Positions 1 through 64,000 of a stretch of 64,000 bases of DNA are shown piece after piece. Below the pieces are notes generated by a model that saw only the letters and a program-made list of their open reading frames with translations, did not search any database and was not told the DNA's origin. The position numbers and the translations under genes were made by a program. Within the stretch, counting starts at the first letter, position 1, and each line of letters starts with the position of its first letter. Source of the stretch: Candidatus Omnitrophota bacterium (GTDB taxonomy: Bacteria; Omnitrophota; Gorgyraeia; S143-82); the NCBI GenBank assembly GCA_015494465.1, contig WGBD01000001.1, positions 244,477-308,476 on the forward strand, given 5' to 3'.

Positions 1-592
1 TGATAGTCTTAACCGCCTTTAGAAACTCTTCCATGGTCTGGGGAGGCTTCTCCGGATCCAAGCCAGCTTGTTTGAGGATGTCTTTGTTATAGACGAACTG
101 GATGGTGACCATGTCCAAAGGTACGCCGTATATCCCCGGCTTTATCCCGTACTCGTTGTCCTTGGAGAAAGAGACCGTCTTTATCGCATCCGGATAAAAC
201 CTGTGTAGCCATTCACCATCGTTTTGCTCGAAGTAAGGTGTTAGGTCCTTCACATAGCCCACCTTGATGAAGTTGGCAAAGTCCTTTTTGTCTCCCAAGA
301 CCCCAAATATGTCCGGAAGGACATTCGTTTGGGCCGAGGCGATTACCTTCTGTTTGTAGGTCTCGGTGGGCCCGAATACATCTACCTTCACCTTTATCCC
401 TGTCTCCTTAGTGAACTGCTCCGCTAGGGACTCCAAAAGATCTTCCTTATCCGAGAGCCAGTGCCACATGGTGACCACTTCGTCTTGAGGAGCCGTCTGG
501 GAAGAAGAGACTCTAGAACATCCGGAAACGAAGAAGGCCAACAAAGGGAAGAGACACATCAAGACCACACCGCGTACAAAACCCCTCTTCAT
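1..592 (-). CDS. ABC transporter substrate-binding lipoprotein (family-1 solute-binding protein); the 3' end lies outside the window
   Basis: Continuous reverse-strand reading frame that runs off the window start. The ATG is at 590-592 and is preceded by AAGGAGAGG. The N-terminus MKRGFVRGVVLMCLFPLLAFFVSGCSR is a lipoprotein signal with a VSGC lipobox. The body (WHWLSDKEDLLESLAEQFTKETGIKVKVDVF..., GYVKDLTPYFE...) looks like a sugar-type solute-binding protein. Confidence 0.55.
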   Translation of the reverse strand, partial: MKRGFVRGVVLMCLFPLLAFFVSGCSRVSSSQTAPQDEVVTMWHWLSDKEDLLESLAEQFTKETGIKVKVDVFGPTETYKQKVIASAQTNVLPDIFGVLGDKKDFANFIKVGYVKDLTPYFEQNDGEWLHRFYPDAIKTVSFSKDNEYGIKPGIYGVPLDMVTIQFVYNKDILKQAGLDPEKPPQTMEEFLKAVKTI

Positions 593-641
593 AGACCTCT
601 CCTTTGCTTGAGATTGCGATGTCCAACTATATAGTGAAACT

Positions 642-671
642 ACTTTACCACAGGTACGATTGGCGTGTCAA
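642..671 (-). promoter_or_regulatory. sigma70-type promoter for the substrate-binding-protein gene
   Basis: On the minus strand there is TTGACA (complement of 666-671), an 18-nt spacer, then TAAAGT (complement of 642-647). This sits about 45 nt upstream of the ATG and its SD AAGGAGAGG, in the motA-SBP intergenic gap. Confidence 0.45.
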
Positions 672-687
672 TTCAGGCAAGCAGGCC

Positions 688-1449
688 CTATTCGTTAGAC
701 ACCTCCGCCCTTTCCTTCGGTGGAAGGAAGGTCTTCAGTTTTTCCTCAATCACGCGGGGATTATCACCGGATTGGATGGCCAGTATTCCGGTCATGATTA
801 TATCCATCTGGAGTCTTTCCTCCTGGGCCCTATACTTCAACTTGGCAGAGATCGGGAGGAAGATGAGGTTCGCTAAGACTGCACCGTAAAAGGTAGTAAT
901 CAAGGCCACCGCCATACTCGCACCTATACTGGAAGGATCCTGCAGGTTCCTGAGCATCTGGACCAGACCTATCAAGGTCCCTATCATACCAAAGGCAGGT
1001 GCGTAGTTGGCCATAGTGGAGAAGATTCCTGCGCCTATCTGGTGGCGCTCTTCCATCTTCTCTATCTCGGTGGTAAGCACCGCCTCTATCACCTCAGGCG
1101 GATTCCCGTCTATTGCCAATTGGAGGCCCTTCCTAAAGAAGGGGTCTTCTATGCTCTGGGATGCCTCTTCCAAGGCCAGTATCCCGTCTCTCCTGGCCCG
1201 GGTAGCGAAGTCGATAAGGGTCTTTATCACCTCGGTGTTCTTGGGCAGGTTGAAGAACATCGTCTTCATCAGGACATTGGAGATACCCAAGACCCTGTCC
1301 AGAGGATAGCTTATCAGGGTGGCAGCGATGGTTCCTCCCACGACGATGAGCATAGAAGGGACATCTATAAAGGCGGGGATAGACGAGCCCATCGCCGCCA
1401 GTATCAGGATAAATCCCAACGCCAAACCCGCTGGCGTAGTTATGTCCAT
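688..1449 (-). CDS. motA: flagellar motor stator protein MotA
   Basis: The 253-aa protein has the MotA/TolQ/ExbB proton-channel topology. Its C-terminal GMIGTLIGLVQMLRNL..GASMAVALITTFYGAVLANLIFLPI motif is MotA-like. It lies directly downstream of flbD-flgE, as in Firmicutes-type operons. Confidence 0.85.
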   Translation of the reverse strand: MDITTPAGLALGFILILAAMGSSIPAFIDVPSMLIVVGGTIAATLISYPLDRVLGISNVLMKTMFFNLPKNTEVIKTLIDFATRARRDGILALEEASQSIEDPFFRKGLQLAIDGNPPEVIEAVLTTEIEKMEERHQIGAGIFSTMANYAPAFGMIGTLIGLVQMLRNLQDPSSIGASMAVALITTFYGAVLANLIFLPISAKLKYRAQEERLQMDIIMTGILAIQSGDNPRVIEEKLKTFLPPKERAEVSNE

Positions 1450-1460
1450 CTATCCCCCCT

Positions 1461-1658
1461 TCAGCCCTGCCAATAGAATCCGGTGGTCAAGCGTTTATAG
1501 GTTAACACCTTCTCGACCACCTCTTCAACGCTTTCCTTCACCATCAACTTCTCGCCGTTGATGAAGGTAATTATGGTGTCCGGAGAGGCGGTGACCATCT
1601 TTATGTAGTCCGCATTGACCACCACCTTCTTACCGTTCAACAGCGTCAAGGTTATCAT
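1461..1658 (-). CDS. flbD: flagellar protein FlbD
   Basis: 65 aa. MITLTLLNGKKVVVNADYIKMV..TIITFINGEKLMVKES matches the FlbD family. It sits between flgE and motA. Confidence 0.7.
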   Translation of the reverse strand: MITLTLLNGKKVVVNADYIKMVTASPDTIITFINGEKLMVKESVEEVVEKVLTYKRLTTGFYWQG

Positions 1659-1672
1659 CTAATATTCAACCA

Positions 1673-3697
1673 CTATCTCTTCAGGTTTACCAGTTCCTGA
1701 AGCAACTCGTCTGAAGTGGTGATGATCCTGGAACTGGCCTGGAAGCCCCTCTGGGTGATTATCATGTCGGTGAATTCCCTTGCTAGGTCCACATTGGACA
1801 TCTCCAGAACGCCGTTGTTTATCGTTCCCCTTCCACCGGTGCCCGGCTCGCCTACCTGGGCAACACCCGAGGTCATAGACTGCTTGTAAAGGTTTTCGCC
1901 TTCCTTCAGCAGACCACCGGGGTTGCTGAAGGTGGCCAAGGCAATCTTACCCAGAAGATCGGTCAATCCGTTGGAGTATATACCGGTAATGTCCCCGGAT
2001 GCACCTATGGAGAACTTCTCCAGTATCCCCATGGGATAACCGTCCTGCTGTCTGAGGCTTATTGCGGAATCGCCCGAGAACTGGGTGAACATCGTCATGT
2101 CGGGGTTTATCATCAATGGGCTGTTGGCACCGTTGTCGAGGTCTATAGACAAGACACCAGTAGAGGTGTTGTAGGAACCGTTGGTAAGGAAGGAGATCGT
2201 CTGCATACCGTTGGAGATGTTCCTTCCTCCTAAACTGTCGTCCGCGCAATCCGCGTTCCACTTCCAGGTGTTGGGGGCAATCCGGGTGAATATCATCGTC
2301 ACCCGGTGCTCCACACCCAAGGAATCGTAGACCGTCATAGACAATGTTGCGCTCTCTCCGGTCGCGTGTTGAATAGTGCTGTAATTATTCACTGCATTGA
2401 AGTAACTGCGCTGAACGGTACCGGAGGCATTGGTAGCGGTAATGCTTATGTTGGAGAACTCGTTGCCCGAACCGATGTCTCCCGCAATCACCATCCTCCC
2501 GAGGCTATCTATACTCACACCCGGTGCGTCCGAGGTGATACCGAAGACATCCTCTATGTACTCCGCCAACTCCCCTAATGTATTAAAGTTAACGCCGACC
2601 ACCCCCGACAAGGTAGAAAGGGCTATGCCTCCCTTAAAGGCACCGATGTAGACCACATCTCCCGAGGTCAAGCCCAACGAATTCCCCTGGGCAGTCGTGA
2701 GGATAGACAGACTGTCGTTGGCGGTGGCTGCCCGTTCCATAGAGGCGCTGGTGTCACTTCCACCTCCCGAGGCAATAGTAGAGGATATGTCGTCGAAGAC
2801 ATTGTTAAACACCGTGTTCCCTGAAACCGTGATACTGAGGCTGTTAATGGTAGTGGCGCTGTTGTTGGTGATCCTGACCTGTCCGGTAGAGGTCACATCT
2901 ACAGTGACCGAGGCGCCCAACTGGGAACTCAACCAACCAGTGAGATCGCCAAGCGTGGCGTCTGCGCTCACGGTATAATTTGCATCGTGACCCACACCGT
3001 CGTTCCAGTGCAGGTGGATCACATCACCGCTGGCCAGATTCAAGGGATTGGCGGTAGGCTGATCGTCGAACAACCCGCTCAAGAGGGATGTGGCATCCGC
3101 ATATCCTGCCAGATAATAATCCGAGCGGGAGATGCTTCCTTGGGTCCCGATCTCGGCATCCGCGTTGAGGTTGCCGACTAGATAGACATTTGAGGTGGCC
3201 TGGGCCACCATCCTACTACCTATGGGGATAACTATGTCTCCCACCGGACCGCTTGTGTCCACGGTTCCATTGACTGCCTGCCACCCTTGGACCCTATAAC
3301 CATTGGAAGGGTTTATCAACACACCATTAGCGTTGATGTCAAACGACCCATCACGGGAGAAGGCAATCGTGGAACCGTTATTCAAGACGAAGAAGCCATT
3401 TCCTTGTATCGCCATGTCCGTGGGCTTACCGGTGGCCTGGAGGTTTCCTTGACTGTGGATGGTATCTATCCCCGCCACCAAGACACCCAAGCCTACCTGG
3501 GCCGGGTTGACACCACCGGTACCGGTAGCAGTTGGGGCGGTACCACCCCTTACCGTCTGGTTCAACATGTCCTTGAATGTGACCCGGCTGAACTTGAACC
3601 CGGTGGTGTTTACATTGGCGAGGTTGTTACCTATGACGTCCATCCTCGTCTGGTGGGCCCTTATACCCGAAACACCGGCAAACATCGATCGCATCAT
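1673..3697 (-). CDS. flgE: flagellar hook protein FlgE (long form)
   Basis: 674 aa. It has the N-terminal Flg rod/hook motif (SMFAGVSGIRAHQTRMDVIGNNLANVNTTGFK) and the C-terminal conserved ITQRGFQASSRIITTSDELLQELVNL. It follows flgD. Confidence 0.9.
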   Translation of the reverse strand: MMRSMFAGVSGIRAHQTRMDVIGNNLANVNTTGFKFSRVTFKDMLNQTVRGGTAPTATGTGGVNPAQVGLGVLVAGIDTIHSQGNLQATGKPTDMAIQGNGFFVLNNGSTIAFSRDGSFDINANGVLINPSNGYRVQGWQAVNGTVDTSGPVGDIVIPIGSRMVAQATSNVYLVGNLNADAEIGTQGSISRSDYYLAGYADATSLLSGLFDDQPTANPLNLASGDVIHLHWNDGVGHDANYTVSADATLGDLTGWLSSQLGASVTVDVTSTGQVRITNNSATTINSLSITVSGNTVFNNVFDDISSTIASGGGSDTSASMERAATANDSLSILTTAQGNSLGLTSGDVVYIGAFKGGIALSTLSGVVGVNFNTLGELAEYIEDVFGITSDAPGVSIDSLGRMVIAGDIGSGNEFSNISITATNASGTVQRSYFNAVNNYSTIQHATGESATLSMTVYDSLGVEHRVTMIFTRIAPNTWKWNADCADDSLGGRNISNGMQTISFLTNGSYNTSTGVLSIDLDNGANSPLMINPDMTMFTQFSGDSAISLRQQDGYPMGILEKFSIGASGDITGIYSNGLTDLLGKIALATFSNPGGLLKEGENLYKQSMTSGVAQVGEPGTGGRGTINNGVLEMSNVDLAREFTDMIITQRGFQASSRIITTSDELLQELVNLKR

Positions 3698-3704
3698 AGC
3701 GCAT

Positions 3705-3735
3705 CCCCCCTCGCAGATTACTGCGAGTAAAGGGC
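3705..3735 (-). promoter_or_regulatory. Intercistronic stem-loop that overlaps the flgE ribosome-binding site
   Basis: Perfect inverted repeat CTCGCAG-ATTA-CTGCGAG at 3710-3727. In the mRNA it reads CUCGCAGUAAUCUGCGAG-GGGGGAU-GCGCU-AUG, so the 3' arm runs straight into the GAGGGGGG Shine-Dalgarno of flgE. Confidence 0.3.
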
Positions 3736-3766
3736 CTCCTCGGAGAGGGCCAGCCCTTTACTCAGA

Positions 3767-4159
3767 TCACTCCACTATCATCACCCCGTCTATATTGGTA
3801 AACACATCCTCCTTTAACCGACCCTTATCTATACAGGTAATCACCGTCCTGTCCTTCACATTCACCAGCAGTCCCACCTCCTTGTACAACAGAAGGGCCT
3901 CTTTGGAACCCTTTCTCTGCATCTTGTCCACCGCATCGGATATCTTGTTTAGATCCACCCTGTCGAAGTGTATTCCTCTCTGGGATGCCCGCTTGAGTGC
4001 ATGGCGGGAAAACTTTATCCTCTCCTGAGAGAGGACCTCCTCCAGCACATTCCTAAAATCTTGGGTAGGAGGTTTAAGCGAGGAGTGCCTCTTTATCTCC
4101 TGCCCCCGGCTTACTCCTTCCAGATTATTTGGGTTGTATATAGGAAACATCGGTCCCAT
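3767..4159 (-). CDS. flagellar operon protein (small protein found between flgD and flgE in Firmicutes/Thermotogae-type loci)
   Basis: 130 aa with no recognisable enzymatic motif. The call rests on its conserved position between flgD and flgE and on its size. Confidence 0.5.
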   Translation of the reverse strand: MGPMFPIYNPNNLEGVSRGQEIKRHSSLKPPTQDFRNVLEEVLSQERIKFSRHALKRASQRGIHFDRVDLNKISDAVDKMQRKGSKEALLLYKEVGLLVNVKDRTVITCIDKGRLKEDVFTNIDGVMIVE

Positions 4160-4160
4160 C

Positions 4161-4568
4161 TTATCCCCGCACCTCTTTTATAGTGGAGACCGCAACCGAT
4201 ACCCCCTGATCCAGATTGACCGTCACCTTGCCGTCCTCTATTCCTGCAGACACCACCAGCCCCTCCACATCCTCCCCGTCGGGGCCAACGCCCACGATCT
4301 CCTTGCCGATAAGGGAAACCGCATAGGTCCAGTTGGAGACCCGGGCCAGGGTGCCAAATCCGTGGGCTATGTTCTCCATCGCCTCCAAAGAAGAGAACTG
4401 GGCCAATTGGGCTATGAACTCCTTGTTCTCCAACGGCGCCATCGGATCCTGATAGGTAAGTTCAGTAACCAAGAGCCTGAGGAAGGCAGTCCTATCCAGC
4501 CCCGAGGACTTCATGATCTGGCTGGCATTGAGAGACCCGTCTGAACTGACTGCTGAAACGCCTGCCAT
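4161..4568 (-). CDS. flgD: flagellar hook assembly/capping protein FlgD
   Basis: 135 aa. QIMKSSGLDRTAFLRLLVTELTYQDPMAPLENKEFIAQLAQFSSLE is the FlgD N-terminal signature. It lies between fliK and flgE. Confidence 0.8.
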   Translation of the reverse strand: MAGVSAVSSDGSLNASQIMKSSGLDRTAFLRLLVTELTYQDPMAPLENKEFIAQLAQFSSLEAMENIAHGFGTLARVSNWTYAVSLIGKEIVGVGPDGEDVEGLVVSAGIEDGKVTVNLDQGVSVAVSTIKEVRG

Positions 4569-4577
4569 AATCCCTCC

Positions 4578-6269
4578 CTACACTACCACATCTATTGCCT
4601 CTTGAAATATCCCCCTAAAGGAAGGACCGTCCTTTAAATCTTCTCCATCCTTCCCGTGTCGTCCGGGAAAACCTTCCCTGTGTTGAGGATTGCCCCCTCC
4701 CTGCCAGAGATCCTCCTGAGCATTCCTCGATCCTTCCATAGGGGGAAGGAGTTCTATCTTCACCTCCCCAAAACTGAGGTGATGAGAGAGGTGCTGGTGG
4801 ATAGCCTCCACATGTTCCTTCAATAGGTGGTGGGCAGAGACTTCTTCGGGAAGGATCTTTACCAACAGGTCCCCGCCCTTCATCTGGAGGTCTATCCTCA
4901 AGGAGCCCAACTCCGGTGGAAACAGCCGCAGTCTCACCCCTCCGGGTATCCTGCGCATAGAGATCAACTGATTTACCGCGGTTATCACTGCCTGCCGGGC
5001 CCTCTCCCCGGCGACCTTGTGGGTGGAATCCTCAACCCCTGAGATGATTTGAATATCTGCTCGGAGACCTCCACCCGGACCCGTTGAGACCTCTGCTTTG
5101 GTCAGGGCAGAGACATTCCCATCCAACCAACCCTTTCCCCGTTTAGGCGCCGAGGGCTCCTTTCCCTTCTCCAACCGCAGTGCCATCACGATCTTAGTTT
5201 CGTTTAGATCCCGGAGGGAATGCCCTTCCTCTATTGGGAAACGATCCAATCCCTGATCTTCTCCTTTCGACCCGGAGTGGACAGAGACCTTTTTATCCGG
5301 AACCTCCTTCACCAATACACCGACCCCCTCTTGGAACCCCTCTTTTCCCCGATGGTGTGAGAGACTCTTCCCTTCCATTTCTTCCGAATAGGGGATCCTG
5401 CTCATCCGTACCGGGTGCCGATCCTCACCTCCAAGAGGAGGAATCCCTTCCCTCTTGGCACCCCTGCCAATGTTTAGGAGATTGCTTCCCTTTTCTGTCC
5501 TTATATTCACCTTCGCCTCATCCATCCCCTTCGCTCTTCCCTCAGAATCCGTTGCCAGACCTCTCACCTTCTCCCTCAGCTCCTGGATCACCTCCTCTGC
5601 CTTCTCCTTGGACAGCCCGGCGCTAACGAGGCCCTGAAGCAAGTCCTTCTCATCCTCACCACCAGATCCTCTTACCACATCCCCCAAGGCCTGCAGGAGT
5701 TCTTCGGGGCGCAGGCCCATAGAGCGCGAGAGCATGGCAACATCTCGACGGAGATTGGAAATCCCTTCCTCATCCAATAATCCATCTTCCCCTGTCAAAA
5801 GACCATCCCCACCTTCCTCCACTCGAGGCAATACCTCCCTTAACCAAACCAAGAGGTCCAAAATACTGGCGGAGAAGCCCCCACCCTCTGTCGCGTTCCC
5901 ATCAAGATCCTCCTTTGCAGGTCTGCCCTCTGAGGTAACGACCTGTCCACTCAAGGGCAATCCATCCTGAGGCACCATCTCAGGCTTCAAGTCCTCCGAC
6001 AAGGCCTGCAGAAGTTCCATAAAGTCCCCGGGGCCCTGAGTTTCTCCCTTGCCCGCCACCTTTCCCAGAGGCAGGCCTGCCGCTTCACTACCGCTCGACA
6101 CCTGTATCAATATGTTCCCTATCACTACCTTAACCTCGGTATTATCAATATCTGTCCCGGATATATCGTGTGGGGGTCGTCTATCACATCCCGATTGGCG
6201 GTGTATATCGTCTCCCACTTGCTGGGATCTCCGTAGACCTCGTCCTTGCCGGATATCTTCCACAGACAA
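4578..6269 (-). CDS. fliK: flagellar hook-length control protein FliK; the start is uncertain (possibly the internal ATG at 6018-6020)
   Basis: Low-complexity E/G/K-rich N-terminal region plus a C-terminal Flg_hook domain (RIPGGVRLRLFPPELGSLRIDLQMKGGDLLVKI). The first 49 codons overlap the upstream LysM gene. MELLQALSED.. with a GGGGA SD is an alternative start. Confidence 0.7.
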   Translation of the reverse strand: MSVEDIRQGRGLRRSQQVGDDIHRQSGCDRRPPHDISGTDIDNTEVKVVIGNILIQVSSGSEAAGLPLGKVAGKGETQGPGDFMELLQALSEDLKPEMVPQDGLPLSGQVVTSEGRPAKEDLDGNATEGGGFSASILDLLVWLREVLPRVEEGGDGLLTGEDGLLDEEGISNLRRDVAMLSRSMGLRPEELLQALGDVVRGSGGEDEKDLLQGLVSAGLSKEKAEEVIQELREKVRGLATDSEGRAKGMDEAKVNIRTEKGSNLLNIGRGAKREGIPPLGGEDRHPVRMSRIPYSEEMEGKSLSHHRGKEGFQEGVGVLVKEVPDKKVSVHSGSKGEDQGLDRFPIEEGHSLRDLNETKIVMALRLEKGKEPSAPKRGKGWLDGNVSALTKAEVSTGPGGGLRADIQIISGVEDSTHKVAGERARQAVITAVNQLISMRRIPGGVRLRLFPPELGSLRIDLQMKGGDLLVKILPEEVSAHHLLKEHVEAIHQHLSHHLSFGEVKIELLPPMEGSRNAQEDLWQGGGNPQHREGFPGRHGKDGEDLKDGPSFRGIFQEAIDVVV

Positions 6270-6592
6270 TCACCCTCCTTCACCACATAGATGTCAAAGT
6301 CCCTGCGGAAGTAGAGCCTGTGCCTCATCTTCTCCATCGTGGCTATCTTCGTCTCCAACACCGCCAACTCCAACCGCCTCTTGTTTATGGTCTCCTCCAG
6401 TTTCTTAAGTTCCTTTTCCTTCTTCTCTATGTCCATCTTCAACAGGTGCAACTTCTCGAGGTACGGTTCCAACCGTTCCTTTGCCGGACCGGTGTAGATG
6501 TATCCACCGCTCCGCCTCTCTGCGGAGTTCCCCACCTCATTAACTGCAACAACTATGCCAAACACCACCAGCGCCAAGACAAATCCCCTCAT
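6125..6592 (-). CDS. membrane-anchored coiled-coil protein with a C-terminal LysM (peptidoglycan-binding) domain
   Basis: The signal/anchor MRGFVLALVVFGIVVAV is followed by a KKEKELKKLEETINKRRLELAVLETK coiled coil. The C-terminal YVVKEGDCLWKISGKDEVYGDPSKWETIYTANRDVIDDPHTIYPGQILIIP is a LysM fold. Confidence 0.55.
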   Translation of the reverse strand: MRGFVLALVVFGIVVAVNEVGNSAERRSGGYIYTGPAKERLEPYLEKLHLLKMDIEKKEKELKKLEETINKRRLELAVLETKIATMEKMRHRLYFRRDFDIYVVKEGDCLWKISGKDEVYGDPSKWETIYTANRDVIDDPHTIYPGQILIIPRLR

Positions 6593-7155
6593 TTTACCTT
6601 GCCCTCCTTGAGCAATCTGGTTATCTCTATCGCCTTATCCGCCGGCAAGGCAGACATTACCTTGCTTGCCTGCCGATTGCCCATGCGGGAGATAATCTGG
6701 GCCACCGTAGCGCTATCCATCTCCTTGAATATGCGGGCCACCGCCTCAGGCTTCATCCCACCGTACAACTTGGCAAGATAGCGCAGGCGCTCCTCTTCGC
6801 TCTGTTCGGGGGTACTACCCTTTTCCTCCTCCTTGCCCTCTTGGGGTCCCAGTTTACCCAAGACCTCGTTCATCTGCCTGAGGAAGGCCTCCTTCTCCTT
6901 GTTGAGACTCTCCTGCTGTATCTTCAGACGCTCTTCCAGTTCCTTCAACTCCCTCTCCTTGGCCATTAATTCCTTCTGCATACGCTGGATATCCTCGGGA
7001 ACCACCTGAGGGGCGGAGGAACCTTCGGGATTTATCACTATCTTACCCGTCTTTATCCCGTAGGCTATCACCGCCACCAGGCCCAATACCACGATAAGGA
7101 GTATCACCACCAGTATCGTCTGGCCCTTAGTACTTCCGGTAGCGCTGTAACGCAT
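6589..7155 (-). CDS. MgtE-N-like flagellar protein (YlxF/MotE-like)
   Basis: 188 aa with an N-terminal TM segment and a coiled coil. The C-terminal EAVARIFKEMDSATVAQIISRMGNRQASKVMSALPADKAIEITRLL is MgtE_N-like. The position between fliJ and fliK matches Bacillus ylxF. Confidence 0.55.
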   Translation of the reverse strand: MRYSATGSTKGQTILVVILLIVVLGLVAVIAYGIKTGKIVINPEGSSAPQVVPEDIQRMQKELMAKERELKELEERLKIQQESLNKEKEAFLRQMNEVLGKLGPQEGKEEEKGSTPEQSEEERLRYLAKLYGGMKPEAVARIFKEMDSATVAQIISRMGNRQASKVMSALPADKAIEITRLLKEGKVK

Positions 7156-7564
7156 TTTCCTCCAACTCCTTTCGTTCCAGAGCCACCTCCCGGGAAAGCA
7201 GTTCCAATCTTGCCTTGCTCTCCAACTTCTCGCTGATGTCCTTCTCCACCTTCCTCTCCAGCATCTCTTTTCTGGCCAACTCTATCCGCTCCAACAGACC
7301 CTCCCTCTCCCGATGGAGACGGGATAAGACATCTTCCACATAGACCAGATAACCGTAGGCAAACCGAAGATCATCCCCGTCGTACTCCGGGGCGAGTTTT
7401 ATCTGGCGTATCTTCCCTATCACCTCAGCCCGAACGCGGAGATAGGCCTCTATCTCCCCTTCAAGTCGGCCGAGTTCGTTAAGCAGACCCGCATAGACCA
7501 TCTGGGCCTGCTCCAGTTCGAACTCCCTCAACCTCTTTATGCGCCTTATCCGTTCCAGATTCAC
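7127..7564 (-). CDS. fliJ: flagellar export chaperone FliJ
   Basis: 145-aa all-coiled-coil protein immediately downstream of fliI. Confidence 0.65.
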   Translation of the reverse strand: MNLERIRRIKRLREFELEQAQMVYAGLLNELGRLEGEIEAYLRVRAEVIGKIRQIKLAPEYDGDDLRFAYGYLVYVEDVLSRLHREREGLLERIELARKEMLERKVEKDISEKLESKARLELLSREVALERKELEENALQRYRKY

Positions 7565-8868
7565 AGATTACCTACCAAATCCTGCATAAGGGCAAGGGTC
7601 TGGGAAAACTCCACCCGCTCCTCAACCGCCTGTCTGAGGAACTCGTTTATGCGGTCTATCATGTCTATCGCCTGATCTATCTTGGGAGAACTGCCCCGCT
7701 TGTAGGCCCCTATGTTTATAAGATCTTCCGCAGACCGGTAAACCGCCAGTATCTCCCGCATGCGCTGGGCCAGACGCTGGTGTTCGGGGCTGGTCACCTC
7801 CATCATAAGCCTGCTCACGCTATAAAGGACATCCACTGCAGGATAGTGACCCCTCGAGGCCAGATCCCGGGACAGGACTATGTGCCCGTCCAATATAGAC
7901 CTCACCGCATCCGCGATGGGGTCGTTCATGTCGTCGGACTCCACCAATACGGTGTAGAAGGCGGTGATGCTCCCCACCTCGTCCGTCCCTGCCCGTTCCA
8001 ACAGCTTTGGCAGGAGGGCAAACACCGAAGGGGTATATCCGCGGGTCGTAGGGGGCTCCCCTACCGCCAGACCGACCTCCCTCTGGGCCATGGCCAGACG
8101 GGTAATAGAATCAAGGAGCAGGACCACATCCTTGCCCAAGGAGCGAAAGTACTCCGCTATCGCTGAGGCCACGAAGGCTGCGTTTATCCGCACCAGTGCG
8201 GGTTCGTCGCTGGTCGCCACCACCAATACGCTGCGCTCCATCCCCGACCTGCCCAGATCCCGCTCGATAAACTCCTTTACCTCCCTGCCCCTCTCACCTA
8301 TCAGGGCAATCACATTCACCTCTCCCAGACCGTGGCGGGCAATCATACCCAAAAAGGTGCTCTTCCCCACCCCGCTCCCCGAGAATATCCCCATCCTCTG
8401 CCCCTTACCGCAGGTAATCAGCCCGTCCACCGCCTTTATCCCGGTAGGGAAACACTCCTTTATCCGCTTGCGCTTGAGGGGATTGGGAGCGCGGTTAAAC
8501 ACCGGATACTTAGTGGTTCCGGTCAGTGGTCCCTTCTCGTCTATCGGCCTGCCCAACCCATCCAGGACCCTGCCGAGGAGACCCATCCCCACATCCACAT
8601 ACAGTTCCTCCCTACCCAACACCACCTCGTCCCCGGGCTTTATCCCCCTCACCTCCCCCAAGGGCATCAAGAGGAGCCTGTCCCCTCTAAAGCCCACCAC
8701 CTCTGCAGTGATGTCTGCCTCGCTGGTGATTATCGTGCAGAAGTCCCCTATCCGGGCGGGTGGGCTAACCGCCTCTACCACCAGACCGGTTATCCTGTCC
8801 ACATAACCGCAGAAGCGAAGCGGATCCACATCTCTTACCTTCTCAAGATAGGAGTCAAGGACAGACAT
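7561..8868 (-). CDS. fliI: flagellum-specific ATP synthase FliI
   Basis: 435 aa. It has a Walker A GSGVGKST and an F1/T3SS-ATPase core (VLLLDSITRLAMAQREV, GSITAFYTVLVESDD). Confidence 0.92.
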   Translation of the reverse strand: MSVLDSYLEKVRDVDPLRFCGYVDRITGLVVEAVSPPARIGDFCTIITSEADITAEVVGFRGDRLLLMPLGEVRGIKPGDEVVLGREELYVDVGMGLLGRVLDGLGRPIDEKGPLTGTTKYPVFNRAPNPLKRKRIKECFPTGIKAVDGLITCGKGQRMGIFSGSGVGKSTFLGMIARHGLGEVNVIALIGERGREVKEFIERDLGRSGMERSVLVVATSDEPALVRINAAFVASAIAEYFRSLGKDVVLLLDSITRLAMAQREVGLAVGEPPTTRGYTPSVFALLPKLLERAGTDEVGSITAFYTVLVESDDMNDPIADAVRSILDGHIVLSRDLASRGHYPAVDVLYSVSRLMMEVTSPEHQRLAQRMREILAVYRSAEDLINIGAYKRGSSPKIDQAIDMIDRINEFLRQAVEERVEFSQTLALMQDLVGNL

Positions 8869-8878
8869 ATCCCCCCTC

Positions 8879-9481
8879 TTAGCGACTGGAGGCGCCCTTG
8901 CCGATAACCTTGGCCTTTATCTCCTCCAACTGACTGCCTATCATGGCGTCTATCCGGCCCATAGAGGTCTGTATTACGCACCCGCCCCGGGAGACATCCT
9001 CCCGGGGAACGAAGTTGACTTTTGCGGTTATCCCCTGAAGGATGTCGTCTTTCCGCTCGAGGAGAATCGGCTCGTCTTCAGGGGATATGAATATCGTCAT
9101 CTCCTCCACCTCCTTCATACGGGATATCGCAGAGGAGACGATGTTAAGGACCAAGGACCTGTCTGTATCCAAGGCAGTGTTGACTATCTTCTCCGCTATG
9201 GTGAAGGCCAGTTCCACCAGATCCTTCTCCGCCTCGCGATATATCTGCTCCTTGTAGGCCAACAACTCCTCCACGACCGAGCTCAAGGACCGGATCTGCT
9301 CCTCTATCTGGGCAAGGGCCTCCTTCTTGCCCGCCTCAAAACCCTGTTGGTAGGCACGCCGGACTGCCTCTTCCAGACTCTCTTTCGGATCCTTCTCTTC
9401 CTCCCTGGGCAGGGCCGGGTCTTCGGGAGAAAATCGCCTGACCAGTTCTTCCGAACCGGAATGGATGATCCTCTTCCCCAT
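8879..9481 (-). CDS. fliH: flagellar assembly protein FliH
   Basis: 200 aa. The C-terminal GGCVIQTSMGRIDAMIGSQLEEI is typical of FliH. It lies between fliG and fliI. Confidence 0.7.
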   Translation of the reverse strand: MGKRIIHSGSEELVRRFSPEDPALPREEEKDPKESLEEAVRRAYQQGFEAGKKEALAQIEEQIRSLSSVVEELLAYKEQIYREAEKDLVELAFTIAEKIVNTALDTDRSLVLNIVSSAISRMKEVEEMTIFISPEDEPILLERKDDILQGITAKVNFVPREDVSRGGCVIQTSMGRIDAMIGSQLEEIKAKVIGKGASSR

Positions 9482-9484
9482 CCC

Positions 9485-10519
9485 TTACACCACCAACTCG
9501 TCCTCTTTTCCACCCCGACCGGATATCACTATCTCTCCTGCCTCCTCCAGCCTGCGGATTATGGCCACTATCCTCTGCTGGGCCTCCTCCACGGTGCGCA
9601 GCCTCACCGGTCCCATAAACTCCATCTCCTCCTTTATCGCCTCCGCAGCCCGCTTGGACATGTTCTTGAATATCTTCTCCTTCACCGCATCACTGGCACC
9701 CTTAAGGGCAACAGCCAGTTCCTTGGTGTCCACTTCCTTGAGGACCTGCTGGATACCGCGGTCGTTGATGTGGATGATGTCCTCAAAGACGAACATAAGC
9801 TTCCGCACCTCGTCTACCAGCTCCGGCTCGGTCTCCTCCATCGCCTCGAGTATCATCTTCTCCGTGCTCCGGTCCACATAGTTCAGTATCTCCGCGGTGG
9901 TCTTCACCCCTCCGGCAGTGGCGAGTCCTTGTGAAAAGAGGGAGGACAACTTGTGCTCAAGGGTCTTGCCTATGTCCATAACGATGTCCGGTGGGGTCCT
10001 GTCCATGGTGGTGATCCGTCGGGTTACCTCTATCTGCAGTTCCACCGGAAGAGAAGAGAGAATGCTCGCTGCGTACTCGGGCTCGAGATAGGAGAGTATC
10101 AGGGCAATGGTCTGAGGGTGTTCGTTCTGTATGAAGTTCAACAACTGCGAGGGCTCAGTCCGCTTCAGGAACTCAAACGGCGACTCCCCCGCCTTGCCTC
10201 CGACCTTGGCAATCAACTCCTGGGCCTTCTCCGGGCCCAGCGCTGCCTCCAAAAACTTCTGCGCGGTGAGCATGCCCCCCTTGATGAGCCGTCGCTTCTC
10301 CAAAAACCCCTCCCGAAACTCCCGCAGAACCGCATCTATCACCTCCTTGGAGACCGGCCCCAGATTGGCTATCTCCTTGGTGAGGAGTTCCACCTCGTGT
10401 TCGTCGAGGCGCTTAAAGATCTCGGCTGCCTTCTGCTGACCTATGGCCAACAGGAATACCGCTGCCTTCTGACGGGGGGTTAGGGCAGATGGGTCCTTTA
10501 TCACCTCTTCCTGAGGCAT
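9485..10519 (-). CDS. fliG: flagellar motor switch protein FliG
   Basis: 344 aa. LTPRQKAAVFLLAIGQQKAAEIFKRLDEHEVELLTKEIANL and the C-terminal torque helix region are FliG-like. Confidence 0.9.
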   Translation of the reverse strand: MPQEEVIKDPSALTPRQKAAVFLLAIGQQKAAEIFKRLDEHEVELLTKEIANLGPVSKEVIDAVLREFREGFLEKRRLIKGGMLTAQKFLEAALGPEKAQELIAKVGGKAGESPFEFLKRTEPSQLLNFIQNEHPQTIALILSYLEPEYAASILSSLPVELQIEVTRRITTMDRTPPDIVMDIGKTLEHKLSSLFSQGLATAGGVKTTAEILNYVDRSTEKMILEAMEETEPELVDEVRKLMFVFEDIIHINDRGIQQVLKEVDTKELAVALKGASDAVKEKIFKNMSKRAAEAIKEEMEFMGPVRLRTVEEAQQRIVAIIRRLEEAGEIVISGRGGKEDELVV

Positions 10520-11964
10520 CAGGACTCGCCCTCCTCTCCTTCCAGATACTCCCTCACCACATCCGCAGCCAGATCGTAGTTGTCCCCTATCACTTCACCG
10601 ATGTCCGGGGTACGGGGGCGCCGAGGGATCTGAGGCTTGACCTCGCTCACCGGCCTGGGCAGGCTCTGGGAGATGGACTTTATCGTGTTCTGCACGAAGA
10701 TTATCGCTATCAATAAGAGTATGCCCGCACCCGCGTACTTACCCACTTCCAAGGCAAGGGCCAGCATCTGTTCTTGACTCGCCTTCTTCTCTTGCTCTTT
10801 CAAGGCGGTCTTGTCAAACGGTATCTCGTTTATGGTAATGGTATCGCCCCGGGCGGGGTCCAGCCCCACTGCCTGGGCGACGAGGTCCTTGAGTTTGTTC
10901 TTCTCCTCCTCGGAGCGGGGCACATATTCCTTTTTGCCTCCTTTCTCCTCGTACTTCCCGTCCACCACCACCGCCACTGCCAAACGCTTTATGTTACCGG
11001 TAGACTCCACTATCCGGGCAACCGTCTTGCTCACCTCGTAGTTGGTAATCGCGTGCTCCTTTACCCCCTGACCGTCCGCAGAGGGCAGGACCTCTTTGGA
11101 GCTCTCTTCACTCCTGGGCACCAAAGACTCGGGATCGAACTTCTCCTCGGTCTTCTCTATCTTGGTGAAATCCAGATCCGCATTCACCCTCACCAAGGCC
11201 TTACCCGGCCCCAGCACCCCTGCCAGCATAGATGTGGCCTTCTGTTCCAGATACCGCTCCACGCTGCGCTTGACATCCAACTGGGCAGAGGACAGACCCT
11301 CTGCGGTGTCCATACCACCGTAAAGCAGGTCCCCGTAGGAATCTACCACGGTGATGTTCTCGGGTTTCAGCCCCTCCACCGAGCTGGCCACCAGGTGCAC
11401 TATCGCCCTCAACTGGGACTTGCTTAGCCCGGTGCTCGTATCCACCACCACCGATGCGCTCGGGGGTATGCGCTCCTCCTCGAACAACTCCCGCTTGGGC
11501 AGGGCAAGGTGCACCCTCGCACTGCGGATCCCCTTTATCGTGGATATCGTGCGGGCCAGTTCCCCTTCTAAGGCCCGCTTGTAATTGATCTGCTGGAGGT
11601 AATTGGTGGTGGTAAGGGAACTCTTGTCGAATATCTCGTATCCTACGCCCTTGCCCTGAGGCAGACCCTCCGAGGCAAGGGCGATCCTTGCCTGATAGAC
11701 ATACTTGCTCGGGACCATAATCACACTGCCCTTCACCTTCACCGGCACATTCATCTCCGCTAGTTTCTGTTGGATGGCCCCGGCATCTTGGGGATCAAGG
11801 TTTGCGTAGAGCACCGCATAATCCGGCTGGGCCAACCAGACCACCATCGCCACTATTACTATCAAAGAGGAGAAGAACACCAATCCCACGCTCAACTTCT
11901 GGGCAGAGGACATCTTGTTGAAGACGAGCAAGAACTGGCGGAGTATCTTGAGAAAATCACCCAT
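10519..11964 (-). CDS. fliF: flagellar MS-ring protein FliF
   Basis: 481 aa. It has an N-terminal TM segment and the YVYQARIALASEGLPQGKGVGYEIFD and RIPPSASVVVD motifs, followed by a C-terminal TM segment. Confidence 0.9.
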   Translation of the reverse strand: MGDFLKILRQFLLVFNKMSSAQKLSVGLVFFSSLIVIVAMVVWLAQPDYAVLYANLDPQDAGAIQQKLAEMNVPVKVKGSVIMVPSKYVYQARIALASEGLPQGKGVGYEIFDKSSLTTTNYLQQINYKRALEGELARTISTIKGIRSARVHLALPKRELFEEERIPPSASVVVDTSTGLSKSQLRAIVHLVASSVEGLKPENITVVDSYGDLLYGGMDTAEGLSSAQLDVKRSVERYLEQKATSMLAGVLGPGKALVRVNADLDFTKIEKTEEKFDPESLVPRSEESSKEVLPSADGQGVKEHAITNYEVSKTVARIVESTGNIKRLAVAVVVDGKYEEKGGKKEYVPRSEEEKNKLKDLVAQAVGLDPARGDTITINEIPFDKTALKEQEKKASQEQMLALALEVGKYAGAGILLLIAIIFVQNTIKSISQSLPRPVSEVKPQIPRRPRTPDIGEVIGDNYDLAADVVREYLEGEEGES

Positions 11965-12012
11965 AAATCCCGCCTTTACCCCCCTGATACAACGGTTTTA
12001 TTTTCGTTTATA

Positions 12013-12047
12013 ACATTATACCACATAACCAATTACTCACCTAATCG
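12013..12047 (-). promoter_or_regulatory. extended -10 promoter (TGGTATAAT) upstream of fliF
   Basis: The minus strand reads TGGTATAAT (complement of 12015-12023) in the 68-bp fliM(1)-fliF gap, about 50 nt upstream of the fliF ATG. The SD is CAGGGGGGTAAAGG. Confidence 0.45.
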
Positions 12048-12974
12048 GAGCACCTTCCTGCCGTTCTCGTTCTGCCACTTCGCCTTGGAAATCGGCTTGC
12101 TCTCCAGGTAAATGTCCACCTCAGGCACCGCCTTCTTGTCCAACACTATGACATCGCCCACCTTTAACGAGACCACATCCTTGACCTCCAACCTTATCCT
12201 ATCCAGGATCCCCCGCACATTCGAGGGCACGACCAACAGGTTGGAACGCCACCTCCGCTTCAATTCCGGACGACCGGCCTTGCCCGTCTGGCGCTTCAAG
12301 AGCCCCGGTATGAGGGGCTCCAGGAAGTTTATCGGGTAGCAAAGGCTCAGTATACCGTGGGCATCCCCCATCCTCACATCGAAACAGACCAACAGGACCA
12401 GCTCGTTCGGGGCCAACACCTGAGCGAAGTAGGGATTCGACTCCTTCTCCACCACCTTGGGATTCATCTCCGCAACGCCCGACCACATCTGCCGGAACTC
12501 GGAGAGGATCTTATCTATCACCCGGGTGGCGACCGTCCACTCTATCTCGGTCAGTTCCCGGTTCGGTTGGGATATGGGCCGGGCACTGCCCCCCATCAGC
12601 CTGTCTATTATCACCAAGAGGATGCTGGGGTTTATCTCCACCACAATCTTCCCCGGTATCGGAGGGCACTCCACGACATTAAAACAGGTGGCCAGAGGCA
12701 CGGACATCAAGAACTCCTGATAGGTGAGTTGGTCGATGGAGGATATGGAGACATCCAGCATCGAGCGGGTATAGCCCGCTATCGCCAGGGCAAGGTTCCT
12801 GGCAAAACTCTCGTGAAGGGCCCTTAATCGGCGCAGGCCCTCTTTAGGAAAGCGTTCGGGGTTGCGGAAGTCGTATATCCGGGCCTTGCGCTTGCGCAAT
12901 TCCTCAGGAGTGATCTTCTTGCTTTTCGACAATAGCGCGTCTATTTCCTCCTGGGATAGGATCTTGTCTGCCAT
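12033..12974 (-). CDS. fliM: flagellar motor switch protein FliM, full-length paralog with the N-terminal CheY-P binding peptide
   Basis: 313 aa. The N-terminus MADKILSQEEIDALLS contains the canonical LSQxEIDALL CheY-binding motif. A CheC-like middle domain and a C-terminal SpoA/FliN-like domain follow. A GAGGGTG SD sits 9 nt upstream. It starts 4 bp after the GH57 stop. Confidence 0.85.
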   Translation of the reverse strand: MADKILSQEEIDALLSKSKKITPEELRKRKARIYDFRNPERFPKEGLRRLRALHESFARNLALAIAGYTRSMLDVSISSIDQLTYQEFLMSVPLATCFNVVECPPIPGKIVVEINPSILLVIIDRLMGGSARPISQPNRELTEIEWTVATRVIDKILSEFRQMWSGVAEMNPKVVEKESNPYFAQVLAPNELVLLVCFDVRMGDAHGILSLCYPINFLEPLIPGLLKRQTGKAGRPELKRRWRSNLLVVPSNVRGILDRIRLEVKDVVSLKVGDVIVLDKKAVPEVDIYLESKPISKAKWQNENGRKVLRLGE

Positions 12975-12978
12975 AACT

Positions 12979-15378
12979 TCACACCCTCACCCTTATTCGC
13001 CTTCCCAACTCCTCCCACAATACCTTCAGGTCCGGCAATATCTTATCCCGGGCTTCTTTATTGTAATGGATAAACACATTCTGCAGTTCCCAAAGGTTCA
13101 CCTGTATCCTCAACCTCGCGGACAACTCCAACAGCCTCAACAGATCCGCAAGGACTTCCCTATTCACCTCCTCGGAAAGGCGTACGACCAAGCCCTCCAG
13201 TATCCTCTCCAAGGCCTCCTTCACCTGCCCCACCTCAACCGAGCCACCGTAGCCCTCTATCTCCTCGATAACCGCGATTACCTGAGAATAGGTCTCGTCG
13301 TCAAGACTGCCCGAGGCCAGCAACGACTTCAGCCTGCGGTTCAGGACCTGCTGGATGACCAAGGTAAGGGTGAAGGGTAGGGAGTAGTTCAGGGCCCTCA
13401 AGCCTTCAAAGAATATCTGATAGGCGTCAAACAGAGACTCAAATGTCTCCTCAAAGTGGACCAGGGTCTCCTTAACCACCCGATCCAGTATCTTCTGTCT
13501 CTCGTCTATGACCACCACATCCATACCGTAGTAGGAGTGGCCAAAGTAGAGGTCCATCCTGCGAATCAACTCCGTCAGGTTGTGATCCCTGAAGGCAGAG
13601 GATATCCCGTTGATAAACTCACCAAAACCCGCGTCGTCGAATCCCTCCTTGAGCGAACACCTGACATCGTGTGCCCCACTGTAGAAGACCACGAACTCAA
13701 AAGCCCTCTCCTCCTCGGTAGGCAGATGGCCTATCTTCAGCCGACCCACGCTTATCTGGTAGTCGTTGAACGCGTCGCGGTAGAACTCGTCGCTGTCCAC
13801 TGCATAGACATACATCCGCACCGGATTGTCCTCCAGAGGAAGGAAGAGGTTGTATATGGCAAAGTGGGCAGACATCTCCTCTATCCCCCGCCTCCGCACC
13901 TTGGCGAAGTTTTCGTATATCCACGCACCGTCGTGGAACTCCTTTATGTTGCTCTTGGCCTCGGCCAGTATGGACTTTATCTCCTCCTCCACGCCGTCGA
14001 AGCCCAGGTCCTCTAGCAGTTCGATACACCGCACCGCGTAGGTCAGAATCTGGGTGGCCTCAAGGCCGGATATCTCGTCAAAAAACCAGGCACAACTGGT
14101 GAATATGAACAGGGAAAACTTCCCCGCCTCCAGTGCCTTCCATATCCTTACCCGCTCCTCCCGGGAGAGGCTCTTTCCGATCCTCTCCTCCAGCCACTCC
14201 CGGCGCAGGTGCGGTTTCAGCATCACCTGAATGTAATCCTTTAAGAGGGCATCCGGATCCCCGTACTCCCTTAAGACCTCCCCGATGGCCCCGTCGGTTA
14301 TCTCCCGCAAGCGGTCCATCGCCCTGCGCAGGGGCGTGCGCCACTTCTGGTTCCACTCATTACCACCTATCTTGCACCCGCAATCACTGCGCCAGCGCTC
14401 CACCCCGTGGGCACAGCTCCAGGAGGTGTTCTCCCATATCTCCACCTCAAACATCGGCGGGAACTTCGCAAGGAAGACAGAATAGTTGGTAATCTCCACC
14501 TCCGGATGCTCAAGAGCTCGCTTTATCGCGTAGGCAAGACCCATCTCCCCAAACTTGTGGTGGTGCCCGTAGGTCTCCCCGTCAGTGGCCACATTCACTA
14601 GCACCGCCGGCACATCCGAAAACGGCAGGGGCGCATCCGCCACCCCCAACAGTCTCTGAAAAAATGCCTCTCCGCTGTTCAACAGTCCCCCAAAGGCGAT
14701 GTCCTGAGCGATGGGCCCGTCGTAAAAGAACAGGACTATGCTCTTGCCCCCGGGCAACCTGCAGAGATAGGGAAACCGGCAGTCTATTCCGCCCTGAACC
14801 TCTATCCAGCGCTTGCTCCCCAACTTCCTAAAGCGTCTGGCCTGATAAGGCGAGAGTATCGTAAACTTTATACCGTGGTCCGCCAGGACCTCCAGAGTCT
14901 CTGTGTCCACCGCTGTCTCCGACAGCCACATCCCTTCGGGGTCGCGGTGGAAGTGATAGCGAAAGTCCTCTATCGCCCACTTCACCTGTATCTCTTTGTC
15001 CTTCCGGGTGGCCAAGGGCATTATTATGTGGTTGTATATCTGGGCGATGGCATTGCCGTGGCCGTTGTTCCTGTGGACGCTGGCGGTGTCCGCCTCTATT
15101 ATCTTCCTGTAGGTGGCAGGGGAATACCTCTCCAGCCAGCGCATCAGGGTGGGACCGAAGTTGAAACTTATGTACTCGTAGTTGTTCAACAACTCCACGA
15201 TGTACTGCTCCGCATCCAGTATCCTCGCAGCGGTATTCGGAGTGTAACACTCCGCATCCACCCTTTGATTCCAGTCGTGGTAGGGGTAGGCGGAATCCTG
15301 GCGCTCTATCACATCCAGCCAAGGGTTCTCCCTAGGGGGTTGATAAAAGTGGCCGTGAATACAGATGTACTTCTTCAT
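12979..15378 (-). CDS. glycoside hydrolase family 57 protein (alpha-amylase / 4-alpha-glucanotransferase / branching-enzyme family)
   Basis: 799 aa. The N-terminal ICIHGHFYQPPRE box, GMWLSETAV (nucleophile Glu) and ATDGETYGHH (acid/base Asp) are GH57 signatures. There is no signal peptide. Confidence 0.8.
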   Translation of the reverse strand: MKKYICIHGHFYQPPRENPWLDVIERQDSAYPYHDWNQRVDAECYTPNTAARILDAEQYIVELLNNYEYISFNFGPTLMRWLERYSPATYRKIIEADTASVHRNNGHGNAIAQIYNHIIMPLATRKDKEIQVKWAIEDFRYHFHRDPEGMWLSETAVDTETLEVLADHGIKFTILSPYQARRFRKLGSKRWIEVQGGIDCRFPYLCRLPGGKSIVLFFYDGPIAQDIAFGGLLNSGEAFFQRLLGVADAPLPFSDVPAVLVNVATDGETYGHHHKFGEMGLAYAIKRALEHPEVEITNYSVFLAKFPPMFEVEIWENTSWSCAHGVERWRSDCGCKIGGNEWNQKWRTPLRRAMDRLREITDGAIGEVLREYGDPDALLKDYIQVMLKPHLRREWLEERIGKSLSREERVRIWKALEAGKFSLFIFTSCAWFFDEISGLEATQILTYAVRCIELLEDLGFDGVEEEIKSILAEAKSNIKEFHDGAWIYENFAKVRRRGIEEMSAHFAIYNLFLPLEDNPVRMYVYAVDSDEFYRDAFNDYQISVGRLKIGHLPTEEERAFEFVVFYSGAHDVRCSLKEGFDDAGFGEFINGISSAFRDHNLTELIRRMDLYFGHSYYGMDVVVIDERQKILDRVVKETLVHFEETFESLFDAYQIFFEGLRALNYSLPFTLTLVIQQVLNRRLKSLLASGSLDDETYSQVIAVIEEIEGYGGSVEVGQVKEALERILEGLVVRLSEEVNREVLADLLRLLELSARLRIQVNLWELQNVFIHYNKEARDKILPDLKVLWEELGRRIRVRV

Positions 15379-15382
15379 CCCC

Positions 15383-15745
15383 TCAATCCACCTTCTTCAC
15401 ATACACGAAGCGCTCCCTGCGGATGCGCTCACCGTCCTTCCACCAGATAAGTAATTCGTACCTCTTAAGGCCCTTCAACCTGTCCTGATAGGGCAAGTCC
15501 AGATCCGATTCCGCAACCTTCCAGTGATACTTGCCTTCCGTCCCCGACGAGGCAGAGAGCACCCCCCGCTTCAATTCCTCTATCTTCCTCTGGGCTAGTA
15601 GCCCTGCCTGAGTCCACATCTCTGCTCGGGTATTGCCCTTCATCCCGGAGTTGAAGGCAGGCATGAGCCCTATTATCCCTATCACCAGGATCAAACTCGC
15701 AATCAATACCTCTATAAGGCTAAACCCAAGCCTACTCCACTGCAT
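15383..15745 (-). CDS. prepilin-type N-terminal cleavage/methylation domain protein (pseudopilin)
   Basis: 120 aa. GFSLIEVLIASLILVIGIIGLMP is a class-III signal with a conserved Glu at +5. Confidence 0.6.
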   Translation of the reverse strand: MQWSRLGFSLIEVLIASLILVIGIIGLMPAFNSGMKGNTRAEMWTQAGLLAQRKIEELKRGVLSASSGTEGKYHWKVAESDLDLPYQDRLKGLKRYELLIWWKDGERIRRERFVYVKKVD

Positions 15746-16271
15746 TCGCCATCACCTCGTAGGAAAAGACGGAATCGCTCCTATCCCCCTGCCACCTCAA
15801 CACGCACCGCACCGCCTTTGGTAGGTCCGGCCCACAGGTAACCTTCCAACCGTCGTAATAGTAATCCAACCGTGCCCTCTCCAGGCTATCCGTGAGGACC
15901 TCTTCCTCCCCTACCGTGGTGAAGTCGTAGTCCGTGTCCCACTCCACTGCCCGGTAGAACTTGTCCCCCTCGAAACGATAGTGTATCTCCGCCATGTGAA
16001 AGTCATCTCCCCGCTTGCGGGTGCTCAGGAAGACCAGTCTATCTGCCGATCCCTGGCACCTGACGCACATCCCCGTAAGATCTCTATAGAGTACCTCCGA
16101 AATCAATCGGGCCCTCTCCCTTTTCTCCGATCGCTCCAGTCCCCGGGAATAGACGCGGCTGAAACTCCTGAACAACAAATAGGCACTGCTCACGATAAAG
16201 GAAAAGACCGCCACCGCGATGAGCAACTCCACCAAGGTAACACCCAATTTGTCCCGGCACCCGTTAAACAT
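15732..16271 (-). CDS. prepilin-type N-terminal cleavage/methylation domain protein (pseudopilin)
   Basis: 179 aa. GVTLVELLIAVAVFSFIVSSAY is a class-III signal with a Glu at +5. Confidence 0.6.
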   Translation of the reverse strand: MFNGCRDKLGVTLVELLIAVAVFSFIVSSAYLLFRSFSRVYSRGLERSEKRERARLISEVLYRDLTGMCVRCQGSADRLVFLSTRKRGDDFHMAEIHYRFEGDKFYRAVEWDTDYDFTTVGEEEVLTDSLERARLDYYYDGWKVTCGPDLPKAVRCVLRWQGDRSDSVFSYEVMANAVE

Positions 16272-16321
16272 ACATCGCTACCTATTAACATTAGTTTATC
16301 ACAACTACCGTCGCCAAGTAA

Positions 16322-16330
16322 TGGTATACT
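16322..16330 (+). promoter_or_regulatory. possible extended -10 element (TGGTATACT) for mnmG
   Basis: TGGTATACT lies 12 nt upstream of the mnmG ATG, in the 70-bp divergent intergenic region. This would imply a very short leader. Confidence 0.25.
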
Positions 16331-16341
16331 GTTAGGATACC

Positions 16342-18156
16342 ATGGCAACCGGCACGGATGTAGACATAATCGTGGTAGGCGGAGGCCACGCGGGGATAGA
16401 GGCCTGCCTCGCCTGTGCCCGGATGGGATTGGAGACCCTCCTTATAACCCACTCTTTGGACAAGATAGGCGAGATGTCCTGTAACCCCTCCATAGGGGGG
16501 ATAGGCAAGGGACAACTCGTGCGGGAGATAGACGCCCTCGGCGGGGAGATGGCCCGGGCGATAGACGAGACCGGGATACAGTTTCGCATCCTGAACAAGA
16601 GGAAAGGACCCGCAGTACAGGCCCGGCGGGCGCAGGCGGACCGGTTCAGGTACCGCGATTACATGAAACACCGCCTGCTCAATACCGAAAACCTGTTCGT
16701 CTGGCAGGCAGAGGTCACGCGCCTGCTCATCAAGGACAATCGGGTGACGGGGGTTGAGGACTCCTACGGGAGGAAGTTTACCGCTAAGGCGGTGATACTC
16801 GCCACCGGCACATTCATGCACGGGCTCATACACATCGGACCAACCCAGATCCCCGGAGGCAGGCTCACCGATCCCGCCAGTCAGGAACTCCCCGAGCAAC
16901 TGAAGACCTTAGGCCTCAGGATAGAGAGGTTCAAGACCGGCACCTGCCCCCGCTTGGATGCCCGGAGCATAAACTACGAGAGGATGCAAGTCCAATACGG
17001 GGAGGAGCCCGTCCCCTACTTCTCGTTCTACAGCGAAAAAGGCCCTATAGAGCAGGTGCCCTGCTACCTGACCTACACCACCCCAGAGACGCACCGGATA
17101 ATCCAGTCCGCCTTGCCCTTTTCTCCCCTCTACACCGGGGTGATAAAGGCAAGAGGCGTTCGCTACTGCCCCTCCATAGAGGACAAGATAGTGCGCTTTC
17201 CCCATCACGAACGGCACTACATATTCGTAGAGCCCGAAGGGCGACAGACCACCGAGGTCTATCCCAACGGAACCTCCAATTCTCTTCCACTGGAGTTTCA
17301 GGAGAAGATGATACGCTCCATCCCCGGGCTGGAGGAGGCCAAGATACTCAAACCCGGTTACGGCATAGAGCACGACTACATAGACCCCCGCCAGCTCTAT
17401 CCGAGCCTTGAGACCCGCCTCGTAGAGAACCTCTTTACCGCAGGCCAGATAAACGGGACCACCGGCTACGAGGAGGCTGCCTGTCAGGGACTCATCGCCG
17501 GGATAAATGCAACCCTAAAGGTCAGGGGCAAACCGCCCCTCATCTTGCGCAGGGACCAGGCCTACATAGGCGTCCTGATAGACGACCTCACCCGCAAAGG
17601 CACCGACGAGCCCTACCGTATGCTCTCCTCCCGGGTGGAACACAGACTCGCCCTGAGGGAGGACAATGCAGACCTGCGCCTGATGGAGATAGGCTATCAG
17701 TTAGGACTGATAAGTGAAGAGAGGATCCAAAAGAAGCGCGAGAAAGAGAAGGAGATTTCAAGGATTCGGGTGTTCTTTCAGACCCACCGCCTCAACGACG
17801 GTAACACCGTAGAGAAGGCCCTCTCCCAGCCCGGCGTATGGCTAAAGGACCTCTTCCCCGAACCCGAGAAGACGCTAAACTTTGACCCCGAGGCCCTGCG
17901 GGTGGCAGAGGTGGAGGCAAAGTACGCGGGATTCATAGAGCGGGCAAGGCGACAGGCAGAGCGGATCCACCAACTGGACAGGGTAAAGATACCTCCGGAG
18001 ATGGACTACGACGCCATCCCTTCACTGCCCAGAGAGGCCCGGGAGAAACTGAAACAGAGGAGACCCCAGACACTGGGCGAGGCCTACGACATACCCGGGA
18101 TAGGGCTGGACACGATAAACCTGTTGTGGACCCTGATAAAACGAAAGGAGGCCTGA
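16342..18156 (+). CDS. mnmG: tRNA uridine 5-carboxymethylaminomethyl modification enzyme MnmG (GidA)
   Basis: 604 aa. It has the FAD-binding IIVVGGGHAGIEAC and the NPSIGGIGKGQLVREIDALGG, GPRYCPSIEDK and FTAGQINGTTGYEEAA motifs. It is too long for TrmFO. Confidence 0.9.
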   Translation: MATGTDVDIIVVGGGHAGIEACLACARMGLETLLITHSLDKIGEMSCNPSIGGIGKGQLVREIDALGGEMARAIDETGIQFRILNKRKGPAVQARRAQADRFRYRDYMKHRLLNTENLFVWQAEVTRLLIKDNRVTGVEDSYGRKFTAKAVILATGTFMHGLIHIGPTQIPGGRLTDPASQELPEQLKTLGLRIERFKTGTCPRLDARSINYERMQVQYGEEPVPYFSFYSEKGPIEQVPCYLTYTTPETHRIIQSALPFSPLYTGVIKARGVRYCPSIEDKIVRFPHHERHYIFVEPEGRQTTEVYPNGTSNSLPLEFQEKMIRSIPGLEEAKILKPGYGIEHDYIDPRQLYPSLETRLVENLFTAGQINGTTGYEEAACQGLIAGINATLKVRGKPPLILRRDQAYIGVLIDDLTRKGTDEPYRMLSSRVEHRLALREDNADLRLMEIGYQLGLISEERIQKKREKEKEISRIRVFFQTHRLNDGNTVEKALSQPGVWLKDLFPEPEKTLNFDPEALRVAEVEAKYAGFIERARRQAERIHQLDRVKIPPEMDYDAIPSLPREAREKLKQRRPQTLGEAYDIPGIGLDTINLLWTLIKRKEA

Positions 18157-18157
18157 G

Positions 18158-18313
18158 ATGCTGTTCCTGTTAGGGATTGTCTCACCGCTATTGTCCATCG
18201 TGATCGGCGTGCTGATCTTGATATTCCCCCAACTGCTCAACTACCTGGTGGCAATATACCTCATCCTGTCGGGGATAATCGGCCTTTTGATGCGCAATGC
18301 ACTGATGTATTGA
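18158..18313 (+). CDS. small two-helix membrane protein (DUF3096-like); not in the ORF track because it is under 60 aa
   Basis: The ATG lies 8 nt after a perfect AAAGGAGG. The 51-aa product MLFLLGIVSPLLSIVIGVLILIFPQLLNYLVAIYLILSGIIGLLMRNALMY is two hydrophobic helices. The start overlaps the mnmG stop (TGAGATG). Confidence 0.5.
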   Translation: MLFLLGIVSPLLSIVIGVLILIFPQLLNYLVAIYLILSGIIGLLMRNALMY

Positions 18314-18384
18314 TCTGAACAATATAATTCACGAGATCCTGATAAAATTAGCTATTTCGAGGGCAATCTATCCTCTGGAACATC

Positions 18385-19694
18385 TTACTTCAACAGCACC
18401 TTGCCGTTCTCTAATCTATAGCCCACCCTATACCTTTTGTCCTTAGTGTAAACCACCCTCCCTTCTTCGTAGACCATTGCTTCATCTACATTCACCTGTC
18501 CCGCTAAAGCCACTAATACATACCCAGGATCGTTTTCGTAGGCTGGGTCGTTATTGCCTATCACCACTGGATGCTCTGAAACCACCCCTATGTACGGGCC
18601 ATTCCCGCGGTACCTTCTAATCATGCCCGTATCAACATCCAGCTCCACCAAATCCCCAGGCTCAAGTGCCTCTTCTGCAGGCAAGTACTCCGCGTAATCT
18701 CCTCCTGTACTGCATACCGTCCGGAACCGTGCATTGGCGGAGGAGAAGTTTACCGAACCTATCCCGTGACCGGTTAAGGTGGAACCCCAGAGGTCTATCG
18801 TCCCCGCACTCCGTACATCGATCCCTGAGCCACTCATAAACAGTGGCCCACCTGCAGCGGTGATAGCAATGCCTGGCTTAGGAGAAGAGGGAATCCTCGG
18901 ATCGTTACAATCCAGCGGTCTGTCGTTGGCAATCATTACACCCTTCTCCCCCCATAGATGTATTGATCCCCCTTTAGATAGAACCGCCACCGATGTGTTC
19001 TGTGGCACAGGCAGGTCATGTACAGGACCGGTTCCAGCAATCAGTGTCCCGACCTGCCTCCCACTGCCATCTAACATCCCTCCAAGCATGGTTATACACC
19101 CATACCTAGAGTTATAACTAAACCATCCTATCAGCCCCTCGGAATTACCATCAAATATTCCTATTCCCCAATCGTCGACGCCATCCGATCCTATCGCAGT
19201 CCAGTAATCGTTGCTCGCAACTTCGTTGTTAACCGCCACGACTTTAGCCGAGTTCAAAGCCAATCCAGAATCATTGGTAAAGAATGTATCTCCTATCTCT
19301 CCCCCACGAGCAGACTTCCTTCCACCCTCAACCCATTCTCTACCGGCGTTGCTGATCCTGCGAAATTCTCTCCAATTATCACCCCTCCTGCTACATCCAA
19401 TCTCGAATTTGTAGGGGCCACTCCTATCCCCAGGGATCCCAACACCGCCAAAGCGGTGGTAGGCGAAAGGCTGGTTTCCGGTACCACTCCCCCACAATTC
19501 CATCCTCCGGTACTGGAATGGAACTGGCAGGTACTACTAAAGGCATCAGATCCCACCGCCATCGCCTCAGCCCGCAGTTCCTTGTACTCACCGTAGGGCG
19601 AGGGATAATAGACGGAAACCGAACTCTTTGGGTGTGCAAGGCTCTCCCAAGCAACTAACAACACTGTTGCTAAATACGCCTTCCTCATCTCCAA
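18385..19694 (-). pseudogene. secreted Gly/Ser/Thr-rich protein of unknown function, interrupted by a frameshift at a G5 run
   Basis: The 5' piece (19293-19694) encodes the signal peptide MRKAYLATVLLVAWESLAHP and the N-terminal domain. The body continues in another frame (18385-19503), whose first 70 codons are R/W-rich nonsense. The good translation switches frame at CCCCC (19292-19296). Confidence 0.45.
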
Positions 19695-19725
19695 CCTGCT
19701 GAAAGTTCGTTGTAAAGTGTTAACC

Positions 19726-20478
19726 TTAAAAGCTACTCGCCAAAGACTTCACCAGCAGGTTCCAGCCGTCCGCCAGCACGAACAACAGCAGTTTAAACGG
19801 AAGAGATATCATTATCGGCGGGACCATCATCATACCCATTGCCATCAATACGCTGGCCACGACCAGATCTATTACCAAAAACGGGACATACAACAAGAAG
19901 CCTATGGTGAACGCAGTGCGCAGTTCGCTTATCACGAACGCGGGGATCAAGACAGACATCGGGACATCTATTCTCCTCGACGGCACAGGCGTGTGTGATA
20001 TCTGAAAGAACAGGGCCAGATCCTTGTTCCGGGTCTGTTTCAACATAAATTTCTTGAAGGGGAGCTGTATGCGTCTGCCTGCCTCGTAAATGGTTATCTC
20101 GCCGTTCATGTACGGTTTTACCGCCGTGGACATTGCCTCCCTCCAGACTGGGGCCATTATCATAGCGGTCATGAACAGGGCCAGACCCACGAATATCTGG
20201 GTGGGTGGCAACTGCTGGGTACCGAGGGCGTGGCGCAAAAAGGCAAAGACGACGATTATCCTGGTAAAGGAGGTCATCATCAACACGATCGACGGAGCCA
20301 AGGACAAGACGGTGAAGAGCAAGAACAACTGTACGGTAAAACTGACCTCTTCCTGGGTCTGGGCAGGTTGCACGAAGGTAAACTTCGGCACCCACCACGA
20401 GGGTGTAGCGGAGTACCCCAGGTTAGCACCTAACAACAGGCCAAAAGCCACCACCAAGGCCTTCGTATTAAGCCTCAT
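19726..20478 (-). CDS. fliP: flagellar biosynthetic protein FliP
   Basis: 250 aa. Signal peptide, then FTRIIVVFAFLRHALGTQQLPPTQIFVGLALFMTAMIMAPV and ISELRTAFTIGFLLYVPFLVIDLVVASVLMAMGMMMVPP. Confidence 0.9.
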   Translation of the reverse strand: MRLNTKALVVAFGLLLGANLGYSATPSWWVPKFTFVQPAQTQEEVSFTVQLFLLFTVLSLAPSIVLMMTSFTRIIVVFAFLRHALGTQQLPPTQIFVGLALFMTAMIMAPVWREAMSTAVKPYMNGEITIYEAGRRIQLPFKKFMLKQTRNKDLALFFQISHTPVPSRRIDVPMSVLIPAFVISELRTAFTIGFLLYVPFLVIDLVVASVLMAMGMMMVPPIMISLPFKLLLFVLADGWNLLVKSLASSF

Positions 20479-20935
20479 CTATCCTCCGTCTGATCGCCCG
20501 TTTCAGCTCCTCCAGTTGGGCCTCTATGTCCTTTAATTGGTCCCCATAGCCACTCCGAGGCTCAAGTTCCTCCATAGATCGTTTGAGATCTGCGATAAAG
20601 CGAGTGCCTTCAGGCATGCGGGTCAACAGATTGACGGAGTTATCGGTTACGCCTATCAGATACCTCTCTCCACTCACCTCCACCACACACAATTGGGCTC
20701 GAGGAGAGAAGTAGTACCTCTCCAAGACCTTTATCCCGCCACCTGCCTCTCCCCTTCTGCGCAGAAACACCATCCGGAGGAGGAGTAAGGTCCCAATCAA
20801 CAAGGCCAACACCACTGCCACGGAGAGGAGGTAGTTGCCTAGGCCCACCTCGGCACCAGTTTTAGCCGGTTCTGCGAGTAGCCAATTGGGGGTTCCCGTT
20901 ATAATGTTCGCTACATCGTTCACCGAGGTCTGCAT
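20468..20935 (-). CDS. fliO: flagellar biosynthesis protein FliO/FliZ
   Basis: 155 aa with a single TM segment (LLSVAVVLALLIGTLLLL). It sits immediately upstream of fliP and overlaps it. Confidence 0.6.
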   Translation of the reverse strand: MQTSVNDVANIITGTPNWLLAEPAKTGAEVGLGNYLLSVAVVLALLIGTLLLLRMVFLRRRGEAGGGIKVLERYYFSPRAQLCVVEVSGERYLIGVTDNSVNLLTRMPEGTRFIADLKRSMEELEPRSGYGDQLKDIEAQLEELKRAIRRRIDEA

Positions 20936-20936
20936 C

Positions 20937-21272
20937 CTACTTCTCCCCCGTCTCTCCTACCGACTTAGTGTCTATTATCTCCGTGATCCTAACCCCGAAG
21001 TTTTCCTCAATAACGACGACCTCTCCCCTTGCCACGAGCTTGTTATTGACCAATATGTCCACGGGATCTCCTGCCAGCTTATCCAATTCTATCACCGATC
21101 CGGGACCGAGATTTAAGACCTCCTTAAGCGGCATCACCGTACGCCCCAATTCGATAACTACATCCAAAGAGACATCCATCAACAGGTCAATGTTCTTGAC
21201 GGGGGTTACTATGTCCCCCTGGAGTTCGTTGAGAGATGCGTTCCTTATGTCCGGATTCTTCTCTTCCGCCAT
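20937..21272 (-). CDS. fliN: flagellar motor switch protein FliN
   Basis: 111 aa. SpoA/FliN domain ([64 protein letters not shown]). Confidence 0.85.
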
Positions 21273-21293
21273 GACTCACCACACCTCCTAGAC

Positions 21294-22169
21294 CTAGTAT
21301 GTCACCACCGATACGAGCTTTACTGCCCGCTTCTTCTCCACTCGGCCTAAGACCCCCTTAAACAGCAACCTATCGTTGACCTGCACGTGAACCTTATCCG
21401 ACACCGGGGTCCTGACATCTATCACATCCCCAGGCTTGAGCCTCTTGACCTGGGAAAGCGCCAACTGGATAGGCGGAAAGGTCACGACCAGAGGGACATC
21501 CACATCCTTGACCCTCTCCTCCCCCAAGCGGGCCTCGCCTTTAGCCCTGGCCCGGAGCATGTGCTGGGCACTCAACTTGGGCAACAGCTCCTCCAAAGAT
21601 ATGAACGAAACGACCAAGGATATCTTCCCACTCACATCACCGATAACCGCGGAGTAATCGCAAAATAAAACCGGCTCGTTCGGGGAAAACGACTGCACGA
21701 ACTGGGGATTCGACTCTATCTCCACCAGATTGGGTTCTAGGTTGACCAGGGAATGCCATACCTCCTTTATGGCCCCACTTACCACCCTGAAAAGACGACG
21801 GATAAGGACGAGTTCGAGCTCGGTGAAGTCCCGGATCTTGGGAGCACCCCTTCCCTGTCCGCCAAGCAACCTGTCTATCAGAGAAAACATAAATTCCGGA
21901 GAGACATACACCACCATCTGACCTTCCAGGGGAGGAATGTCCCATATACCTATACAGGAGGGGACGCTCCAGCCTGCCATTACCTCTCCAAACGGGGTCT
22001 GGGATACGGATTCTAGGCGCACCTGCACCACGGTCCTCAACATCGCAGACCATTCCACTGTAGCCACTCTAGAGAAGTTCTCGTGGAGTATCTGAAGGTT
22101 TCTTAACTGGTCCTTTGATATCTTCTCTGGTTTGTTGAAGTCGTATGTCTTGACCTCTTTGGTAATCAC
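21294..22169 (-). CDS. fliM: FliM paralog lacking the N-terminal CheY-P binding peptide
   Basis: 291 aa. It starts at MITKEVKTYDFNKPEKISKDQLRNLQILHENF, which matches FliM from about residue 35 onward. The middle and SpoA domains are intact. It sits in the canonical fliL-fliM-fliN context. Confidence 0.75.
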   Translation of the reverse strand: MITKEVKTYDFNKPEKISKDQLRNLQILHENFSRVATVEWSAMLRTVVQVRLESVSQTPFGEVMAGWSVPSCIGIWDIPPLEGQMVVYVSPEFMFSLIDRLLGGQGRGAPKIRDFTELELVLIRRLFRVVSGAIKEVWHSLVNLEPNLVEIESNPQFVQSFSPNEPVLFCDYSAVIGDVSGKISLVVSFISLEELLPKLSAQHMLRARAKGEARLGEERVKDVDVPLVVTFPPIQLALSQVKRLKPGDVIDVRTPVSDKVHVQVNDRLLFKGVLGRVEKKRAVKLVSVVTY

Positions 22170-22654
22170 TGGATGACGAACTCCGAGAAGTAGACCCCCA
22201 CTACCTTGCCTTGACTCAGGATCTCGTTAACCTTGTCCATTATCTCCTGCTTCAGGCGGTCCTTTCCCGCCAGGGGCATTACATCGTCTAAGCTCTTGCT
22301 GGAAAAGATGGTGATTAGGATGTCCTTTATCTCCGGCAGTTTCTTGTTTATCTCCTCCAACACCTCTTCCTTATCGACCTCGAAGACGGGATTGACCTTC
22401 AGGTAGCGCTCCGCGTTTACCTCAGCGAGGTTCACTATGAAGGGATCCTCGAACTGGTAAAATATACCAGGCTCTTTCTTCTCCTGCTTGACCTCTTCTT
22501 TAGGTGCCTCTTCGGCTTTCTTGTTCATGGTCAAAAAGAAAAACCCTCCCCCAGCTAACGCCAACACCACGGCTGCCACGACGACCAAAAGTATAGGGTT
22601 CAGCCCTTTCTTGGCCTGATTAGCCTCTTTTACCTCCGGATCCGGCATGATCAA
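22166..22654 (-). CDS. fliL: flagellar basal-body-associated protein FliL
   Basis: 162 aa with one TM segment. FEDPFIVNLAEVNAERYLKVNPVFEV is FliL-like. It is positioned between motB and fliM. Confidence 0.75.
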   Translation of the reverse strand: MIMPDPEVKEANQAKKGLNPILLVVVAAVVLALAGGGFFFLTMNKKAEEAPKEEVKQEKKEPGIFYQFEDPFIVNLAEVNAERYLKVNPVFEVDKEEVLEEINKKLPEIKDILITIFSSKSLDDVMPLAGKDRLKQEIMDKVNEILSQGKVVGVYFSEFVIQ

Positions 22655-23325
22655 CTCCTCCCGAGTACCTCTTTTGCCCTCAACACGATGTCTATCTTAA
22701 CCGCCTTATTCAGAGAATCGTCCCTGCGCCCCTCCGGATAAAGGTGCACGAAAGGTACGCCCTGCCTGTGAAGATATTGCATCACGGAAAAGGCCCGCCA
22801 ATAAGCGACTTCCCAGTCCTTATCCCCGCCAAAACCACCTGCATAACCCACAATTGTTATACCATAGGGAGTATCGAAATACAACGCCAACATCCTCTGC
22901 AAGAAGAGCTTTGCCTTCGCTGACAGATCGCCTTTATCGGATGTGAAGAACATGGACTCGTCAAAACATATGTGTATCCTCCCGAGGGCGTCGTAGCTCA
23001 CATTCACCGGCTGGCCAGGCTTTTGGGGCTCAGAGGTAAACTCTATCCCCTGAAGGTCTTCCAGCTTCAACCTCTTCAATATCCTCATTATCCTGGTCTG
23101 GGCAACATCCGGCTTGGTAATGATGGCCCCTCCACCCTCCAAGATCCCTGCACCTCCGGTCCCAAAGGCCCCAAAGGCGCTCTTTATGGAGGTGATCACC
23201 GTGTTCATCTTCTTGTTTGGCTCCTGGGTCCCCATGCTCACCAAAAGGATAAAGAAGGTCATCAATAGGGTCATCAAGAGCCCGTAAAGGAGCATGTATC
23301 CAGGGGCGGACGGTTCGTCTCCCAT
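22651..23325 (-). CDS. MotB-like protein with a degenerate OmpA-like C-terminal domain
   Basis: 224 aa. PGYMLLYGLLMTLLMTFFILLVSM resembles the MotB plug/TM region. The C-terminus (IVGYAGGFGGDKD..AYWRAFSVMQYLHRQGV..KIDIVL) is only loosely OmpA-like. Confidence 0.55.
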   Translation of the reverse strand: MGDEPSAPGYMLLYGLLMTLLMTFFILLVSMGTQEPNKKMNTVITSIKSAFGAFGTGGAGILEGGGAIITKPDVAQTRIMRILKRLKLEDLQGIEFTSEPQKPGQPVNVSYDALGRIHICFDESMFFTSDKGDLSAKAKLFLQRMLALYFDTPYGITIVGYAGGFGGDKDWEVAYWRAFSVMQYLHRQGVPFVHLYPEGRRDDSLNKAVKIDIVLRAKEVLGRS

Positions 23326-23337
23326 CCCTTCACCTCC

Positions 23338-24126
23338 TCATATACTGGAATAATCTGGGGTCCTGCCGATGATCACGATCTCTATCCTTCGGTTTCTGGC
23401 CCTGTGCTCCGGGGTGTCGTTAGGCACGACCGGCTTCAGGTCCCCCAGACCTGCCACCCCTATCCTCTCAACCGGCATGCCGTTGTCGATGAGGAAGTGA
23501 GCCACCGCCAAGGCTCGGTGAAGTGAGAGGTCAAAGTTGTCCTTATAGGGTCCTCCCCACTTCACGGGGATGTTATCCGTGTGTCCCTCTACCACTATGG
23601 GGTTGTCGACATAAAGCAGTAAGGGCAAGATCTTCTTCAGCACCCGCTTGGCCTCTTCGCTGAGCTGGGTAGAACCCTTCTCAAAGAGGATCTCGTTGTG
23701 TATCCTGATGGAGTATCCTCTCTGTACTTTAGTGATCTCGATGTACTTGTAGATCCCCTGACTCTTTACATAGCCCTTCAGGTTCATCAACTTCTTCACT
23801 ACCGCAGACTGCTCCCGGAAGGTCAAGGCCCTACGGTTCCTCACCAATACGGTGACGATCCGCTCGAGCTTCTCAAGCCCAGTGCCCCTACCTGAGAACC
23901 CCGCTCCTCCGAAGCGCAAGGAAACAGAACCGATAAATCCACCTACCTTTAACTCGTCAAATGAGGTGAAAGAGACGAGCATCACGAAAAAGGTGAGCAA
24001 AAGGGACATCGCGTCGCCAAAGGTGAGCATCCAAAAAGGACAGGTCGGCCCCTCGTCTTCCTCTACCTCTTCTTCTTTCTTCTTGCGCTTATCAGCCATC
24101 TCCCCCCACCAGATGGCAGTGCCCAC
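23338..24126 (-). CDS. motB: flagellar motor protein MotB
   Basis: 262 aa. CPFWMLTFGDAMSLLLTFFVMLVS is the MotB TM/plug region. The C-terminal OmpA domain is GHTDNIPV...LSLHRALAVAHFLIDNGMPVERIGVAGLGD...NRRIEIVI. Confidence 0.85.
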   Translation of the reverse strand: MGTAIWWGEMADKRKKKEEEVEEDEGPTCPFWMLTFGDAMSLLLTFFVMLVSFTSFDELKVGGFIGSVSLRFGGAGFSGRGTGLEKLERIVTVLVRNRRALTFREQSAVVKKLMNLKGYVKSQGIYKYIEITKVQRGYSIRIHNEILFEKGSTQLSEEAKRVLKKILPLLLYVDNPIVVEGHTDNIPVKWGGPYKDNFDLSLHRALAVAHFLIDNGMPVERIGVAGLGDLKPVVPNDTPEHRARNRRIEIVIIGRTPDYSSI

Positions 24127-24129
24127 GAC

Positions 24130-25176
24130 TTAACCGACCAACAACTCCGCTATCTGCACCGCATTTAGCGCAGCTCCCTTGCGCAGGTTGTCAGCGACTA
24201 TCCACATATTCAATCCCGCCTCCACCGAAAGATCCCTACGAAGCCTGCCCACGAAGACATCGTCTTCTCCTGCCACATCCAAGGCCAGAGGATACACAGA
24301 ACTGGCAGGATCATCGAGGACCCGGATGCCCGGGGCCTTGCTCAACAATTCTTTTACTTCATCCAATGAGGGAAAAGACCTCTCCAACTCCACATTAACC
24401 GCCTCGCTGTGGGCCCTTAAAGAGGGCACCCGCACGCAAGTGGGCGAGACCTTTACATTAGGACTGTGCAATATCTTCCTAGTCTCGTTTATCATCTTCC
24501 ATTCCTCTTTGGTGTAGGCCTCGTCCCCAAACACATCTATGTGGGGCAAGGCGTTAAAGGCTATCGGATGGGCGAGCACCCGCTTCAGTCCTTCTTTGTT
24601 GCGCAACAGGGCCTTGATCTCCTCTGCAGAACAACGGGGGCACTCCTTCATAACCAGCTCCAGTTCCTCCCAAAGCTGATCCACTGCCTCTTTCCCCCAT
24701 CCAGAGACCGACTGATAAGTAGCCACCACCACTCGTTTCAATCCGTAGGCGTCCATCAACGGCTTTAAGACGACCACCATCTGGATCGTGGAACAGTTGG
24801 GATTGGCAATGATACCTTTGTGGGCCTTGGCGTCCTCAGGATTGACCTCCGGGACCACCAAAGGCACCTCCGGATCCATGCGAAAGGCACTGCTGTTGTC
24901 TATCACCACTACCCCCCGTCGGGCTGCCTTGGGGGCGAATTCTCTGCTTATGCTGGCGCCTGCACTGAACAGGGCAAAGTCCAGCCCTTCAAACTTCTCT
25001 TCACTAAGCTCCTCGACCTCCAGCATGGCCCCTCTAAACGGGACCTTCTTCCCCTTGGATCGGCTGGAGGCCAAGGGTCTCAACTCCTCCACCGGGAAGT
25101 CCCTCTGCTCTAAAACCCGCAGCATCTCCCGGCCTACCAGACCGGTTGCCCCAACGACCGCTACCTTGTATCCCAT
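24130..25176 (-). CDS. asd: aspartate-semialdehyde dehydrogenase
   Basis: 348 aa. It has the NAD-binding VAVVGATGLVGREM and the active-site NPNCSTIQMVVVLKPL region. Confidence 0.9.
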   Translation of the reverse strand: MGYKVAVVGATGLVGREMLRVLEQRDFPVEELRPLASSRSKGKKVPFRGAMLEVEELSEEKFEGLDFALFSAGASISREFAPKAARRGVVVIDNSSAFRMDPEVPLVVPEVNPEDAKAHKGIIANPNCSTIQMVVVLKPLMDAYGLKRVVVATYQSVSGWGKEAVDQLWEELELVMKECPRCSAEEIKALLRNKEGLKRVLAHPIAFNALPHIDVFGDEAYTKEEWKMINETRKILHSPNVKVSPTCVRVPSLRAHSEAVNVELERSFPSLDEVKELLSKAPGIRVLDDPASSVYPLALDVAGEDDVFVGRLRRDLSVEAGLNMWIVADNLRKGAALNAVQIAELLVG

Positions 25177-25189
25177 CTATACCCCTCCT

Positions 25190-25930
25190 CTATATCAGTT
25201 CCGCCACATCGTACTCCTCAACCGCCTTGGAAAACCAGGAAATCTCGTCCAGCTTCCCGTTAAACCTGTTTCGTTCACCATCCGAGGCCAGGTAAACTGC
25301 CTCCCTTACCAGATCCTCGTCTCGAGCCAGTTCCAATACCGTATGCCAGAATGTATCCCTTGCCTCAGGTTTACCATTTAGGTAAAGCGTGAGCATCCCA
25401 TTGTTAACGACCACTGCCAAGTGGATCCACTCCCTCTCTGGGAGATCCAAGGGCAAACGGAGCACCTCCCTATCCCCATCTCTAAACCTGAGGACGACCT
25501 CTATCCGATTAGGATAGACCGGATCCCCCCTAACCTCGAGAGGTGCAGAGTGAAGTAAAACCGTATCTTTTTCTATACCCCGATGATAGAACCAAAATCC
25601 AACGCTGAAGCCCTGGGGAGAAAAGATCCAGGGATCCAGGACCTTCATCTCGTAAAACCCGTCCTCGTCTATAAAATCAGGGGCATAACCCCGCACCCCG
25701 TCACTGATGTCGGCCTCCCCACGAAGGAGGGCACAGCCCTCCTCCTCTAACAGGTTCTTTGCAGTCTGTAAGTTGCCGTCGTCGAAGTCCACAAATATGC
25801 GGAGAGAAGGATTAGAAGGAGAAAGCCCTAGAAGGCTCAATACGGTCAAGATCAACCCAAAACGGATCCATCTCCTCATTTCCGGCCCCTTTCTTAAGCG
25901 GTATCCCCTGACCAAATAATCATACCACAC
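25190..25930 (-). CDS. secreted hypothetical protein with a concanavalin/LamG-like jelly-roll domain
   Basis: The likely true start is MRRWIRFGLILTVLSLLGLS (25879), which is a signal peptide. The body (FSVGFWFYHRG..LLHSAP..IHLAVVVNNGMLTLYLNGK) looks like a LamG/ConA-type lectin fold. Confidence 0.4.
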   Translation of the reverse strand: MWYDYLVRGYRLRKGPEMRRWIRFGLILTVLSLLGLSPSNPSLRIFVDFDDGNLQTAKNLLEEEGCALLRGEADISDGVRGYAPDFIDEDGFYEMKVLDPWIFSPQGFSVGFWFYHRGIEKDTVLLHSAPLEVRGDPVYPNRIEVVLRFRDGDREVLRLPLDLPEREWIHLAVVVNNGMLTLYLNGKPEARDTFWHTVLELARDEDLVREAVYLASDGERNRFNGKLDEISWFSKAVEEYDVAELI

Positions 25931-25957
25931 AACTGCCTTGACAATCCACGCAAACGA

Positions 25958-27580
25958 TCACCCTTCCAACTCTACCGGGATCAGACCTCGTAGGGCGTTC
26001 CCTACGAAAACCCTCTTCCCCACTAAATCCGAAATGTGGATTCTCTCCTCTCGGGCCCTTCCCTCCGCTAAAAGGACCTGGCGTAATACGCCCTCCAGTA
26101 TCCTCCCATCGCTGGGTGGAGTTAGCATCTCTCCAGCCGATTCCACGAAGACATTGGTGATACATCCCTGCAAGAGGAAACCGTCTTCGTCGACGAGGAT
26201 CACCTCGTCGTATCCCCCTTTCCGGGCCTCCTTCAGAACGGAATCGAAGAAATGACGAAATCTCGTGGTCTTGAATCGGAGGTGGGGCCCAGCATATCTT
26301 AGATCGAACCTCTTCACGAGCGCCCTCCACCGAACAGGCCTATCCCCGTTGATCTGTTCCAAGCCCCAACGAAAGTGACCGCAAACCGACATGGTCAAGC
26401 GCAAGCGCCACAGGCCGGGAAGGCCCTCGATCGTCCTCTCCACCGCCCTCTTTAGTTTCAAATAGGGACAGCGGAACCCAAAAAAGGCCGAGGCATCGAG
26501 CAAGCGCTTAGCGTGAAACCTCCAATACGGGATCCTCCCTCCCTCGACCCTCATCGTTTCTATCAGTTCGAAGTCCATTGCAGAATTGAGGAAAAACCCT
26601 GCCTTGAGCAGGTCCTCTGCGTACTCCCGGTGTGCCCGTGAATCCCATACGATCCCACTCCCGATCCCCAATCTCCCCCGAGAAAGTCCGTCGTACAACT
26701 CCACCGTGCGGATGAGGACCGCCAACTCCCCTTGATCGCCCCGTATCCAGCCTGCCACTCCGGTGTAAGGCCCCCTCTCCCAATTCTCTAGCTGAGAAAT
26801 TATCTTAACGGTGCTGGACTTCGGGGCCCCAGTCACTGAGGCGGGGGGCAAGGTAGCGGAAAAGATCTCCTGCCAACGCATCCCGTTCCGCAAGCGCCCC
26901 CACACCCTTGAGACCAATTGAGAGATCGTCGGTAGGCGTTTGGTCCGGAACAACTCCGCACCTATCGACCCGTGCTCGCATATCTGCCCCAACTCGTTGC
27001 GGATCATGTCCACGATCATGACATTCTCTGCCTTCGTCTTCTCGTCCAAGATCCCCGGATCGCCTGGGGCCCAGGTCCCTTTCATAGGCTCCATCTCAAC
27101 ATAGCTTCTATCCCTCAGAAGGAACCTCTCGGGGGAAAGGGACAGCAAGGCCCAATCGTCCTCTATTACTGCCCAGGCAAGGGGTGTGGGTTGGGTTGAG
27201 AGGAGACGGAGGAACAGCCCGGTTGCAGACCCTCGGAACCTGAATCTCAAAGGGAAGGTGAGGTTGACCTGGTAGGTATACCCCTCTTTTATGAATTCCT
27301 TCACTTCGAAGATGCGCGCTCGAAAGTCCTCAAAGCCCAAGCCAAGCGATAGATCCCAGACATCGAAGGGCCCTTCTTTCACTTCCACAGGTTCCAACAG
27401 CTTCCACGCACCTGCGTAAGGCAGACCCGTTTCCGAACCCCCGTAAGAGATAAACACCAAAAAGTCCTCGTCGCGATGGCGAGAGAGAATCGAGAACAGA
27501 TCGGAGAGCCTATCCTGAGAAGAAACGAACTGGCCCTCTCCCAAGCGCCACCACTTCCCTTGCCAGAAACCAAGGCTCAT
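25958..27580 (-). CDS. aminodeoxychorismate synthase component I fused to aminodeoxychorismate lyase (PabB-PabC)
   Basis: 540 aa. It has a chorismate-binding core (SPERFL, TGAPK, GPYTGVAGWI) followed by a class-IV aminotransferase/ADC-lyase-like C-terminus (YDEVILVDEDGFLLQGCITNVFV). Confidence 0.6.
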   Translation of the reverse strand: MSLGFWQGKWWRLGEGQFVSSQDRLSDLFSILSRHRDEDFLVFISYGGSETGLPYAGAWKLLEPVEVKEGPFDVWDLSLGLGFEDFRARIFEVKEFIKEGYTYQVNLTFPLRFRFRGSATGLFLRLLSTQPTPLAWAVIEDDWALLSLSPERFLLRDRSYVEMEPMKGTWAPGDPGILDEKTKAENVMIVDMIRNELGQICEHGSIGAELFRTKRLPTISQLVSRVWGRLRNGMRWQEIFSATLPPASVTGAPKSSTVKIISQLENWERGPYTGVAGWIRGDQGELAVLIRTVELYDGLSRGRLGIGSGIVWDSRAHREYAEDLLKAGFFLNSAMDFELIETMRVEGGRIPYWRFHAKRLLDASAFFGFRCPYLKLKRAVERTIEGLPGLWRLRLTMSVCGHFRWGLEQINGDRPVRWRALVKRFDLRYAGPHLRFKTTRFRHFFDSVLKEARKGGYDEVILVDEDGFLLQGCITNVFVESAGEMLTPPSDGRILEGVLRQVLLAEGRAREERIHISDLVGKRVFVGNALRGLIPVELEG

Positions 27581-28386
27581 TTCTCCTTAACCGCAGGGAG
27601 GACCTTCTCAATCAGTTCTTCATAGGCGGATCGGACCACAGTTTGTCTATCCCACACGCTCTCACCTCGTTTCAAGGCATCTATTAGATCTGGAGAAAAG
27701 GGGATACTCGTCAAGAGATCCACCCCTAACTCTCTGGCCACATCGTCTGCGGTTCTATCCCCAAACAACCTTATCCTCTCAGAACAATTGGGACAGATTA
27801 ACTCGCCCATGTTCTCCACCAAACCCAATACCTTTATCCCCATTTTTCTAGCGAAAGAGACACTTCTACGGGTATCTGCCAGGGCCACCTCGTTGGCAGT
27901 GGTCACTATAATCGCCCCGCTGATCGCATCCGCCAAAAACTGCATAACCGTAAGGGGCTCATCACCCGTTCCTGGAGGAGAATCTATCACCAGAAAGTCC
28001 CTTTCACCCCACCTAACCCCTGAAAGAAACTGCCGAATGAGACCTATCTTAAGAGGCCCTCGCCAGATGACCGCCTCGTCCGGGGAAAGGTTCTCCGCCA
28101 AGGAGACCACCGCTATCCCATCCGGCCCCTGCCGAGGCAGCAACTTGCCTTCTCCGTCGGCAGAAAGACCTCGCGGTTCCAGGCCAAGCAAGACCAACAC
28201 ATCTGGACCGTGCACATCCGTATCCATAAGGCCCACCTTGTATCCCCTCTTGGCCAGGCCTCGGGCAAGGTTAACCGCTACGGTAGACTTCCCCACCCCT
28301 CCTTTTCCGCTTAACACCAACAAGACATGCCTTATACCTGAAAGGGCCTCTCGGACCTCCTGTCTAATCTTCCGTATCGTGTCCAA
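27577..28386 (-). CDS. Mrp/NBP35 (ApbC) family iron-sulfur cluster carrier ATPase
   Basis: 269 aa. It has a deviant Walker A (LSGKGGVGKST) and an ICPNCSE cysteine motif. Confidence 0.85.
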   Translation of the reverse strand: MDTIRKIRQEVREALSGIRHVLLVLSGKGGVGKSTVAVNLARGLAKRGYKVGLMDTDVHGPDVLVLLGLEPRGLSADGEGKLLPRQGPDGIAVVSLAENLSPDEAVIWRGPLKIGLIRQFLSGVRWGERDFLVIDSPPGTGDEPLTVMQFLADAISGAIIVTTANEVALADTRRSVSFARKMGIKVLGLVENMGELICPNCSERIRLFGDRTADDVARELGVDLLTSIPFSPDLIDALKRGESVWDRQTVVRSAYEELIEKVLPAVKEK

Positions 28387-28419
28387 TTCGTCCCCCTTTA
28401 CCTTCCATCCCGTCGGGTG

Positions 28420-31400
28420 CTATTCCAAGATTATACCACCCGGTTGGTTCCAGTTGGCCCTGATCTGGCTTACCAACTGTTCCATCCTCTCCAGCACATC
28501 TTTACTGCCCAACTTCTCCAAAATACTGGTAACCTCGTCTCGATAGCTCCCTAAGCGGAGGTCCAGGTCCAACATACCCCCGAGGAGGTCCAGCTCTTGC
28601 TCGGAGAAGGCCTCCTCCGTCACCTTCGACGCCAGATCCCGGAGTTCCTCTCTCAGCTGGGTCAACTCCTCTTCGGAGATTGGCTCATCTACCTTGTGGA
28701 GTAGAAGGAGGTATCCCTTCTCAGGATGTCTTAATAGGCTCACCACCCGATATCCCTGGAGAACTGCGGAGTGCACTGCTTCCAAAAGCTCGTCTTTCTC
28801 CAACCATTGGGGATTTTCTATTTCATACACATTCCCCCTCCACATAAGTGACCTTGGCCCTTCTTGCCAAGTATACACTTCCCTCGAGAAGACCTCTGTA
28901 TATCGCTTCATCACTGCGGAATCCTTAACCGAATCAAACTCTTTAGTCACAACATCCAGCACATAGGGATCGAATGGACGGGGAAGGATCAGCCTCTCGC
29001 CGAAAAGGAAGGCAAAGACCTCTCCTTTCGAATCGGAGATTACGCGCAACTCTTCATCAGATCTCGGCTCGCCGGTGGATCCCTTCGCAAAGTCCTCCAT
29101 AATCGTCTTCCAATTCGCTGACACCTCACCTACGACTCGTTCTATGTCCTCCTCCTTATCTGCGAGATCAAACCAGATCCCCAATTCCTTGCTCTTCATA
29201 GAGATCGCTGGGTCGAAGATGTGCTCTCGAGCCAACTCCCCAATTGGACCAACCACATCCCGGAAGCGTATCCACTTCACGAAAAACCTCTTGATGCGCT
29301 CACTCCACTCGACATCGTCCTCAGAAACACCGCCCTTAGGGAGGAGGGACACGAGTCCGTGTATAGCAGAGAGTCGGTAGAGGAAGTAATCCCCGACATC
29401 CCTTAAGATTATCGAGTCCTTCTCTTTGTCTATGGCCCGCGGGGTTTGGGCCCCGCTCTTCCCCTCATATCGGGCTATGCGCATAATTAGAGGAAAGAGT
29501 TTGTCTCTCCACATCTTATCCGCCCTTTGTCTATCTCCCTCTCGCACCGCCTTAGAAAACTCTCCGCAAAGACGATAAAAGCCGGTTCTGCGGAACTTCT
29601 TTACAAACCCGCCCTTTTTAACTGCCTCCTCGTCGGAATACTCGTCCAAAAGCTCTCTTACCTCATCGAAAAGCTCATCTACATCCCCGGAGGTCTTCCT
29701 TAGCTTCCGCTTCACTATCCCTCCGAGGGGCGCATAAAGGATACCTAATAAGCGGGAGAGAGACCTGTCTACCTCATCGTTCAACTCCCTAGGCAGAAAG
29801 ACCCACACCGCATCCGAGATCGCAGTGGCCCTTACCGCCTTGTCTACCTGCAAAGCCAGCCGTCTATCCCTTATCCTTGACCGGATCATCCAAGTGGGCA
29901 GGCGTCGGTCCAACGGGACCAACAGGTCCTTGGCCAGGGTCAGGATACGATACTCTTCCCGAGTTGGGGAGTTGTAGAAGAGATAGCGCAGGAACATCCT
30001 CTTGCTAGGATGGGCTCGGGCTATGTCGTATTCGCCCCTCGCTATTCCCTTACTCCTGAGGGCCTTCATCATCAGGGCCTCGTCTTGTCTCAACAAGGCA
30101 ACCATGGCCAACAAGACCGGGTATTCTGGTCCCAACGGCCCCCCTAGGGCCCGGAATCTTACTACCGGGAAGACCTCCCGACGATTGTGAAACCTCTGGT
30201 TCGTCCTTTCCACGAACCTGTCTTCGAATCCCTCGGGGAGCCAATCGTTGGAATATACCGCAAACCTCACCCGAGGAGCACCAAACCTGTCCAATCCCAC
30301 TGGCCACTTATTCGTCCAGATAAGACCCTTCCTTTCCTCTAAGGCCTTGCCAAACTTGTCGTAGCCCTCCTTTATGGCAAAGGCGAAGATCTCCTGGAGC
30401 GGATAGTTGAGCCCCCTTTCCGCCATGTAGGCCTGAGCGGAGACCACCGGAAAGACCCAGAAGGGATTAGACATGTACCGAATAAATCGCTGAGTTAACT
30501 CCTTCATCCCGAACTGCCGGAACAGATAAACGCGCATCTCTTTATCAAAGAGCTTGCTCACATCTCCCTTGCGCCTGTATCTCCAGGCATTAACACACAC
30601 CCGATCTACGGTATCCAACACCTTTTTCACATCCCCTGGCAGGTAGTCTCGGTTGAGTCTGTAGACCATCTGGCGCAACAGGTTCATACCTAGCCTATAA
30701 TCCACCGACCCTGCATAACCTCCTAACTCGCGCAATTCCTCCTCGGGAAGCAGGGCCATTAAACGAATGAAGGCCTCGAACAACCTTCCTCTCAACCCCT
30801 CCACCTCTTCGGAATCGATCGCTTGACTCGCCAGGAGTTCCGCAAGCCGACTCACATCGGAGAGAAACTCTCGTTTCAACTGAATCGGATCAACGGTTTT
30901 CTCCGTCTTTACCACTTCTCCACCCAGAGCAGGTTCTTCCTCTTGAAGCATAACGACCTCATCTTGAGGTTGTTTGCCCTCCCGCTCTGCCAAGGGATTC
31001 ATCATCCGGGAGAGTTTCATCAATCCTCCCGTCCCCAAGGCACTGAGTCCTCCGTAAATCGCTAAACGCCTCAAAAAGGCCCTCCTGCTCATACCATCCT
31101 CTCCCAAACTCCACAACGACTTTGGATCCCACCTGGGATAGACTAAGGACAACTTCCCTTTTATCAAAGATAGCTTGAGCTCCCCCAAGACATCAGAGAT
31201 CCGATCCGGATCAAAGAGCCCCCCCAAGACCGACTCAAAAAAGCCAAGCACATCTAGATTTCGTGCGTCCAATATGTTCGTATCCTCTAATTTCTTAAGA
31301 GACCTTTGGAAGAGAGGACCAAAGGTCATACCTCCCTGAAAGACTTCTTTCTCCAACAACCTGTTCAACAGGTACTGCTCCAAGCTGTGGACCAAGATAG

Positions 31401-33771
31401 GCCTGTTTTCCCCCAGTATGGTAAGGGGAAAGAGCCTCCCCAACAGTCTGCTCCACTCCTGGAGGCCATCGCTCCCCAACACCCTCTCCACCACCGCCAA
31501 GCCCCCGACATCTGCCAGAAACTCACTAATCAAGGCGGAGAAGACATCCCGGGTGAGATCGCCTGGCTCTAGACTGGGGACCTTCTCTTCCAAGAGCCCG
31601 TACACCAGGTTGTGGGTTATCTCGTGGGCCAAGATAGAGCCCACCAAAAGGGAAACATTCGATCGGGCAAAGAGGACCATATTCAAAGGGTGGAAGGCAT
31701 AACTCGCATCGCCGAAGAACCCCCCTCCCCGGATCACCGTCCTTGCGAACAATATCTTTTCCAGCATCCACCTTTTAAGATCGTCCTTCTCCTCTTGTCC
31801 AGAGAGGGAGACCACCGTAGGGGTAAGTAAGGTCAAGACGGTCTTGATCTTCTGCTCCAGCAGGCGAGGATCCGCACAGGAAGAGAGCACCTCCTTCACA
31901 AAGTCCTTATCCTGGGCCCAGTGTAAGAACTCATCCCAAACTTCTCTGAGATAGCTGTTATCTCTAAAAGCGAGGTAAAGACCAGCCCTCATCCTCACCT
32001 CCCGGGGAAGGGTCTCGTCTGAGAAAAGACTCTCCAGTAACTTATTCGGTATGGACCTCTGTACGAGGAAGTCCAACAAGGCGGTAGCGTAAAACGGATC
32101 GTCCTGCCAGTAATAAATCCGATTAATGGCAGAGACCAGATTCCCAAGCTCGTTCCACAGGAGATACCGAACTTGCTTCCTCCCTGATTTACCCTCGGGA
32201 ACAGAGGTCCAAAGGTAGATCAAGGTCTTTAGGGAGATCTCCTGCAGATAGGGGAGAATACCTTCCAATCTATCCAGAAAGGCATCTGACTTTGCCATCG
32301 TCTCTAAGAGTATCGGATTCTGGGAGGAAAGACTTTCCAAAAAACTAGCTAGTCTATTCGGAGGACAACTAGAACCCAAGATCGAGGCTATATCGTTGAG
32401 GTAATCCTGGAGCCAGGGATGGTCTATAAACAGGTCTGCGTCCCCTAGGAACTCCACAAACGAGTTCCATTGCTCTTCGTCGAGATCAACTCTCCCGCTC
32501 TCTACGAGTCTTCCCAATTGATAAAAGCCCTTTGCCCTGTCGGACAAAGAATCGAACTCCAAGGGAGAACCGGTCAAACCTGCGATGAACAGGGCTATGT
32601 CCTCTCCCATACCCAAACGAGCGATCTTCCCGACATGTTCCTTCCCCAACCTGATCTCCAAAACCTCGTCTATCGATCGCTTGGTCAGGTACATCCTTAG
32701 GGCAAGGAGCGATAGATAGATATCCTCGTGCCGGTTATTCCTAAACACATCTATCGCGGAGTCCAACAGCTCCCGGGAGTGAACGGGGAATTGAGAGTAG
32801 AACAAGCGGAAAAAATCTACCGTGGGATTGTACCTTCTATTCCGCACTACAGTGGGGTTGCGGGAGATAAAAAACCAGTTCAAGATCAACGGTTCTAAGA
32901 GGTCCGGGCGCTGGGCTAGTTCCATAAGCCCCTGCGCAAACCAGACCTCATCCCGCCTCCATATCCGCTCAAGCATCTCCCGCACGTCCTCTATCCCCAT
33001 CTTGTCCATGCCCATCCCCAGATCCGAGAGCAGGACATACATCTTTTCCCCAGGAGTAAGGTCTGGATCTGACACTACGCGACCGTAAATCCGGGAAATC
33101 CTGCTGGCAAAGTCCTCGACCTCGACCGCGTGGTAGGCATCCGCCCCTATGTTTAACGGGGGAAGCTCTATGCCCCCGACTATTCCCTCCTCGGAGAACA
33201 GGTCCCGATGGTACAGGGAAAGGATCCAATCTGTCCCCTCAGGGTAGGCCCTGCCAGGGTATCCCCTTCTCAACAACCCGATCTTTCCGGCCCAGTCCCT
33301 ACCTCGATAGAACCAATAGACTGCCCTCCGCAAGGGGTAAAACTCTTGCGATTCGTTGACTATACTTGCCAACTCGGGAACGAATTCTTGGATTCCTTCC
33401 GCGCCCTCTGCCTTCACCTCAAAGCGCACCTCAGGGAATACCGCCTCCGGGACCAACCACAGCCTGAATACAGAATCCTCATCCGATCCGAAACCCGAGA
33501 CCAGTTCCTTGGCAATCTCTTTTAGGCGGTAATCGTAGTAAAGGAGGAAAGCGGTCATCTCAGGGAAGGCTATCTGCCCTGAGGAGAGCTCTTCCCTCTT
33601 CGCAAACGGCGAGAGATTAACCCAGGCCTCTCCGCTAAGAACTCCCGACCAGAAGGCAACCGAATCGTAGGGATAGAGCTCAACGACCTCAGGGCGGGCC
33701 TGGGGTAAAGGAAAAGTAAAAAACAAACAAATCGCTAAAAAGGTGTTAAGCCATCTCGTCTTTCTTCCCAT
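28420..33771 (-). CDS. giant secreted protein of unknown function with an HExxH...ExxxD metallopeptidase-like motif
   Basis: Uninterrupted 1783-codon frame. Signal peptide MGRKTRWLNTFLAICLFFTFPLPQA. ILAHEITHNLVYG...SEFLAD lies around aa 700. An internal Tat-like hydrophobic segment (SRRAFLRRLAIYGGLSALGTGG) lies around aa 880. Confidence 0.6.
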   Translation of the reverse strand: MGRKTRWLNTFLAICLFFTFPLPQARPEVVELYPYDSVAFWSGVLSGEAWVNLSPFAKREELSSGQIAFPEMTAFLLYYDYRLKEIAKELVSGFGSDEDSVFRLWLVPEAVFPEVRFEVKAEGAEGIQEFVPELASIVNESQEFYPLRRAVYWFYRGRDWAGKIGLLRRGYPGRAYPEGTDWILSLYHRDLFSEEGIVGGIELPPLNIGADAYHAVEVEDFASRISRIYGRVVSDPDLTPGEKMYVLLSDLGMGMDKMGIEDVREMLERIWRRDEVWFAQGLMELAQRPDLLEPLILNWFFISRNPTVVRNRRYNPTVDFFRLFYSQFPVHSRELLDSAIDVFRNNRHEDIYLSLLALRMYLTKRSIDEVLEIRLGKEHVGKIARLGMGEDIALFIAGLTGSPLEFDSLSDRAKGFYQLGRLVESGRVDLDEEQWNSFVEFLGDADLFIDHPWLQDYLNDIASILGSSCPPNRLASFLESLSSQNPILLETMAKSDAFLDRLEGILPYLQEISLKTLIYLWTSVPEGKSGRKQVRYLLWNELGNLVSAINRIYYWQDDPFYATALLDFLVQRSIPNKLLESLFSDETLPREVRMRAGLYLAFRDNSYLREVWDEFLHWAQDKDFVKEVLSSCADPRLLEQKIKTVLTLLTPTVVSLSGQEEKDDLKRWMLEKILFARTVIRGGGFFGDASYAFHPLNMVLFARSNVSLLVGSILAHEITHNLVYGLLEEKVPSLEPGDLTRDVFSALISEFLADVGGLAVVERVLGSDGLQEWSRLLGRLFPLTILGENRPILVHSLEQYLLNRLLEKEVFQGGMTFGPLFQRSLKKLEDTNILDARNLDVLGFFESVLGGLFDPDRISDVLGELKLSLIKGKLSLVYPRWDPKSLWSLGEDGMSRRAFLRRLAIYGGLSALGTGGLMKLSRMMNPLAEREGKQPQDEVVMLQEEEPALGGEVVKTEKTVDPIQLKREFLSDVSRLAELLASQAIDSEEVEGLRGRLFEAFIRLMALLPEEELRELGGYAGSVDYRLGMNLLRQMVYRLNRDYLPGDVKKVLDTVDRVCVNAWRYRRKGDVSKLFDKEMRVYLFRQFGMKELTQRFIRYMSNPFWVFPVVSAQAYMAERGLNYPLQEIFAFAIKEGYDKFGKALEERKGLIWTNKWPVGLDRFGAPRVRFAVYSNDWLPEGFEDRFVERTNQRFHNRREVFPVVRFRALGGPLGPEYPVLLAMVALLRQDEALMMKALRSKGIARGEYDIARAHPSKRMFLRYLFYNSPTREEYRILTLAKDLLVPLDRRLPTWMIRSRIRDRRLALQVDKAVRATAISDAVWVFLPRELNDEVDRSLSRLLGILYAPLGGIVKRKLRKTSGDVDELFDEVRELLDEYSDEEAVKKGGFVKKFRRTGFYRLCGEFSKAVREGDRQRADKMWRDKLFPLIMRIARYEGKSGAQTPRAIDKEKDSIILRDVGDYFLYRLSAIHGLVSLLPKGGVSEDDVEWSERIKRFFVKWIRFRDVVGPIGELAREHIFDPAISMKSKELGIWFDLADKEEDIERVVGEVSANWKTIMEDFAKGSTGEPRSDEELRVISDSKGEVFAFLFGERLILPRPFDPYVLDVVTKEFDSVKDSAVMKRYTEVFSREVYTWQEGPRSLMWRGNVYEIENPQWLEKDELLEAVHSAVLQGYRVVSLLRHPEKGYLLLLHKVDEPISEEELTQLREELRDLASKVTEEAFSEQELDLLGGMLDLDLRLGSYRDEVTSILEKLGSKDVLERMEQLVSQIRANWNQPGGIILE

Positions 33772-34301
33772 CGCCTCAACATCCTCTCAAAACTTTCGAA
33801 CGGCATCTTGGGTCGATCCCCTCGCTTGAACCAACCGACTTCTTTCGCGTCGTCGCCAGGTCTTACTTCTTCGGGGGCTAGCACCTCTATCGCGTAGCCG
33901 ATCACGACCACTGAACCATACCTGCGACTGGGTTGGTATTCGACTCCGATCAATCCGATCTCACCTGTGGAAGCAATCCCGGTCTCCTCCTTCAATTCCC
34001 GCAAACAGGCATCCAAAGGGGCCTCCCCTACCTCCATAAATCCGCCTGGCAGGGCCCAACTGCCTTCCTTGGGCTCAACTGCCCGCTTTATGAGTAAAAT
34101 CTTCTCCTCCTTGTAAGCCACGGCGCAGACCACCGGAGGCGGATTAATATAATGCACCCAACTACAGCCGGGACAGATCGGTCGCCACCGGCCTTCTACT
34201 TTAGACAAAGACAATCCCTCGCCACAGCGGGGACAGAACCTAAAGGCGTTCTCTTCCCCGCAGACAATACCACACCTAATATAATCTTCACGGGACAACA
34301 T
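33735..34301 (-). CDS. NUDIX hydrolase with an N-terminal zinc ribbon (NudC-like)
   Basis: 188 aa. CPRCGEG...CPGCSW zinc ribbon. The Nudix box is GGFMEVGEAPLDACLRELKEETGI. Confidence 0.8.
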   Translation of the reverse strand: MLSREDYIRCGIVCGEENAFRFCPRCGEGLSLSKVEGRWRPICPGCSWVHYINPPPVVCAVAYKEEKILLIKRAVEPKEGSWALPGGFMEVGEAPLDACLRELKEETGIASTGEIGLIGVEYQPSRRYGSVVVIGYAIEVLAPEEVRPGDDAKEVGWFKRGDRPKMPFESFERMLRRWEERRDGLTPF

Positions 34302-34356
34302 AGTCTATCTCCCTTACCATAGGATAAGTATATATCAGACCATATCCAAAACCAAC

Positions 34357-36504
34357 TCAGGCCCGGGCGCTCTCCTGACGGGAATCGCGTAAGATCAAAA
34401 GCGACCCACCCAAGGTCTCAACGAGCCAGCGAACCCAAGCAGAAGAAAAAGCCTCCCCCGTGGGAGCACCAAAGATGTTAAGATCCGCACGGGGGGCATC
34501 CCCTAGGATAGACCGAAAGTCTCCCGAGAGCACGGTTACCGTGGTGTCTGCAGGCAGACGCATCACCTCTTTCAGTCGAGCAAGATAGCGATATCCTTTC
34601 TCTTCTTCTCCCTCTCGAACGACCTGCATTAGATTGAGCTTGACCTCAAGGGACCTGTGTAGGTGCAAGGCTATAAGGATCGCTAGGTCCCTATTCGGAG
34701 AGCCTTCCCTTATCCAGAGATTGACCGTCTTAATGTCCTTCGCACTCGAGCAATAGGCCCCCAAGAGGCCAAGATTCTTATCCTCTGAGAGGGACAAAAA
34801 CTCCGGCAAAGACCGAAGCAGGGCCTCTTCTTGGAAGTCCAAAAAGAGCAGGTTGGCGGGGAGGAACATCTGCTCGCAAACGTAGAGGGCCTGAGACACT
34901 GACGATATCGGATCCCCTGAGAAGCAGAGCTCGGTGGCAAAAAATCCCATCGCCTGCAACCTGGAAACGAAATCCCTCGCAGAAGGACAGTCCTCTTTTC
35001 GGTAGCAGACCGCAACCAATCTCCCATTAGGGAATAGGACTGCCTCCAGCAGATCCCCACACCGGGTCAACGACTGGGCCCTGGCAGGGAAGAGGACGTT
35101 CGGTTTCCAACCTTTGGGGTGGTAAGGCAACCCCCGCGCTATCCTCAAGCACTTCTCCGCCAAGAAGATCAATAGCCCCTTTCTCACATCTGGCCACGAT
35201 CCGGAAAAACCCCTCTTTAGTAGCTGGACATAAAGGAAGAGCAAGAGCACCACTGCCAGGAAGGCAAAGAAGGGATCTATCAGGAACATGGCCAGGGCAC
35301 AGGCAAAGACCCCCGCCCCCGGTACGATTGAAGGCATGCGGAATGTGGGCCTAAAACTCACCACCCCTATTGCCTGCTCTATCAGGACTGACAGGTTGAT
35401 CGCCCCGTAGGTCATGAGAAAGATCATCGTGAGCAGACCCGCCAGGTAGTTCAAGGAGAGGAATAGGGCCAATAAGGATATCCCTGCGGTAACGCCTATT
35501 GCGAACACCGGCTCGCCCGAACGAGAAGTACGAGCCAACCAGTGAGATCCGGGAACTATACGATGCTTGGACAGGGCCAAGAGCACACGAGGAGAGGACA
35601 CGAACATGCTGAGTGCGGAGGACAGGGTAGCCCCCATTATCCCCGCTATCACCAGCGCGGGCCACTTGGCGTACTTCACTGCTACCGAGGGGTCTGCTAC
35701 CAACTCGCCAGCAGGGGCCACTCCAGCGAACCAAACCGCGGTCAGGCAATAAATGAGAAAGCTCAGCACGATGGCGGAGATCGTGCCCAACGGGATGGCC
35801 TTCTCCGGATCCTTTAGCTCCCCTGACATGTTCACTCCCGCCAGGATCCCTGTCACCGCAGGGAAAAACACCGCAAAGGCCTTCCAGAAGTCCACCATAT
35901 TCACCGGGACCAGCCTCAAGGCGGGCCCAAGACCGGGAAAGTTCAGGTACATGGACAAGAGGGCCAAGGCTATAGTGACAAGTATCAGGTATTGCAGACG
36001 AAAGGCCAGCCGGGCACTCCTTTGGGAGACCATAAACAAACAGATCCATACCACCAAAGAGACCAACAACTGGGAATGGGTAGGGAAGAGCCTGCTCACC
36101 CAGAGCTCCGAAAAACCTCGGATGTAAAAGGCAACCGAGATGGCCTGGGAGAGGTAAAGGGAGACACCTATGGTGCCTCCTGCCTCCATCCCCAGAGAGC
36201 GGGATATCATGGAATATGCCCCACCCGCGCCTATCCTGCGATTGCTTACTATGGACCACAGAGAAAGGGCGGTGATAAATGTGATGGTGTTACTGATCAG
36301 GATGATTCCAAGGGCCCGGAAGATCCCCACCTGACCTACCACCCAACCCAGGCGTAGAAATAATATCACCCCCAGGATACTCAGGAGCGTTGGAACGAAG
36401 ACACCTTCGAAGGCCCCGAATCGTCGCATACTGCCTACCCTTAAGTGATCAAAACCCAAGTCCATTATACCAGTATTTTTGCTATAATTACTTTGCGGAT
36501 CCAA
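34357..36504 (-). CDS. cation-chloride cotransporter (SLC12/CCC) family permease with a C-terminal cytoplasmic domain
   Basis: 715 aa. FGAFEGVFVPTLLSILGVILFLRLGWVVGQVGI is the CCC family N-terminal signature. About 12 TM segments are followed by a roughly 250-aa soluble domain. Confidence 0.65.
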   Translation of the reverse strand: MDPQSNYSKNTGIMDLGFDHLRVGSMRRFGAFEGVFVPTLLSILGVILFLRLGWVVGQVGIFRALGIILISNTITFITALSLWSIVSNRRIGAGGAYSMISRSLGMEAGGTIGVSLYLSQAISVAFYIRGFSELWVSRLFPTHSQLLVSLVVWICLFMVSQRSARLAFRLQYLILVTIALALLSMYLNFPGLGPALRLVPVNMVDFWKAFAVFFPAVTGILAGVNMSGELKDPEKAIPLGTISAIVLSFLIYCLTAVWFAGVAPAGELVADPSVAVKYAKWPALVIAGIMGATLSSALSMFVSSPRVLLALSKHRIVPGSHWLARTSRSGEPVFAIGVTAGISLLALFLSLNYLAGLLTMIFLMTYGAINLSVLIEQAIGVVSFRPTFRMPSIVPGAGVFACALAMFLIDPFFAFLAVVLLLFLYVQLLKRGFSGSWPDVRKGLLIFLAEKCLRIARGLPYHPKGWKPNVLFPARAQSLTRCGDLLEAVLFPNGRLVAVCYRKEDCPSARDFVSRLQAMGFFATELCFSGDPISSVSQALYVCEQMFLPANLLFLDFQEEALLRSLPEFLSLSEDKNLGLLGAYCSSAKDIKTVNLWIREGSPNRDLAILIALHLHRSLEVKLNLMQVVREGEEEKGYRYLARLKEVMRLPADTTVTVLSGDFRSILGDAPRADLNIFGAPTGEAFSSAWVRWLVETLGGSLLILRDSRQESARA
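36461..36488 (+). promoter_or_regulatory. extended -10 promoter (TGCTATAAT) for the thioredoxin-like gene
   Basis: TGCTATAAT at 36480-36488. The AGGAGG SD lies 8 nt before the ATG at 36529. Confidence 0.45.
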
Positions 36505-36528
36505 TCTAAACCAAACAGGAGGTAGATC

Positions 36529-36948
36529 ATGAGGCGGTTGATGGTGACGATTATCTTACTCTGCCTGCTGAGTCTTCCTGCCTTCTCCGCAGAGCAAGCC
36601 CAATCCTCTGCATCCAAATCCAAACTTCACCTAATACTGTTCTATTCCAGTCACTGCGGGGCGTGCCTAAAACTGGAAAACGAATACATCCCCGTGATCC
36701 TAAAAAAGTACGGCGATGCAATCGATCTCGATCAAAGGGAGATAAACGAGAAAAAGGAACACCTAGAGCAACTCCTAACCTATAACCCCGAAGGGACCGT
36801 CCCTACCATGGTGGTCCCTAGCCTGAACAAGGTCTTCGTGGGGGTAGAGGAGATCGAGACCAGTGTCACCCCGATAATAAAGGACTTCGTCGCTGGCAGG
36901 CTGTCCCCATCCTCCAACCAAGGATCAGGGACTAAAAAAAAACTCTAG
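36529..36948 (+). CDS. periplasmic thioredoxin-fold thiol-disulfide oxidoreductase
   Basis: 139 aa. Signal peptide MRRLMVTIILLCLLSLPAFSA. The CxxC active site is in LILFYSSHCGACLKLENEY. The gene ends ...GTKKKL* in an A9 run. Confidence 0.6.
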   Translation: MRRLMVTIILLCLLSLPAFSAEQAQSSASKSKLHLILFYSSHCGACLKLENEYIPVILKKYGDAIDLDQREINEKKEHLEQLLTYNPEGTVPTMVVPSLNKVFVGVEEIETSVTPIIKDFVAGRLSPSSNQGSGTKKKL

Positions 36949-37682
36949 CGGAGTTCTTCAATGAGCTTTCCGTACCGGTAATCGCCCTAGCGGGACTGAT
37001 AGACGGGATCAATCCCTGTGCCTTTGCGGTAATCGTCTTCTTTATATCCTTCTTGACCGTCTACAACTATTCCCGAAGACAGATAATCGCCATAGGCAGT
37101 AGTTACATCTTTGCGGTGTTCTTGACCTACCTATTGATAGGGCTGGGGTTCTTCAAGGCCCTCTACTCCCTCAAGGCCATATACTGGCTTAACCGAGCGC
37201 TGTACAAGGGCCTTGCCTTCCTCTGCCTACTCCTGGGAATCCTTGCCTTGCTAGACTACATCTCCTACCGCGAGACCCAAGACTACAAAGCGCAGATCCT
37301 GCAACTGCCGACCTCCCTCAAAAAACGCATAAACCAGGTATTTGGTTGGCTGAGGAAGCGGGAAAGGGAGGCAGTCTGGAAGCTCGTCTGCATCGCCTTC
37401 GTCGTAGGTCTGCTGGTCAGCATCCTGGAGTGCGCCTGCACGGGACAGATATACATCCCTACCATCACCCTCATGATGGCCCAAGAGAAGGTGAAGGCCT
37501 TCTTTTTCCTGATCCTCTACAACCTTATGTTCGTAATGCCGTTGATAGCGGTCTTCCTGATCGCCTTATTAGGTGTGAGTTCCCAGACCATTTCTGGATT
37601 CTTAAAAAGACACCTAGGGATCATCAAGATCTTTATGGCCTTCTTGTTCTTCTTCCTGGCGGGGCTCCTATTCGCCTACTAG
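36945..37682 (+). CDS. CcdA/DsbD-like thiol-disulfide transporter membrane protein with no canonical in-frame start; possibly expressed as a fusion to the upstream thioredoxin
   Basis: The frame is open from 36936. It encodes ELSVPVIALAGLIDGINPCAFAVIVFF (a TM1 with a conserved Cys), but the first standard start is TTG at 37053, downstream of that Cys. A second Cys motif LECACTG follows, then about 6 TM helices. Confidence 0.45.
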   Translation, partial: LAEFFNELSVPVIALAGLIDGINPCAFAVIVFFISFLTVYNYSRRQIIAIGSSYIFAVFLTYLLIGLGFFKALYSLKAIYWLNRALYKGLAFLCLLLGILALLDYISYRETQDYKAQILQLPTSLKKRINQVFGWLRKREREAVWKLVCIAFVVGLLVSILECACTGQIYIPTITLMMAQEKVKAFFFLILYNLMFVMPLIAVFLIALLGVSSQTISGFLKRHLGIIKIFMAFLFFFLAGLLFAY

Positions 37683-39084
37683 GCTGGACCCGGCCCTGTT
37701 CCAGGGCCAGTTTTTCCAGTCCCTCTTTTATGGGAATAGGGTACCTCCCCGAGAAACAGGCGGTGCAGAACCTGCCTCCGTTCCCTATGGCCTCCAGCAT
37801 CCCCTCCAAAGATAGGTACCCTAAGCTGTCCACATTCAAGAACTCCTCCACTGCCTCGTGATTCATCTTATTTGCAATCAACTCCTCTCGCGAGGGGAAG
37901 TCTATCCCGTAGAAGCAGGGCCAGCGATGAGGAGGACAGGAGATACGCAAGTGAACCTCTTTGGCCCCTGCATTGCGTATGGCCCTCACTCGCCTCCGAG
38001 AAGTCGTCCCCCGAACTATCGAATCGTCCACCACGATCACCCTCTTGCCCCGCACCACCTCGGGCATTATGTTGAGCTTTATCCTAACCCCGAGATCACG
38101 ATGGCGCTGGTGGGGCTGGATAAAGGTCCTACCCACATAGTGGTTCCGGATAAAGCCCCACTCTAGGGGTATCCCTGACTCTTGGGAGTAGCCTATCGCC
38201 GCGCTGAGCCCTGAATCCGGCACCGGGATCACCATGTCCGCCTCTACTGGATGTTCCCTTGCCAACTGCTTGCCCAATTCCTTGCGGACTTCGTGTACTA
38301 GCCTTCCAAACACCACCGAATCCGGACGGGCGAAGTATATGTGCTCAAATACGCACTGGCTTACCTTGCGCCTCTTTCCGTTCGGGAAGAAGGACCTCAA
38401 GCCCTCGTCGTTTATCAGCACCAATTCACCCGGTTCTACCTCCCGCACATACCTAGCACCTATGAGGTCCAAGGCACAGCTCTCCGAGGCCAATATGTAG
38501 GCCCCGTCCACCTCACCCAGGACCAGAGGGCGAAAACCGTAGGGATCTCTTACCCCCATCATCCCGTGTTGATTCAACATAACCAGGGAATAGGCCCCCC
38601 TAACTCGCCTCAAGGCGTAAAATATGTGTTCCAACCAATCTCCTCGCTTGGCGTGGGCGATGAGGTGCACTATCACCTCACTATCGGTGCTAGTCTGAAA
38701 GATCGCTCCCCGACCTTCCAATTCTCTCCTCAGCTCCCTGCTGTTTATGAGATTGCCGTTGTGTCCGATTGCCAGGAATCCGTCCTTGTAATTGATCAAC
38801 AACGGCTGGGCATTCTCTAGTATGCTGGAACCAGTAGTGGAATAACGCACATGGCCTACTGCCACATCCCCTGGGAGGTGGGACAAAGACTGCTCGTCGA
38901 AGACATCCGCCACCAGCCCCATTCCCTTGTGGACGAAGGCCTGCCTACTGGTCCTCTCAAAAGAGACTATCCCTGCACTCTCTTGTCCCCTGTGTTGCAG
39001 GGCATAGAGCCCTAGGAAAGTGAAGTAAACCGCATCCTTGTGCCCCCAAATCCCAAAAACACCACAGGCCTCTTTGAGCTCCAT
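37633..39084 (-). CDS. purF: amidophosphoribosyltransferase PurF
   Basis: 483 aa. N-terminal nucleophile in CGVFGIWGH, the PRTase motif VIVVDDSIVRGTT, and C-terminal Fe-S cysteines. Confidence 0.9.
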   Translation of the reverse strand: MELKEACGVFGIWGHKDAVYFTFLGLYALQHRGQESAGIVSFERTSRQAFVHKGMGLVADVFDEQSLSHLPGDVAVGHVRYSTTGSSILENAQPLLINYKDGFLAIGHNGNLINSRELRRELEGRGAIFQTSTDSEVIVHLIAHAKRGDWLEHIFYALRRVRGAYSLVMLNQHGMMGVRDPYGFRPLVLGEVDGAYILASESCALDLIGARYVREVEPGELVLINDEGLRSFFPNGKRRKVSQCVFEHIYFARPDSVVFGRLVHEVRKELGKQLAREHPVEADMVIPVPDSGLSAAIGYSQESGIPLEWGFIRNHYVGRTFIQPHQRHRDLGVRIKLNIMPEVVRGKRVIVVDDSIVRGTTSRRRVRAIRNAGAKEVHLRISCPPHRWPCFYGIDFPSREELIANKMNHEAVEEFLNVDSLGYLSLEGMLEAIGNGGRFCTACFSGRYPIPIKEGLEKLALEQGRVQPSRRIGAPPGRRTRRP

Positions 39085-39094
39085 TTCTCACCTC

Positions 39095-39853
39095 TCAGGA
39101 CTTCTCTAGCCACTTCACCCCCGAACGGAATATATCCAGGGGAGGCATGAACCTGTTGTAGGGGACCCTACCGAACCAGTCCGGGTACTGCGATCCGATC
39201 ACCGCCCGCTCAGGATGAGGCATCAGACCCAAGATCTGGCCGGAAGGATCGCATATCCCGGCGATGTCCTGGTAGGAACCGTTAGGATTCGTCCCTCCCG
39301 CGTATCTAAACACCACTTGATTGCTCAAAGAGAGCTGGTGGATCGCATTCTCACTTGCCACGAACTTCCCTTCTGCGTGGGCGACGGGCATTCGCAGACG
39401 GTCTGCAGTCAAGAGATGGGTCCAAGGCAGGTCCCTTCGGCAGACCTCCAGCTCCACCCAGCGATCCACGAACAATCCACTGTCGTTCTCTACTAAGGAG
39501 GCCTCCACGGTAAAGTACCCGGACATCGCTGGTAACAACCCAGCCTTTACCAAGACCTGAAATCCGTTGCATATACCCAGGATCAAGCCCCCTCTATCCA
39601 AAAACTCCAGCAGGACATTCTTCAAGAAAAGCTCCAGCTCCAAGGCCAAGACCTTGCCTGCACTGATGTCGTCACCGTAGGAAAACCCGCCCGGGATGAC
39701 CAGCATGCGATAATCCAACAAGACCGCCGGATCCCTCCTCAGCTGGTTGATGTGTAAGCTATCTGGGTTGGCATCGGCAAGACGCAAGGCGTACACCGTC
39801 TCTTCGTCACAGTTGGTGCCAGCGGTCCTCAACACTAAGGCCCTTATTCCCAT
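39095..39853 (-). CDS. purQ: phosphoribosylformylglycinamidine synthase glutaminase subunit PurQ
   Basis: 252 aa. Class-I glutamine amidotransferase (GICNGFQVL, HAEGKF, MPHPER). Confidence 0.9.
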   Translation of the reverse strand: MGIRALVLRTAGTNCDEETVYALRLADANPDSLHINQLRRDPAVLLDYRMLVIPGGFSYGDDISAGKVLALELELFLKNVLLEFLDRGGLILGICNGFQVLVKAGLLPAMSGYFTVEASLVENDSGLFVDRWVELEVCRRDLPWTHLLTADRLRMPVAHAEGKFVASENAIHQLSLSNQVVFRYAGGTNPNGSYQDIAGICDPSGQILGLMPHPERAVIGSQYPDWFGRVPYNRFMPPLDIFRSGVKWLEKS

Positions 39854-39854
39854 C

Positions 39855-42731
39855 TTACCACCTAAACCTGCTCCGCCAAACCCTTTCTAGATTCTTCACA
39901 TCCTCAACGATGTACTCCTCTCCCTCCAGGCCGTACACGACGAAGCTCTTGCCCTCGCTGGTCCTACCCACCAGCTCACAAGGGAGGCCCTCGAACAGTT
40001 TCTCGAACCTGCCTTTGTGCTTACGATCTATCTCGACCAAAAACCTGCTCTGGCTCTCACTGTAGAACACCACCTCATTGCTTCTACGATCCCCCTCGAA
40101 TGGGACATTGTTCAGAAACAGCTCCGCTCCTATACCCCCTCCTATGCACATCTCCGCCAAGGCCACCCCGATTCCCCCATCGGAGATGTCGTGGCAGGCC
40201 AAGACGATCCCTTCCCTAACCGCCAAGTGCAATCTCTTGTACAACTCCCTGGCCAAGGACACATCCGTACGAGGAACCGAATTGCCAAGCACTCCAAACA
40301 GATTTAGAAATGCGCTTCCTCCCAATTCGTCCCTCGTGAGGCCTACCACATATAGGAGCGTATCTCTCCGCTTTAAGTAAGGAGAGACCACCTTGGAGAT
40401 GTCGTCTATCATTCCCATTCCCGATATAAGGAGAGTCCCTGGAATAGGGATGCTCTCGTTTCCTTTTAGGAACTCGTTGTAAAGGCTGTCCTTGCCCGAT
40501 ATAAACGGTACCCCGAAGCCCAGGGCAAAGTCGTAACAGCCCTTGCTGGCCCGAACGAGTCCTCCCAACCTGTCTGGTTTGTCGGGGTTGCCCCAGCAGA
40601 AGTTATCCAGGATAGAGATCCTATCGGGGTTCCCTCCCACAGCTACTATCTGTCTTATTGCCTCGTCTATACACGCCCCAGCCATCCAATAGGGATCTAT
40701 CCTTCCGTACCAGGGGTTGATCCCACAGCCGAGGGCTATACCTTTCTTGCTGTGTAGGTGTCCGCGTATAACTGCGGAATCGCTTGGGGCGACCTGGCGC
40801 GGTCCGCACAACGGCTTTAATGCCGACCTACCCTGCACCTCGTGGTCGTACTGCCTTATCACCCACTCCTTAGAGGCGATGTTGTAGGAAGAAAGGACTT
40901 GACGGAATGTCTTACTCGGATCCTCTACATCTGGGACGGGCTCTTCTTTCTTCACCCAAGTCCAGACTGCCAACTTCTCTTCCAAAGGTAATCCCCCGTG
41001 GAGGAAGTCCACATCCATCTCCATCACCAGGGCCCCATCGTAGTAAAGGCGCAAGCGACGATCCCCGGTAAACTCCCCTATACAAGTCGCCAGGACATCT
41101 TCTTCGGCAAAGGCGGAGACGACATCCTCCAGGTATTCAGGCTTGACAGCCAAGACCATCCTCTCCTGTGATTCGGAGATCCATATCTCGGTATAGCTCA
41201 GTCCTGAATACTTCAGTGGAACCTTCTCCAGATAGACCACCGCTCCGACATCCCTAGCCATCTCCCCAACTGCAGAGGACAGGCCTCCAGCTCCACAGTC
41301 GGTGATGGCCCTGTACCATCCTTTATCCCTTATCTTCAGCAGGACATCCGCGAACTTCTTCTCTTCGATCGGATTGCCTATCTGTACCGCAGAGGCACAG
41401 CTGTACTGGGACTCCTCGGTCAACTCCGCGGAGGAGAATGTGGCACCGTGGATACCGTCTCGTCCAGTCCTCCCCCCGATCAGGACTATCTTATCCCCTG
41501 GGCGGATCTCCTTCTCTACCGCACCCTTCGGCATAAGCCCCACGGTCCCGCAGTAAACTAGGGGATTGGCACAAAAGTCCGGATCAAAGAAGATCGCACC
41601 GTTGACCGTGGGGATGCCCATCTTGTTCCCATAATCTCTGACCCCTGCCACCACCTCCCGCATCATCCTCCGGGGATGGATAACCCCCTCTGGTACTTCC
41701 TTGGTGTCAGGGGGAGCGAAACAAAACACATCGGTATTAGCGATCGGCTTGGCCCCCAAGCCACATCCGAGCACATCCCTTATCACCCCTCCCAGTCCGG
41801 TGTTGGCGCCACCGAACGGCTCCAGGGCAGAGGGATGATTGTGCGTCTCTACCTTAAAGCACACCGCCCAGTCCGAATCGAACTCTACTACCCCGGCGTT
41901 GTCCTTGAATACCGAAAGGCACCAAGGCTTGTCGAGTTCCTTGGTTGCCTTCATTATGTAGTCCTTAAACAGAGAAGAGATCCTCTCTTCCGTTACGACA
42001 TCTCCTTCCTCCGAGACCTCCCTGTACAATATCGGACTCTTAAAGGTCTTGTGTTGGCAGTGCTCAGACCAGGTCTGGGCTATGGTCTCCAACTCCACAT
42101 CGGTAGGATTTCTCCCCAACTTGCGATAATGTTCCTGAACTGCCTTCATCTCCCTCAGGTTCAAAGAGAGCATCCAATCCTTGCTGATCTGGAGGAGTTC
42201 CTCATCGCCTTTCTCTAGGAGTTCCACCTCCCTGAGGCTAAACTCGTACCCTGGGGACCTCTGGTGAAAAGGATGGAGAAAATCGTTTATGACCCCTATC
42301 TGGATGAGCGGATTGTAGAGCTGGGAAAGAACCGCATTGAGGACACCCTTATCCAAGGGAGGAAACTCGTAGCGCACGCCGGTAAAGACCGCCACGGGAT
42401 CCTGGCGAAAGAACTCCCTAAAGGCCCGGGAGATGGTGATCGCCTCGGGATCCATCACCCCAGGGAGATAACCGATCTCGACCCAGCTCCCTTCGATAAC
42501 GGGAGGGCTATCGTCCGGATAGATGAAGACGCTCTCTACGACGGGATCGAGCAAGACCTTCTCCGCAAAGGCCTCTAGCTCCTCGAGGGAAGGGCCTGCC
42601 TCCAAAAAGACCAGCCTCACTCGCCTTACCGAATCTATCCCTTCGACCCCGAATCCCTTCAAATAGGAAACGATCTCCCGGCTGGCCGGGGAGCCAGGAT
42701 CTCTATGAATCACATGAACACGGATTCGCAT
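39855..42731 (-). CDS. purL: phosphoribosylformylglycinamidine synthase PurL with N-terminal PurS-like domain(s)
   Basis: 958 aa. About 200 N-terminal residues are PurS-like (PGVMDPEAITISRAF). A PurL/AIR-synthase-related core follows (FKVETHNHPSALEPFGGANTGLGGVIRD). Confidence 0.85.
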   Translation of the reverse strand: MRIRVHVIHRDPGSPASREIVSYLKGFGVEGIDSVRRVRLVFLEAGPSLEELEAFAEKVLLDPVVESVFIYPDDSPPVIEGSWVEIGYLPGVMDPEAITISRAFREFFRQDPVAVFTGVRYEFPPLDKGVLNAVLSQLYNPLIQIGVINDFLHPFHQRSPGYEFSLREVELLEKGDEELLQISKDWMLSLNLREMKAVQEHYRKLGRNPTDVELETIAQTWSEHCQHKTFKSPILYREVSEEGDVVTEERISSLFKDYIMKATKELDKPWCLSVFKDNAGVVEFDSDWAVCFKVETHNHPSALEPFGGANTGLGGVIRDVLGCGLGAKPIANTDVFCFAPPDTKEVPEGVIHPRRMMREVVAGVRDYGNKMGIPTVNGAIFFDPDFCANPLVYCGTVGLMPKGAVEKEIRPGDKIVLIGGRTGRDGIHGATFSSAELTEESQYSCASAVQIGNPIEEKKFADVLLKIRDKGWYRAITDCGAGGLSSAVGEMARDVGAVVYLEKVPLKYSGLSYTEIWISESQERMVLAVKPEYLEDVVSAFAEEDVLATCIGEFTGDRRLRLYYDGALVMEMDVDFLHGGLPLEEKLAVWTWVKKEEPVPDVEDPSKTFRQVLSSYNIASKEWVIRQYDHEVQGRSALKPLCGPRQVAPSDSAVIRGHLHSKKGIALGCGINPWYGRIDPYWMAGACIDEAIRQIVAVGGNPDRISILDNFCWGNPDKPDRLGGLVRASKGCYDFALGFGVPFISGKDSLYNEFLKGNESIPIPGTLLISGMGMIDDISKVVSPYLKRRDTLLYVVGLTRDELGGSAFLNLFGVLGNSVPRTDVSLARELYKRLHLAVREGIVLACHDISDGGIGVALAEMCIGGGIGAELFLNNVPFEGDRRSNEVVFYSESQSRFLVEIDRKHKGRFEKLFEGLPCELVGRTSEGKSFVVYGLEGEEYIVEDVKNLERVWRSRFRW

Positions 42732-44010
42732 TGCCTAGTTCCAGACCGCACATCACCCGTTCTGAAGGAAAAGGTATTATATCACGGGCAGGATCCCATT
42801 CAAGCACATAACCCCACAACACCTCTGGCTGGCACGGGTCTTCGCAGTGATCCCCTTTTTGCAGGAGCAAGACCTTTCCCTCTTGCTGTAGTGCCCTCAA
42901 CTCGTAGAATCTTGCCTTATCCCAGGAGAGGACCCGGACCTGGGGATCCCAATAATAGTGGTATCTCAACAGCCACAGATCGCTCCCCATTGCTAAGATC
43001 ACCTTCGGGCGAATAGTCCCCAACTTGGCCAGGAAGATTCGGTTGTATCCCAAGGTCTGTTGAGAAAGCATCTCTGCACTGACCTGAGCGGTCGTAAGAA
43101 ATACCGCCAGCCACAAGGCCACGACGACGGACCTTCGAAGCCAACCCCGCATCCCTTCCCAGATCCGCACCTGGACCTCTATCAACGAGTTAAAGAGTAG
43201 GCCTGCCATGACCATCAAGACGGGTGGCAGGCCAAGACCGACCCCAAAGCACAGGGCCAACGAGAGCCCTATACCTGCCACTGCCAACAAAGGCACCCAG
43301 ACCTTTCTGTCCAAGACGCCCAACCACAATCCACCCAACCCAAGGAAGCCCAAGATGACGGTCTCCAGAGGCAGAGGCCCACTACCACCACCCAAAGGCC
43401 CCAGCGCTCTGAGGACCAGAAAGGCCAGGCCCAACCAAAGCAACGACAAGTACAAGACCTGAGACCTCCGCCTATCAGACAAGCGCACCCGGTGAGCCCA
43501 GAGGAAGAAAAAAGCCGGGAGAAGCGCACCGGCAACCAGGGGATGGAGGATCGTCGCCAACAGCAAGATCCCCACCCCCCAAGCGGTATTTACGAGCACA
43601 CCGGCCCGGGACATCAACTGTGCACCGAGGAGATACAAGCCCAGCAAGAACCAAGCCAATGTCCACCCAAAACCCGAGGAGACGAGGACGAGAAGGATAG
43701 GGGCGCTGAACACCAGCTGAAGGGAAAGGAAGAGCGGAGTAACCGATCTGATCCCCTTCCTGAGGGCCGTCTCGAGGAAGAAGAAGGCACCCAGCAAGAA
43801 AAGGCAAATCTCTACCAGGAGGAGAAAGGCGGGTTCCTGACTCCCTGGGGCCCCGGTCCCTCCAAACCACGAGAACAACCACTTAAGGCCGTAGAGCCAA
43901 TTGGCAAACAGATCCTGCGGTATCCCCGGAAGATCCAGGGACTGGCCTGCGCACAACTCCCGCAGGCCCAATGCCACCGCCACTGTATCCGGCCGGAGAT
44001 AAAACGGCAT
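42703..44010 (-). CDS. polytopic membrane protein of unknown function embedded in the pur operon
   Basis: 435 aa with about 10 predicted TM helices and a soluble Cys-rich C-terminal domain. No recognisable family. Confidence 0.45.
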   Translation of the reverse strand: MPFYLRPDTVAVALGLRELCAGQSLDLPGIPQDLFANWLYGLKWLFSWFGGTGAPGSQEPAFLLLVEICLFLLGAFFFLETALRKGIRSVTPLFLSLQLVFSAPILLVLVSSGFGWTLAWFLLGLYLLGAQLMSRAGVLVNTAWGVGILLLATILHPLVAGALLPAFFFLWAHRVRLSDRRRSQVLYLSLLWLGLAFLVLRALGPLGGGSGPLPLETVILGFLGLGGLWLGVLDRKVWVPLLAVAGIGLSLALCFGVGLGLPPVLMVMAGLLFNSLIEVQVRIWEGMRGWLRRSVVVALWLAVFLTTAQVSAEMLSQQTLGYNRIFLAKLGTIRPKVILAMGSDLWLLRYHYYWDPQVRVLSWDKARFYELRALQQEGKVLLLQKGDHCEDPCQPEVLWGYVLEWDPARDIIPFPSERVMCGLELGNANPCSCDS

Positions 44011-44013
44011 CGT

Positions 44014-45309
44014 CTACAACCCCAGGCGCTGGTAGATGGCATCCACATTCTTCACGAACCGATCGGGGGAGAACAGCTCCTTCAGCTCCTCGCAAGAGAT
44101 CACCGAAGAGACATCCGGATCCCTTCGCAACAGCTCCAGAAACTCGATACCCTCTTCCCAACAGCGCAAGGCGTTGCGTTGGACCCACTCGTAGGCCCTC
44201 ATTCGCTCTATCCCTTTGGACATGAGAGCGGAAAGCACCGCCTGGGAGTATATCAGACCTCGGGTCAGGTTAAGGTTTTCTTCCACCCGATCCCGACGAA
44301 CCCGGAGGTTGGCCAAAAGCCAGGCGAGCTTATCCAACATGTAATCCAATAATATAGTGGCGTCAGGGAATACCACCCGCTCTACCGAGGAATGAGAGAT
44401 GTCCCTCTCGTGCCACAAGGCCACATTCTCCAGGGCGGGAACAAGGTATCCACGCAGTAGGCGGGCCTGACCGGTAAGCCGTTCCGAGATTATTGGATTC
44501 TTCTTGTGGGGCATGGCAGAGGACCCCTTCTGTCCCGGGGCAAAGCCCTCCTCCACCTCCAGGACCTCCGTGCGCTGGAGGTGTCTAACCTCCACTGCAA
44601 AGCGCTCAATGCAGGCCCCCAGCACTGCCAAAGAGGCCAGATAATTCGCGTGGCGATCCCGGGGAACCACCTGGGTAGTGATACTGGCGGGCTCTATCCC
44701 CAATCGTTCGCACACATACCTCTCTACCTCTGGGGGATTGTGGGCGAAGTTGCCCACCGCACCAGACAGCTTGCCCACCGCCAGCTCCTTTCCCGCCAAT
44801 TCTATCCGCCTGCGGGCACGAACCAACTCGTCGTATAAGAGTGCAAACTTCAGACCAAAGCTGGTCGGCTCTGCGTGGACACCGTGAGTCCTACCAACCG
44901 TTATCAACTCCTTGTACTCCAAGGCCTTTTGCCTTGCCAAGGCCATCACCTCATCCAGATCCCTAAGTAAGAGCTCGGTGGCCTCCTTCACTTGTACCCC
45001 AAACGCGGTATCCAACAAATCGTTAGAGGTCAATCCCTTGTGGAGGTAGACTGCATACTCACCCAGGCTCTCGGAGAGGTTCTGAACGAAGGCAACCACA
45101 TCGTGGTGAGTGGTCCTTTCCAACTCCTCTATCCGCTCAACGGATATCTTGGCCCGGGCCCTCATTTCCTCGACCGCCTCCAAGGGGACCCATCCCAGGA
45201 GCTTGGCCTGGGCCTCCGCAGTCAACAGCTCTATCTCCAACATTATTGAGAACTTTCGCCCCTGGCTCCAGATTCGGGCCATGGCCTCCCTGGTATACCT
45301 GCTTATCAT
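44014..45309 (-). CDS. purB: adenylosuccinate lyase PurB
   Basis: 431 aa. Fumarate lyase signature (GSSAMPHKKNP) and PurB N-terminal RYTREAMARIWS. Confidence 0.9.
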   Translation of the reverse strand: MISRYTREAMARIWSQGRKFSIMLEIELLTAEAQAKLLGWVPLEAVEEMRARAKISVERIEELERTTHHDVVAFVQNLSESLGEYAVYLHKGLTSNDLLDTAFGVQVKEATELLLRDLDEVMALARQKALEYKELITVGRTHGVHAEPTSFGLKFALLYDELVRARRRIELAGKELAVGKLSGAVGNFAHNPPEVERYVCERLGIEPASITTQVVPRDRHANYLASLAVLGACIERFAVEVRHLQRTEVLEVEEGFAPGQKGSSAMPHKKNPIISERLTGQARLLRGYLVPALENVALWHERDISHSSVERVVFPDATILLDYMLDKLAWLLANLRVRRDRVEENLNLTRGLIYSQAVLSALMSKGIERMRAYEWVQRNALRCWEEGIEFLELLRRDPDVSSVISCEELKELFSPDRFVKNVDAIYQRLGL

Positions 45310-45356
45310 CCTGATCCCTCCTTGGCGTTAGTGGTTGACCCAGATCTACAATTATA
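45310..45356 (-). promoter_or_regulatory. putative -10 (TATAAT) and strong SD upstream of purB
   Basis: The minus strand reads TGGGTATAATTGTAG...CCAAGGAGGGATCAGG-ATG. The leader would be only about 35 nt, so there is no room for a purine riboswitch. Confidence 0.35.
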
Positions 45357-45532
45357 CCCAGCAAAACCAAACTAGGGGAATCAAAACCTAACGAGGGATT
45401 TTTCCCTTATTTAAGTTGATTTTCTCGCCTGCCAGCCATAAACTTATATGTGGATGCGCAAAAACAGAGACAGTTTTTTCTAAAGAAGAACCGCTTTAGG
45501 ACGATAGTAATAATAGAAGAACAGGGACGAAG

Positions 45533-45871
45533 ATGGCTGAGATAAATAAGGTTCCACAATCTGGTCTGCCTTCTCAATACCTCCGCCAGGTCTTGGCGGA
45601 TCAAAAGGTCCGTCAACAGGAGAGGGCTCAACAGGAGAAGGCCGAAGAGGTAAAACGACAGGAAGAGGACCGCATATCCATCTCCGAAGAGGCCAGACAA
45701 CTCGCAGAGGCCCAACAATTTTACAAGAAGTTCCTGGAAGAGAAGGCCAAGGAGATAGAGCAAGAGAGGATCGAGAGGGTTAAGGAACTCAAGCGGAGGA
45801 TGACTCAAAAACCTGAGACTCCTTTGAGACTGATCGCGGAAAAGATCTCCCAAGAACTGCTAGGCCTTTAA
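45533..45871 (+). CDS. small charged coiled-coil protein (hypothetical)
   Basis: 112 aa, Q/E/K-rich. Its codon usage (ATA, AGG, GAG) matches neighbouring genes. The overlapping minus-strand ORF 45407-45853 is Leu/Phe-rich, which is the typical antisense artefact of E/K-rich coding. Confidence 0.4.
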   Translation: MAEINKVPQSGLPSQYLRQVLADQKVRQQERAQQEKAEEVKRQEEDRISISEEARQLAEAQQFYKKFLEEKAKEIEQERIERVKELKRRMTQKPETPLRLIAEKISQELLGL

Positions 45872-47898
45872 CCCTCTCCCTTCAACTGTTTTCTCCGCTC
45901 GTTTACCCGCTTATAAAACAGCAATAGCTCCTTTTCACTGGGGGAGATCCCAACATATATGTCACTATCATCCGGGGAGCTCTTTTCCCTCTTCCATTCG
46001 ATCCCGATGAGGGCAAAGTCCTCCCAAGAGGATCCAGCAAAACCCCGAATGTCGCTGGCTATCCTTTCCAGGATAGCGGGCAAAGGTAGCTTCACACAGG
46101 AAAGCACGAGCTTGCCCAACCTATCTACATCGTAAGTGCGCCCTTCACCGTTTCTAAGATTAAATATGCTGGGAGGGTAAAAGATCAAAAGATCCCCCGC
46201 GTGCATGTCCACCTCTTTGGGTTCGTAGAATATCTCTCTAGACAATCCTAGCGGTATCAACTCTTCCACCTCGTAACACCTTATCTGTTTGCGGAACCTA
46301 TCTATCAGTATGAAGGAACTCCCCCCAGCCCCGGAAAAGACGATCCTATTCTTGGTCCCATCCAAAAGCACATACAAGAACCTACAGCTCACATTTATCA
46401 CTGATGCCCTCACGAGGGCCTTATTGATGCTGTAAACCACCTCCCCAGGCTGGTGGGTGATTATGGAATGAGAACGCAACAGCCCCCTTAGATAGGAAAT
46501 CTTCATCAAGGCGGAGGTGCCTTTGTCCATTACATCACCTACCGCAAGGGCAAGCTTATCCTGGTTGATGTCTATGAAGTCGTACATACTCCCGCTGACT
46601 TCCCGCCCGGTGACCTCTTTTATCCGGATATCCAGCCAATCCCTGTGGGCTGGCAGATAAGTGGTCTTTTCCTTTATCTGCTTCACCACCAACTTCTCGA
46701 GCTCCCGCGAACGGCGCTCCAGGATCTTGTTTCGCAATCCCACCCCCACCCCAACAGCGCTCATAACCAGCAGCGAAGCCAAGGATTCTCCGTAGAATAG
46801 GAAAAGACCCTTAGATAAGAGCAGGACTCCCAGCACACTACCCGCGAGTATCGCGATCAACCCTGCACAAATCCCATACCGGGGACTGCTCAGGCCTAAG
46901 AGAGATAAAACCACCGCTAAGGAAAATACCAACAGCATCTGTAACCAACCCGGGATAGCATAGGTCACCATTCCCTGTTTCAAGCCCAAAAAACTTACCG
47001 CAAGGATGTGGTGTAGAGGGAGGATTCGCCCCCCAGCAGGGAGCTGGGGTCCGTAATCCGGGAGATTATATCCCACGAAGCATATCTTACCCGCCACCTC
47101 TCGCCAAGGAGGCACATTGACCCCTTTGTGCAAGAACCTACGGTAAATCCTCTTAGGGAGCACCTTGTTCATCGGTAGGGGCTTGGGGAGTCTTACCTTA
47201 AAAAGGGCAGAGGAAACGGATATCCCGTGGCGATCGTCGAGCCCGAGGGAGAGGTCTTGCCAATACAACCTATTCCAGCGCTGGGAGTACCTAAACTTAT
47301 TCTCGTCAAAGCCCATCTGATAGGCCCAGACCTTCAAGACCAGATGAGATACGATCCGCCCCCGGTAAGAAAAGAAGGGGTAAAATCCTTCAACCTCTCC
47401 ACTTGGCCCCAAGTAAAAGTCACTTGCCCCCAACATTACATAGGGAAGGATCCTCCTCCAAGGGAGCCAGACTATAGTCTCGGCGCTTGCTATTGCTCCA
47501 AACCGCGTAGCGATCTCTCCGAATCTCACCGGGGCTAGCACATTGACCTTGTGCCCCCTCAGCACCCTGACCAGGGCATCGTCACCCGAGGTGCCCGAAG
47601 CGGAACTTATAGGGAACCCCAAGACCACGAGCTTGGCCCTGGAGAGCCTGGCAAGCAGTAAGGCCAGGGCCTTTCTGTTGAGAGGAGGGGTCTGGTTGTA
47701 GTCTCTAAAGCTTTCTTGGTCAATGTCTATTACCACCAGGTCCGGAGACCCTTCCTCGGAAGCCTTCCCCTCAAAAAGGTGCGATTTATAAATTAATTCT
47801 TTAATCTTATGATCCAATATTAAAAATTTGGGAGGAACGAAGAAAAAATAAATCACAAGCCAAGCCAAGGCGATGACCCCTAGGGTATACCTACTCAC
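45868..47898 (-). CDS. CHASE2-domain sensor fused to a PP2C/SpoIIE-family serine phosphatase
   Basis: 676 aa. The periplasmic CHASE2 domain (DLVVIDIDQESF..NRKALALLLARLSRAKLVVLGFPIS..GDDALVRVL) is followed by three TM segments and a PP2C domain (MYDFIDINQDKLALAVGDVMDKGTSALM). Confidence 0.7.
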   Translation of the reverse strand: MSRYTLGVIALAWLVIYFFFVPPKFLILDHKIKELIYKSHLFEGKASEEGSPDLVVIDIDQESFRDYNQTPPLNRKALALLLARLSRAKLVVLGFPISSASGTSGDDALVRVLRGHKVNVLAPVRFGEIATRFGAIASAETIVWLPWRRILPYVMLGASDFYLGPSGEVEGFYPFFSYRGRIVSHLVLKVWAYQMGFDENKFRYSQRWNRLYWQDLSLGLDDRHGISVSSALFKVRLPKPLPMNKVLPKRIYRRFLHKGVNVPPWREVAGKICFVGYNLPDYGPQLPAGGRILPLHHILAVSFLGLKQGMVTYAIPGWLQMLLVFSLAVVLSLLGLSSPRYGICAGLIAILAGSVLGVLLLSKGLFLFYGESLASLLVMSAVGVGVGLRNKILERRSRELEKLVVKQIKEKTTYLPAHRDWLDIRIKEVTGREVSGSMYDFIDINQDKLALAVGDVMDKGTSALMKISYLRGLLRSHSIITHQPGEVVYSINKALVRASVINVSCRFLYVLLDGTKNRIVFSGAGGSSFILIDRFRKQIRCYEVEELIPLGLSREIFYEPKEVDMHAGDLLIFYPPSIFNLRNGEGRTYDVDRLGKLVLSCVKLPLPAILERIASDIRGFAGSSWEDFALIGIEWKREKSSPDDSDIYVGISPSEKELLLFYKRVNERRKQLKGEG

Positions 47899-47930
47899 TC
47901 CAAACCTCCAACTTTAGGCTTATCAGTACA

Positions 47931-49010
47931 TTATAACTCAGCAGGTAAGACCAGCCTAATGCTTTCTTTCCCACCCGGCAAGTGCTTTAATTTCAAGGAG
48001 ATCCCCAACTTGTGCAATATCCACCGGATAAGATTACCTTCCAGGTCCACATCCTTTTTCCATACAATGGTCAACGCATTCCTGGGATCCACATCCTCTA
48101 ACCCCAAGCCCTCCAGATCGCACCTAGCCTCACAGTAGAAGGCAACCTCTACCCCTGAGTAGTTCCCAAACATGCGGATCTCCAGCCGACCGTCCTCTGG
48201 GATGACGGAGAACAGCCGATCCAAGATCAACAACAACAACTGCTCCAACTTGAAGGCGTCGGTTATGACGCGTAAGTCCCCGCTGGAGTGCACCGTCACT
48301 CTCTCCCCCAGCCTGTCAGCGATCACCAACAGGAGGGCATGGTTGAGCACATCTGGGACGAAGACCTCCTGAAGTACGATCCTGTCGCATACCGCATCTA
48401 TCCGAGAGTAGTCCAAGAACCTGTCGTAAATACCGCGCAACTTGTCCACCTCTCTCAAGGCATCTTGGACGAGTCGCTTTAACTCCCCTTCTTGAGGGGC
48501 GAAGAACTCCATCATGTCTTGGATGTTTCTGCTGAGGTTGTGTATGGGCAGGTAAAAGGCCTTCCCTAAACTTGCAAGGTAGGCTGATTTTATCGCATTA
48601 ATCCAGGAAAGGGAGGAAAGCTCTTCTTGGACGATAGCATCCCTGAAGATAAACAGATAGCCCAACCTGTCGCCATTCTCTGCGGTTATTACCTCCGCGC
48701 TGACGACCAACGGCAGGAGAACCCCCTTGCTGGTGATGAAGTTCACCCTTCTAGGATAAACGCTCACCCCTACAGACTCTATCTCCTTTAACACCTCGTT
48801 TAAAACGCTATTTACCTTCCAAGGAAACAGATCCCGCACATTTTTCCCTTGCCAATCCGAGAGATCCAACATGATCTCCAAATTGTGGTTAACATCCAAA
48901 ACCGTCAGGCCGTTATCGCAGATCAGCAGACCTTCCGCTATTGCGTCTCTTGTCACTCGCCATAGCGTCTCTTTGTCTATCATGCTCCCCCTCTCCTCAA
49001 TATCTCCCAA
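47931..49010 (-). CDS. PAS-domain sensor with a degenerate histidine-kinase-like C-terminus
   Basis: The PAS fold covers about aa 15-125. The DHp-like segment (LPIHNLSRNIQDM) is followed by an HATPase-like region in which the N-box Asn and the G1 box are not conserved (LEQLLLLILDRLFS; GLGL retained). Confidence 0.5.
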   Translation of the reverse strand: MGDIEERGSMIDKETLWRVTRDAIAEGLLICDNGLTVLDVNHNLEIMLDLSDWQGKNVRDLFPWKVNSVLNEVLKEIESVGVSVYPRRVNFITSKGVLLPLVVSAEVITAENGDRLGYLFIFRDAIVQEELSSLSWINAIKSAYLASLGKAFYLPIHNLSRNIQDMMEFFAPQEGELKRLVQDALREVDKLRGIYDRFLDYSRIDAVCDRIVLQEVFVPDVLNHALLLVIADRLGERVTVHSSGDLRVITDAFKLEQLLLLILDRLFSVIPEDGRLEIRMFGNYSGVEVAFYCEARCDLEGLGLEDVDPRNALTIVWKKDVDLEGNLIRWILHKLGISLKLKHLPGGKESIRLVLPAEL

Positions 49011-49846
49011 AAGACCTCTGCTTTATTCATCTCCTCTTCAATCTCCCTTCGGAAATCCGAATCTTCCTCCAAGGCATCGGGAAAGAGCTCTCGGACCCTT
49101 ACCATCTCATTGTCGTCTACAAAGTTACCCGCACCGTTTTCTCCTATAGAGAACATGCGCGTTAATACATCCGCCAACCATATTACTTTGACTTCTTTGT
49201 CGTTTTCCCCCACCTCCCAGTCGTGGTGATAAGCCACGACATTCACCAAGCGTTCTGGCATCTTCCAAAATGTGAATAGTTCATAACCTATTGAAGTGTG
49301 AGGGAAGAGCCCTCGCTCCAATTCAATCTGCCAAAAAGGCCTTTCTTCCGCACGAGCATCTCTTAGTAACTCCAGGAAGCTATCCCTTTCTAGCTGATAA
49401 AAAAGTATCTTTCCCACATCGTGAAGGAGCCCGTAGATGAAGAACTCCTCCTCCTCTCGAAATCCCATCTTCCTGGCCACCACCTTGGCCGTAGATCCCA
49501 CGCCTATGCAATGAAGCCAAAACTCCTTGAGATCGAATTCTGAACTGGACTCAACGTTACCCATCAAACTGGACACTGCAAGACCCAAGATGAGGTTCTT
49601 CACCGTACTGAATCCCAACATAACGATGGCGTGGGTTACAGAAGTTATGTTTCCTCGGTACCCGTAGTAGGCAGAGTTGACCACCTTTAGCAACTTTGAG
49701 CTCATCGCCACATCCTTAGAGATCACCTCGGTGATGTCCTTCGCCGACACCTGAGGATCACGCATTGCCTTGAGCACATATTCCACAGACTCGGGTAAGG
49801 GCGGGATCTGAGAAACATCTCTGAGTCTACTTCGGATATCTGCCAT
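48980..49846 (-). CDS. HDOD domain protein
   Basis: 288 aa. IPPLPESVEYVLKAM...LLKVVNSAYYGYRGNITSVTHAIVMLGFSTVKNL is the HDOD signature. Confidence 0.75.
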   Translation of the reverse strand: MADIRSRLRDVSQIPPLPESVEYVLKAMRDPQVSAKDITEVISKDVAMSSKLLKVVNSAYYGYRGNITSVTHAIVMLGFSTVKNLILGLAVSSLMGNVESSSEFDLKEFWLHCIGVGSTAKVVARKMGFREEEEFFIYGLLHDVGKILFYQLERDSFLELLRDARAEERPFWQIELERGLFPHTSIGYELFTFWKMPERLVNVVAYHHDWEVGENDKEVKVIWLADVLTRMFSIGENGAGNFVDDNEMVRVRELFPDALEEDSDFRREIEEEMNKAEVFWEILRRGGA

Positions 49847-49847
49847 C

Positions 49848-51257
49848 TTAGTCCTCCACGATAACCTTTATGCTCTCCAACATGTACTTAGCCACCGTAT
49901 TATCCGGATCCTCTTGCAATAACCTTTCCAACAGCTGTTTGGCAAGGGCAAAATCCTCCCTGTCTATCGCCTTCATGGCCTCTTGGAATAGATCTCCCTC
50001 TCCTTGACCTTGCGCAGGGGTTGTCTTGCTCATTTCAGGCGAGGCAATGGCCTTATCTGCCTCTTTTTTGTCGCCCGCTTGTTTCTCAACAGGCCTGGTA
50101 GTGCTTATCCTGGCAACCGCCTTTCGCTGTAGGTTGGCTATCTTGTCTTTCAAGTTTCGTATGATAATGTCCCTTTCCTCGAGGCGCTTCCTCAGGTCCT
50201 CCAACATCCTTTCTCGCTCTTGGGCCTTACCCTCTGCGATCTCTAATTTAGTCCTCATGTTGTCCTTCTCCAAGCTGGCCGCCTTGATCTTGGCCTCCAT
50301 TGTGCGCATCTTGGCCTCCCTATCCTTAAGCAGGGCCTGGCAATCTTGATAGGCCTTATCTTTGTTGCTTAGTTCTACCGTCATGTCTTGTTTCAACTTG
50401 CGATAATCCTTGGAAATGGCGTCGTACTTGTTCAAGAGCTCCTTGATCCTCCTTCCCCTCTCTTCCAGTTCCTTGCTTAATACTGAGAGCCTTTCCGCCA
50501 ATCTTCTCCGCTCTAATTCTGCCGCTTTGAACTTATCTTGCAAGGAGGCGATTGTATTTTGATATTTATCCTCTAACTTCTTTTCTAGTAGGCTATAACT
50601 GTTGAGGATGCGCTTGATCTTCGCATCCTTCTCTGCTATCTGCCGTTCCTTCTCCTTGAGCTCTTTCTCCAATTCCATCAGGCTGTCTCTCAATTGCTTC
50701 TTTATCTCTTCCAATCGAGCTCTATACTCTTCTTGTTTGGAGGCCAACAGCTCCCTGTACATCTGATCCTTCTTTTCCAAATCAAACTGGGCCTTTTCCT
50801 CTATAGTCTTGACCTTGTCCTCGTACACCCTTTCCAATTCCTGAAGCCTTTCCTCGTAATACTGTCTCCAGCTCTCTTTCTCCTCTACCAGGCGCTTTTT
50901 CATCTCTACCAACTCTTTCTGGGCCTCCTTTAACTGCGCCACTAGGGTATCCTGGCTACAGGATTGGGCCTGTTCAAGCTGGTGTTCCAACTCCATCATC
51001 AGGCTGTCCAACCTAACCTTGATCCTCTGGTCGTCAGGGAACATAAACGCAGCTGAAGAAAGCAAACGAAAGGCGGTCAAAAGGTCTCCTTTTTCCCTCT
51101 CCTCCTCAGCCTCACGATAGAGCTTGTTGGCCCGATCGACCAACTCTTCCCAGACATCGTTGCCTTTCTCGGCAAGGCCTAACGAGTAAGATGGACCTAA
51201 CAACAAGATTACAACCAGAACACACCTACTCCACCTTTTCATGCTCCTCCCCTTCAA
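49848..51257 (-). CDS. secreted long coiled-coil protein with TPR-like termini
   Basis: 469 aa. A signal peptide is followed by about 330 aa of E/K/R/L heptads (predicted coiled coil). The N- and C-termini have short TPR-like helical pairs. Confidence 0.5.
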   Translation of the reverse strand: MKGRSMKRWSRCVLVVILLLGPSYSLGLAEKGNDVWEELVDRANKLYREAEEEREKGDLLTAFRLLSSAAFMFPDDQRIKVRLDSLMMELEHQLEQAQSCSQDTLVAQLKEAQKELVEMKKRLVEEKESWRQYYEERLQELERVYEDKVKTIEEKAQFDLEKKDQMYRELLASKQEEYRARLEEIKKQLRDSLMELEKELKEKERQIAEKDAKIKRILNSYSLLEKKLEDKYQNTIASLQDKFKAAELERRRLAERLSVLSKELEERGRRIKELLNKYDAISKDYRKLKQDMTVELSNKDKAYQDCQALLKDREAKMRTMEAKIKAASLEKDNMRTKLEIAEGKAQERERMLEDLRKRLEERDIIIRNLKDKIANLQRKAVARISTTRPVEKQAGDKKEADKAIASPEMSKTTPAQGQGEGDLFQEAMKAIDREDFALAKQLLERLLQEDPDNTVAKYMLESIKVIVED

Positions 51258-52479
51258 GCCTCGTCAAGAGATCTGGCGACACCAACTGCTTTATTTTATT
51301 CACTAACTCGCCTTCCATATGCCAAACCGGACCTTCCACATCTTTCTCCGGATCCGCTATCAGGACCTCCTTTACCGGATCGCACCTCCCTCCATCTGGG
51401 GTCCTCACCTTGACGCACCGGTATCCTCCCTGCTTGGTGGGTGAGGCGACTATCACCTGGGAACCATCCTTCAACCTTAGCCACTCCCCGACATAATACA
51501 TCGCTACATACCTTTCCAACAATTCCAAGCTCTTTGGGTCGAAGAGCTTACCAGAAAACGAGCGCATAGCATCCAAGACCTTATAGGGCCCGTACATCCC
51601 CCGCAAAGATTCGAAGTTCTCCGCAACCGAGACTATCTTGCTATACAGGTGCATCTGACGGGGATAACCGTAGAAGTCCTTCTCGGGTATGTCGTCCGGA
51701 TACCCGCTGTTATTGACATAGCGATGATGCTCCAGGGCAACTATGCCTACCTGAGGCCCGAATATGTCGGTTTCGTTAATGAGCATACATCCTATCCTCG
51801 AGTGCTTAAAAAAAAGCTCGCGCAAACTAGGATCTGAACCCATCCACAGCTCGTCTACCCATCCCGCATCGCTCATAAGTGCACCGGTGACGATGTGCCC
51901 AATCCTCTCTGCATTCAGCTCTCCATAGTGAAGGGCAATAATACCGGAGATAATAGCCACATTTATAGCGTGGCTCACTCTATAATTGGCATCGGTATAA
52001 ACGAACGGCATAGGGCTGACTTGGTGATAGGAATAGTTTGCCCTCACCAAATAAACTAGATCTTGTATCACCTTCCTATAACGGTGCAATGTATTGAACG
52101 GTATGTTAGAGTACCTCTGCCAGTATTCCCTGAACCTATAGTCCAGCTTTTTATTCTCTCCCTGCTCCGAGAGGTAGATGCTCAATACCACACTGCACCT
52201 GGCCAAGAAATCCTCCAACACCGCTCTGAGGGCAATCCGGGAATCCTCGTCTAATAAGAGATCGAATTCCAGATCGCACCCAGGCTCCTTTAAAAATACG
52301 AAATCCAATCCAAGGGTATTGAGCCTATCCACATGCCCCAGACCTATCTTCACCCCCTTCCCTGCGAACCGAATGCGCATGCCCCGGGCGCTGAGATAGA
52401 CTACATCCCGAGCAAGTTCTGCCTGTCCACCGTACTCCTGAAGAACCGCCTCAAGATTGCTTATAGGAACTACTCTCAT
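51226..52479 (-). CDS. HD-GYP-like domain protein (degenerate: the HD dyad is replaced by SD; the GYP motif is retained)
   Basis: 417 aa. It has EHHRYVNNSGYP (the HHExxDGSGYP-like motif), but the upstream metal-binding motif reads GALMSDAGW instead of xLLHDIGK. Confidence 0.55.
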   Translation of the reverse strand: MRVVPISNLEAVLQEYGGQAELARDVVYLSARGMRIRFAGKGVKIGLGHVDRLNTLGLDFVFLKEPGCDLEFDLLLDEDSRIALRAVLEDFLARCSVVLSIYLSEQGENKKLDYRFREYWQRYSNIPFNTLHRYRKVIQDLVYLVRANYSYHQVSPMPFVYTDANYRVSHAINVAIISGIIALHYGELNAERIGHIVTGALMSDAGWVDELWMGSDPSLRELFFKHSRIGCMLINETDIFGPQVGIVALEHHRYVNNSGYPDDIPEKDFYGYPRQMHLYSKIVSVAENFESLRGMYGPYKVLDAMRSFSGKLFDPKSLELLERYVAMYYVGEWLRLKDGSQVIVASPTKQGGYRCVKVRTPDGGRCDPVKEVLIADPEKDVEGPVWHMEGELVNKIKQLVSPDLLTRLEGEEHEKVE

Positions 52480-52786
52480 TCTTTGCCCTGTAAAGGTTTA
52501 TAAAAAGCTCCACCTTCCCGATGTGAATACCCGATTTAAGGGATATCTCCTTTGGTGAAAGCCCTTGTCTATACATCTCAACCACCTGTTTCGCCTCAGA
52601 GGTGCTCAGAAAATCTTCCTCCTCTTGTCTATCCGAAACCCCACCCGTTCTTGACAACAACGATTCCAAGCGAGTGATTGCCTCCTCAGCCCTCTTTAAC
52701 AAGGCCTCTAACCTCTTTTCCTCTTGCCTTAGAGAGGTCAACATTAAATCAAATACCTCGTAAATCTCCTTCAGTCGCCCTTCCAT
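52451..52786 (-). CDS. small coiled-coil protein with a C-terminal helix-turn-helix
   Basis: 111 aa. The C-terminus GLSPKEISLKSGIHIGKVELFINLYR is HTH-like. It lies in the fliA-adjacent operon. Confidence 0.4.
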   Translation of the reverse strand: MEGRLKEIYEVFDLMLTSLRQEEKRLEALLKRAEEAITRLESLLSRTGGVSDRQEEEDFLSTSEAKQVVEMYRQGLSPKEISLKSGIHIGKVELFINLYRAKNESSSYKQS

Positions 52787-53085
52787 TACGCCTCTTTATC
52801 CAATAACTCCCCTTCTCCTTGAGAATGGAGTTTCCGATCTTTCCCGTAAAACTTCCACTTTTTAGTGCCCCTTCTTTCCTCTCGCTTCCTGGATCTATCG
52901 TCCACTCGCAATTCGCCTCCCTGTTCCGTCTCCACTACTCGCCTCATTCGTTCTCTTCTCTGCTCCCTTATCTCCTTAGCTATGTGCTCCTGAATAACGA
53001 AGTTGTGCTCCACTTTGTTAGCCTGAACCTTCTCTACCCTCTGAACATTGAAGATCATGCCCTGAAAATCTATCGGCCTTATCAC
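52786..53085 (-). CDS. hypothetical basic protein downstream of fliA
   Basis: 99 aa, highly charged (R/E/K), with no recognisable motif. It is translationally coupled to fliA (overlapping stop/start). Confidence 0.35.
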   Translation of the reverse strand: MIRPIDFQGMIFNVQRVEKVQANKVEHNFVIQEHIAKEIREQRRERMRRVVETEQGGELRVDDRSRKREERRGTKKWKFYGKDRKLHSQGEGELLDKEA

Positions 53086-53828
53086 GACACCCCTTCCTTC
53101 TTGAGGCGCTGTCTTATAAGGAATAATGCGGAAGATATCATCTGAGAGACCCGTGACTCGCTCAAGTCAAGGACCTCTCCAACCTCCTTCATCCTCAATC
53201 CCTCGATAAAATAAAGTTCCAGGGCCTTTTGGGTCTTACGATCAAACGAGCTTAACATCTCTGTTATCCTTTCCACTATCAGCCTGCGATCCACCTCCTC
53301 AGCGATATCCTGATAGGAAGCCAGCGTGTCGGATATAGTGATGTCGTCTTTCACCGCATCACTTAGATATACGTAAGCAGACAGATGGCTCAACCTCATA
53401 AGCTCGCGCACCTCGTCAGCGGAGATACCCAAAGCGTAGGCCACCTTTTCTTCTGCCTCGGCAGTACCCGGAAGCAGATCTAATTCCTGGAACTTCTCGT
53501 ACAACTGCTTTATCTTCCGTCGCTGGGCCTTCGGTAGGACATCCTCCCTACGCAGGAAATCCAAGACCTCTCCCCTCACCCTCATGTAGGCAAAGGTCTC
53601 AAAGCGGGTACCACTGCTGGGATCGTATCTATCCACCGCCGAGATCAACCCTACTATACCGTGGGCCATCAAATCTTCCACATCGACATGCTTAGGGAGC
53701 CAGGGAACTATTCGATAAACGATCTTCTCCACCAAGGGCATGTAATAACAGATGATCTCTTCCCTGGCGGAACGATCACCGTTTGCCTTGAATCTATGCC
53801 AAAGAGCATCTAAGTCAGTTCGCTCCAT
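53082..53828 (-). CDS. fliA: flagellar sigma factor FliA/SigD (sigma-28)
   Basis: 248 aa. Sigma-70 regions 2 (YMPLVEKIVYRI, DLMAHGIVGLISAVDRYD), 3 and 4 (LDLSESRVSQM). Confidence 0.9.
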   Translation of the reverse strand: MERTDLDALWHRFKANGDRSAREEIICYYMPLVEKIVYRIVPWLPKHVDVEDLMAHGIVGLISAVDRYDPSSGTRFETFAYMRVRGEVLDFLRREDVLPKAQRRKIKQLYEKFQELDLLPGTAEAEEKVAYALGISADEVRELMRLSHLSAYVYLSDAVKDDITISDTLASYQDIAEEVDRRLIVERITEMLSSFDRKTQKALELYFIEGLRMKEVGEVLDLSESRVSQMISSALFLIRQRLKKEGVS

Positions 53829-54018
53829 TCGAACTCAGTTTCTTTATTGCCTCTGCGTAAAACGAAAGGAAGGCGGTATCCAATATACCCCCCAAGATCC
53901 AAGAGAACAAGACCACAAACCAGGTCTTGTACACCAGTCCATAGAAGCTCAACTCCCCCTTTACCGCCAAGATCGCGACGATCAATAGGCCTATGGAAGC
54001 CAGCAGAGCCTTAAACAT
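53815..54018 (-). CDS. small two-helix membrane protein (hypothetical)
   Basis: 67 aa. It fills the 190-bp ycgR-fliA gap. It has two hydrophobic helices and no good SD. Confidence 0.35.
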   Translation of the reverse strand: MFKALLASIGLLIVAILAVKGELSFYGLVYKTWFVVLFSWILGGILDTAFLSFYAEAIKKLSSNGAN

Positions 54019-54022
54019 GGTC

Positions 54023-54787
54023 TCAGATCATCAACCCGTCCACATGCTTCGGTAGCAACATGGACACATACTGATCTATGTGAACCCGATCCTCCTCCAA
54101 CACATCTACGAACAACAAACCCGTAATGTACTTGCGAGAGTATTCTTCCCAGCGGGAGTTCACCACCTCAGTGACCGCCCTTATAGGGATGCCCATGTCC
54201 GGAAGCACAAAGTCCACTCGGATCCTCGTATGCAGAGGCACCTCGTCTGGGAACAAAACCGCCATCCCCACACTACTCAGATCCCAGCCATCCACCCTTC
54301 CTCTTAATGGAAAGTTCAAGCGCTTCGTCAAGGTATGCTCAACTATCTGATACCGGACTTTGAAAAATATCCTCGCCCTAGGCTTAGTCCTGCGTTGACG
54401 CCTGTATATCACAGTGGGCTTCCTGAGCACCAGGGCTGGAACGGCTCCCTGTTCCTCTATCGCCGATACCACCTCGGTCTGAAATTCATACCTCCCCGAG
54501 GGCAACCCAACGATCGCCAGCATAACCTTGGTCCCCTTAGGCAAGAAGACCGGTACGCTCCTTTCCACCGGCGCACTCAGGACCAACTCGTCCTCCTTTA
54601 CATCCTCTATCCTGCCCTTGTAAACCGTCCTGGGGCGTCCAATCACATACATCTCGTAGCGCTGAGCCGGCTTGAAGACGAATTGCTCCCGCTTGTGAGA
54701 AAGCCTTTTCTCCTCTCTCTCCGATACATTCTCCAACGCGGAAGCTATCTTTTTCAGCAGTTCTGCCAGTTTCTTTAACAGTCTCAT
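54023..54787 (-). CDS. ycgR: YcgR-type flagellar brake protein (PilZN + PilZ domains, c-di-GMP binding)
   Basis: 254 aa. The PilZ motifs QRRTKPR (QRRxxxR) and DLSSVG (DxSxxG) are intact. There is an N-terminal YcgR-like domain. It lies between flhG and fliA. Confidence 0.75.
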   Translation of the reverse strand: MRLLKKLAELLKKIASALENVSEREEKRLSHKREQFVFKPAQRYEMYVIGRPRTVYKGRIEDVKEDELVLSAPVERSVPVFLPKGTKVMLAIVGLPSGRYEFQTEVVSAIEEQGAVPALVLRKPTVIYRRQRRTKPRARIFFKVRYQIVEHTLTKRLNFPLRGRVDGWDLSSVGMAVLFPDEVPLHTRIRVDFVLPDMGIPIRAVTEVVNSRWEEYSRKYITGLLFVDVLEEDRVHIDQYVSMLLPKHVDGLMI

Positions 54788-55629
54788 TTCCCCAACCAGG
54801 ATAAAAATCTATCCAGCCAACTCTGGGGCATCGGTTTGTCCTCAAACGACGCGATAAGATCCTGGGCTATCTTCTTTACCAGCTTTCCCGCAGGAGAAAA
54901 CGGATACTCAAGGATAAACGGTGTGCGTCTCAACACCGACATCACCACCACATCGTCCTTAACTATGTAACCCGCATAGCCTATGTGCATGTTGAGAAAC
55001 TGCCTGCTCACCATTGCAATCCTCTCGTAAATCTCGTCCGCCTCCCGTTTGTTGGTGGCCATGTTCACCAACAAACGCACATCTTGGGTGGGCGCCCTCT
55101 GGGAGATTACCTTTATCATAGCGTAGGCATCGGTTACCGCAGTGGGTTCCGGGGTGGTAACTATGATGGAGACGTCGGTAGAGAGCACGAAATTCAAGAC
55201 ATTCTTGTTAATACCAGCACTGGTATCTATGAGTATATAGTCCGCCATCTGTTGAAGAGATGCCAATTCCTCCAGGATGTAGTGCCTCTCTTTGGAATCC
55301 ACATTCGCTAACTTGGTTATCCCCGAGGCCCCAGGGACTATCTTGATTCCTCCTGGGCCCTCTACGATGATATCCTCTAGCCGTTTGTACTTTTCCAAAA
55401 CATGATAGAGATTGAACTTGGGATTTATGTTCAAAAGCACATCCACATTTGCCAATCCAAGGTCTGCATCCACTATCACGACCTCTTTACCCAATCGTTT
55501 CATGGCGATGGCGAGGTTTACTACCACGTTCGTCTTCCCCACACCCCCCTTTCCGCTGGTAATGCTTATGGAGCGGGCTGGTGCTAAGGCAGAGACCAAC
55601 TCACGCAATCTTTGTGCCTGATCCGACAT
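54784..55629 (-). CDS. flhG: flagellar number/placement regulator FlhG (MinD-like ATPase, YlxH/FleN)
   Basis: 281 aa. Deviant Walker A ITSGKGGVGKTNVVVNLA. It is downstream of flhF. Confidence 0.85.
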   Translation of the reverse strand: MSDQAQRLRELVSALAPARSISITSGKGGVGKTNVVVNLAIAMKRLGKEVVIVDADLGLANVDVLLNINPKFNLYHVLEKYKRLEDIIVEGPGGIKIVPGASGITKLANVDSKERHYILEELASLQQMADYILIDTSAGINKNVLNFVLSTDVSIIVTTPEPTAVTDAYAMIKVISQRAPTQDVRLLVNMATNKREADEIYERIAMVSRQFLNMHIGYAGYIVKDDVVVMSVLRRTPFILEYPFSPAGKLVKKIAQDLIASFEDKPMPQSWLDRFLSWLGK

Positions 55630-56770
55630 ATTCTAGAAGCGCCTCCTCCAATCGCATAGCCATACCGCGTCCGTTTAACTCTTCGATGTCATCGGGAACG
55701 GATTGCCCAATAGTGAGATAAGATATGGGTTTTTCGGTCCAATAAGGGCCGTTTAGTATTATCCCCGGGGTCAAGGTCTCGTCCATCTTGGTAAATATTA
55801 TCTTGTCAAACCTTACCTCTCTAAACTTCTCCACTACCTCCTTCAGCGTGCGTAGGCTACTGGTGGCGCTGAGCACCAGGTGCACCTCGTCCGCATTGAG
55901 GGCATTCAAGAAGGCCCTCAGCTCAGACATCTGCATCTCATTGCGTTGGCTGCGGCCAGCAGTGTCCACGAATATGATATCCCTATCCGCCAGTCTCCTT
56001 AAGGCACCGGGCACATCCTGAGGTGAGACCACCACCTCTATGGGCAGTCTCATTATCTCGGCGTAGGTCCTCAACTGATCCACCGCAGCGATCCTAAAGG
56101 TATCCACCGTCAACAGTCCCACCTTCTTTCCCCGCAAGAGGGCATACCTTGCTGCCAACTTGGCAATGGTAGTGGTCTTACCCACCCCGGTCGGCCCTAC
56201 CAACACCACCTTGTAAGCCGAGTCCGCCTTGAAGACCGGGGAGCCCTCTCCAAGGAACTTCTCTATCGTCTGGGCTAGTCCTCGAACTACCCCCCTGTCA
56301 TCCTCAAACCCTTGGAGAGAGGACACAACCTCCTCCGCGAGCTCTGGATCTACTTCCTGGTCCAGTAAAAAGTTATATACCCTGTCGTGGACACCCTCAA
56401 ACCTTCCAAACGACCTGCTCCTTTGGAGGAGTTTAGAGGTCATGTCCCGCAACTCTTCTAATTCCCGTCGGATAACCTCGAGATGTTTGGGGACTTGTAA
56501 TGTAGGATTGGCGGTATAGAAATCCATCTCCGCGTTTTGGCTATAAACCCGTAGATGCCTAGGGGTAGGTCTGGTTAGTGAGCTCCGATCCAATATTCGC
56601 ACATCTGCAGAGGCGGTTATCTCCACCAGTTCCCGTTTCCTCCAAAACCGCCAGCCATCCCGCTGATAATAGGTCCTGGTATGCAGGATAACCGCATCCT
56701 CACCCAATTCCCTGCGAATGCGGTTCAACACCTCCCGCATGCTGGTTCCCCTGAACTTCCTTATGTCCAT
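55601..56770 (-). CDS. flhF: flagellar biosynthesis GTPase FlhF
   Basis: 389 aa. SRP-type GTPase (LVGPTGVGKTTTIAKLA, DTFRIAAVDQL, DTAGRSQ). Confidence 0.85.
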   Translation of the reverse strand: MDIRKFRGTSMREVLNRIRRELGEDAVILHTRTYYQRDGWRFWRKRELVEITASADVRILDRSSLTRPTPRHLRVYSQNAEMDFYTANPTLQVPKHLEVIRRELEELRDMTSKLLQRSRSFGRFEGVHDRVYNFLLDQEVDPELAEEVVSSLQGFEDDRGVVRGLAQTIEKFLGEGSPVFKADSAYKVVLVGPTGVGKTTTIAKLAARYALLRGKKVGLLTVDTFRIAAVDQLRTYAEIMRLPIEVVVSPQDVPGALRRLADRDIIFVDTAGRSQRNEMQMSELRAFLNALNADEVHLVLSATSSLRTLKEVVEKFREVRFDKIIFTKMDETLTPGIILNGPYWTEKPISYLTIGQSVPDDIEELNGRGMAMRLEEALLEYVGSGTKIA

Positions 56771-56771
56771 A

Positions 56772-58871
56772 TCAGAACCCCACCACCTCTTCGGTTACCA
56801 ATGAGATCCCTGATACAACCTCGTTATAGGACATCACCGGCAGATACGGAAGTTCCCTCTCTATAAACCTGCGCACGTACGGTCTGATCTGGGGATTCAC
56901 CAACAACACCGGACTGATACCCCGGTTGACCACCCTCTCGTAGGCCTCCTTTATCGCCGACAGTATCCTCTGCCCCTGATCCGGAGGCAGTATGAGATAA
57001 CTCTCCAGTTCCCCCCTCTTTATCCCCGACTTAAACACTTCCTCCAACTCCGGGGCCAGACTTATACAATGCAACTTCCCATCTTCCTCGAGATAAAGAT
57101 GGGATATCGTCCTGCTCAAGGCAAACCTCACGTACTCGGTCAGGACATCAATGTCTTTTATCTTCGCACCGTAATCGCCCAGCGTCTCCAATATGGTAAC
57201 CATGTCCTTTATAGGGATCCTCTCCCTCAGGAGGTTCTGCAGGACCTTCTGCAACTCGGATATGCTCACCACACCGGGGACGACCTCATCGACCACCGCA
57301 GAATACCTCTTCTTCACCGCATCTAAGAGGTCCTTTACCGCCTGCCGGGTGAGGAGTTCGTAGGCGTAGGTCTTTATGGTCTCCGCAAGGTGCGTGCTGA
57401 TAACCGTAGAGGCGTCCACGACGGTATAGCCGTTCCTCTCCGCATTCGCCACCTCATCCCCAGTAATCCAATAAGCAGGCAACCCAAAAGTCGGCTCCGT
57501 GGTAGGCTCCCCAGAGATAGAGACCGTGGCAACGCCCGGATTCATCGCCAGAAAGTACCCCGGTTTCACCTCGCCCCTGGCGACCTCAACCCCCTTCAAC
57601 TTTATAACATACTCGTTGGGAGACAGGTGTACATTATCCCTGACCCTCACCGGAGGGACCACCAACCCCAGTTCCTGGCTCACCTGCCTGCGAACTGCGG
57701 TTATCCGGGAAAGGAGATCCCCACCCTTACTCTCGTCCGCAAGGGGGATCAGGCCATAGCCTATGTCCAACTCCAGCATATCGGTCTCCAAAACGTCCTC
57801 GTAACTCGTCTCCAGCCCGCCCTCAGGCTCAGGCCCTTCCTCTTCTCTTCTCTCCGGAGATACACCAGATCCTTCCACTACACCGGCCCCTGCCACCGCC
57901 AGGCCTCTTTCCTCTGCCTGCCTCACCAAGAGGGCCCCTATAAATCCGATCCCCGCTGCCATCAGGAGAAACGGGACCTTAGGCAGGCCCGGTATCATAG
58001 CGAAGAAGAGCAACAAACCCGAGGCAATGAATATGGCCCGGGGAGAGGAGAACAGCTGCATGGCCACCTCAAGTCCCATATTCCTCTCCGAGGCCGCCCG
58101 GCTGACGATGATACCCGCTGCAGTGGATATCAGCAGGGCCGGGATCTGGGTAACCAACCCATCGCCCACCGTGAGCAGGGTATAGGTGCGCGCTGCCTCT
58201 ACCGCAGGCATATGCTTCTGGAATATACCGATAACGAAACCACCTATTATGTTTATCAGTGTGATTATCACACCTGCGATCGCATCTCCCCGCACGAACT
58301 TGCTGGCACCGTCCATCGCCCCGTAGAAGTCCGCCTCTTGGGCGATCCTCTGGCGCCTGCGCATAGCCTCCTTCTCGTCTATCAGGCCCGCATTAAGGTC
58401 CGCATCTATTGCCATCTGCTTACCGGGCATGGCGTCCAAGGTGAACCTCGCTGCCACCTCAGCGATCCTCTGGGCACCGCGGGTTATCACCACGAACTGG
58501 ATGACCACCAATATGCAGAACACTACGATGCCGACGACGTAATTCCCCCCCACCACGAAGTTCCCGAAGGCCTTAATCACCTTCCCGTCAAAGGCATTCC
58601 CCTGCAAAAGTATGAGCCGGGTGGAGGCCACGTTCAGCGAGAGACGGAATAAGGTGGCCACCAACAACAGAGAAGGGAAGGAGGAGAAATCCAACGGCTC
58701 CTTTATGTAGATGGAGACCAAGAGTATTATTACCGCCAAGGAGATGTTCAGCGTAAGCAAGAGGTCCAACAGGAAAAAGGGCAAGGGGATGACCATTATC
58801 ACGATCATCCCTATTATCGCAAGGGCAAAGATGATGTCGCTGTTCTTCAAAAACCGCTCCATATCGGGCAT
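56772..58871 (-). CDS. flhA: flagellar biosynthesis protein FlhA
   Basis: 699 aa. N-terminal TM domain with FHIPG-like VVGGNYVVGIVVF, then the conserved cytoplasmic domain. Confidence 0.95.
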   Translation of the reverse strand: MPDMERFLKNSDIIFALAIIGMIVIMVIPLPFFLLDLLLTLNISLAVIILLVSIYIKEPLDFSSFPSLLLVATLFRLSLNVASTRLILLQGNAFDGKVIKAFGNFVVGGNYVVGIVVFCILVVIQFVVITRGAQRIAEVAARFTLDAMPGKQMAIDADLNAGLIDEKEAMRRRQRIAQEADFYGAMDGASKFVRGDAIAGVIITLINIIGGFVIGIFQKHMPAVEAARTYTLLTVGDGLVTQIPALLISTAAGIIVSRAASERNMGLEVAMQLFSSPRAIFIASGLLLFFAMIPGLPKVPFLLMAAGIGFIGALLVRQAEERGLAVAGAGVVEGSGVSPERREEEGPEPEGGLETSYEDVLETDMLELDIGYGLIPLADESKGGDLLSRITAVRRQVSQELGLVVPPVRVRDNVHLSPNEYVIKLKGVEVARGEVKPGYFLAMNPGVATVSISGEPTTEPTFGLPAYWITGDEVANAERNGYTVVDASTVISTHLAETIKTYAYELLTRQAVKDLLDAVKKRYSAVVDEVVPGVVSISELQKVLQNLLRERIPIKDMVTILETLGDYGAKIKDIDVLTEYVRFALSRTISHLYLEEDGKLHCISLAPELEEVFKSGIKRGELESYLILPPDQGQRILSAIKEAYERVVNRGISPVLLVNPQIRPYVRRFIERELPYLPVMSYNEVVSGISLVTEEVVGF

Positions 58872-59938
58872 CAGACCACCACCTTACGCTTCAAACGATA
58901 GACGTAGGCCAACACCTCCGCTACTGCCCGGTATAGTTTCTCCGGGATAGGTTCGCCCACCTCCACCATCCGGTATATGCTCCGGGCAAGCACGGGATTT
59001 TCCACGATAGGCACACCGTGAGCGATGGCTATCTCCTTTATCCTCTCCGCAAGCAAACGCATCCCCTTGGCCACTAACACCGGTGCACTGTCCTTCTCCG
59101 GATCGTACCGCAATGCCACCGCAATGTGGGTGGGGTTGGTGATCACCACATCCGCCTTCTCCACCTCCTTCATCATCCTCTGTCTGGCAAGCTCCCTCTG
59201 GACCCTGCGGATGCGGGCCCGTATCTGGGGATCACCCTCCATCTGCTTCAATTCCTCTTTCAACTCCTCTTTGGTCATCATCAGTGACCGCTCGTATTCC
59301 CAGCGGTTGTATCCGTAATCCAGGACTGCCAGGACGAGCAAAAACAACAATATCTTCATAGATATCCTGAAGATTAACAAGGCCCACCACGCCAGTGAGG
59401 CGAACAAAGGCACGTCCACTATCTCCACAAAGGTCGGCAGTTCCTTAGCCAGGGCCGAATAGACTATCCAGCCCACTACCACGACCTTAGCCAGATTCAC
59501 CAGCGTCTGAACTAGGGTCCGGGCAGAAAACAGGCGCTTGAACCCCTCCACAGGATTCAACCTGTCCAGCCTGGGAATCAATGGATATCCCGTGACCAAT
59601 ACCCCCACCTGCAACACGTTAACAGCGACACCTAACCCTATCGCCAGCAAAAAGATAGGTCCCAACCCTTTTATTATATACGCAAATAACTTCATTGTAT
59701 AGACGTAGACCTGGTCCAAGGTAAGATCCAGACGAAAATCCGACCAGACCAAATAGAACAGGGACTTCAAATCTCCCACAAATATCGGGACGTAAAACCT
59801 AAAGAACAACAATATCCCCATCATCAGGAGCACACCGTTAAGGTCGTTGCTCCTGGCCACCTGCCCCCGCTCCCGGGCCTGCTGGCGCCTGCGCGGTGTC
59901 GGGGGTTCTGTGCGGGCTGAGCGATCGTCCTCAGGCAT
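58871..59938 (-). CDS. flhB: flagellar biosynthesis protein FlhB
   Basis: 355 aa. The NPTH autocleavage motif (VVITNPTHIAVAL) is present. Confidence 0.9.
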   Translation of the reverse strand: MPEDDRSARTEPPTPRRRQQARERGQVARSNDLNGVLLMMGILLFFRFYVPIFVGDLKSLFYLVWSDFRLDLTLDQVYVYTMKLFAYIIKGLGPIFLLAIGLGVAVNVLQVGVLVTGYPLIPRLDRLNPVEGFKRLFSARTLVQTLVNLAKVVVVGWIVYSALAKELPTFVEIVDVPLFASLAWWALLIFRISMKILLFLLVLAVLDYGYNRWEYERSLMMTKEELKEELKQMEGDPQIRARIRRVQRELARQRMMKEVEKADVVITNPTHIAVALRYDPEKDSAPVLVAKGMRLLAERIKEIAIAHGVPIVENPVLARSIYRMVEVGEPIPEKLYRAVAEVLAYVYRLKRKVVV

Positions 59939-59942
59939 ATCC

Positions 59943-60719
59943 CTATCCCGTTACGAACCTAAACCACAAGCCAAAGTGATTGAACAACAGGACCCTTGAG
60001 ACCCCGGCGAACAGAGGGGTCATAGCAAACAGGACCAATATCCCCACCAGTATCTGAACCGGTATCCCCACGATAAAGATGTTCATCTGGGGGATCAATC
60101 GGGTGATGAGCCCCAAGGATATCATCACGAACAACAGGGTAAACATAATAGGTGCCCCCAGTTGGGCGCTGACCAGAAACAGATTCCCCACCAGTATAGA
60201 CAGATCCCCCACCTTCTCCGGGGACAAGAAAGAGCCCAACGAGATCGGCAGATGGACGAAACTGTCCCTTAGACCCTTCAGAAGAAGAAGGTGCATATCC
60301 GAGAGGAAGAAGACTACCATAGCGGTCCAAAAGAGGATACCGCTCACCACTGATTGGCGGTTTGCACTCACCGGATCAAACACATTGGCAATCGCCAATC
60401 CCATCTGATAACCCGCTATCTGCCCGGCCAACTGGACCGCAAAAAACACCAAAGAGGCAAGGAAACCCATAGCCAAACCTACCAACAACTCACAACCACC
60501 CCAGAAGATAAGACCCGCAACCGTCTGGGGAACGCCTCCTGCCAACCTCAGCGAAGGGAATATCGCCACGCTGAACACCAAGGCGAGCATAAACCTTATC
60601 TGCACCGGGACATTCCTGTCCCCCAAAAACGGGGCACTGAACACGAACCCGGTGATGCGCAGAAGGACCAGCAAGAAAAAGAATGCCTGCTTGAGCGAGT
60701 AATTGAGGATATCAAACAT
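59943..60719 (-). CDS. fliR: flagellar biosynthesis protein FliR
   Basis: 258 aa polytopic membrane protein. It lies between fliQ and flhB. Confidence 0.85.
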   Translation of the reverse strand: MFDILNYSLKQAFFFLLVLLRITGFVFSAPFLGDRNVPVQIRFMLALVFSVAIFPSLRLAGGVPQTVAGLIFWGGCELLVGLAMGFLASLVFFAVQLAGQIAGYQMGLAIANVFDPVSANRQSVVSGILFWTAMVVFFLSDMHLLLLKGLRDSFVHLPISLGSFLSPEKVGDLSILVGNLFLVSAQLGAPIMFTLLFVMISLGLITRLIPQMNIFIVGIPVQILVGILVLFAMTPLFAGVSRVLLFNHFGLWFRFVTG

Positions 60720-60984
60720 TCACCACTTCCGGTATAAGAGAGAACACACTCACCGTAAACCCGACGATGATGTTCAGGAACCACGGGAGCAACAGGGCAA
60801 CCAAGAGCATCACCGCCAGTATCTTCGGCACGAAGGTAAGGGTCATCTCGTGTATCTGGGTAACCGCCTGAAATATGCTCACCAAGAGTCCCACCACCAG
60901 ACTACCCAAGAGAAGGGGCCCGGCAATCATAAACCCCACCCACAATCCTTTGCGCAAGACCTCTACCGCCAGATCCGGCCCCAT
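60712..60984 (-). CDS. fliQ: flagellar biosynthesis protein FliQ
   Basis: 90 aa. LWVGFMIAGPLLLGSLVVGLLVSIFQAVTQIHEMTLTFVPKI is FliQ-like. Confidence 0.85.
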   Translation of the reverse strand: MGPDLAVEVLRKGLWVGFMIAGPLLLGSLVVGLLVSIFQAVTQIHEMTLTFVPKILAVMLLVALLLPWFLNIIVGFTVSVFSLIPEVVNV

Positions 60985-60997
60985 CTTCTTCGCCCCT

Positions 60998-62905
60998 TCA
61001 ATTTATCTCCAACTCCAGTTCCACGTCCTTATCCAAGGCCAACTTCTCCTCTTCCAACAGGAGTTGAGATATCGCATCTGCACAGGAATAGACCCTCCTG
61101 CCCTTGTGCCACCCCACTGAAGAGCAGTTTATCTGCTGTAGGGCCTCTATAACCACCTTCCGGGGCGCCCCTGCAGAGAAGAGCAGGGACAAGGTCTTCC
61201 CCAAGGCCTCCAGATGGGAGGCCACACACCCCCCTGCCTTCTCCAGACGCAGGAGGACCTCTCTGACCTTCCCGTCACCATCCTGATTTATTGTGACCAA
61301 AAGGGGTCCGCAGGCGGTCTGCACCTTTACCGTCCGCCCCAACAGGACCTCCGGCCTCTTGGACATACCAGTCCAGTCCAAGCGATCGCCTGCCAACGAG
61401 ACCTCCCGCGGAGAAGATTCTCCAACCCCGGAGACGAGCTGCCCCTGTCCCTTCTCCGAGGCCATGGGGAGGGCCAAAACGCCCGCCCCGCCAAACAGGG
61501 AGGCCTTCCACAGGGAATTAGCGAAATCCTTCCCTTCTACCCGCACCCCTTCCACTATACCGTCCCAGTACTCCTGAAACCTTGCCTGATGGCGCAGTTT
61601 CCAATCCTCGGGCACATCCCCATACACCACGAATACCGTCTTCACGTCGTCGGGCACGAACTCTGCGGACTGCAAGGAGCCCTCTCTCAAGAGGAGTTCC
61701 TTAAATTCCTCGGAGAAGAAGTTCCTCTGGCGGGCAATCTCGTCCAGACAGGGGATAACTCCTCCCTCTTCCGTCAGGGTCCGTCGGGGCATAATCCGGG
61801 CCCCACCAGTCAGGACCGAGACATTCCTCCGCTTCAATCCCTCCTTCTCCAACCAACTAAACCGATAGGCAGGGAACACACCCCTTTCTTTAGCCAATTC
61901 CCAAGATGCAGTGTCGGTCTTCTCTTTGAGGAACCTGGCCACCTTTGCACCCAATTCCACCGCCGAATCTGAGGCATAAGACAGGCCCAAGGAGAACAAC
62001 AACTCCGACCAGCCCGCAACTGCCACCGAAACCCGCCTCAACCTGCGGGTAACCTCGTAGACCTCCCTCATCGGGAAATTACACAGGTCTATAAGATCAT
62101 CCGCTAGACGGACCGCGTGGACGACCCTATCTCCCAACCTCTCCCAATCCACCTCCCGAATACGCCCTTTCGCCCTGACGAACCGGTTGAGATTTATAAT
62201 CACCGTGGGGACTGCCTCTCCCGGGCTTAAGAGGTATCCGTCGTCGGAGACCACCCGCCGGTGCCCCAGGCCCGGCACCTCCTCAGTACGAATCGCATCC
62301 TCCAGTACAAATCTCACCAAGGCACCTCTTGCCCGAACCGCGTTTATAAGTCCCACCATCTCCTCCGCAGAGACCTCCGTCCTGCTGGTGAGGTCCTCTC
62401 CCGCCAGTTCTATCTGTCCCCTTTCCCGCAAGGAGGACAAAGCCTGCATAGAGACGAAGACATTCAGGCAGAGGAAATCCAGTTCCTCGAAGTGAGACGC
62501 CACTCGCAACAACTTCAGAGTGGAGGAGGAATTCATGGCCACCGACAAACCTATACGGTTCCAATCCAAGATAGTGGCCTTGAGGAGCATCAGGAACGAC
62601 CTCCACTCCGCCCGAGAGAAGGCCACCGAAGACAGATCCACCCCCGGATGCAACTTCCACCGCTTAAACCGCACGATGGACTTCATCAGGTCGTAGACCG
62701 AGACGAAATCCCCCGGCGTAGGAAAGGCAATGTGGGAAACCGGCAGTTCCGAGACCTCAACGTGCAGGGCCTGTTCGGGAAGAGACACCTCCTGATTGGA
62801 TATCATCTCCTCCCATATCCCCAACTGGCGCCGGATGTCCACTATACTACGGCCATAACGCTTCTCTACGGACGACAATATCTGGAGAAAGGACTTGAGT
62901 TCCAC
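60998..62905 (-). CDS. ribonucleotide-reductase-like protein with a C-terminal TSCPD domain (divergent class II RNR homolog; catalytic cysteines apparently not conserved)
   Basis: 635 aa with a GTG start. The C-terminal GKVREVLLRLEKAGGCVASHLEALGKTLSLL matches the TSCPD domain. Upstream blocks align loosely to RNR in the right order (VIINLNRF for the CNLGSINL loop, ELAKERGVFPAY, RRNVSVLTGGARIMP, IPCLDE for NPCGE). Confidence 0.4.
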   Translation of the reverse strand: MELKSFLQILSSVEKRYGRSIVDIRRQLGIWEEMISNQEVSLPEQALHVEVSELPVSHIAFPTPGDFVSVYDLMKSIVRFKRWKLHPGVDLSSVAFSRAEWRSFLMLLKATILDWNRIGLSVAMNSSSTLKLLRVASHFEELDFLCLNVFVSMQALSSLRERGQIELAGEDLTSRTEVSAEEMVGLINAVRARGALVRFVLEDAIRTEEVPGLGHRRVVSDDGYLLSPGEAVPTVIINLNRFVRAKGRIREVDWERLGDRVVHAVRLADDLIDLCNFPMREVYEVTRRLRRVSVAVAGWSELLFSLGLSYASDSAVELGAKVARFLKEKTDTASWELAKERGVFPAYRFSWLEKEGLKRRNVSVLTGGARIMPRRTLTEEGGVIPCLDEIARQRNFFSEEFKELLLREGSLQSAEFVPDDVKTVFVVYGDVPEDWKLRHQARFQEYWDGIVEGVRVEGKDFANSLWKASLFGGAGVLALPMASEKGQGQLVSGVGESSPREVSLAGDRLDWTGMSKRPEVLLGRTVKVQTACGPLLVTINQDGDGKVREVLLRLEKAGGCVASHLEALGKTLSLLFSAGAPRKVVIEALQQINCSSVGWHKGRRVYSCADAISQLLLEEEKLALDKDVELELEIN

Positions 62906-62953
62906 CTATTTCGTCCCCCTGCCTAGTTAGGCTATTTTAACACAGACAGGAGA

Positions 62954-63604
62954 TTACTTAAACACTTCTCCTGTCGCCCTGTACCAGAAGACAAAGTCCA
63001 ATTCGTCCATCGGGATACGAATCTGGGCGGAGAAGTCCCGCATCCTGGCCTCTATCTCCAGGTATGCTTTCCTACCCAATGCCTTGGGAATGGAGTCAAT
63101 TACCCCCAAGTCCATCAACGACCGCAAGATGTGCCTGTCCAGTATACCTATGTCCCTGCCCAGACCTATGTTCCTCAAGAAGTGGCTGGCCTCCTTGTAG
63201 CCGTAGCCCTTTATCTCCTTTACCAGGAAGTCCCTCAGGGCCTTTACATCCTCTCCCCGAGAAAAGACTTCGCTAAGCTCGGGCTTATTCCCTCTTACGA
63301 ACCTCCTCTGGGCCAATGCCACATACCTGGCCTTGTTGTTGTGGAACCGCACCCCGGAAAGGTGCCGGGCTATTTCCTCCTCCTTACCCCCCAACAACAA
63401 ACCGCACCTCTCCAGTTCTTCTACCGCAGACCATCCCGCCTTCGCCTTGGATTGAGGGGTGAGGAGACAAAAGACCAACTCCTTAAAGGCCCGATAATGA
63501 TCCTTTCCCTCCCATATTGAGCGGAACTCCTCCAAACGATCCCTTAGGTGCCGACGAATCCCCCGATGGATGGAGACTATGTCTTTAATCCTTCCCTCGT
63601 TCAT
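62954..63604 (-). CDS. ogg: Ogg2-type 8-oxoguanine DNA glycosylase / N-glycosylase-DNA lyase
   Basis: The likely start is MNEGRIKD at 63602-63604; the 99-codon upstream extension in the track is G/R-rich and overlaps uvrC. The HhH-GPD-like C-terminus has the conserved Lys (GYKEASHFLRNIG) and Asp (ILDRHI). Confidence 0.55.
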   Translation of the reverse strand: MNEGRIKDIVSIHRGIRRHLRDRLEEFRSIWEGKDHYRAFKELVFCLLTPQSKAKAGWSAVEELERCGLLLGGKEEEIARHLSGVRFHNNKARYVALAQRRFVRGNKPELSEVFSRGEDVKALRDFLVKEIKGYGYKEASHFLRNIGLGRDIGILDRHILRSLMDLGVIDSIPKALGRKAYLEIEARMRDFSAQIRIPMDELDFVFWYRATGEVFK

Positions 63605-64000
63605 CGTCTCTTCGGTATCAGGCCCTTGTGCCTCAACTTGCGGTGATAGGTTATCGCAAATCTGTGGGCCTCGTCGCGCACCGCCTGGAGGAGACGCAAC
63701 CCAGCCGATTCCCTCGGCAGGACAATCGCCCCTCTCCTGCCGGGCAGGTACACCTCCTCCCTCTCCTTCGCCAATGCGACCACATAGATGTCCAGATTGG
63801 TCTCCATCAAGGCCTTCAGTGCCGACTTCAACTGGGCAGGTCCACCGTCTATCAGGAACAGATCCGGTGGCGTGAACTCCCCTCGGGCTATACGCACACA
63901 CCTGCGTTTCACCACCTCGTAGATCATCGCCACATCGTTCACCCCCTCCACCGTCTTTATCCGATACCTGCGATAGTTCTTCTTATCCGGACGACCATCC
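63601..64000 (-). CDS. uvrC: excinuclease ABC subunit C (UvrC), C-terminal part; the 5' end lies outside the window
   Basis: LFLIDGGPAQLKSALKAL...VVALAKEREEVYLPG...LQAVRDEAHRFAITYHRK matches the UvrC endonuclease-domain motifs. The stop comes right after HRKLRHKGLIPKRR, with no C-terminal (HhH)2 domain. Confidence 0.75.
   Translation of the reverse strand, partial: DGRPDKKNYRRYRIKTVEGVNDVAMIYEVVKRRCVRIARGEFTPPDLFLIDGGPAQLKSALKALMETNLDIYVVALAKEREEVYLPGRRGAIVLPRESAGLRLLQAVRDEAHRFAITYHRKLRHKGLIPKRR

What the first reader, a model, noticed from the sequence alone, without database searches (positions are those of the whole stretch)
12033..16271. FliM with the CheY-binding peptide is translationally coupled to a GH57 glycosidase and two pseudopilin genes
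The pseudopilin, pseudopilin, GH57 and fliM(1) genes are separated by 4 bp or overlap by 14 bp. The order suggests an operon in which a type-IV-pilin-like pair, a cytoplasmic alpha-glucan enzyme and the chemotaxis-responsive switch protein are co-expressed. fliF then has its own extended -10 promoter (TGGTATAAT) in the 68-bp gap that follows. This is not a canonical position for fliM.
Basis: seen in the sequence. Interest (0 to 1): 0.6.

Follow-up and report, generated by a model that had tools for sequence, protein, structure and literature searches.

The report
Glycogen-enzyme operon carrying a flagellar switch gene
In a group of uncultured Omnitrophota bacteria, the flagellar switch gene that receives the chemotaxis signal sits directly behind a glycogen-type enzyme gene and one or two pilin-like genes as one compact conserved block, while a second switch-gene copy lacking the signal-docking peptide holds the usual flagellar position; this is a real, lineage-specific oddity of moderate interest.

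Summary
On the minus strand, a GspJ-like prepilin (16271-15732), a PilV/GspI-like prepilin (15745-15383), a GH57+DUF3536 alpha-glucan enzyme (15378-12979) and FliM(1) (12974-12033, N-terminal LSQEEIDALL) are joined by -14, +4 and +4 bp. A 68-bp gap with TGGTATAAT then precedes fliF.

Tight spacing alone means little here: the median same-strand gap in the window is 3 bp. The evidence is synteny. In every relative sampled with a FliM(1) orthologue (43-84% identity, mostly Omnitrophota MAGs), GH57 lies immediately upstream of fliM(1), although the flanks differ (fliF, flgF, MscS, glycogen phosphorylase). None of 80 generic fliM loci has an alpha-glucan gene nearby.

More distant relatives have a trehalose-phosphatase-like HAD hydrolase gene and GH65 upstream of fliM, across a spacer, followed by fliY and flgFG. 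So fliM(1) is the lineage's ancestral CheY-responsive fliM, not a stray copy. FliM(2), in the fliL-fliN slot, lacks the CheY-docking peptide in all 11 orthologues.

Best reading: loss of an intergenic spacer captured fliM(1) into the upstream transcription unit, giving co-expression without a demonstrated biochemical link. A regulatory link between carbon storage and chemotactic switching is not excluded. GH57 keeps its catalytic residues and is not a branching-enzyme type.

The parts
16272..16341 (.). 70-bp divergent intergenic region between mnmG (+) and the pilA-like gene (-). It is the only non-coding space upstream of the block in this genome, so it is the candidate promoter region for the block.
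   Evidence: The consensus scan gives a weak sigma-70-like site, TTGCCA-16-TACCAT, at 16348..16321(-). The count of such sites in the region is at chance level, so the promoter is not established. No sigma-54-like or sigma-28-like site is present here.
15732..16271 (-). pilA-like gene: 179-aa prepilin-type protein, minor-pseudopilin GspJ-like. Leader MFNGCRDKLG|VTLVE.
   Evidence: PF07963 N_methyl 25.1 bits (cutoff 21.2). T2SSJ 18.5 bits, below the cutoff of 28; the orthologues in L002 and L007 pass at 33.7 and 34.6 bits. TIGR02532 is passed and gspJ is sub-threshold. Present in the window, L002, L007 and L009; absent in L003 and L005.
15383..15745 (-). pilB-like gene: 120-aa prepilin-type protein of PilV/GspI size and type. 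Leader MQWSRLG|FSLIE. It overlaps the pilA-like gene by 14 bp.
   Evidence: TIGR02532 passed (17.5 bits against 16.3). The best matches, PilV, XpsI and GspI, are all sub-threshold. A single-sequence AlphaFold2 model has pLDDT 77 and shows a helix at residues 10-60 plus a 4-stranded sheet, which is a pilin-like shape. Orthologues at 45-54% identity lie upstream of GH57 in L002, L003, L005, L007 and L009, the loci where that upstream DNA is present.
12979..15378 (-). GH57 + DUF3536 alpha-glucan-active enzyme, 799 aa. It has no signal peptide, because the catalytic region 1 (HGHFYQPP) starts at residue 8.
   Evidence: PF03065 9.8e-17 and PF12055 5e-70. H8, H10, Q13, P14, E154 (WLSE, by position the nucleophile) and D266 (DGE, by position the acid/base) are invariant in a 20-sequence alignment of clade and non-clade members. 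Not a branching-enzyme equivalog. No sequence relative in the PDB.
12033..12974 (-). fliM(1): 313-aa flagellar switch protein with a FliM middle domain and a FliN-like C-terminal domain. Its start codon lies 4 nt after the GH57 stop, and a GAGG Shine-Dalgarno core lies at -14..-11.
   Evidence: PF02154 1.2e-56 and PF01052 4.7e-11. TIGR01397 244.7 bits against a cutoff of 219.6, covering profile positions 1-315. Sequence.
12930..12962 (-). Codons for residues 5-15 of FliM(1), ILSQEEIDALL, the CheY-P docking peptide.
   Evidence: The motif LSQEE[IV][DN]ALL is kept in all 10 clade members and in 4 outgroup FliMs.
11965..12032 (-). 68-bp fliM(1)-fliF spacer with the extended -10 element TGGTATAAT (12015-12023), 50 nt upstream of the fliF ATG. 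No terminator.
   Evidence: 5 matches against 0.83 expected. RNA fold z-score -0.14; no terminator-like site in the spacer. TGATATAAT lies upstream of fliF in L007.
10519..11964 (-). fliF, the first gene of the downstream fliF-fliG-fliH-fliI-fliJ... unit. This is context, not part of the conserved block.
   Evidence: Downstream neighbours of fliM(1) differ in relatives: flgF in L002 and L008, a GGDEF gene then fliF in L007, MscS in L003, GlgP in L005.
21294..22169 (-). fliM(2): 291-aa paralogue in the canonical fliL-fliM-fliN slot, without the CheY-docking N-terminus. It is the likely partner or alternative of FliM(1) in the C ring.
   Evidence: 31% identity to FliM(1). TIGR01397 238.1 bits, aligned from profile position 30; an in-frame stop lies 20 codons upstream; all 11 orthologues are 291-294 aa.

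Best explanation
The stretch is a genuine, lineage-specific operon-like block in an Omnitrophota subclade: (pilA-like)-pilB-like-GH57/DUF3536-fliM(1).

fliM(1) is the ancestral, CheY-P-responsive switch gene of this lineage. In more distant relatives it lies just downstream of alpha-glucan genes but across a spacer, and it heads a fliM-fliY-(cheY-cheX)-flgFG... array. In the subclade the spacer shrank to about 0-4 bp. fliM(1) then had no promoter of its own and became dependent on transcription, and probably on translational re-initiation, from the upstream GH57 unit. After that the block could only move as a whole. This explains why every later rearrangement broke the chromosome after fliM(1) and never between GH57 and fliM(1).

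The products need not interact. GH57 remains a cytoplasmic alpha-glucan enzyme. FliM(1) supplies the CheY-P docking peptide to a C ring whose canonical-slot paralogue FliM(2) lacks it. fliF (extended -10 promoter) and flgF (sigma-54 promoter in relatives) are separate units downstream.

Shown: gene identities, junctions, synteny, the motif distribution between the two FliMs, and the downstream promoter motifs.
Inferred: co-transcription, translational coupling, co-assembly of the two FliMs, and the order of evolutionary events.
For: - Junctions of -14, +4 and +4 bp, with no terminator.
- GH57-to-fliM(1) junctions in relatives are +1 (L002), -8 (L003), 0 (L005), +4 (L007), +1 (L008) and +3 (L023). 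Only L009 has a spacer of about 200 bp.
- The block is conserved at 43-84% FliM identity while the flanks differ. Upstream neighbours are mnmG (divergent), DUF3096, fliP, a metallo-beta-lactamase-fold gene (Lactamase_B/ODP) and an Orn/DAP/Arg-decarboxylase-family gene. Downstream neighbours are fliF, GGDEF, flgF, MscS, GlgP and an unknown gene.
- Outgroups L024, L105 and L106 show HAD/trehalose-phosphatase-like gene, GH65, fliM and fliY, continued by flgFGA... in L105 and L106 (L105 also has cheY-cheX; L024 continues with polysaccharide genes). Their GH65-fliM gaps are 14, 68 and 456 bp, and the L105 and L106 gaps contain A+T-rich -10-like elements.
- L002 and L008 keep fliM(1) followed by flgFGAHI. 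A perfect sigma-54 motif (TGGCAC-N5-TTGCA) lies in the fliM(1)-flgF gap, so fliM(1) sits upstream of, and outside, that flagellar unit.
- 0 of 80 generic fliM loci have GH57, GH65, GH13, GH77 or GlgP within 5 kb upstream or 3 kb downstream.
- In three other PVC/Omnitrophota genomes, GH57+DUF3536 sits in alpha-glucan clusters without fliM.
- Near-zero spacing is the genome-wide norm, which fits compaction rather than special design.
- In a rough NJ tree, FliM(1) plus the outgroups form one group near PVC FliMs, and FliM(2) is a separate clade.
- GH57 catalytic residues are invariant.
Against: - No transcript data exist, so internal promoters inside the GH57 coding sequence cannot be excluded. 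One example is a TACAAT about 80 nt upstream of the fliM(1) ATG, seen by eye.
- An alpha-glucan gene sits immediately 5' of fliM in two sister groups, but with different enzymes (GH65 against GH57). L005 places fliM(1) between GH57 and glycogen phosphorylase. A purely neutral account does not predict this pattern; it could reflect selection for co-regulation.
- L009 keeps the adjacency despite a spacer of about 200 bp, so dependence on an upstream promoter is not the only force maintaining the order.
- The upstream boundary of the unit differs between genomes, so no single conserved promoter was identified.
- Whether the basal lineages (L003, L005) have FliM(2), or flagella at all, could not be determined.
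Confidence: 0.55

Rival explanations
1. Selected regulatory coupling. fliM(1) is deliberately expressed with alpha-glucan (glycogen/trehalose) turnover genes. The share of CheY-responsive FliM(1) relative to CheY-blind FliM(2) in the C ring would then track the carbon-storage state, and so would the cell's ability to switch or steer.
For: - An alpha-glucan gene lies immediately 5' of fliM in two sister groups with different enzymes: GH57 and GH65 with a HAD/trehalose-phosphatase-like gene.
- L005 has GH57-fliM(1)-GlgP.
- 0 of 80 generic fliM loci show this.
- fliM(1) lies outside the sigma-54 flgF unit and outside the extended -10 fliF unit.
- FliM(2) lacks the docking peptide in all 11 orthologues.
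Against: - There are no expression data.
- In the outgroups the gaps are 14-456 bp and contain likely promoters, so co-transcription is not ancestral.
- Tight packing of unrelated genes is general in this genome.
- The pilin-like genes have no place in this model.
- Co-assembly of the two FliMs is unproven.
Confidence: 0.25
2. Physical partnership. The GH57+DUF3536 protein, or the pilin-like proteins, bind the switch through FliM(1) and modulate the motor. This would resemble the reported action of fumarate reductase or the EpsE glycosyltransferase on FliG in model bacteria (recalled from prior knowledge, not checked here).
For: The only support is the conserved tight adjacency with stop/start overlap or a gap of 4 bp or less in 7 of 8 lineages, which can favour co-translational assembly.
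Against: - GH57 keeps every catalytic residue and the family-typical length of about 800 aa, with no extra domain.
- The same family is housekeeping in many genomes, where it sits in alpha-glucan clusters.
- The outgroups pair fliM with GH65 instead.
- No GH57-FliM fusion appears among the 120 hits listed for each of the two searches.
Confidence: 0.07
3. FliM(1) has left the flagellum and serves another machine, for example by coupling CheY-P to a type-IV-filament built with the two pilin-like proteins. FliM(2) would then be the only true C-ring FliM.
For: - fliM(1) is always adjacent to a prepilin-like gene wherever the DNA upstream of GH57 is available.
- In L003 and L005 no flagellar gene lies within 10 kb, and L005 has a PilT/GspE-type ATPase 2 kb downstream.
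- The GGXG FliG-contact motif is GGS[A/S] in most clade members, against GGQG in FliM(2).
Against: - FliM(1) passes the FliM equivalog cutoff over its full length, FliN-like domain included.
- L002, L008 and the outgroups place it at the head of flg rod/ring genes.
- The outgroups appear to have it as their only FliM type, since no FliM(2)-type hit lies between 61% and 37% identity.
- No type-IV-filament machinery gene and no other prepilin gene occurs in the 64-kb window.
Confidence: 0.05
4. There is no operon. The genes are merely adjacent and are transcribed from promoters embedded in upstream coding sequence, and the conserved order is inherited synteny.
For: - Unrelated genes are equally tightly packed across the window.
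- The upstream boundary differs between genomes.
- L009 has a spacer of about 200 bp.
Against: The flanks have been reshuffled several times while the block stayed intact down to 43% FliM identity. This is not expected for unlinked units. No promoter-like site was detected upstream of fliM(1).
Confidence: 0.08

Closest known systems
Canonical fliL-fliM-fliN(Y) switch-gene arrangement of the Bacillus/spirochaete-type fla operon
   Same: The window and its relatives contain exactly this arrangement, motA-motB-fliL-fliM-fliN-fliO-fliP..., for FliM(2). Both FliMs are bona fide FliM by the TIGR01397 cutoff.
   Different: The FliM in the canonical slot has no CheY-docking N-terminus. The FliM that has one is encoded elsewhere, behind a GH57 gene.
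Expanded or diversified C rings with extra FliM/FliN-family paralogues (Campylobacter jejuni FliM/FliN/FliY, PMC6946799; Bacillus FliM + FliY, from prior knowledge)
   Same: One flagellar system appears to use more than one FliM/FliN-family protein. The outgroup relatives have FliM plus a 305-aa FliY-like protein.
   Different: Here the extra protein is a second full FliM, not a FliY. The CheY-docking peptide is present in only one of the two, and that one is transcriptionally detached from the flagellar genes.
Dual flagellar systems in which the secondary FliM lacks the CheY-binding N-terminus (Shewanella putrefaciens CN-32, Bubendorfer et al.; recalled from prior knowledge, the paper itself was not read here)
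   Same: A FliM paralogue lacking the N-terminal CheY-docking motif coexists with one that has it.
   Different: Those organisms have two complete flagellar gene sets. The window shows single copies of fliF, fliG, fliH, fliI, fliN, fliO-R, flhA, flhB, flhF and flhG. No second set accompanies fliM(1) in any locus.
GH57 + DUF3536 alpha-glucan enzymes (Amo45, amylolytic, PMC4017763; PoGH57, suggested 4-alpha-glucanotransferase, PMC11206854)
   Same: Same two-domain architecture and length. The catalytic residues are conserved.
   Different: Members of this family normally sit in glycogen/trehalose clusters with GH13, GH65 and GH77 genes, not between pilin-like genes and fliM. The activity of this protein is untested.
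GspI/GspJ (PilV/PilW) minor pseudopilin pair of type II secretion and type IV pili
   Same: Prepilin leader with G|(F/V)(S/T)L(I/V)E. Sizes of 120 and 179 aa. T2SSJ domain in orthologues. Helix-plus-sheet model.
   Different: The order is J-like then I-like. No GspG, H, K, D, E or F, and no pil machinery gene, occurs within 64 kb. The scores are sub-threshold for the equivalog models. The J-like gene is dispensable, being absent in L003 and L005.

Membership tests
FliM (flagellar motor switch protein) | Full-length match to the FliM equivalog model, with a FliM middle domain and a FliN-like C-terminal domain | tested here: met
   TIGR01397 244.7 bits (cutoff 219.6), profile positions 1-315 of 320. 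PF02154 1.2e-56 and PF01052 4.7e-11.
FliM (flagellar motor switch protein) | N-terminal CheY-P docking peptide (LSQxEIDALL) | tested here: met
   Residues 6-15 are LSQEEIDALL, conserved in all clade members and outgroups. Actual CheY binding was not tested.
FliM (flagellar motor switch protein) | GGXG motif of the middle domain (FliG contact) | tested here: inconclusive
   The window has GGSA. Clade members have GGS[A/S/G]. FliM(2) has GGQG.
FliM (flagellar motor switch protein) | Encoded with other flagellar genes, classically fliL-fliM-fliN | tested here: not met
   Never next to fliL/fliN in any locus examined. It is adjacent to fliF here, to flgF in L002 and L008, and to non-flagellar genes in L003 and L005.
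Glycoside hydrolase family 57 (DUF3536 subfamily) | GH57 catalytic domain plus DUF3536, with the catalytic Glu and Asp and conserved region 1 | tested here: met
   PF03065 61.6 bits (cutoff 21.2). PF12055 236.5 bits. E154, D266, H8, H10, Q13 and P14 are invariant. Assignment of the catalytic roles is by position, from prior knowledge of GH57.
GH57 glycogen branching enzyme | Match to a branching-enzyme equivalog model | tested here: not met
   NF041133 18 bits against a cutoff of 1000. NF041566 14 bits against a cutoff of 920.
Type IV prepilin-like proteins / minor pseudopilins | Prepilin-type N-terminal cleavage/methylation motif | tested here: met
   TIGR02532 scores 20.1 and 17.5 bits (cutoff 16.3). 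PF07963 scores 25.1 bits (pass) for the pilA-like protein and 19.9 bits (just below 21.2) for the pilB-like protein.
Type IV prepilin-like proteins / minor pseudopilins | Specific GspJ or GspI/PilV identity | tested here: inconclusive
   T2SSJ passes in the L002 and L007 orthologues (33.7 and 34.6 bits against 28) but not in the window copy (18.5). PilV, GspI and XpsI are all below their cutoffs. Foldseek against the PDB gave no significant hit.
Type IV prepilin-like proteins / minor pseudopilins | Genomic association with T2SS or type-IV-pilus machinery (secretin, ATPase, platform, major pilin) | tested here: not met
   None in the 64-kb window. Only L005 has a T2SSE-type ATPase nearby.
Operon (single transcription unit) | Same strand, no terminator or promoter between genes, order conserved across rearrangements | tested here: met
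   The L009 spacer is an exception.
Operon (single transcription unit) | One continuous transcript; translational coupling | not testable with these tools

The most novel reading that the evidence does not exclude
A single flagellar motor is built from two FliM paralogues with divided labour. FliM(2) is structural and CheY-blind, and is expressed with the flagellar genes. FliM(1) is CheY-responsive and is expressed from a carbon-storage (alpha-glucan) operon. The cell's energy-reserve state would then set how many CheY docking sites each C ring has, and so whether the cell steers or simply runs. This would be metabolic gating of chemotactic switching by subunit exchange.
Probability: 0.2. Interest if true: 0.7.

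Novelty: new variant of a known kind. Interest (0 to 1): 0.45.

Why it matters
Flagellar switch genes are among the most positionally conserved genes in bacteria, and FliM's N-terminal peptide is the universal output site of chemotaxis signalling.

Here, a whole uncultured lineage encodes the only CheY-docking FliM behind a glycogen-type enzyme gene and outside the flagellar promoter hierarchy. Within the crown group, a CheY-blind FliM is added in the normal slot.

If the two FliMs share one C ring, this is a natural experiment in tuning the number of CheY-binding sites per motor. It may also be a link between carbon reserves and steering.

Even on the neutral reading, it is a clean case of operon capture by genome compaction: a gene loses its spacer and becomes locked to an unrelated neighbour through several later rearrangements. 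It also warns annotators that the fliM in the canonical slot in these genomes is not the chemotaxis-responsive one.

Tried and rejected
- Metagenome scan with a FliM(1)-clade alignment. I used the 80 loci as a negative control instead.
- Do the basal lineages (L003, L005) possess FliM(2)? The cluster look-up gave no accessions. Tetranucleotide similarity places L107, which carries the most divergent FliM(2), nearer to L002 and L007 than to L005. This remains unresolved.
- Regulatory RNA or terminator. There is no Rfam match in 9000-20000, and the fliM(1)-fliF spacer folds no better than shuffled sequence.
- Sigma-28 and sigma-54 motifs in the window. Neither is enriched, and neither occurs upstream of the block.
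- Pul-like idea (pseudopilins plus a secreted starch enzyme). Rejected because GH57 has no signal peptide and no T2SS core gene is nearby.
- Pseudo-enzyme idea for GH57. Rejected because the catalytic residues are invariant.
- Recent duplication as the origin of FliM(2). Not supported: it is 31% identical to FliM(1) and forms a separate clade.
- Literature. No paper in the searched library links FliM with GH57 or DUF3536, or describes Omnitrophota switch genes.
Full report
**1. What is in the sequence**

Between 16271 and 12033, the minus strand carries four ORFs:
- a 179-aa protein, 16271-15732;
- a 120-aa protein, 15745-15383, overlapping the first by 14 bp;
- a 799-aa protein, 15378-12979, after a 4-bp gap;
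- a 313-aa protein, 12974-12033, after a 4-bp gap.

A 68-bp spacer containing TGGTATAAT (12015-12023) precedes fliF (11964-10519). fliG, fliH, fliI and further flagellar genes follow. mnmG is divergent upstream (16342-18156, +).

Pfam and NCBIfam give these identities:
- Both small proteins are prepilin-type, with leaders ...KLG|VTLVE and ...RLG|FSLIE. The larger is GspJ-like and the smaller is PilV/GspI-like. Specific assignments are sub-threshold in the window copies, but T2SSJ passes its cutoff in two orthologues.
- The 799-aa protein is GH57 + DUF3536.
- The 313-aa protein is a full FliM (TIGR01397 244.7 bits against a cutoff of 219.6) beginning MADKILSQEEIDALL.

**2. A second fliM**

The window also holds fliM(2) (22169-21294, 291 aa) in the classical motB-motB-fliL-fliM-fliN-fliO-fliP position.
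- It is only 31% identical to FliM(1).
- It passes the FliM equivalog cutoff but aligns from profile position 30.
- An in-frame stop lies 20 codons upstream of its GTG start.
- All 11 orthologues are 291-294 aa.

FliM(2) therefore genuinely lacks the CheY-docking peptide. All other flagellar core genes seen in the window are single-copy.

**3. Is the tight spacing meaningful?**

Not by itself. Of 49 same-strand neighbouring pairs in the window, 29 are 4 bp apart or less, and the median is 3 bp. These include unrelated pairs such as asd-motB (3 bp) and ribonucleotide reductase-fliQ (13 bp). The genome is a set of long co-directional gene strings. '4 bp' is the background here, not a signal.

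**4. Synteny is the real evidence**

FliM(1) homologues form a tight clade of 10 clusters at 63-97% identity, then drop to 43% and below. GTDB record titles place three of the four clade genomes found there in Candidatus Omnitrophota; the fourth is labelled Planctomycetia.

In every clade locus retrieved, GH57+DUF3536 lies immediately 5' of fliM(1). Wherever the DNA upstream of GH57 is present (L002, L003, L005, L007, L009), the pilB-like gene lies 5' of GH57. The loci are L002, L003/4/10, L005/6, L007, L008 (cut within GH57) and L009. The pilA-like gene is present only in the window, L002, L007 and L009.

The flanks differ entirely.
- Downstream: fliF (window); a GGDEF gene then fliF (L007); flgF-flgG-flgA-flgH-flgI... 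(L002, L008); MscS (L003); glycogen phosphorylase and a PilT/GspE-type ATPase (L005).
- Upstream: divergent mnmG (window); co-directional mnmG-DUF3096 (L002); fliP (L007); unrelated genes (L003, L005).

GH57-to-fliM(1) junctions are +4, +1, -8, 0, +4 and +1 bp. Only L009 has a spacer of about 200 bp, which contains an inverted repeat.

The nearest outgroup FliM (P0011, 43% identity, L023) also has GH57 (54% identity) 3 bp upstream.

As a control, 80 generic fliM loci from metagenomes (33-40% identity) have no GH57, GH65, GH13, GH77 or GlgP gene within 5 kb upstream or 3 kb downstream. They show the usual fliL upstream and fliN downstream.

Conversely, the GH57+DUF3536 family is very large and widespread. 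In three other Omnitrophota/PVC genomes it sits in alpha-glucan clusters, with a HAD/trehalose-phosphatase-like gene, GH65, GH13/CBM48 and GH77, and without fliM.

**5. Where the arrangement comes from**

The next outgroups are P0012-P0014 at 39-40% identity. They share these features:
- a HAD/trehalose-phosphatase-like gene and GH65 directly upstream of fliM (the FliM carries ILSQE/DEVxALL);
- then a 305-aa FliY-like gene;
- then, in L105 and L106, the flgF-flgG-flgA-flgH-flgI... array, with cheY and cheX before it in L105. L024 instead continues with polysaccharide-related genes.

This downstream flg array is the same one that follows fliM(1) in L002 and L008.

In these outgroups the GH65-fliM gaps are 14, 68 and 456 bp. 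The L105 and L106 gaps contain A+T-rich -10-like elements.

A rough NJ tree groups the FliM(1) clade with these outgroups near PVC-type FliMs. FliM(2) forms a separate clade nearer Firmicutes/spirochaete-type FliMs. No FliM(2)-type protein was found between 61% and 37% identity.

So fliM(1) is the lineage's ancestral CheY-responsive fliM, and its neighbourhood to alpha-glucan genes is old. FliM(2) is a later addition in the crown group. What is new in the clade is the loss of the spacer, which fused fliM(1) to the GH57 unit.

**6. Transcription-unit boundaries**

No terminator-like structure lies between the four genes or in the fliM(1)-fliF spacer (fold z-score -0.14). There is no Rfam match.

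TGNTATAAT is enriched, with 5 matches against 0.83 expected. Four of the five lie 40-50 nt upstream of a called start codon: fliF, the mrp/parA-like gene, a thioredoxin-like gene and purL. The fifth lies inside the predicted 5' end of the 34357-36504 ORF. L007 has TGATATAAT about 57 nt upstream of its fliF, although a different gene precedes it.

In L002 and L008, the fliM(1)-flgF gap carries a perfect sigma-54 motif, TGGCAC-N5-TTGCA. fliM(1) therefore lies upstream of, and outside, the dedicated flagellar promoters in each genome. It has no detectable promoter of its own.

The block's own promoter was not identified with confidence. A weak sigma-70-like site lies in the 70-bp mnmG-pilA region. 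In L002 and L007 the block abuts the preceding gene by 1-2 bp.

**7. The enzyme**

The GH57 protein starts directly with catalytic region 1, so it has no signal peptide and is cytoplasmic. H8, H10, Q13, P14, E154 (WLSE) and D266 (DGE) are invariant across clade and non-clade members. It has the family-typical length and no extra domain. It is not a branching-enzyme equivalog.

Characterised DUF3536-type GH57 enzymes are an amylolytic enzyme (Amo45, PMC4017763) and a probable 4-alpha-glucanotransferase (PoGH57, PMC11206854). It therefore looks like a working alpha-glucan enzyme, not a recruited structural protein.

**8. Interpretation**

The best-supported account, at about 0.55, has four steps:
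- There was an old synteny of alpha-glucan genes followed by fliM.
- In one Omnitrophota subclade, genome compaction removed the spacer and the fliM promoter.
- fliM(1) thereafter depended on read-through, and probably on termination-reinitiation, from GH57.
- The block became indivisible, so later rearrangements always cut after fliM(1).

Functionally, FliM(1) supplies CheY-P docking sites to the switch, and FliM(2) (where present) does not.

The main rival, at about 0.25, is that the linkage is selected because it ties chemotactic competence to carbon-storage metabolism. Three observations favour it over a purely neutral story: the pairing of fliM with a different alpha-glucan enzyme (GH65) in the sister group, the GH57-fliM(1)-GlgP order in L005, and the persistence of adjacency in L009 despite a spacer.

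Three further readings are each unlikely, for the reasons listed under rivals: a direct GH57-switch interaction, a non-flagellar role for FliM(1), and 'no operon at all'.

The role of the pilin-like gene or genes is unexplained under all models. They are the only prepilin genes in 64 kb, and no type-IV-filament machinery is nearby.

**9. Verdict**

- This is a new variant of known kinds (flagellar switch operons, C-ring paralogue diversification), confined to an uncultured lineage.
- I found no description of it in the searched literature.
- Interest is moderate at 0.45. The most interesting element is the pair of FliMs, with the CheY peptide only on the copy expressed outside the flagellar hierarchy.

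Noticed in passing
window 21294-22169 (-): fliM(2) in the canonical fliL-fliN slot lacks the CheY-docking N-terminus. All 11 orthologues are 291-294 aa, and the clade is sharply isolated (61% identity, then 37%).
   Followed up: yes
window 22651-23325 and 23338-24126 (-): Two adjacent MotB-like genes lie upstream of fliL. The first has only a weak OmpA-like domain (22.6 bits, below the cutoff). The same pair occurs in L007 and L107. motA is about 22 kb away at 688-1449.
   Followed up: no
window, whole (e.g. 24126-24130, 60984-60998): Flagellar genes are strung head-to-tail with housekeeping genes: asd is 3 bp from motB, and ribonucleotide reductase is 13 bp from fliQ. The median same-strand gap is 3 bp and nearly all genes are on the minus strand.
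   Followed up: partly
window 12015, 28430, 36464, 36480, 42776: TGNTATAAT occurs 5 times against 0.83 expected. Four of the five lie 40-50 nt upstream of a called start codon; the site at 36464 lies inside the predicted 5' end of the 34357-36504 ORF. It is probably the main promoter type of this organism.
   Followed up: partly
window 19726-20478 vs 60712-60984; L107 1-20885: The flagellar super-operon is contiguous in L107 (fliI...motAB-fliL-fliM2-fliN-fliOPQR-flhBAFG-PilZ-fliA). In the window it is broken into three pieces: fliP is about 40 kb from fliQ, and the fliF...motA piece follows the GH57 block.
   Followed up: partly
window 16342-18313 (+) vs L002 4477-6642: mnmG-DUF3096 is divergent from the block in the window but co-directional and contiguous with it in L002, where DUF3096 ends 1 bp before the pilA-like gene. 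This implies a local inversion.
   Followed up: no
L002 10937-11050; L008 1303-1348: Perfect sigma-54 promoter motifs (TGGCAC-N5-TTGCA) lie between fliM(1) and flgF in two relatives. The only close match in the window is at 6545-6560 (-), upstream of the fliK region.
   Followed up: partly
L009 3784-3983: A spacer of about 200 bp between GH57 and fliM(1) carries a long inverted repeat (GAAGCATGGAG ... CTCCATGCTTC). It could be a small inserted element or a terminator.
   Followed up: no
L007 11036-13597: An 853-aa GGDEF diguanylate cyclase gene is inserted between fliM(1) and fliF in a relative. The window has a YcgR-type PilZ gene at 54023-54787, next to flhG.
   Followed up: no
window 28420-33771 (-) and 18385-19503 (-): A 1783-aa ORF and a 372-aa ORF have no Pfam or NCBIfam match. 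The 372-aa ORF lies between fliP and mnmG.
   Followed up: no
window, whole, vs L002-L009 and L107: The window is 53.6% G+C, while its closest relatives (74-79% FliM(1) identity) are 37-46%. Tetranucleotide correlation is only about 0.15 with L107 and L005. This points to a strong compositional shift in this lineage.
   Followed up: no
L105 8979-10744; L024 8977-9894: Outgroup relatives encode a 305-aa FliY-like protein with its own N-terminal VLSQEDKDSL motif directly after fliM, and L105 also has cheY and cheX after it. None of these genes is found in the window.
   Followed up: partly

Follow-up and report, generated by a model that had tools for sequence, protein, structure and literature searches.

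Two fliM genes around one set of flagellar genes

The window, by which we mean the whole stretch of 64,000 nucleotides analysed here, derives from a Candidatus Omnitrophota MAG, as do the related loci with which it was compared (given L numbers below). It encodes two versions of FliM, a protein usually regarded as a single-copy core component of the flagellum. One gene, here fliM-short, occupies the fliL-fliM-fliN position, and the other, fliM-full, follows a glycoside hydrolase gene. The principal features, in order of position, are:

688-1449: motA, away from both motB-like genes in this genome
9485-10519, minus strand: fliG, the sole FliG gene seen
10519-11964, minus strand: fliF, the sole MS-ring gene seen
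12015-12023, minus strand: TGgTATAAT, resembling an extended -10 element (a consensus match only), where 68 nt separate fliM-full from fliF
12033-12974, minus strand: fliM-full, a 313-aa FliM with docking peptide, GGSA motif and derived C-terminal SPOA domain
12930-12962, minus strand: codons for ILSQEEIDALL (FliM-full residues 5-15), the putative docking peptide for CheY-P and FlhG
12979-15378, minus strand: gene for a GH57 + DUF3536 glycoside hydrolase, 4 nt upstream of fliM-full
19726-20478, minus strand: fliP, at the end of an operon fragment with fliO
20468-20935, minus strand: fliO, at the same fragment end
20937-21272, minus strand: fliN (111 aa), immediately 3' of fliM-short, with no EIDAL motif
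21294-22169, minus strand: fliM-short, a FliM of 291 aa that lacks the EIDAL peptide and linker at its N-terminus and has an intact GGQG motif in FliM_M and a canonical C-terminal SPOA domain
22166-22654, minus strand: fliL, whose TGA overlaps the fliM-short GTG and closes the upstream frame
22651-23325, minus strand: second motB-like gene (MotB_plug and a weak OmpA domain), upstream of fliL
23338-24126, minus strand: first motB-like gene (MotB_plug and OmpA), upstream of fliL
54023-54787, minus strand: gene for a YcgR-like PilZ protein (PilZNR + PilZ), between flhG and fliA and kept in L006 and L008
54784-55629, minus strand: flhG, encoding a MinD-like ATPase
60712-60984: fliQ, displaced from fliP

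In two relatives, L006 (GCA_054040295.1) and L008, fliM-short lies inside a single uninterrupted operon that runs fliI-fliJ-x-LysM-fliK-flgD-x-flgE-flbD-motA-motB-motB'-fliL-fliM-fliN and continues after fliN with fliO-fliP-fliQ-fliR-flhB-flhA-flhF-flhG-PilZ-x-fliA, a layout similar to that of the Bacillus fla/che operon. The window's operon has been cut at motA/motB and at fliP/fliQ and rearranged into three blocks, extending from fliF to motA (688-11964), from motB to fliP (19726-24126) and from fliQ to fliA (53082-60984). The position of fliM-short between fliL and fliN is shared by the window, L001-L004, L006, L008, L013 and L015, and the tandem pair of MotB-like genes is kept in every Omnitrophota locus examined (L006, L008, L013 and the deeply diverged L015). 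Housekeeping genes (asd, purine synthesis, mnmG) are interspersed among the window's flagellar blocks, and a gene for a solute-binding lipoprotein follows motA. Between fliJ and the LysM gene, positions 6589-7155 (minus strand) encode a protein similar to MgtE_N and weakly to FliG_M, kept in L006 and L008. A 1783-aa open reading frame (28420-33771, minus strand) lies near the gene for a Laminin_G_3 protein (25190-25930), and downstream of fliA the minus strand carries genes for DUF6115, HD-domain, TPR, HDOD, PAS and CHASE2-SpoIIE phosphatase proteins (45868-52479), signalling genes that may regulate motility.

In the window, as in related loci totalling about 300 kb, fliF, fliG, fliH, fliI, fliN, fliP, flhA, flhB and flgE are single-copy, which rules out a second complete flagellar system on the available sequence. 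The flagellar neighbours of fliM-full (fliF or flgFG) complement the main set and do not duplicate it. Because one fliG is seen, both FliM proteins would have to dock on the same FliG.

The full-length gene lies 8.3 kb from fliM-short on the same strand, close to the initial estimate of about 8 kb. It is absent from the fliL-fliN slot, and in every member of its clade examined the GH57 + DUF3536 gene stands directly upstream, at a spacing of -8 to +4 nt, and is itself preceded by pseudopilin-like genes. Downstream lie fliF (window and L001), flgF-flgG-flgA-flgH-flgI (L012), purF (L013) or an MscS channel gene (L010). A sister lineage of fliM-full (L014, L016 and L017) has a GH65 phosphorylase gene upstream instead, together with a trehalose-phosphatase-like gene. 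The -10-like element between fliM-full and fliF suggests that fliF-fliG-fliH-fliI may have a promoter of its own, with no dependence on read-through from GH57-fliM. A scan for sigma-70 promoters and terminators returned matches no better than those found in shuffled sequence.

The truncated N-terminus of FliM-short

Both proteins are FliM according to the NCBI equivalog model TIGR01397, scoring 238.1 bits (FliM-short) and 244.7 bits (FliM-full) against a cutoff of 219.6, and both contain the two FliM Pfam domains (PF02154 and PF01052), so the initial annotation of two FliM paralogs holds. Residues 3-288 of FliM-short correspond to model positions 30-318, with the FliM domain at residues 9-199 and FliMN_C at 218-289, and FliM-full covers model positions 1-315. 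Comparison with solved structures, in which both paralogs match FliM of H. pylori, T. maritima and Salmonella, places residue 34 of Salmonella FliM opposite residue 5 of FliM-short, in line with the earlier proposal that the short copy starts near FliM residue 35; FliM-full aligns with Salmonella FliM from residue 1. Thus by profile and structure alignments alike FliM-short has no LSQxEIDALL docking peptide. The FliM of the fliL-fliM-fliN slot was correctly described as missing this peptide, and the linker is gone with it; its fliL and fliN neighbours were likewise confirmed. The N-terminus of FliM-full, MADKILSQEEIDALL, contains the peptide, and ILSQEEI[DN]ALL is kept in all 11 sequences of the fliM-full clade (10 clusters, 311-314 aa, 63-97% identical to the window copy).

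The 291-aa reading frame of fliM-short is the maximal one in its frame and opens at the first start codon that follows an in-frame stop. The GTG start and the fliL TGA overlap as GTGA (...atccaGTGAttacc), and the sequence across the fliL stop and the fliM-short GTG reads ...atccaGTGAttaccaaagaggtcaagacatacgac. Because of this overlap no upstream start is possible, and the arrangement fits translational coupling of the two genes. In eight independent loci the maximal fliM-short frame is 291-298 aa long and begins 0-7 codons ahead of a conserved [ST]KEV[KR]TYDF, and an in-frame stop must therefore lie just upstream in each. The earlier statement that no upstream in-frame start restores the peptide is borne out by the stop, the fliL overlap and the closed frames in the eight loci, which together rule out a hidden N-terminal extension, a frameshift or an alternative start. 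The missing high-affinity peptide suggests that FliM-short would be unable to dock CheY-P, with weak secondary sites on FliM_M or FliN still possible.

The truncation is a property of a clade. Clustered at 90% identity, FliM-short and its relatives fall into 11 groups with lengths of 291-294 aa and 60-100% identity to the window protein, and all members share the N-terminus M..[IV][TS]KEV[KR]TYDF. As dS was saturated in most pairs, dN/dS was taken only from the three pairs with unsaturated dS, where its values of 0.043, 0.100 and 0.061 indicate purifying selection on fliM-short. Between the window and L001, dN was 0.30 for FliM-short, 0.19 for FliM-full, 0.15 for FliL and 0.10 for FliN, making FliM-short the fastest evolving of the four switch-region genes compared. 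The deeply diverged L015 has a 289-aa FliM starting MLETEVYDF, assigned by NCBI to Candidatus Omnitrophota, in the same slot (motB-motB'-fliL-fliM-fliN); this FliM is 31% identical to the window's FliM-short, and FliP and FlhA are 56-57% identical. Because a peptide-less FliM occupies the same slot at such a distance, the truncation looks old within Omnitrophota.

That the short gene has a wrongly called start, is a pseudogene, or comes from a chimeric assembly or a contaminating contig is barely credible. The source is a MAG and the start codon is GTG, but two relatives have ATG at the same start position and the frame is closed upstream in all eight loci. Moreover, three genomes (window, L001 and L013) have both fliM genes on a single contig and a fourth (L006 and L012) has them in one assembly, an independent assembly of SRR10312501 matches the window at 99.85% identity through a 2-kb stretch spanning fliM-short, and fliM-short is under purifying selection.

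Divergence of the two FliM lineages, and the chemotaxis genes

FliM-short and FliM-full are 31% identical over 249 residues, and in a neighbour-joining tree of 76 FliM proteins their clades were sisters in none of 200 bootstraps. This rules out a recent tandem-type duplication and marks the two as an old pair, neither a recent duplicate nor an artefact. The fliM-full clade joins P0105-P0108 with 95% bootstrap support, and the fliM-short clade joins other N-terminally truncated FliM proteins in a union supported by just 46%, deep branching in this tree being weakly supported. The sister lineage of FliM-full, 39-40% identical to it, is found in the company of chemotaxis genes. L016 has fliM(full)-fliY-like-cheY-cheX and then flgF-flgG-flgA-flgH-flgI, and L019, from a named Omnitrophica MAG, has PilZ-RR-fliM-HTH-fliY-cheY-cheX. 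The L019 FliM starts MAENTLNQDEVNALL and has the GGSA motif, as in FliM-full.

Among 55 non-N-terminal columns conserved at 80% or more in 184 other FliM proteins, FliM-short keeps 42 of the near-universal residues and FliM-full 43, but in different sets. FliM-short retains F270, G275 and A282 of the SPOA domain as well as GGXG and has lost the C..P strand motif; FliM-full retains the C..P motif but none of the three SPOA residues, and it has GGSA in place of GGXG. The GGXG loop contacts FliG_M. It is GGQG in the window's FliM-short, and both first glycines and the last are invariant across the clade; the corresponding region of the fliM-full clade is GGSA, GGSS or GGSG, with a variable fourth position. 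AlphaFold (AF2) models, with pLDDT of 83.2 for FliM-short and 80.5 for FliM-full, predict helices and strands in the same order for both, with a shift of 25 residues, and one extra helix in FliM-full at residues 8-16, where the peptide lies. The FliM_M domain of the FliM-short model superimposes on H. pylori FliM in its complex with FliG (4FQ0) with a TM score of 0.96 and an rmsd of 1.1 A, and the whole model chain matches FliM of the Salmonella C-ring. The CheC motif [DS]-x3-E-x2-N-x22-P is missing from both paralogs, which rules them out as CheC-type phosphatases.

The window contains no che gene, and direct tblastn searches of the window and the first loci matched neither CheY nor CheW. A CheY ortholog, P0388, which is 73% identical to the CheY of L016, is recorded on a 781,960-bp contig, as is the window's FliM-short, both in the same source set. 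L018 is a copy of the P0388 CheY region from the same sequencing run, with a GC content of 52.8% (53.6% in the window) and the gene order cheR'-RR-cheA-PilZ-fliY-like-cheY. The case that L018 belongs to the window's genome is strong but indirect. Genes for CheA, CheY and a FliY-like phosphatase are thus very probably present in the organism, and the CheY sensitivity of its motor is therefore a meaningful question. The L018 CheY has the usual features (DD, TDWNMP, T, Y..KP). FliY-like proteins of 285-305 aa adjoin cheY in L018 (3063-3920), L016 (10979-11896) and L019 (9087-10004), so the organism would have FliN and FliY besides two FliM proteins. All three keep the first CheC motif, D-x3-E-x2-N-x22-P. 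None has an EIDAL peptide, and since FliN also lacks it, FliM-full is the only EIDAL carrier seen. The YcgR-like protein of the main operon and the small PilZ protein of L018 suggest a possible c-di-GMP input into the same motor.

A proposed mixed switch ring and its alternatives

The most economical reading of the pair, to which we assign a probability of about one half, is subfunctionalisation with a mixed C-ring, in which Omnitrophota would carry two anciently diverged FliM lineages with the jobs of the switch protein divided between them. Both proteins would assemble on the single FliG ring. FliM-short, produced in step with FliL and FliN, would be the bulk structural subunit, and FliM-full would be the sole source of high-affinity tethers for CheY-P and probably, during assembly, for FlhG as well. 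With FliM-full as the only supplier of tethers, each motor would have fewer CheY-P capture sites than the conventional ring of about 34, which may alter the sensitivity and cooperativity of switching. In favor of this reading, both paralogs are FliM by curated models, structure matches and predicted fold; a single set of flagellar genes is seen, and the relatives' uninterrupted operon has fliM-short in its canonical place; and fliM-full is associated with fliY-cheY-cheX in sister lineages and its peptide is conserved in the clade. On the other hand, at 31% identity heterotypic contacts between the two FliM proteins are not guaranteed, the GGSA motif and the three lost SPOA positions mean that FliM-full might bind FliG and FliN differently, or bind FliY instead, and the coupling of fliM-full to the GH57 gene means that its expression may not follow the flagellar hierarchy. 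A stricter version, which seems to us unlikely, is an obligate two-component lattice in which FliM-short with FliN and FliM-full with the FliY-like phosphatase would hold fixed positions in the ring. If so, CheY-P capture, CheY-P hydrolysis and FlhG docking would be limited to a fixed subset of rotor subunits, and the motor would be a natural test of how many signal sites a cooperative switch needs.

The components of this arrangement have counterparts in known systems, beside whose EIDAL-less FliM proteins and paralog-diversified C-rings the Omnitrophota pair belongs. In E. coli, FliM without its first 16 or so residues reportedly assembles but does not capture CheY-P, and in motors of mixed FliM the ratio of competent to incompetent subunits is said to set switching behavior, as described by Bren and Eisenbach and by Sarkar et al. 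Those engineered motors are one-gene laboratory constructs, whereas the Omnitrophota forms are natural, about 31% identical, conserved in clades and encoded at separate loci. The lateral FliM2 of Shewanella putrefaciens, described by Bubendorfer et al. in 2014, is likewise said to have no docking peptide, and FliM-short resembles it and the FliM proteins of other gammaproteobacterial lateral systems in having no working CheY-docking N-terminus. Lateral FliM proteins, however, are part of a complete second gene set that supplies a separate FliG, FliN and stators, whereas a single set is seen in Omnitrophota, and there, unlike in lateral systems, it is the copy without the peptide that the main operon contains, the copy with the peptide being the orphan. 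In C. jejuni and H. pylori the C-ring contains diverged FliN/FliY paralogs with divided roles, and FlhG localisation is tied to the ring; the EIDAL motif itself binds CheY and is present in most FliM proteins (PMC6946799). In gene content, the four Omnitrophota genomes resemble this type in encoding two diverged SPOA switch-protein paralogs for one system, but in Campylobacter and Helicobacter it is the FliN-like protein that is doubled and the single FliM keeps EIDAL, whereas in Omnitrophota FliM is doubled, EIDAL is on one copy, and FliN and a FliY-like protein are both present. In Bacillus and Thermotoga EIDAL need not be restricted to a single switch protein, and it is recognised by CheY-P as well as by FlhG, the latter docking on the N-terminus of FliM, or of FliY in Bacillus, during completion of the C-ring, and FliY is a CheC-type CheY-P phosphatase (PMC12826062). 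Whereas FliM and FliY both bear the peptide in Bacillus, only FliM-full does so in Omnitrophota, FliM-short and the FliY-like protein being without it.

The two FliM proteins may instead never meet in one ring. Possible, if not likely, is that homomeric rings of FliM-short (CheY-blind and unidirectional) or of FliM-full (CheY-responsive) alternate by motor or by condition, which would let a cell with one flagellar gene set switch between tactic and non-tactic swimming. The separate transcription units (the fla operon, and the position tightly behind GH57) and the deep divergence of two lineages that are never sisters fit such an exchange, as does the precedent of lateral systems, whose EIDAL-less FliM proteins lie on long, fast-evolving branches and whose motors are unresponsive to chemotaxis (PMC8203827, PMC8042155). 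Yet in sister lineages FliM-full is accompanied by FliY, CheY and CheX and by no other rotor parts, so that all motors must share FliG, FliN and the export apparatus, and a regulator choosing between the paralogs was not identified. Rather unlikely, too, is that the rotor consists essentially of FliM-short and that FliM-full serves as an adaptor for assembly and number control or as an off-ring CheY-P scaffold, its peptide recruiting FlhG and presenting CheY-P to FliY, with any control of direction passing through, for example, PilZ proteins. The derived SPOA domain of FliM-full, with its GGSA motif, would agree with a role outside the ring, and genes that would suit such a role are present, namely flhF, flhG and the YcgR-like PilZ gene in the fla operon, the second, small PilZ gene between cheA and fliY in the L018 che cluster, and the FliY-like proteins beside cheY, which have the CheC active-site motif and no EIDAL of their own; in other species FlhG binds the N-terminus of FliM or FliY (PMC12826062). 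FliM-full nevertheless has a complete FliM_M and SPOA architecture, its adjoining CheY, CheX and FliY point to motor switching, and its slower evolution relative to FliM-short in the same genome pair (dN 0.19 as against 0.30) fits a constrained ring subunit.

It is also conceivable, but improbable, that FliM-short still responds to CheY, either through a tether supplied in trans by FliM-full or by FliN/FliY or through direct binding to FliM_M, in which case the truncation would have little effect on behavior. In E. coli and T. maritima, CheY-P that has been captured by FliM_N goes on to act at secondary sites, which lie on FliN or FliM_M, and FliM-short keeps most of the near-universal FliM_M residues. 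These established secondary sites on FliN and FliM_M are, however, weak without a tether, and FliM-short is the fastest evolving of the four switch-region proteins, resembling in this the FliM proteins of non-chemotactic lateral motors (PMC8042155).

Peptide-less FliM proteins are not rare on their own. About 20-25 of the best 150 FliM representatives (at 50% identity) have no recognisable EIDAL motif, among them the FliM of Thermaerobacter and a group of fusion proteins of about 600 aa. Proteins of about 605-630 aa with no EIDAL and a long C-terminal extension (P0277, P0286, P0306, P0309, P0322-P0324, P0329, P0346, P0350 and P0360) have a FliM domain that begins near residue 20-30. What is new is therefore the pairing, conserved within one flagellar system, of a peptide-less FliM in the operon with an orphan FliM that bears the peptide; a description of paired FliM proteins, in Omnitrophota or elsewhere, was not found in the literature. 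Annotation pipelines give both proteins the name FliM, so any conclusion on chemotaxis in this uncultivated phylum requires a check of which copy has the peptide. The pair is a natural and conserved case in which, within one flagellar system, the structural body of FliM has been set apart from the peptide that captures the signal. If both proteins are in the ring, models in which the ultrasensitivity of the switch depends on the number of CheY-binding protomers would become testable on an evolved example.

What the first reader, a model, noticed from the sequence alone, without database searches (positions are those of the whole stretch)
28420..33771. 1783-aa secreted giant protein with a gluzincin-like motif and an internal Tat-like segment
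A 5.3-kb frame with no stop codon must be coding. It opens with a Sec signal peptide. ILAHEITHNLVYG followed 33 residues later by SEFLAD gives a gluzincin-type HExxH...ExxxD arrangement (M2/M3/M32-like spacing). At about residue 880, SRRAFLRRLAIYGGLSALGTGG looks exactly like the N-terminus of a Tat-exported protein. It could act as an internal membrane anchor, or it could mark an ancestral gene fusion. I recognise no family over the remaining roughly 1500 residues.
Basis: seen in the sequence. Interest (0 to 1): 0.7.

Follow-up and report, generated by a model that had tools for sequence, protein, structure and literature searches.

The report
Giant envelope protein with internal Tat-like signal
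This is a real 1,783-residue gene from a small, undescribed, fast-evolving bacterial protein family that keeps a zinc-protease-type active-site motif and, oddly, a textbook twin-arginine (Tat) export signal in the middle of a protein that already starts with an ordinary Sec export signal.

Summary
Window 28420-33771 (minus strand) is one 1,783-aa ORF under purifying selection (dN/dS 0.21), uninterrupted in nine independent assemblies. No Pfam, NCBIfam, PHROG, PADLOC or PDB family covers it. An exhaustive HMMER search of 1.84 billion representatives plus a metagenome scan found seven orthologues, all after the same Nudix gene where upstream DNA is held (one with a paralogue in between), two N-half-only paralogues, and one distant protein sharing only the C-terminal core.

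Both motifs are real. Across seven sequences at 14-25% identity, the only invariant columns of the HExxH region are H, E, H and the E and A of ExxA[D/E]. The closest solved structure is a dipeptidyl-peptidase III (E 0.008, borderline).

The internal segment has R-R-x-F invariant and dN/dS 0.09. It is Gly-rich, weakly hydrophobic and usually Lys-capped. Scored alone, it passes the curated Tat-signal model in 6 of 7 orthologues.

No orthologue is split there, and internal initiation is not conserved. What stays unexplained is topology: a Sec signal followed, with no family-wide conserved hydrophobic segment in between (four members have some as hydrophobic), by a Tat-type signal fits no known dual Sec-Tat protein. 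Function and export route are inferred, not shown. I rate it a new variant of known kinds, of moderate to high interest.

The parts
28420..33771 (-). Whole gene, 1783 aa plus stop
   Evidence: dN/dS 0.21 against the orthologue; single ORF in 9 assemblies
33697..33771 (-). aa 1-25: Sec-type signal peptide or signal anchor (n-region MGRKTRW, h-region LNTFLAICLFFTFPL, c-region PQA)
   Evidence: The sequence shows it directly. An equivalent n/h/c N-terminus is present in all 7 orthologues and both paralogues. KD maximum 1.29-2.14; dN/dS 0.10. No SignalP was available, and cleavage was not tested.
33067..33687 (-). aa 29-235: conserved N-domain (VWVNLAP, FRVWL, FYPLRRAVYWFYRG, GGIxLP)
   Evidence: Alignment A8 with 8 sequences, including the paralogues. 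The profile finds no PDB relative.
31792..33066 (-). aa 236-660: variable all-helical scaffold (alpha-solenoid-like)
   Evidence: The AF2 model has pLDDT 70-85 over roughly aa 230-610, all helices. Foldseek returns only generic HEAT/ARM/TPR-like hits with TM below 0.2. This region is absent from P0005.
31174..31791 (-). aa 661-866: zincin-like region carrying the metal-site motifs
   Evidence: Alignment A7; PDB profile search
31612..31626 (-). HEITH (aa 716-720): HExxH
   Evidence: H, E and H are invariant in 7 of 7 sequences at 14-25% identity
31510..31527 (-). SEFLAD (aa 749-754): ExxA[D/E], putative third metal ligand Glu750
   Evidence: E and A are invariant, with D or E at +4. It aligns with EEAKAD of DPP III 5zum.
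31009..31092 (-). aa 894-921: internal twin-arginine signal-like element (M-SRRAFLRR, then LAIYGGLSALGTGGLM, then K)
   Evidence: RRxF invariant. TIGR01409 scores 18.1 bits alone against a cutoff of 16.7, and 6 of 7 orthologues pass. dN/dS 0.088. 0 of 20,000 shuffles reproduce it. Hydrophobicity.
30736..31008 (-). aa 922-1012: poorly conserved, charged, variable-length linker
   Evidence: 46% identity to the 69% orthologue against about 85% in the flanking regions. It is strongly basic in P0004/5/6 and acidic here.
29722..30735 (-). aa 1013-1350: conserved C-core domain (NPFWVFP, AFAIKEGYDK, WPxGLDRFG, GWLP, YLFYN)
   Evidence: Alignment A9 with 7 sequences including P0008. No PDB or Pfam relative. 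No invariant Cys or His.
29113..29721 (-). aa 1351-1553: fast-evolving region containing the single invariant His of the C-half (H1471)
28423..29112 (-). aa 1554-1783: C-terminal module ending in the conserved GGIILE tail (28423-28440)
   Evidence: Alignment A10 with 9 sequences. Shared weakly with paralogue X1253: 12.6 bits against a maximum of 7.0 in 1000 shuffles.
33735..34301 (-). Upstream Nudix hydrolase gene (Zn-ribbon type); its stop overlaps the giant's start by 37 nt
   Evidence: Pfam. The same adjacency and overlap occur in L001, L082/L083, L084, L086 and L087. In L085 a paralogue lies between them.
27577..28386 (-). Downstream Mrp/NUBPL-type P-loop ATPase gene (conserved neighbour)
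   Evidence: Pfam. The same neighbour is present in L001, L082 and L087.

Best explanation
The ORF encodes a member of a small, lineage-restricted, fast-evolving family of modular cell-envelope proteins of about 1,800-1,900 aa.

Shown here:
- The gene is real and under purifying selection.
- Its architecture is: Sec-type signal, conserved N-domain, helical scaffold, a region with a conserved gluzincin-type metal site (HExxH, then 16-30 residues, then ExxA[D/E]), a conserved twin-arginine signal-like element, a variable charged linker, a conserved C-core domain, a variable region, and a C-terminal module with a GGIxL tail.
- The modules occur separately in paralogues and variants.

Inferred:
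(a) The N-half is exported or anchored by Sec and carries a zinc metallopeptidase-like catalytic site.
(b) The internal element derives from a bona fide Tat signal that came in with the 'RR + C-core' cassette. It is still functional, because its Tat-consensus residues are invariant while the surrounding protein has diverged to about 25% identity.
(c) Most likely it still serves to get the C-terminal half across the membrane or tether it there. Either the Tat system recognises it after Sec has handled the N-half, as a hand-over or polyprotein-like route, or, less likely, it acts as a weak anchor.

My confidence that it is a genuine modular envelope protein with a functional zincin-type site and a selectively maintained Tat-type element is about 0.6. 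My confidence that the element actually engages the Tat translocase is about 0.4.
For: Gene reality: with single ORFs in 9 assemblies.

Family size and synteny: there are only 6 hits in 1.84e9 representatives plus 1 metagenome locus. Nudix lies upstream of all orthologues with upstream DNA held, directly so except in L085, where paralogue X1134 intervenes.

Rate: neighbours are 48-80% identical where the giant is about 28%.

Zincin site: the only invariant columns in A7 are H, E, H, E and A. The PDB profile hit is DPP III 5zum, E 0.0079, spanning both motifs. Thermolysin and aureolysin also span both, at E about 1-2.

Tat-type element:
- R896, R897 and F899 are invariant among about 76 invariant columns of 1783.
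- TIGR01409 scores are 18.1, 21.6, 20.8, 22.9, 24.3, 15.3 and 26.8 bits against a cutoff of 16.7, with secondary hits to Rieske/PetC and formate-dehydrogenase Tat targets.
- dN/dS is 0.088 with dS about 1.7.
- The h-region is 13-19 aa and 42-62% G/A/S/T. Lys follows it directly in 5 of the 6 tabulated (L087g, seen, also has it). The N-flank carries at least as many K/R as the C-flank, more in 5 of 6.
- Its KD maximum is 1.03-1.59, always below the same protein's Sec signal.
- These are the features that reviews list for Tat signals (PMC7317946) and for Tat-dependent TMDs of dual Sec-Tat proteins (PMC5449189).

Modularity: X1134 and X1253 have signal, N-domain, HELGH and a GGx tail but no RR or C-core. 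P0005 lacks the scaffold and HExxH. In P0008 the C-core follows an RR plus lipobox-like signal segment.
Against: - There is no experimental or structural evidence. Both AF2 models are poor (pLDDT 50 and 40; the HExxH region is below 35), so the zincin fold is unverified.
- The DPP III hit is borderline.
- Topological parity argues against Tat engagement. With one N-terminal Sec signal and no hydrophobic segment conserved family-wide before the RR motif (four members do have segments there at least as hydrophobic as the RR stretch, the HExxH/ExxAD helices), the RR flank should end up outside the cytoplasm, where TatC cannot see it.
- No Tat genes lie in the 64-kb window or the related loci, though that is uninformative about the rest of the genome.
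- The C-half has no conserved Cys and only one invariant His, so there is no obvious cofactor reason for Tat export.
- In full-length context TIGR01409 is sub-threshold (11 bits here).
- There are only 7 orthologues in 5 sublineages, so the conservation statistics rest on few sequences.
Confidence: 0.55

Rival explanations
1. Type-I membrane anchor with no Tat involvement. The Sec signal exports the N-half, the RR-adjacent hydrophobic stretch acts as a stop-transfer helix, and the C-half stays in the cytoplasm. The protein would then be a bitopic membrane protein with an outward-facing zincin domain.
For: Only two hydrophobic segments recur at equivalent positions in all members, the order expected for signal followed by stop-transfer. 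K/R residues sit directly after the stretch, and the linkers downstream are very basic in P0004, P0005 and P0006 (net +13, +3 and +10), consistent with a cytoplasmic location. In P0004, P0006 and L087g the stretch is 19 residues or more with KD about 1.55-1.59, which is borderline for a TM helix.
Against: The stretch is only 13-16 uncharged residues in the window protein, P0002, P0005 and P0007, with KD 1.03-1.16 in three of them. That is too short and too weak for a stable helix. This model does not explain why S/T-R-R-x-F-L/I-K/R/Q is kept to the letter, nor why the N-flank is at least as positively charged as the C-flank (more so in 5 of 6), which is the opposite of positive-inside for this orientation. 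In P0008 the C-core lies after a signal-like segment, which suggests it is an extracytoplasmic domain.
Confidence: 0.2
2. The whole protein is exported by Sec. The RR segment would then be a periplasmic interdomain linker. Its Tat-like sequence would be a relic of a past fusion, or would be kept for an unrelated reason such as a processing or interaction site.
For: This is the simplest reading of a single N-terminal Sec signal with no strongly hydrophobic segment anywhere. N-half-only paralogues are evidently Sec-exported soluble proteins. A Met directly precedes the motif in the window protein and P0002, lies 2 residues upstream in L087g and 7 upstream in P0004, like a fossil start codon.
Against: A relic should decay. 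Instead RRxF is invariant at 23-30% overall identity, and the segment's dN/dS is 0.088 with synonymous sites near saturation, while the adjacent linker has only 46% identity. The Gly-rich uncharged stretch and the trailing Lys are also kept. The very basic linkers of P0004 and P0006 would be poor Sec passengers.
Confidence: 0.15
3. Internal translation initiation at Met894 produces a separate 890-aa protein with a genuine N-terminal Tat signal alongside the full-length product, giving two proteins from one ORF.
For: ATG894 is preceded by GGGAGAGGA with suitable spacing in both the window gene and P0002. P0004 has ATG933 with GGAGG upstream. The resulting N-terminus, MSRRAFLRR..., would be a textbook Tat precursor.
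Against: The SD-like match is no better than background: 44% of 396 internal in-frame ATGs in this window score as well. P0005, P0006 and P0007 have no ATG, and no SD-backed GTG or TTG, within 20 codons of the motif. The codons just upstream are well conserved as protein sequence.
Confidence: 0.07
4. Artefact. Either two adjacent genes were fused by a sequencing or assembly error, or the motifs are chance matches in a long ORF.
For: None beyond the prior that very long ORFs in draft or MAG assemblies sometimes hide frameshifts.
Against: The reading frame is uninterrupted in nine independent assemblies from five divergent sublineages. Codon-level purifying selection runs across the junction. 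Shuffle tests and cross-family invariance exclude chance for both motifs.
Confidence: 0.01

Closest known systems
[quoted passage not shown]
   Same: One polypeptide carries both a Sec-type targeting element and a non-N-terminal consensus twin-arginine motif. That motif sits directly before a weakly hydrophobic segment followed by positive charges.
   Different: The known examples are polytopic membrane proteins. Their upstream Sec-inserted TMDs leave the RR flank in the cytoplasm, and their C-terminal domain binds a cofactor. Here there is only one N-terminal signal. About 870-960 hydrophilic residues (310 in P0005) lie before the RR motif, with no family-wide conserved hydrophobic segment between. 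No cofactor motif is present, and there is no sequence homology to any of those proteins.
Gluzincin metallopeptidases, MEROPS clan MA(E); nearest detectable are DPP III (M49; PDB 5zum) and thermolysin-like M4. The clan and family assignments come from general knowledge.
   Same: HExxH followed 16-33 residues later by a Glu in ExxA[D/E]. P0006 even reads EEMKAD, like the EExKAD of DPP III. The profile aligns across both motifs.
   Different: No family-level homology: E is 0.008 over 66 residues only, and there is no Pfam or NCBIfam hit. The site is embedded in a 1.8-kaa multidomain exported protein. The fold is unverified and activity is untested.
Canonical and uncleaved Tat signal peptides, for example Rieske/PetC signal anchors and the formate dehydrogenase Tat target (TIGR01409, NF045928, TIGR02811)
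   Same: S/T-R-R-x-F-L/I-K/R/Q, a Gly-rich h-region of low hydrophobicity, a basic residue after it, and no obvious AxA cleavage site, as in uncleaved anchors.
   Different: It lies 335-990 residues from the N-terminus, downstream of a Sec-type signal. Tat dependence is untested.
Alpha-solenoid (HEAT/ARM/TPR-like) scaffolds
   Same: The only confidently modelled part (about aa 230-610) is a stack of helical hairpins.
   Different: The resemblance is generic (TM-scores 0.1-0.2) with no repeat-family HMM hit, and the region is poorly conserved and dispensable in P0005.

Membership tests
Gluzincin (MA(E)) metallopeptidases | HExxH motif (two His ligands plus the catalytic Glu) | tested here: met
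   HEITH at aa 716-720. H, E and H are invariant in 7 of 7 sequences, including the two paralogues.
Gluzincin (MA(E)) metallopeptidases | Third ligand Glu about 18-70 residues downstream, typically in ExxxD / ExxA[DE] | tested here: met
   SEFLAD at aa 749-754. E and A are invariant, with D or E at +4 and a spacing of 16-33 residues.
Gluzincin (MA(E)) metallopeptidases | Sequence-level membership of a described peptidase family | tested here: not met
   No Pfam or NCBIfam hit for any member. The best PDB profile hit is DPP III 5zum, E 0.0079 over 66 aa.
Gluzincin (MA(E)) metallopeptidases | Zincin fold (active-site helix, Glu-helix, mixed sheet) | tested here: inconclusive
   The AF2 model of the N-half has pLDDT below 35 over aa 618-893.
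Gluzincin (MA(E)) metallopeptidases | Zinc binding and peptidase activity | not testable with these tools
   Needs biochemistry.
Tat (twin-arginine) signal peptide | S/T-R-R-x-F-L-K consensus | tested here: met
   SRRAFLR here, and [ST]RRxF[LI][KRQ] in 7 of 7 orthologues, with RR and F invariant. The consensus is taken from PMC7317946.
Tat (twin-arginine) signal peptide | Curated model TIGR01409 at or above its 16.7-bit cutoff | tested here: inconclusive
   Scored alone, the segments give 18.1-26.8 bits in 6 of 7 orthologues, and 15.3 in P0007. In full-length context the score is 11 bits here, and 5 of 6 are sub-threshold.
Tat (twin-arginine) signal peptide | Gly-rich h-region less hydrophobic than Sec signals, with a basic Sec-avoidance residue after it | tested here: met
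   13-19 aa and 42-62% G/A/S/T. The KD maximum is 1.03-1.59 against 1.29-2.14 for the same proteins' N-terminal signals. Lys follows directly in 5 of the 6 tabulated, and also in L087g.
Tat (twin-arginine) signal peptide | Located at the N-terminus of the precursor | tested here: not met
   It starts at aa 895 of 1783, and is internal in all orthologues (aa 336-983). Internal initiation is not conserved.
Tat (twin-arginine) signal peptide | Tat machinery present and export Tat-dependent | not testable with these tools
   No TatA- or TatC-like gene lies in the window or related loci.
Dual Sec-Tat-integrated membrane proteins (Tooke et al. 2017) | Conserved RR motif directly before a final segment of low hydrophobicity, with C-terminal positive charges | tested here: met
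   (definition).
Dual Sec-Tat-integrated membrane proteins (Tooke et al. 2017) | Upstream Sec-inserted TMDs that leave the RR flank on the cytoplasmic side | tested here: not met
   Only one N-terminal signal-like segment, and no other hydrophobic segment conserved across the family before the RR motif. The test used crude hydropathy scales, not a trained topology predictor.
Dual Sec-Tat-integrated membrane proteins (Tooke et al. 2017) | Cofactor-binding globular C-terminal domain | tested here: not met
   There is no Pfam domain and no conserved Cys. The only invariant His in the C-half is H1471.
DPP III (M49) | Homology across the M49 catalytic domain with HExxGH/HExxH and EExxA[ED] motifs | tested here: not met
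   Only a 66-residue stretch aligns, at 17 bits. The motif resemblance is real, but family membership is not shown.

The most novel reading that the evidence does not exclude
One polypeptide is handled by two translocases in succession, without the membrane-spanning helices that make this possible in known dual Sec-Tat proteins. The Sec system would thread the unfolded zincin-bearing N-half. The basic, weakly hydrophobic, Lys-capped RR element would stall Sec. The folded C-half would then be taken across by Tat. A variant is a polyprotein cleaved near the RR motif into a Sec substrate and a Tat substrate made in 1:1 ratio. Either would be a new mode of bacterial protein export.
Probability: 0.2. 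Interest if true: 0.85.

Novelty: new variant of a known kind. Interest (0 to 1): 0.58.

Why it matters
If the internal element really is read by the Tat system, this family would extend Sec-Tat cooperation from a few polytopic redox proteins to a large, essentially soluble or peripherally tethered envelope protein. It would also pose a concrete mechanistic puzzle: how can the RR flank stay cytoplasmic behind a Sec-exported 870-residue domain? That is directly testable with the reporter-fusion toolkit already used for Rieske proteins.

Independently of that, the work defines a previously undescribed protein family. It has three domains without any Pfam, NCBIfam or PDB relative, and a validated gluzincin-type motif. 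It is confined to one poorly sampled, flagellated, probably thermophile-like lineage and is always coupled to a Nudix gene. If the element turns out to be a mere anchor or linker, the finding reduces to a new lineage-specific metalloprotease-like envelope protein, which is useful for annotation but not surprising.

Tried and rejected
1. Curated libraries (Pfam, NCBIfam, PHROGs, PADLOC) and PDB sequences on the full protein gave nothing.
2. Word-indexed homology search, run three times (single sequence, 6-sequence profile, C-core profile), returned only the query itself and the 69% orthologue, or nothing. The exhaustive HMMER search was what found the family.
3. The genome-contig scan with the giant protein found nothing, because the tool chose patterns from the signal peptide. 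The Mrp-anchored scan returned 80 loci from other phyla at no more than 52% identity, none with a relative of the giant. The organism's taxonomy is therefore unresolved, and a literature search for the accessions found nothing.
4. AF2 on the two halves with a 2-sequence alignment gave pLDDT 50 and 40. Foldseek on the N-half returned only generic solenoids. No fold search was run on the C-half model because its confidence was too low.
5. A Shine-Dalgarno site before Met894 was rejected as evidence (background rate 44%), and start codons near the motif are not conserved.
6. The idea that the C-terminal module duplicates the N-domain, suggested by the shared GGIxL motif, was rejected by hhalign (probability 0.2%). 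C-core against the HExxH domain also showed no relation.
7. Profiles of the N-domain and C-core against PDB gave nothing credible.
8. The HExxH and ExxAD helices were considered as transmembrane segments that might fix the topological parity. They are among the most hydrophobic stretches in the window protein, but they carry charged ligands, are not consistently hydrophobic across orthologues, and are absent from P0005.
9. A flagellar role was considered because of the surrounding flagellar genes and one non-significant Foldseek hit to a Campylobacter motor scaffold (E 0.04). There is no real evidence for it.
Full report
**1. Observation**

Window 28420-33771 holds a single ATG-initiated ORF of 1,783 codons on the minus strand. 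HEITH is at aa 716-720 and is the only HExxH in the protein. SEFLAD is at aa 749-754. The N-terminus (MGRKTRW / LNTFLAICLFFTFPL / PQA) has Sec-signal architecture.

In 20,000 composition-preserving shuffles, HExxH with a downstream ExxxD appears in 0.39%. A strict Tat motif followed by at least 14 uncharged residues never appears. Pfam, NCBIfam, PHROGs, PADLOC and PDB sequences give no significant hit.

**2. It is a real gene in an ordinary chromosomal setting**

The window is bacterial chromosome with nearly all genes on the minus strand. Two blocks of flagellar genes flank the region: MotA-FlgE-FliK-FliI-FliH-FliG-FliF-FliM on one side and FliA-YcgR-FlhG-FlhF-FlhA-FlhB-FliR on the other. Between them are housekeeping genes (asd, pabB, purF/Q/L/B, mnmG). 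The block of interest reads Nudix - giant - Mrp/NUBPL. There are no tRNA or Rfam hits.

A 69%-identical orthologue (P0002, 1,801 aa) sits in the same slot in another assembly. Nei-Gojobori dN/dS between the two is 0.21 overall and at most 0.23 in every tabulated region where dS could be estimated (two short C-terminal windows reach about 0.55). The window protein equals database entry P0003, and P0001 differs at four residues.

**3. Family**

The word-indexed search saw only these close relatives. An exhaustive phmmer search of 1.84 billion cluster representatives with aa 151-1350 found five more proteins:

| Protein | Length (aa) | E-value |
|---|---|---|
| P0004 | 1,872 | 5e-74 |
| P0005 | 1,264 | 1e-55 |
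| P0006 | 1,898 | 8e-39 |
| P0007 | 1,871 | 5e-33 |
| P0008 | 1,032 | 4e-6 (C-core only) |

A gene-call-independent scan of metagenome contigs added one locus, L087 (1,916 aa, 74% identical to P0004).

In every orthologue locus with DNA on record, the gene follows a Zn-ribbon Nudix gene whose end overlaps its start. The exception is L085, where a paralogue lies between them. Mrp/ParA and LamG follow wherever the contig continues.

Against the P0004/L087 lineage, identities are Asd 77-80%, MotB 78%, PurL 72%, Nudix about 59%, Mrp 54% and LamG 48%. The giant is only about 28% identical, or 36% in its best-conserved core. It is therefore a fast-evolving protein confined to one clade.

I could not name that clade. 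The nearest Mrp homologues among 185,579 species representatives are at most 52% identical and come from several phyla, none of those loci carries a relative of the giant, and no paper mentions the accessions.

**4. Architecture and modularity**

The six-way alignment and the domain alignments define these parts:

- signal peptide
- N-domain (aa 29-235)
- variable helical scaffold (about aa 236-660)
- HExxH region (aa 661-866)
- twin-arginine element (aa 894-921)
- charged, poorly conserved linker (aa 922-1012)
- C-core (aa 1013-1350)
- variable region
- C-terminal module ending in GGIxL

The modules occur separately:

- L085 encodes two paralogues, of 1,134 and 1,253 aa. Each has the signal, the N-domain, HELGH...[NV]E[FV]LAE and a GGM/GGI tail, but no RR element or C-core. 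At least one of them shares the C-terminal module, and the 9-way alignment shows co-linear motifs.
- P0005 lacks the scaffold and the HExxH region but keeps the N-domain, the RR element and the C-half.
- P0008 has an LspA-like membrane domain (Peptidase_A8), then an internal RIRRLLLPLGLIPAILLSGAGC segment, then repeats and the C-core.

No orthologue is split into two genes at the RR element.

**5. The metal site**

In a seven-sequence alignment of the HExxH region (five sublineages and both paralogues; 14-25% identity apart from the one close pair), the only invariant columns are the H, E and H of HExxH and the E and A of ExxA[D/E]. The spacing between the motifs varies from 16 to 33 residues.

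The profile's best PDB match is a dipeptidyl-peptidase III (5zum; E 0.0079). That alignment covers both motifs: HELMH, then 29 residues, then EEAKAD. Thermolysin and aureolysin follow at E about 1-2, also across both motifs. The adamalysins match only the HExxH helix.

Membership of any described peptidase family is not. The fold could not be checked, because AF2 confidence is below 35 over this region.

**6. The twin-arginine element**

R896, R897 and F899 are among about 76 invariant columns of 1,783. All seven orthologues read [ST]-R-R-x-F-[LI]-[KRQ], followed by 13-19 uncharged residues that are 42-62% Gly/Ala/Ser/Thr. Of the six tabulated, five have a Lys directly after the stretch; L087g also does. 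The N-flank carries 4-8 K/R residues and the C-flank 2-4, with the N-flank higher in five of six and equal in the window protein.

The Kyte-Doolittle maximum of the stretch is 1.03-1.59. That is always below 1.6 and always below the same protein's N-terminal signal, which scores 1.29-2.14. Crude Hessa sums are positive, like those of the signal peptides and unlike the true TM helices of P0008.

When the segments are scored alone, TIGR01409 gives 18.1, 21.6, 20.8, 22.9, 24.3, 15.3 and 26.8 bits against a cutoff of 16.7. The next-best models are Rieske/PetC and formate-dehydrogenase Tat targets. In the full-length context the scores are sub-threshold.

dN/dS of aa 894-931 is 0.088 with dS about 1.7, while the linker immediately after it is only 46% identical. 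These are the features that the literature lists for Tat signals (S-R-R-x-F-L-K, F the next most conserved residue, Gly-rich and less hydrophobic h-region, a basic Sec-avoidance residue; PMC7317946). They also match the Tat-dependent segment of dual Sec-Tat proteins (low hydrophobicity plus C-terminal positive charges; PMC5449189).

**7. What it is not**

- It is not an assembly artefact: nine assemblies give one ORF.
- Internal initiation is not a conserved feature. The GGGAGAGGA before ATG894 is no better than 44% of internal ATGs in this window, and three sublineages have no usable start codon near the motif.
- It is not a decaying relic, given the selection data.
- It is not a convincing stop-transfer anchor in at least four of seven orthologues, where the stretch is too short or too weak.

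**8. What remains unexplained**

TatC reads the RR motif on the cytoplasmic face. Here, a Sec-type signal at residue 1, with no other hydrophobic segment conserved across all members before the motif, should place the N-half, and with it the RR flank, outside. Four members do have segments there at least as hydrophobic as the RR stretch, mainly the HExxH/ExxAD helices, but these carry the charged ligands and are missing from P0005. Known dual Sec-Tat proteins avoid this problem with upstream transmembrane helices.

The C-half also has no cofactor motif: it has no conserved Cys and only one invariant His. The P0008 arrangement suggests that the C-core is an extracytoplasmic domain entered through a signal-like segment, but that rests on one distant sequence without DNA on record.

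**9. Mechanism, with probabilities**

Shown: the gene, the selection acting on it, the architecture, motif invariance, modularity and synteny.

Inferred:

| Reading | Probability |
|---|---|
| The N-half is Sec-exported and carries a working gluzincin-type site | about 0.7 for a functional metal site |
| The RR element descends from a true Tat signal that arrived with the RR + C-core cassette | about 0.75 |
| It still engages Tat, through hand-over from Sec or a polyprotein-like route | about 0.4 |
| Weak type-I anchor with a cytoplasmic C-half | about 0.2 |
| Fully Sec-exported, with the element kept for another reason | about 0.15 |
| Internal initiation | about 0.07 |
| Artefact | about 0.01 |

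**10. Comparison and novelty**

The protein works most like a hybrid of a gluzincin-type exported protease and a dual Sec-Tat substrate. It fails defining features of both as families: it has no family-level peptidase homology, and it lacks both the upstream TMDs and the cofactor domain. Three of its domains (N-domain, C-core, C-terminal module) have no detectable relatives in Pfam, NCBIfam or PDB.

I classify it as a new variant of known kinds, with an interest score of about 0.58. The family itself is small and confined to one lineage. The conserved Sec-signal-then-Tat-signal arrangement, however, is unusual and directly testable.

Noticed in passing
L085:2197-5958 and L085:6610-10014: Two paralogues of the giant's N-half, 1,253 and 1,134 aa, lie in tandem upstream of the orthologue P0006. 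Each has a signal peptide, the N-domain, HELGH...ExxAE and a GGI/GGM C-terminal tail, but no RR element or C-core. One of them sits between the Nudix gene and the giant.
   Followed up: partly
P0008 (no DNA on record), aa 84-202 and about aa 262-290: The only C-core-containing protein outside the clade has a signal-peptidase-II-like (LspA, Peptidase_A8) membrane domain. This is followed by an internal RIRRLLLPLGLIPAILLSGAGC segment that looks like an RR-containing lipoprotein signal. It could be an enzyme fused to something resembling its own substrate signal, or it could be a gene-call fusion.
   Followed up: partly
window 33163-33177 (aa 199-203, GGIEL) and 28423-28440 (aa 1778-1783, GGIILE): A GG[IM]x[LIV] motif occurs once in the N-domain and again as the extreme C-terminal tail in all 9 family members. 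Rare variants co-occur within the same protein (P0006 GGIRI/GGIRV; X1134 GGMVA/GGMEV). hhalign finds no wider homology between the two regions.
   Followed up: partly
window 33735-33771: The Nudix gene's last 37 nt overlap the giant gene's start. The overlap, and the Nudix C-terminal peptide MPFExFxR, are conserved in five sublineages. This suggests translational coupling of a Nudix hydrolase with this envelope protein.
   Followed up: partly
window 12033-12974 and 21294-22169: Two full-length FliM paralogues (FliM + FliMN_C) sit in the same flagellar region. There is also a MotB_plug-only gene (22651-23325) next to a complete MotB/OmpA gene (23338-24126).
   Followed up: no
window 12979-15378: A 799-aa GH57 + DUF3536 protein (an alpha-glucan-processing type) is wedged between fliM and the rest of the flagellar cluster.
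   Followed up: no
window 42703-44010; also 18385-19503 and 51226-52479: Three sizeable ORFs (435, 372 and 417 aa) have no Pfam hit. The first lies between purB and the purSL fusion, and similarly placed ORFs without Pfam hits (414 and 424 aa) occupy the same slot in L084 and L001.
   Followed up: no
window 1-64000: The plus strand has strongly and uniformly negative GC skew (about -0.1 to -0.27), with nearly all genes on the minus strand. The encoded proteins are rich in Glu, Arg and Leu, consistent with purine loading of a thermophile-like genome. The related loci range from 38 to 54% GC.
   Followed up: no
window 25958-27580 and 39855-42731: Two fused biosynthetic genes are present: PabB (chorismate-binding) fused to an aminodeoxychorismate-lyase-like class IV aminotransferase, and a PurS-PurL fusion of 958 aa.
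   Followed up: no
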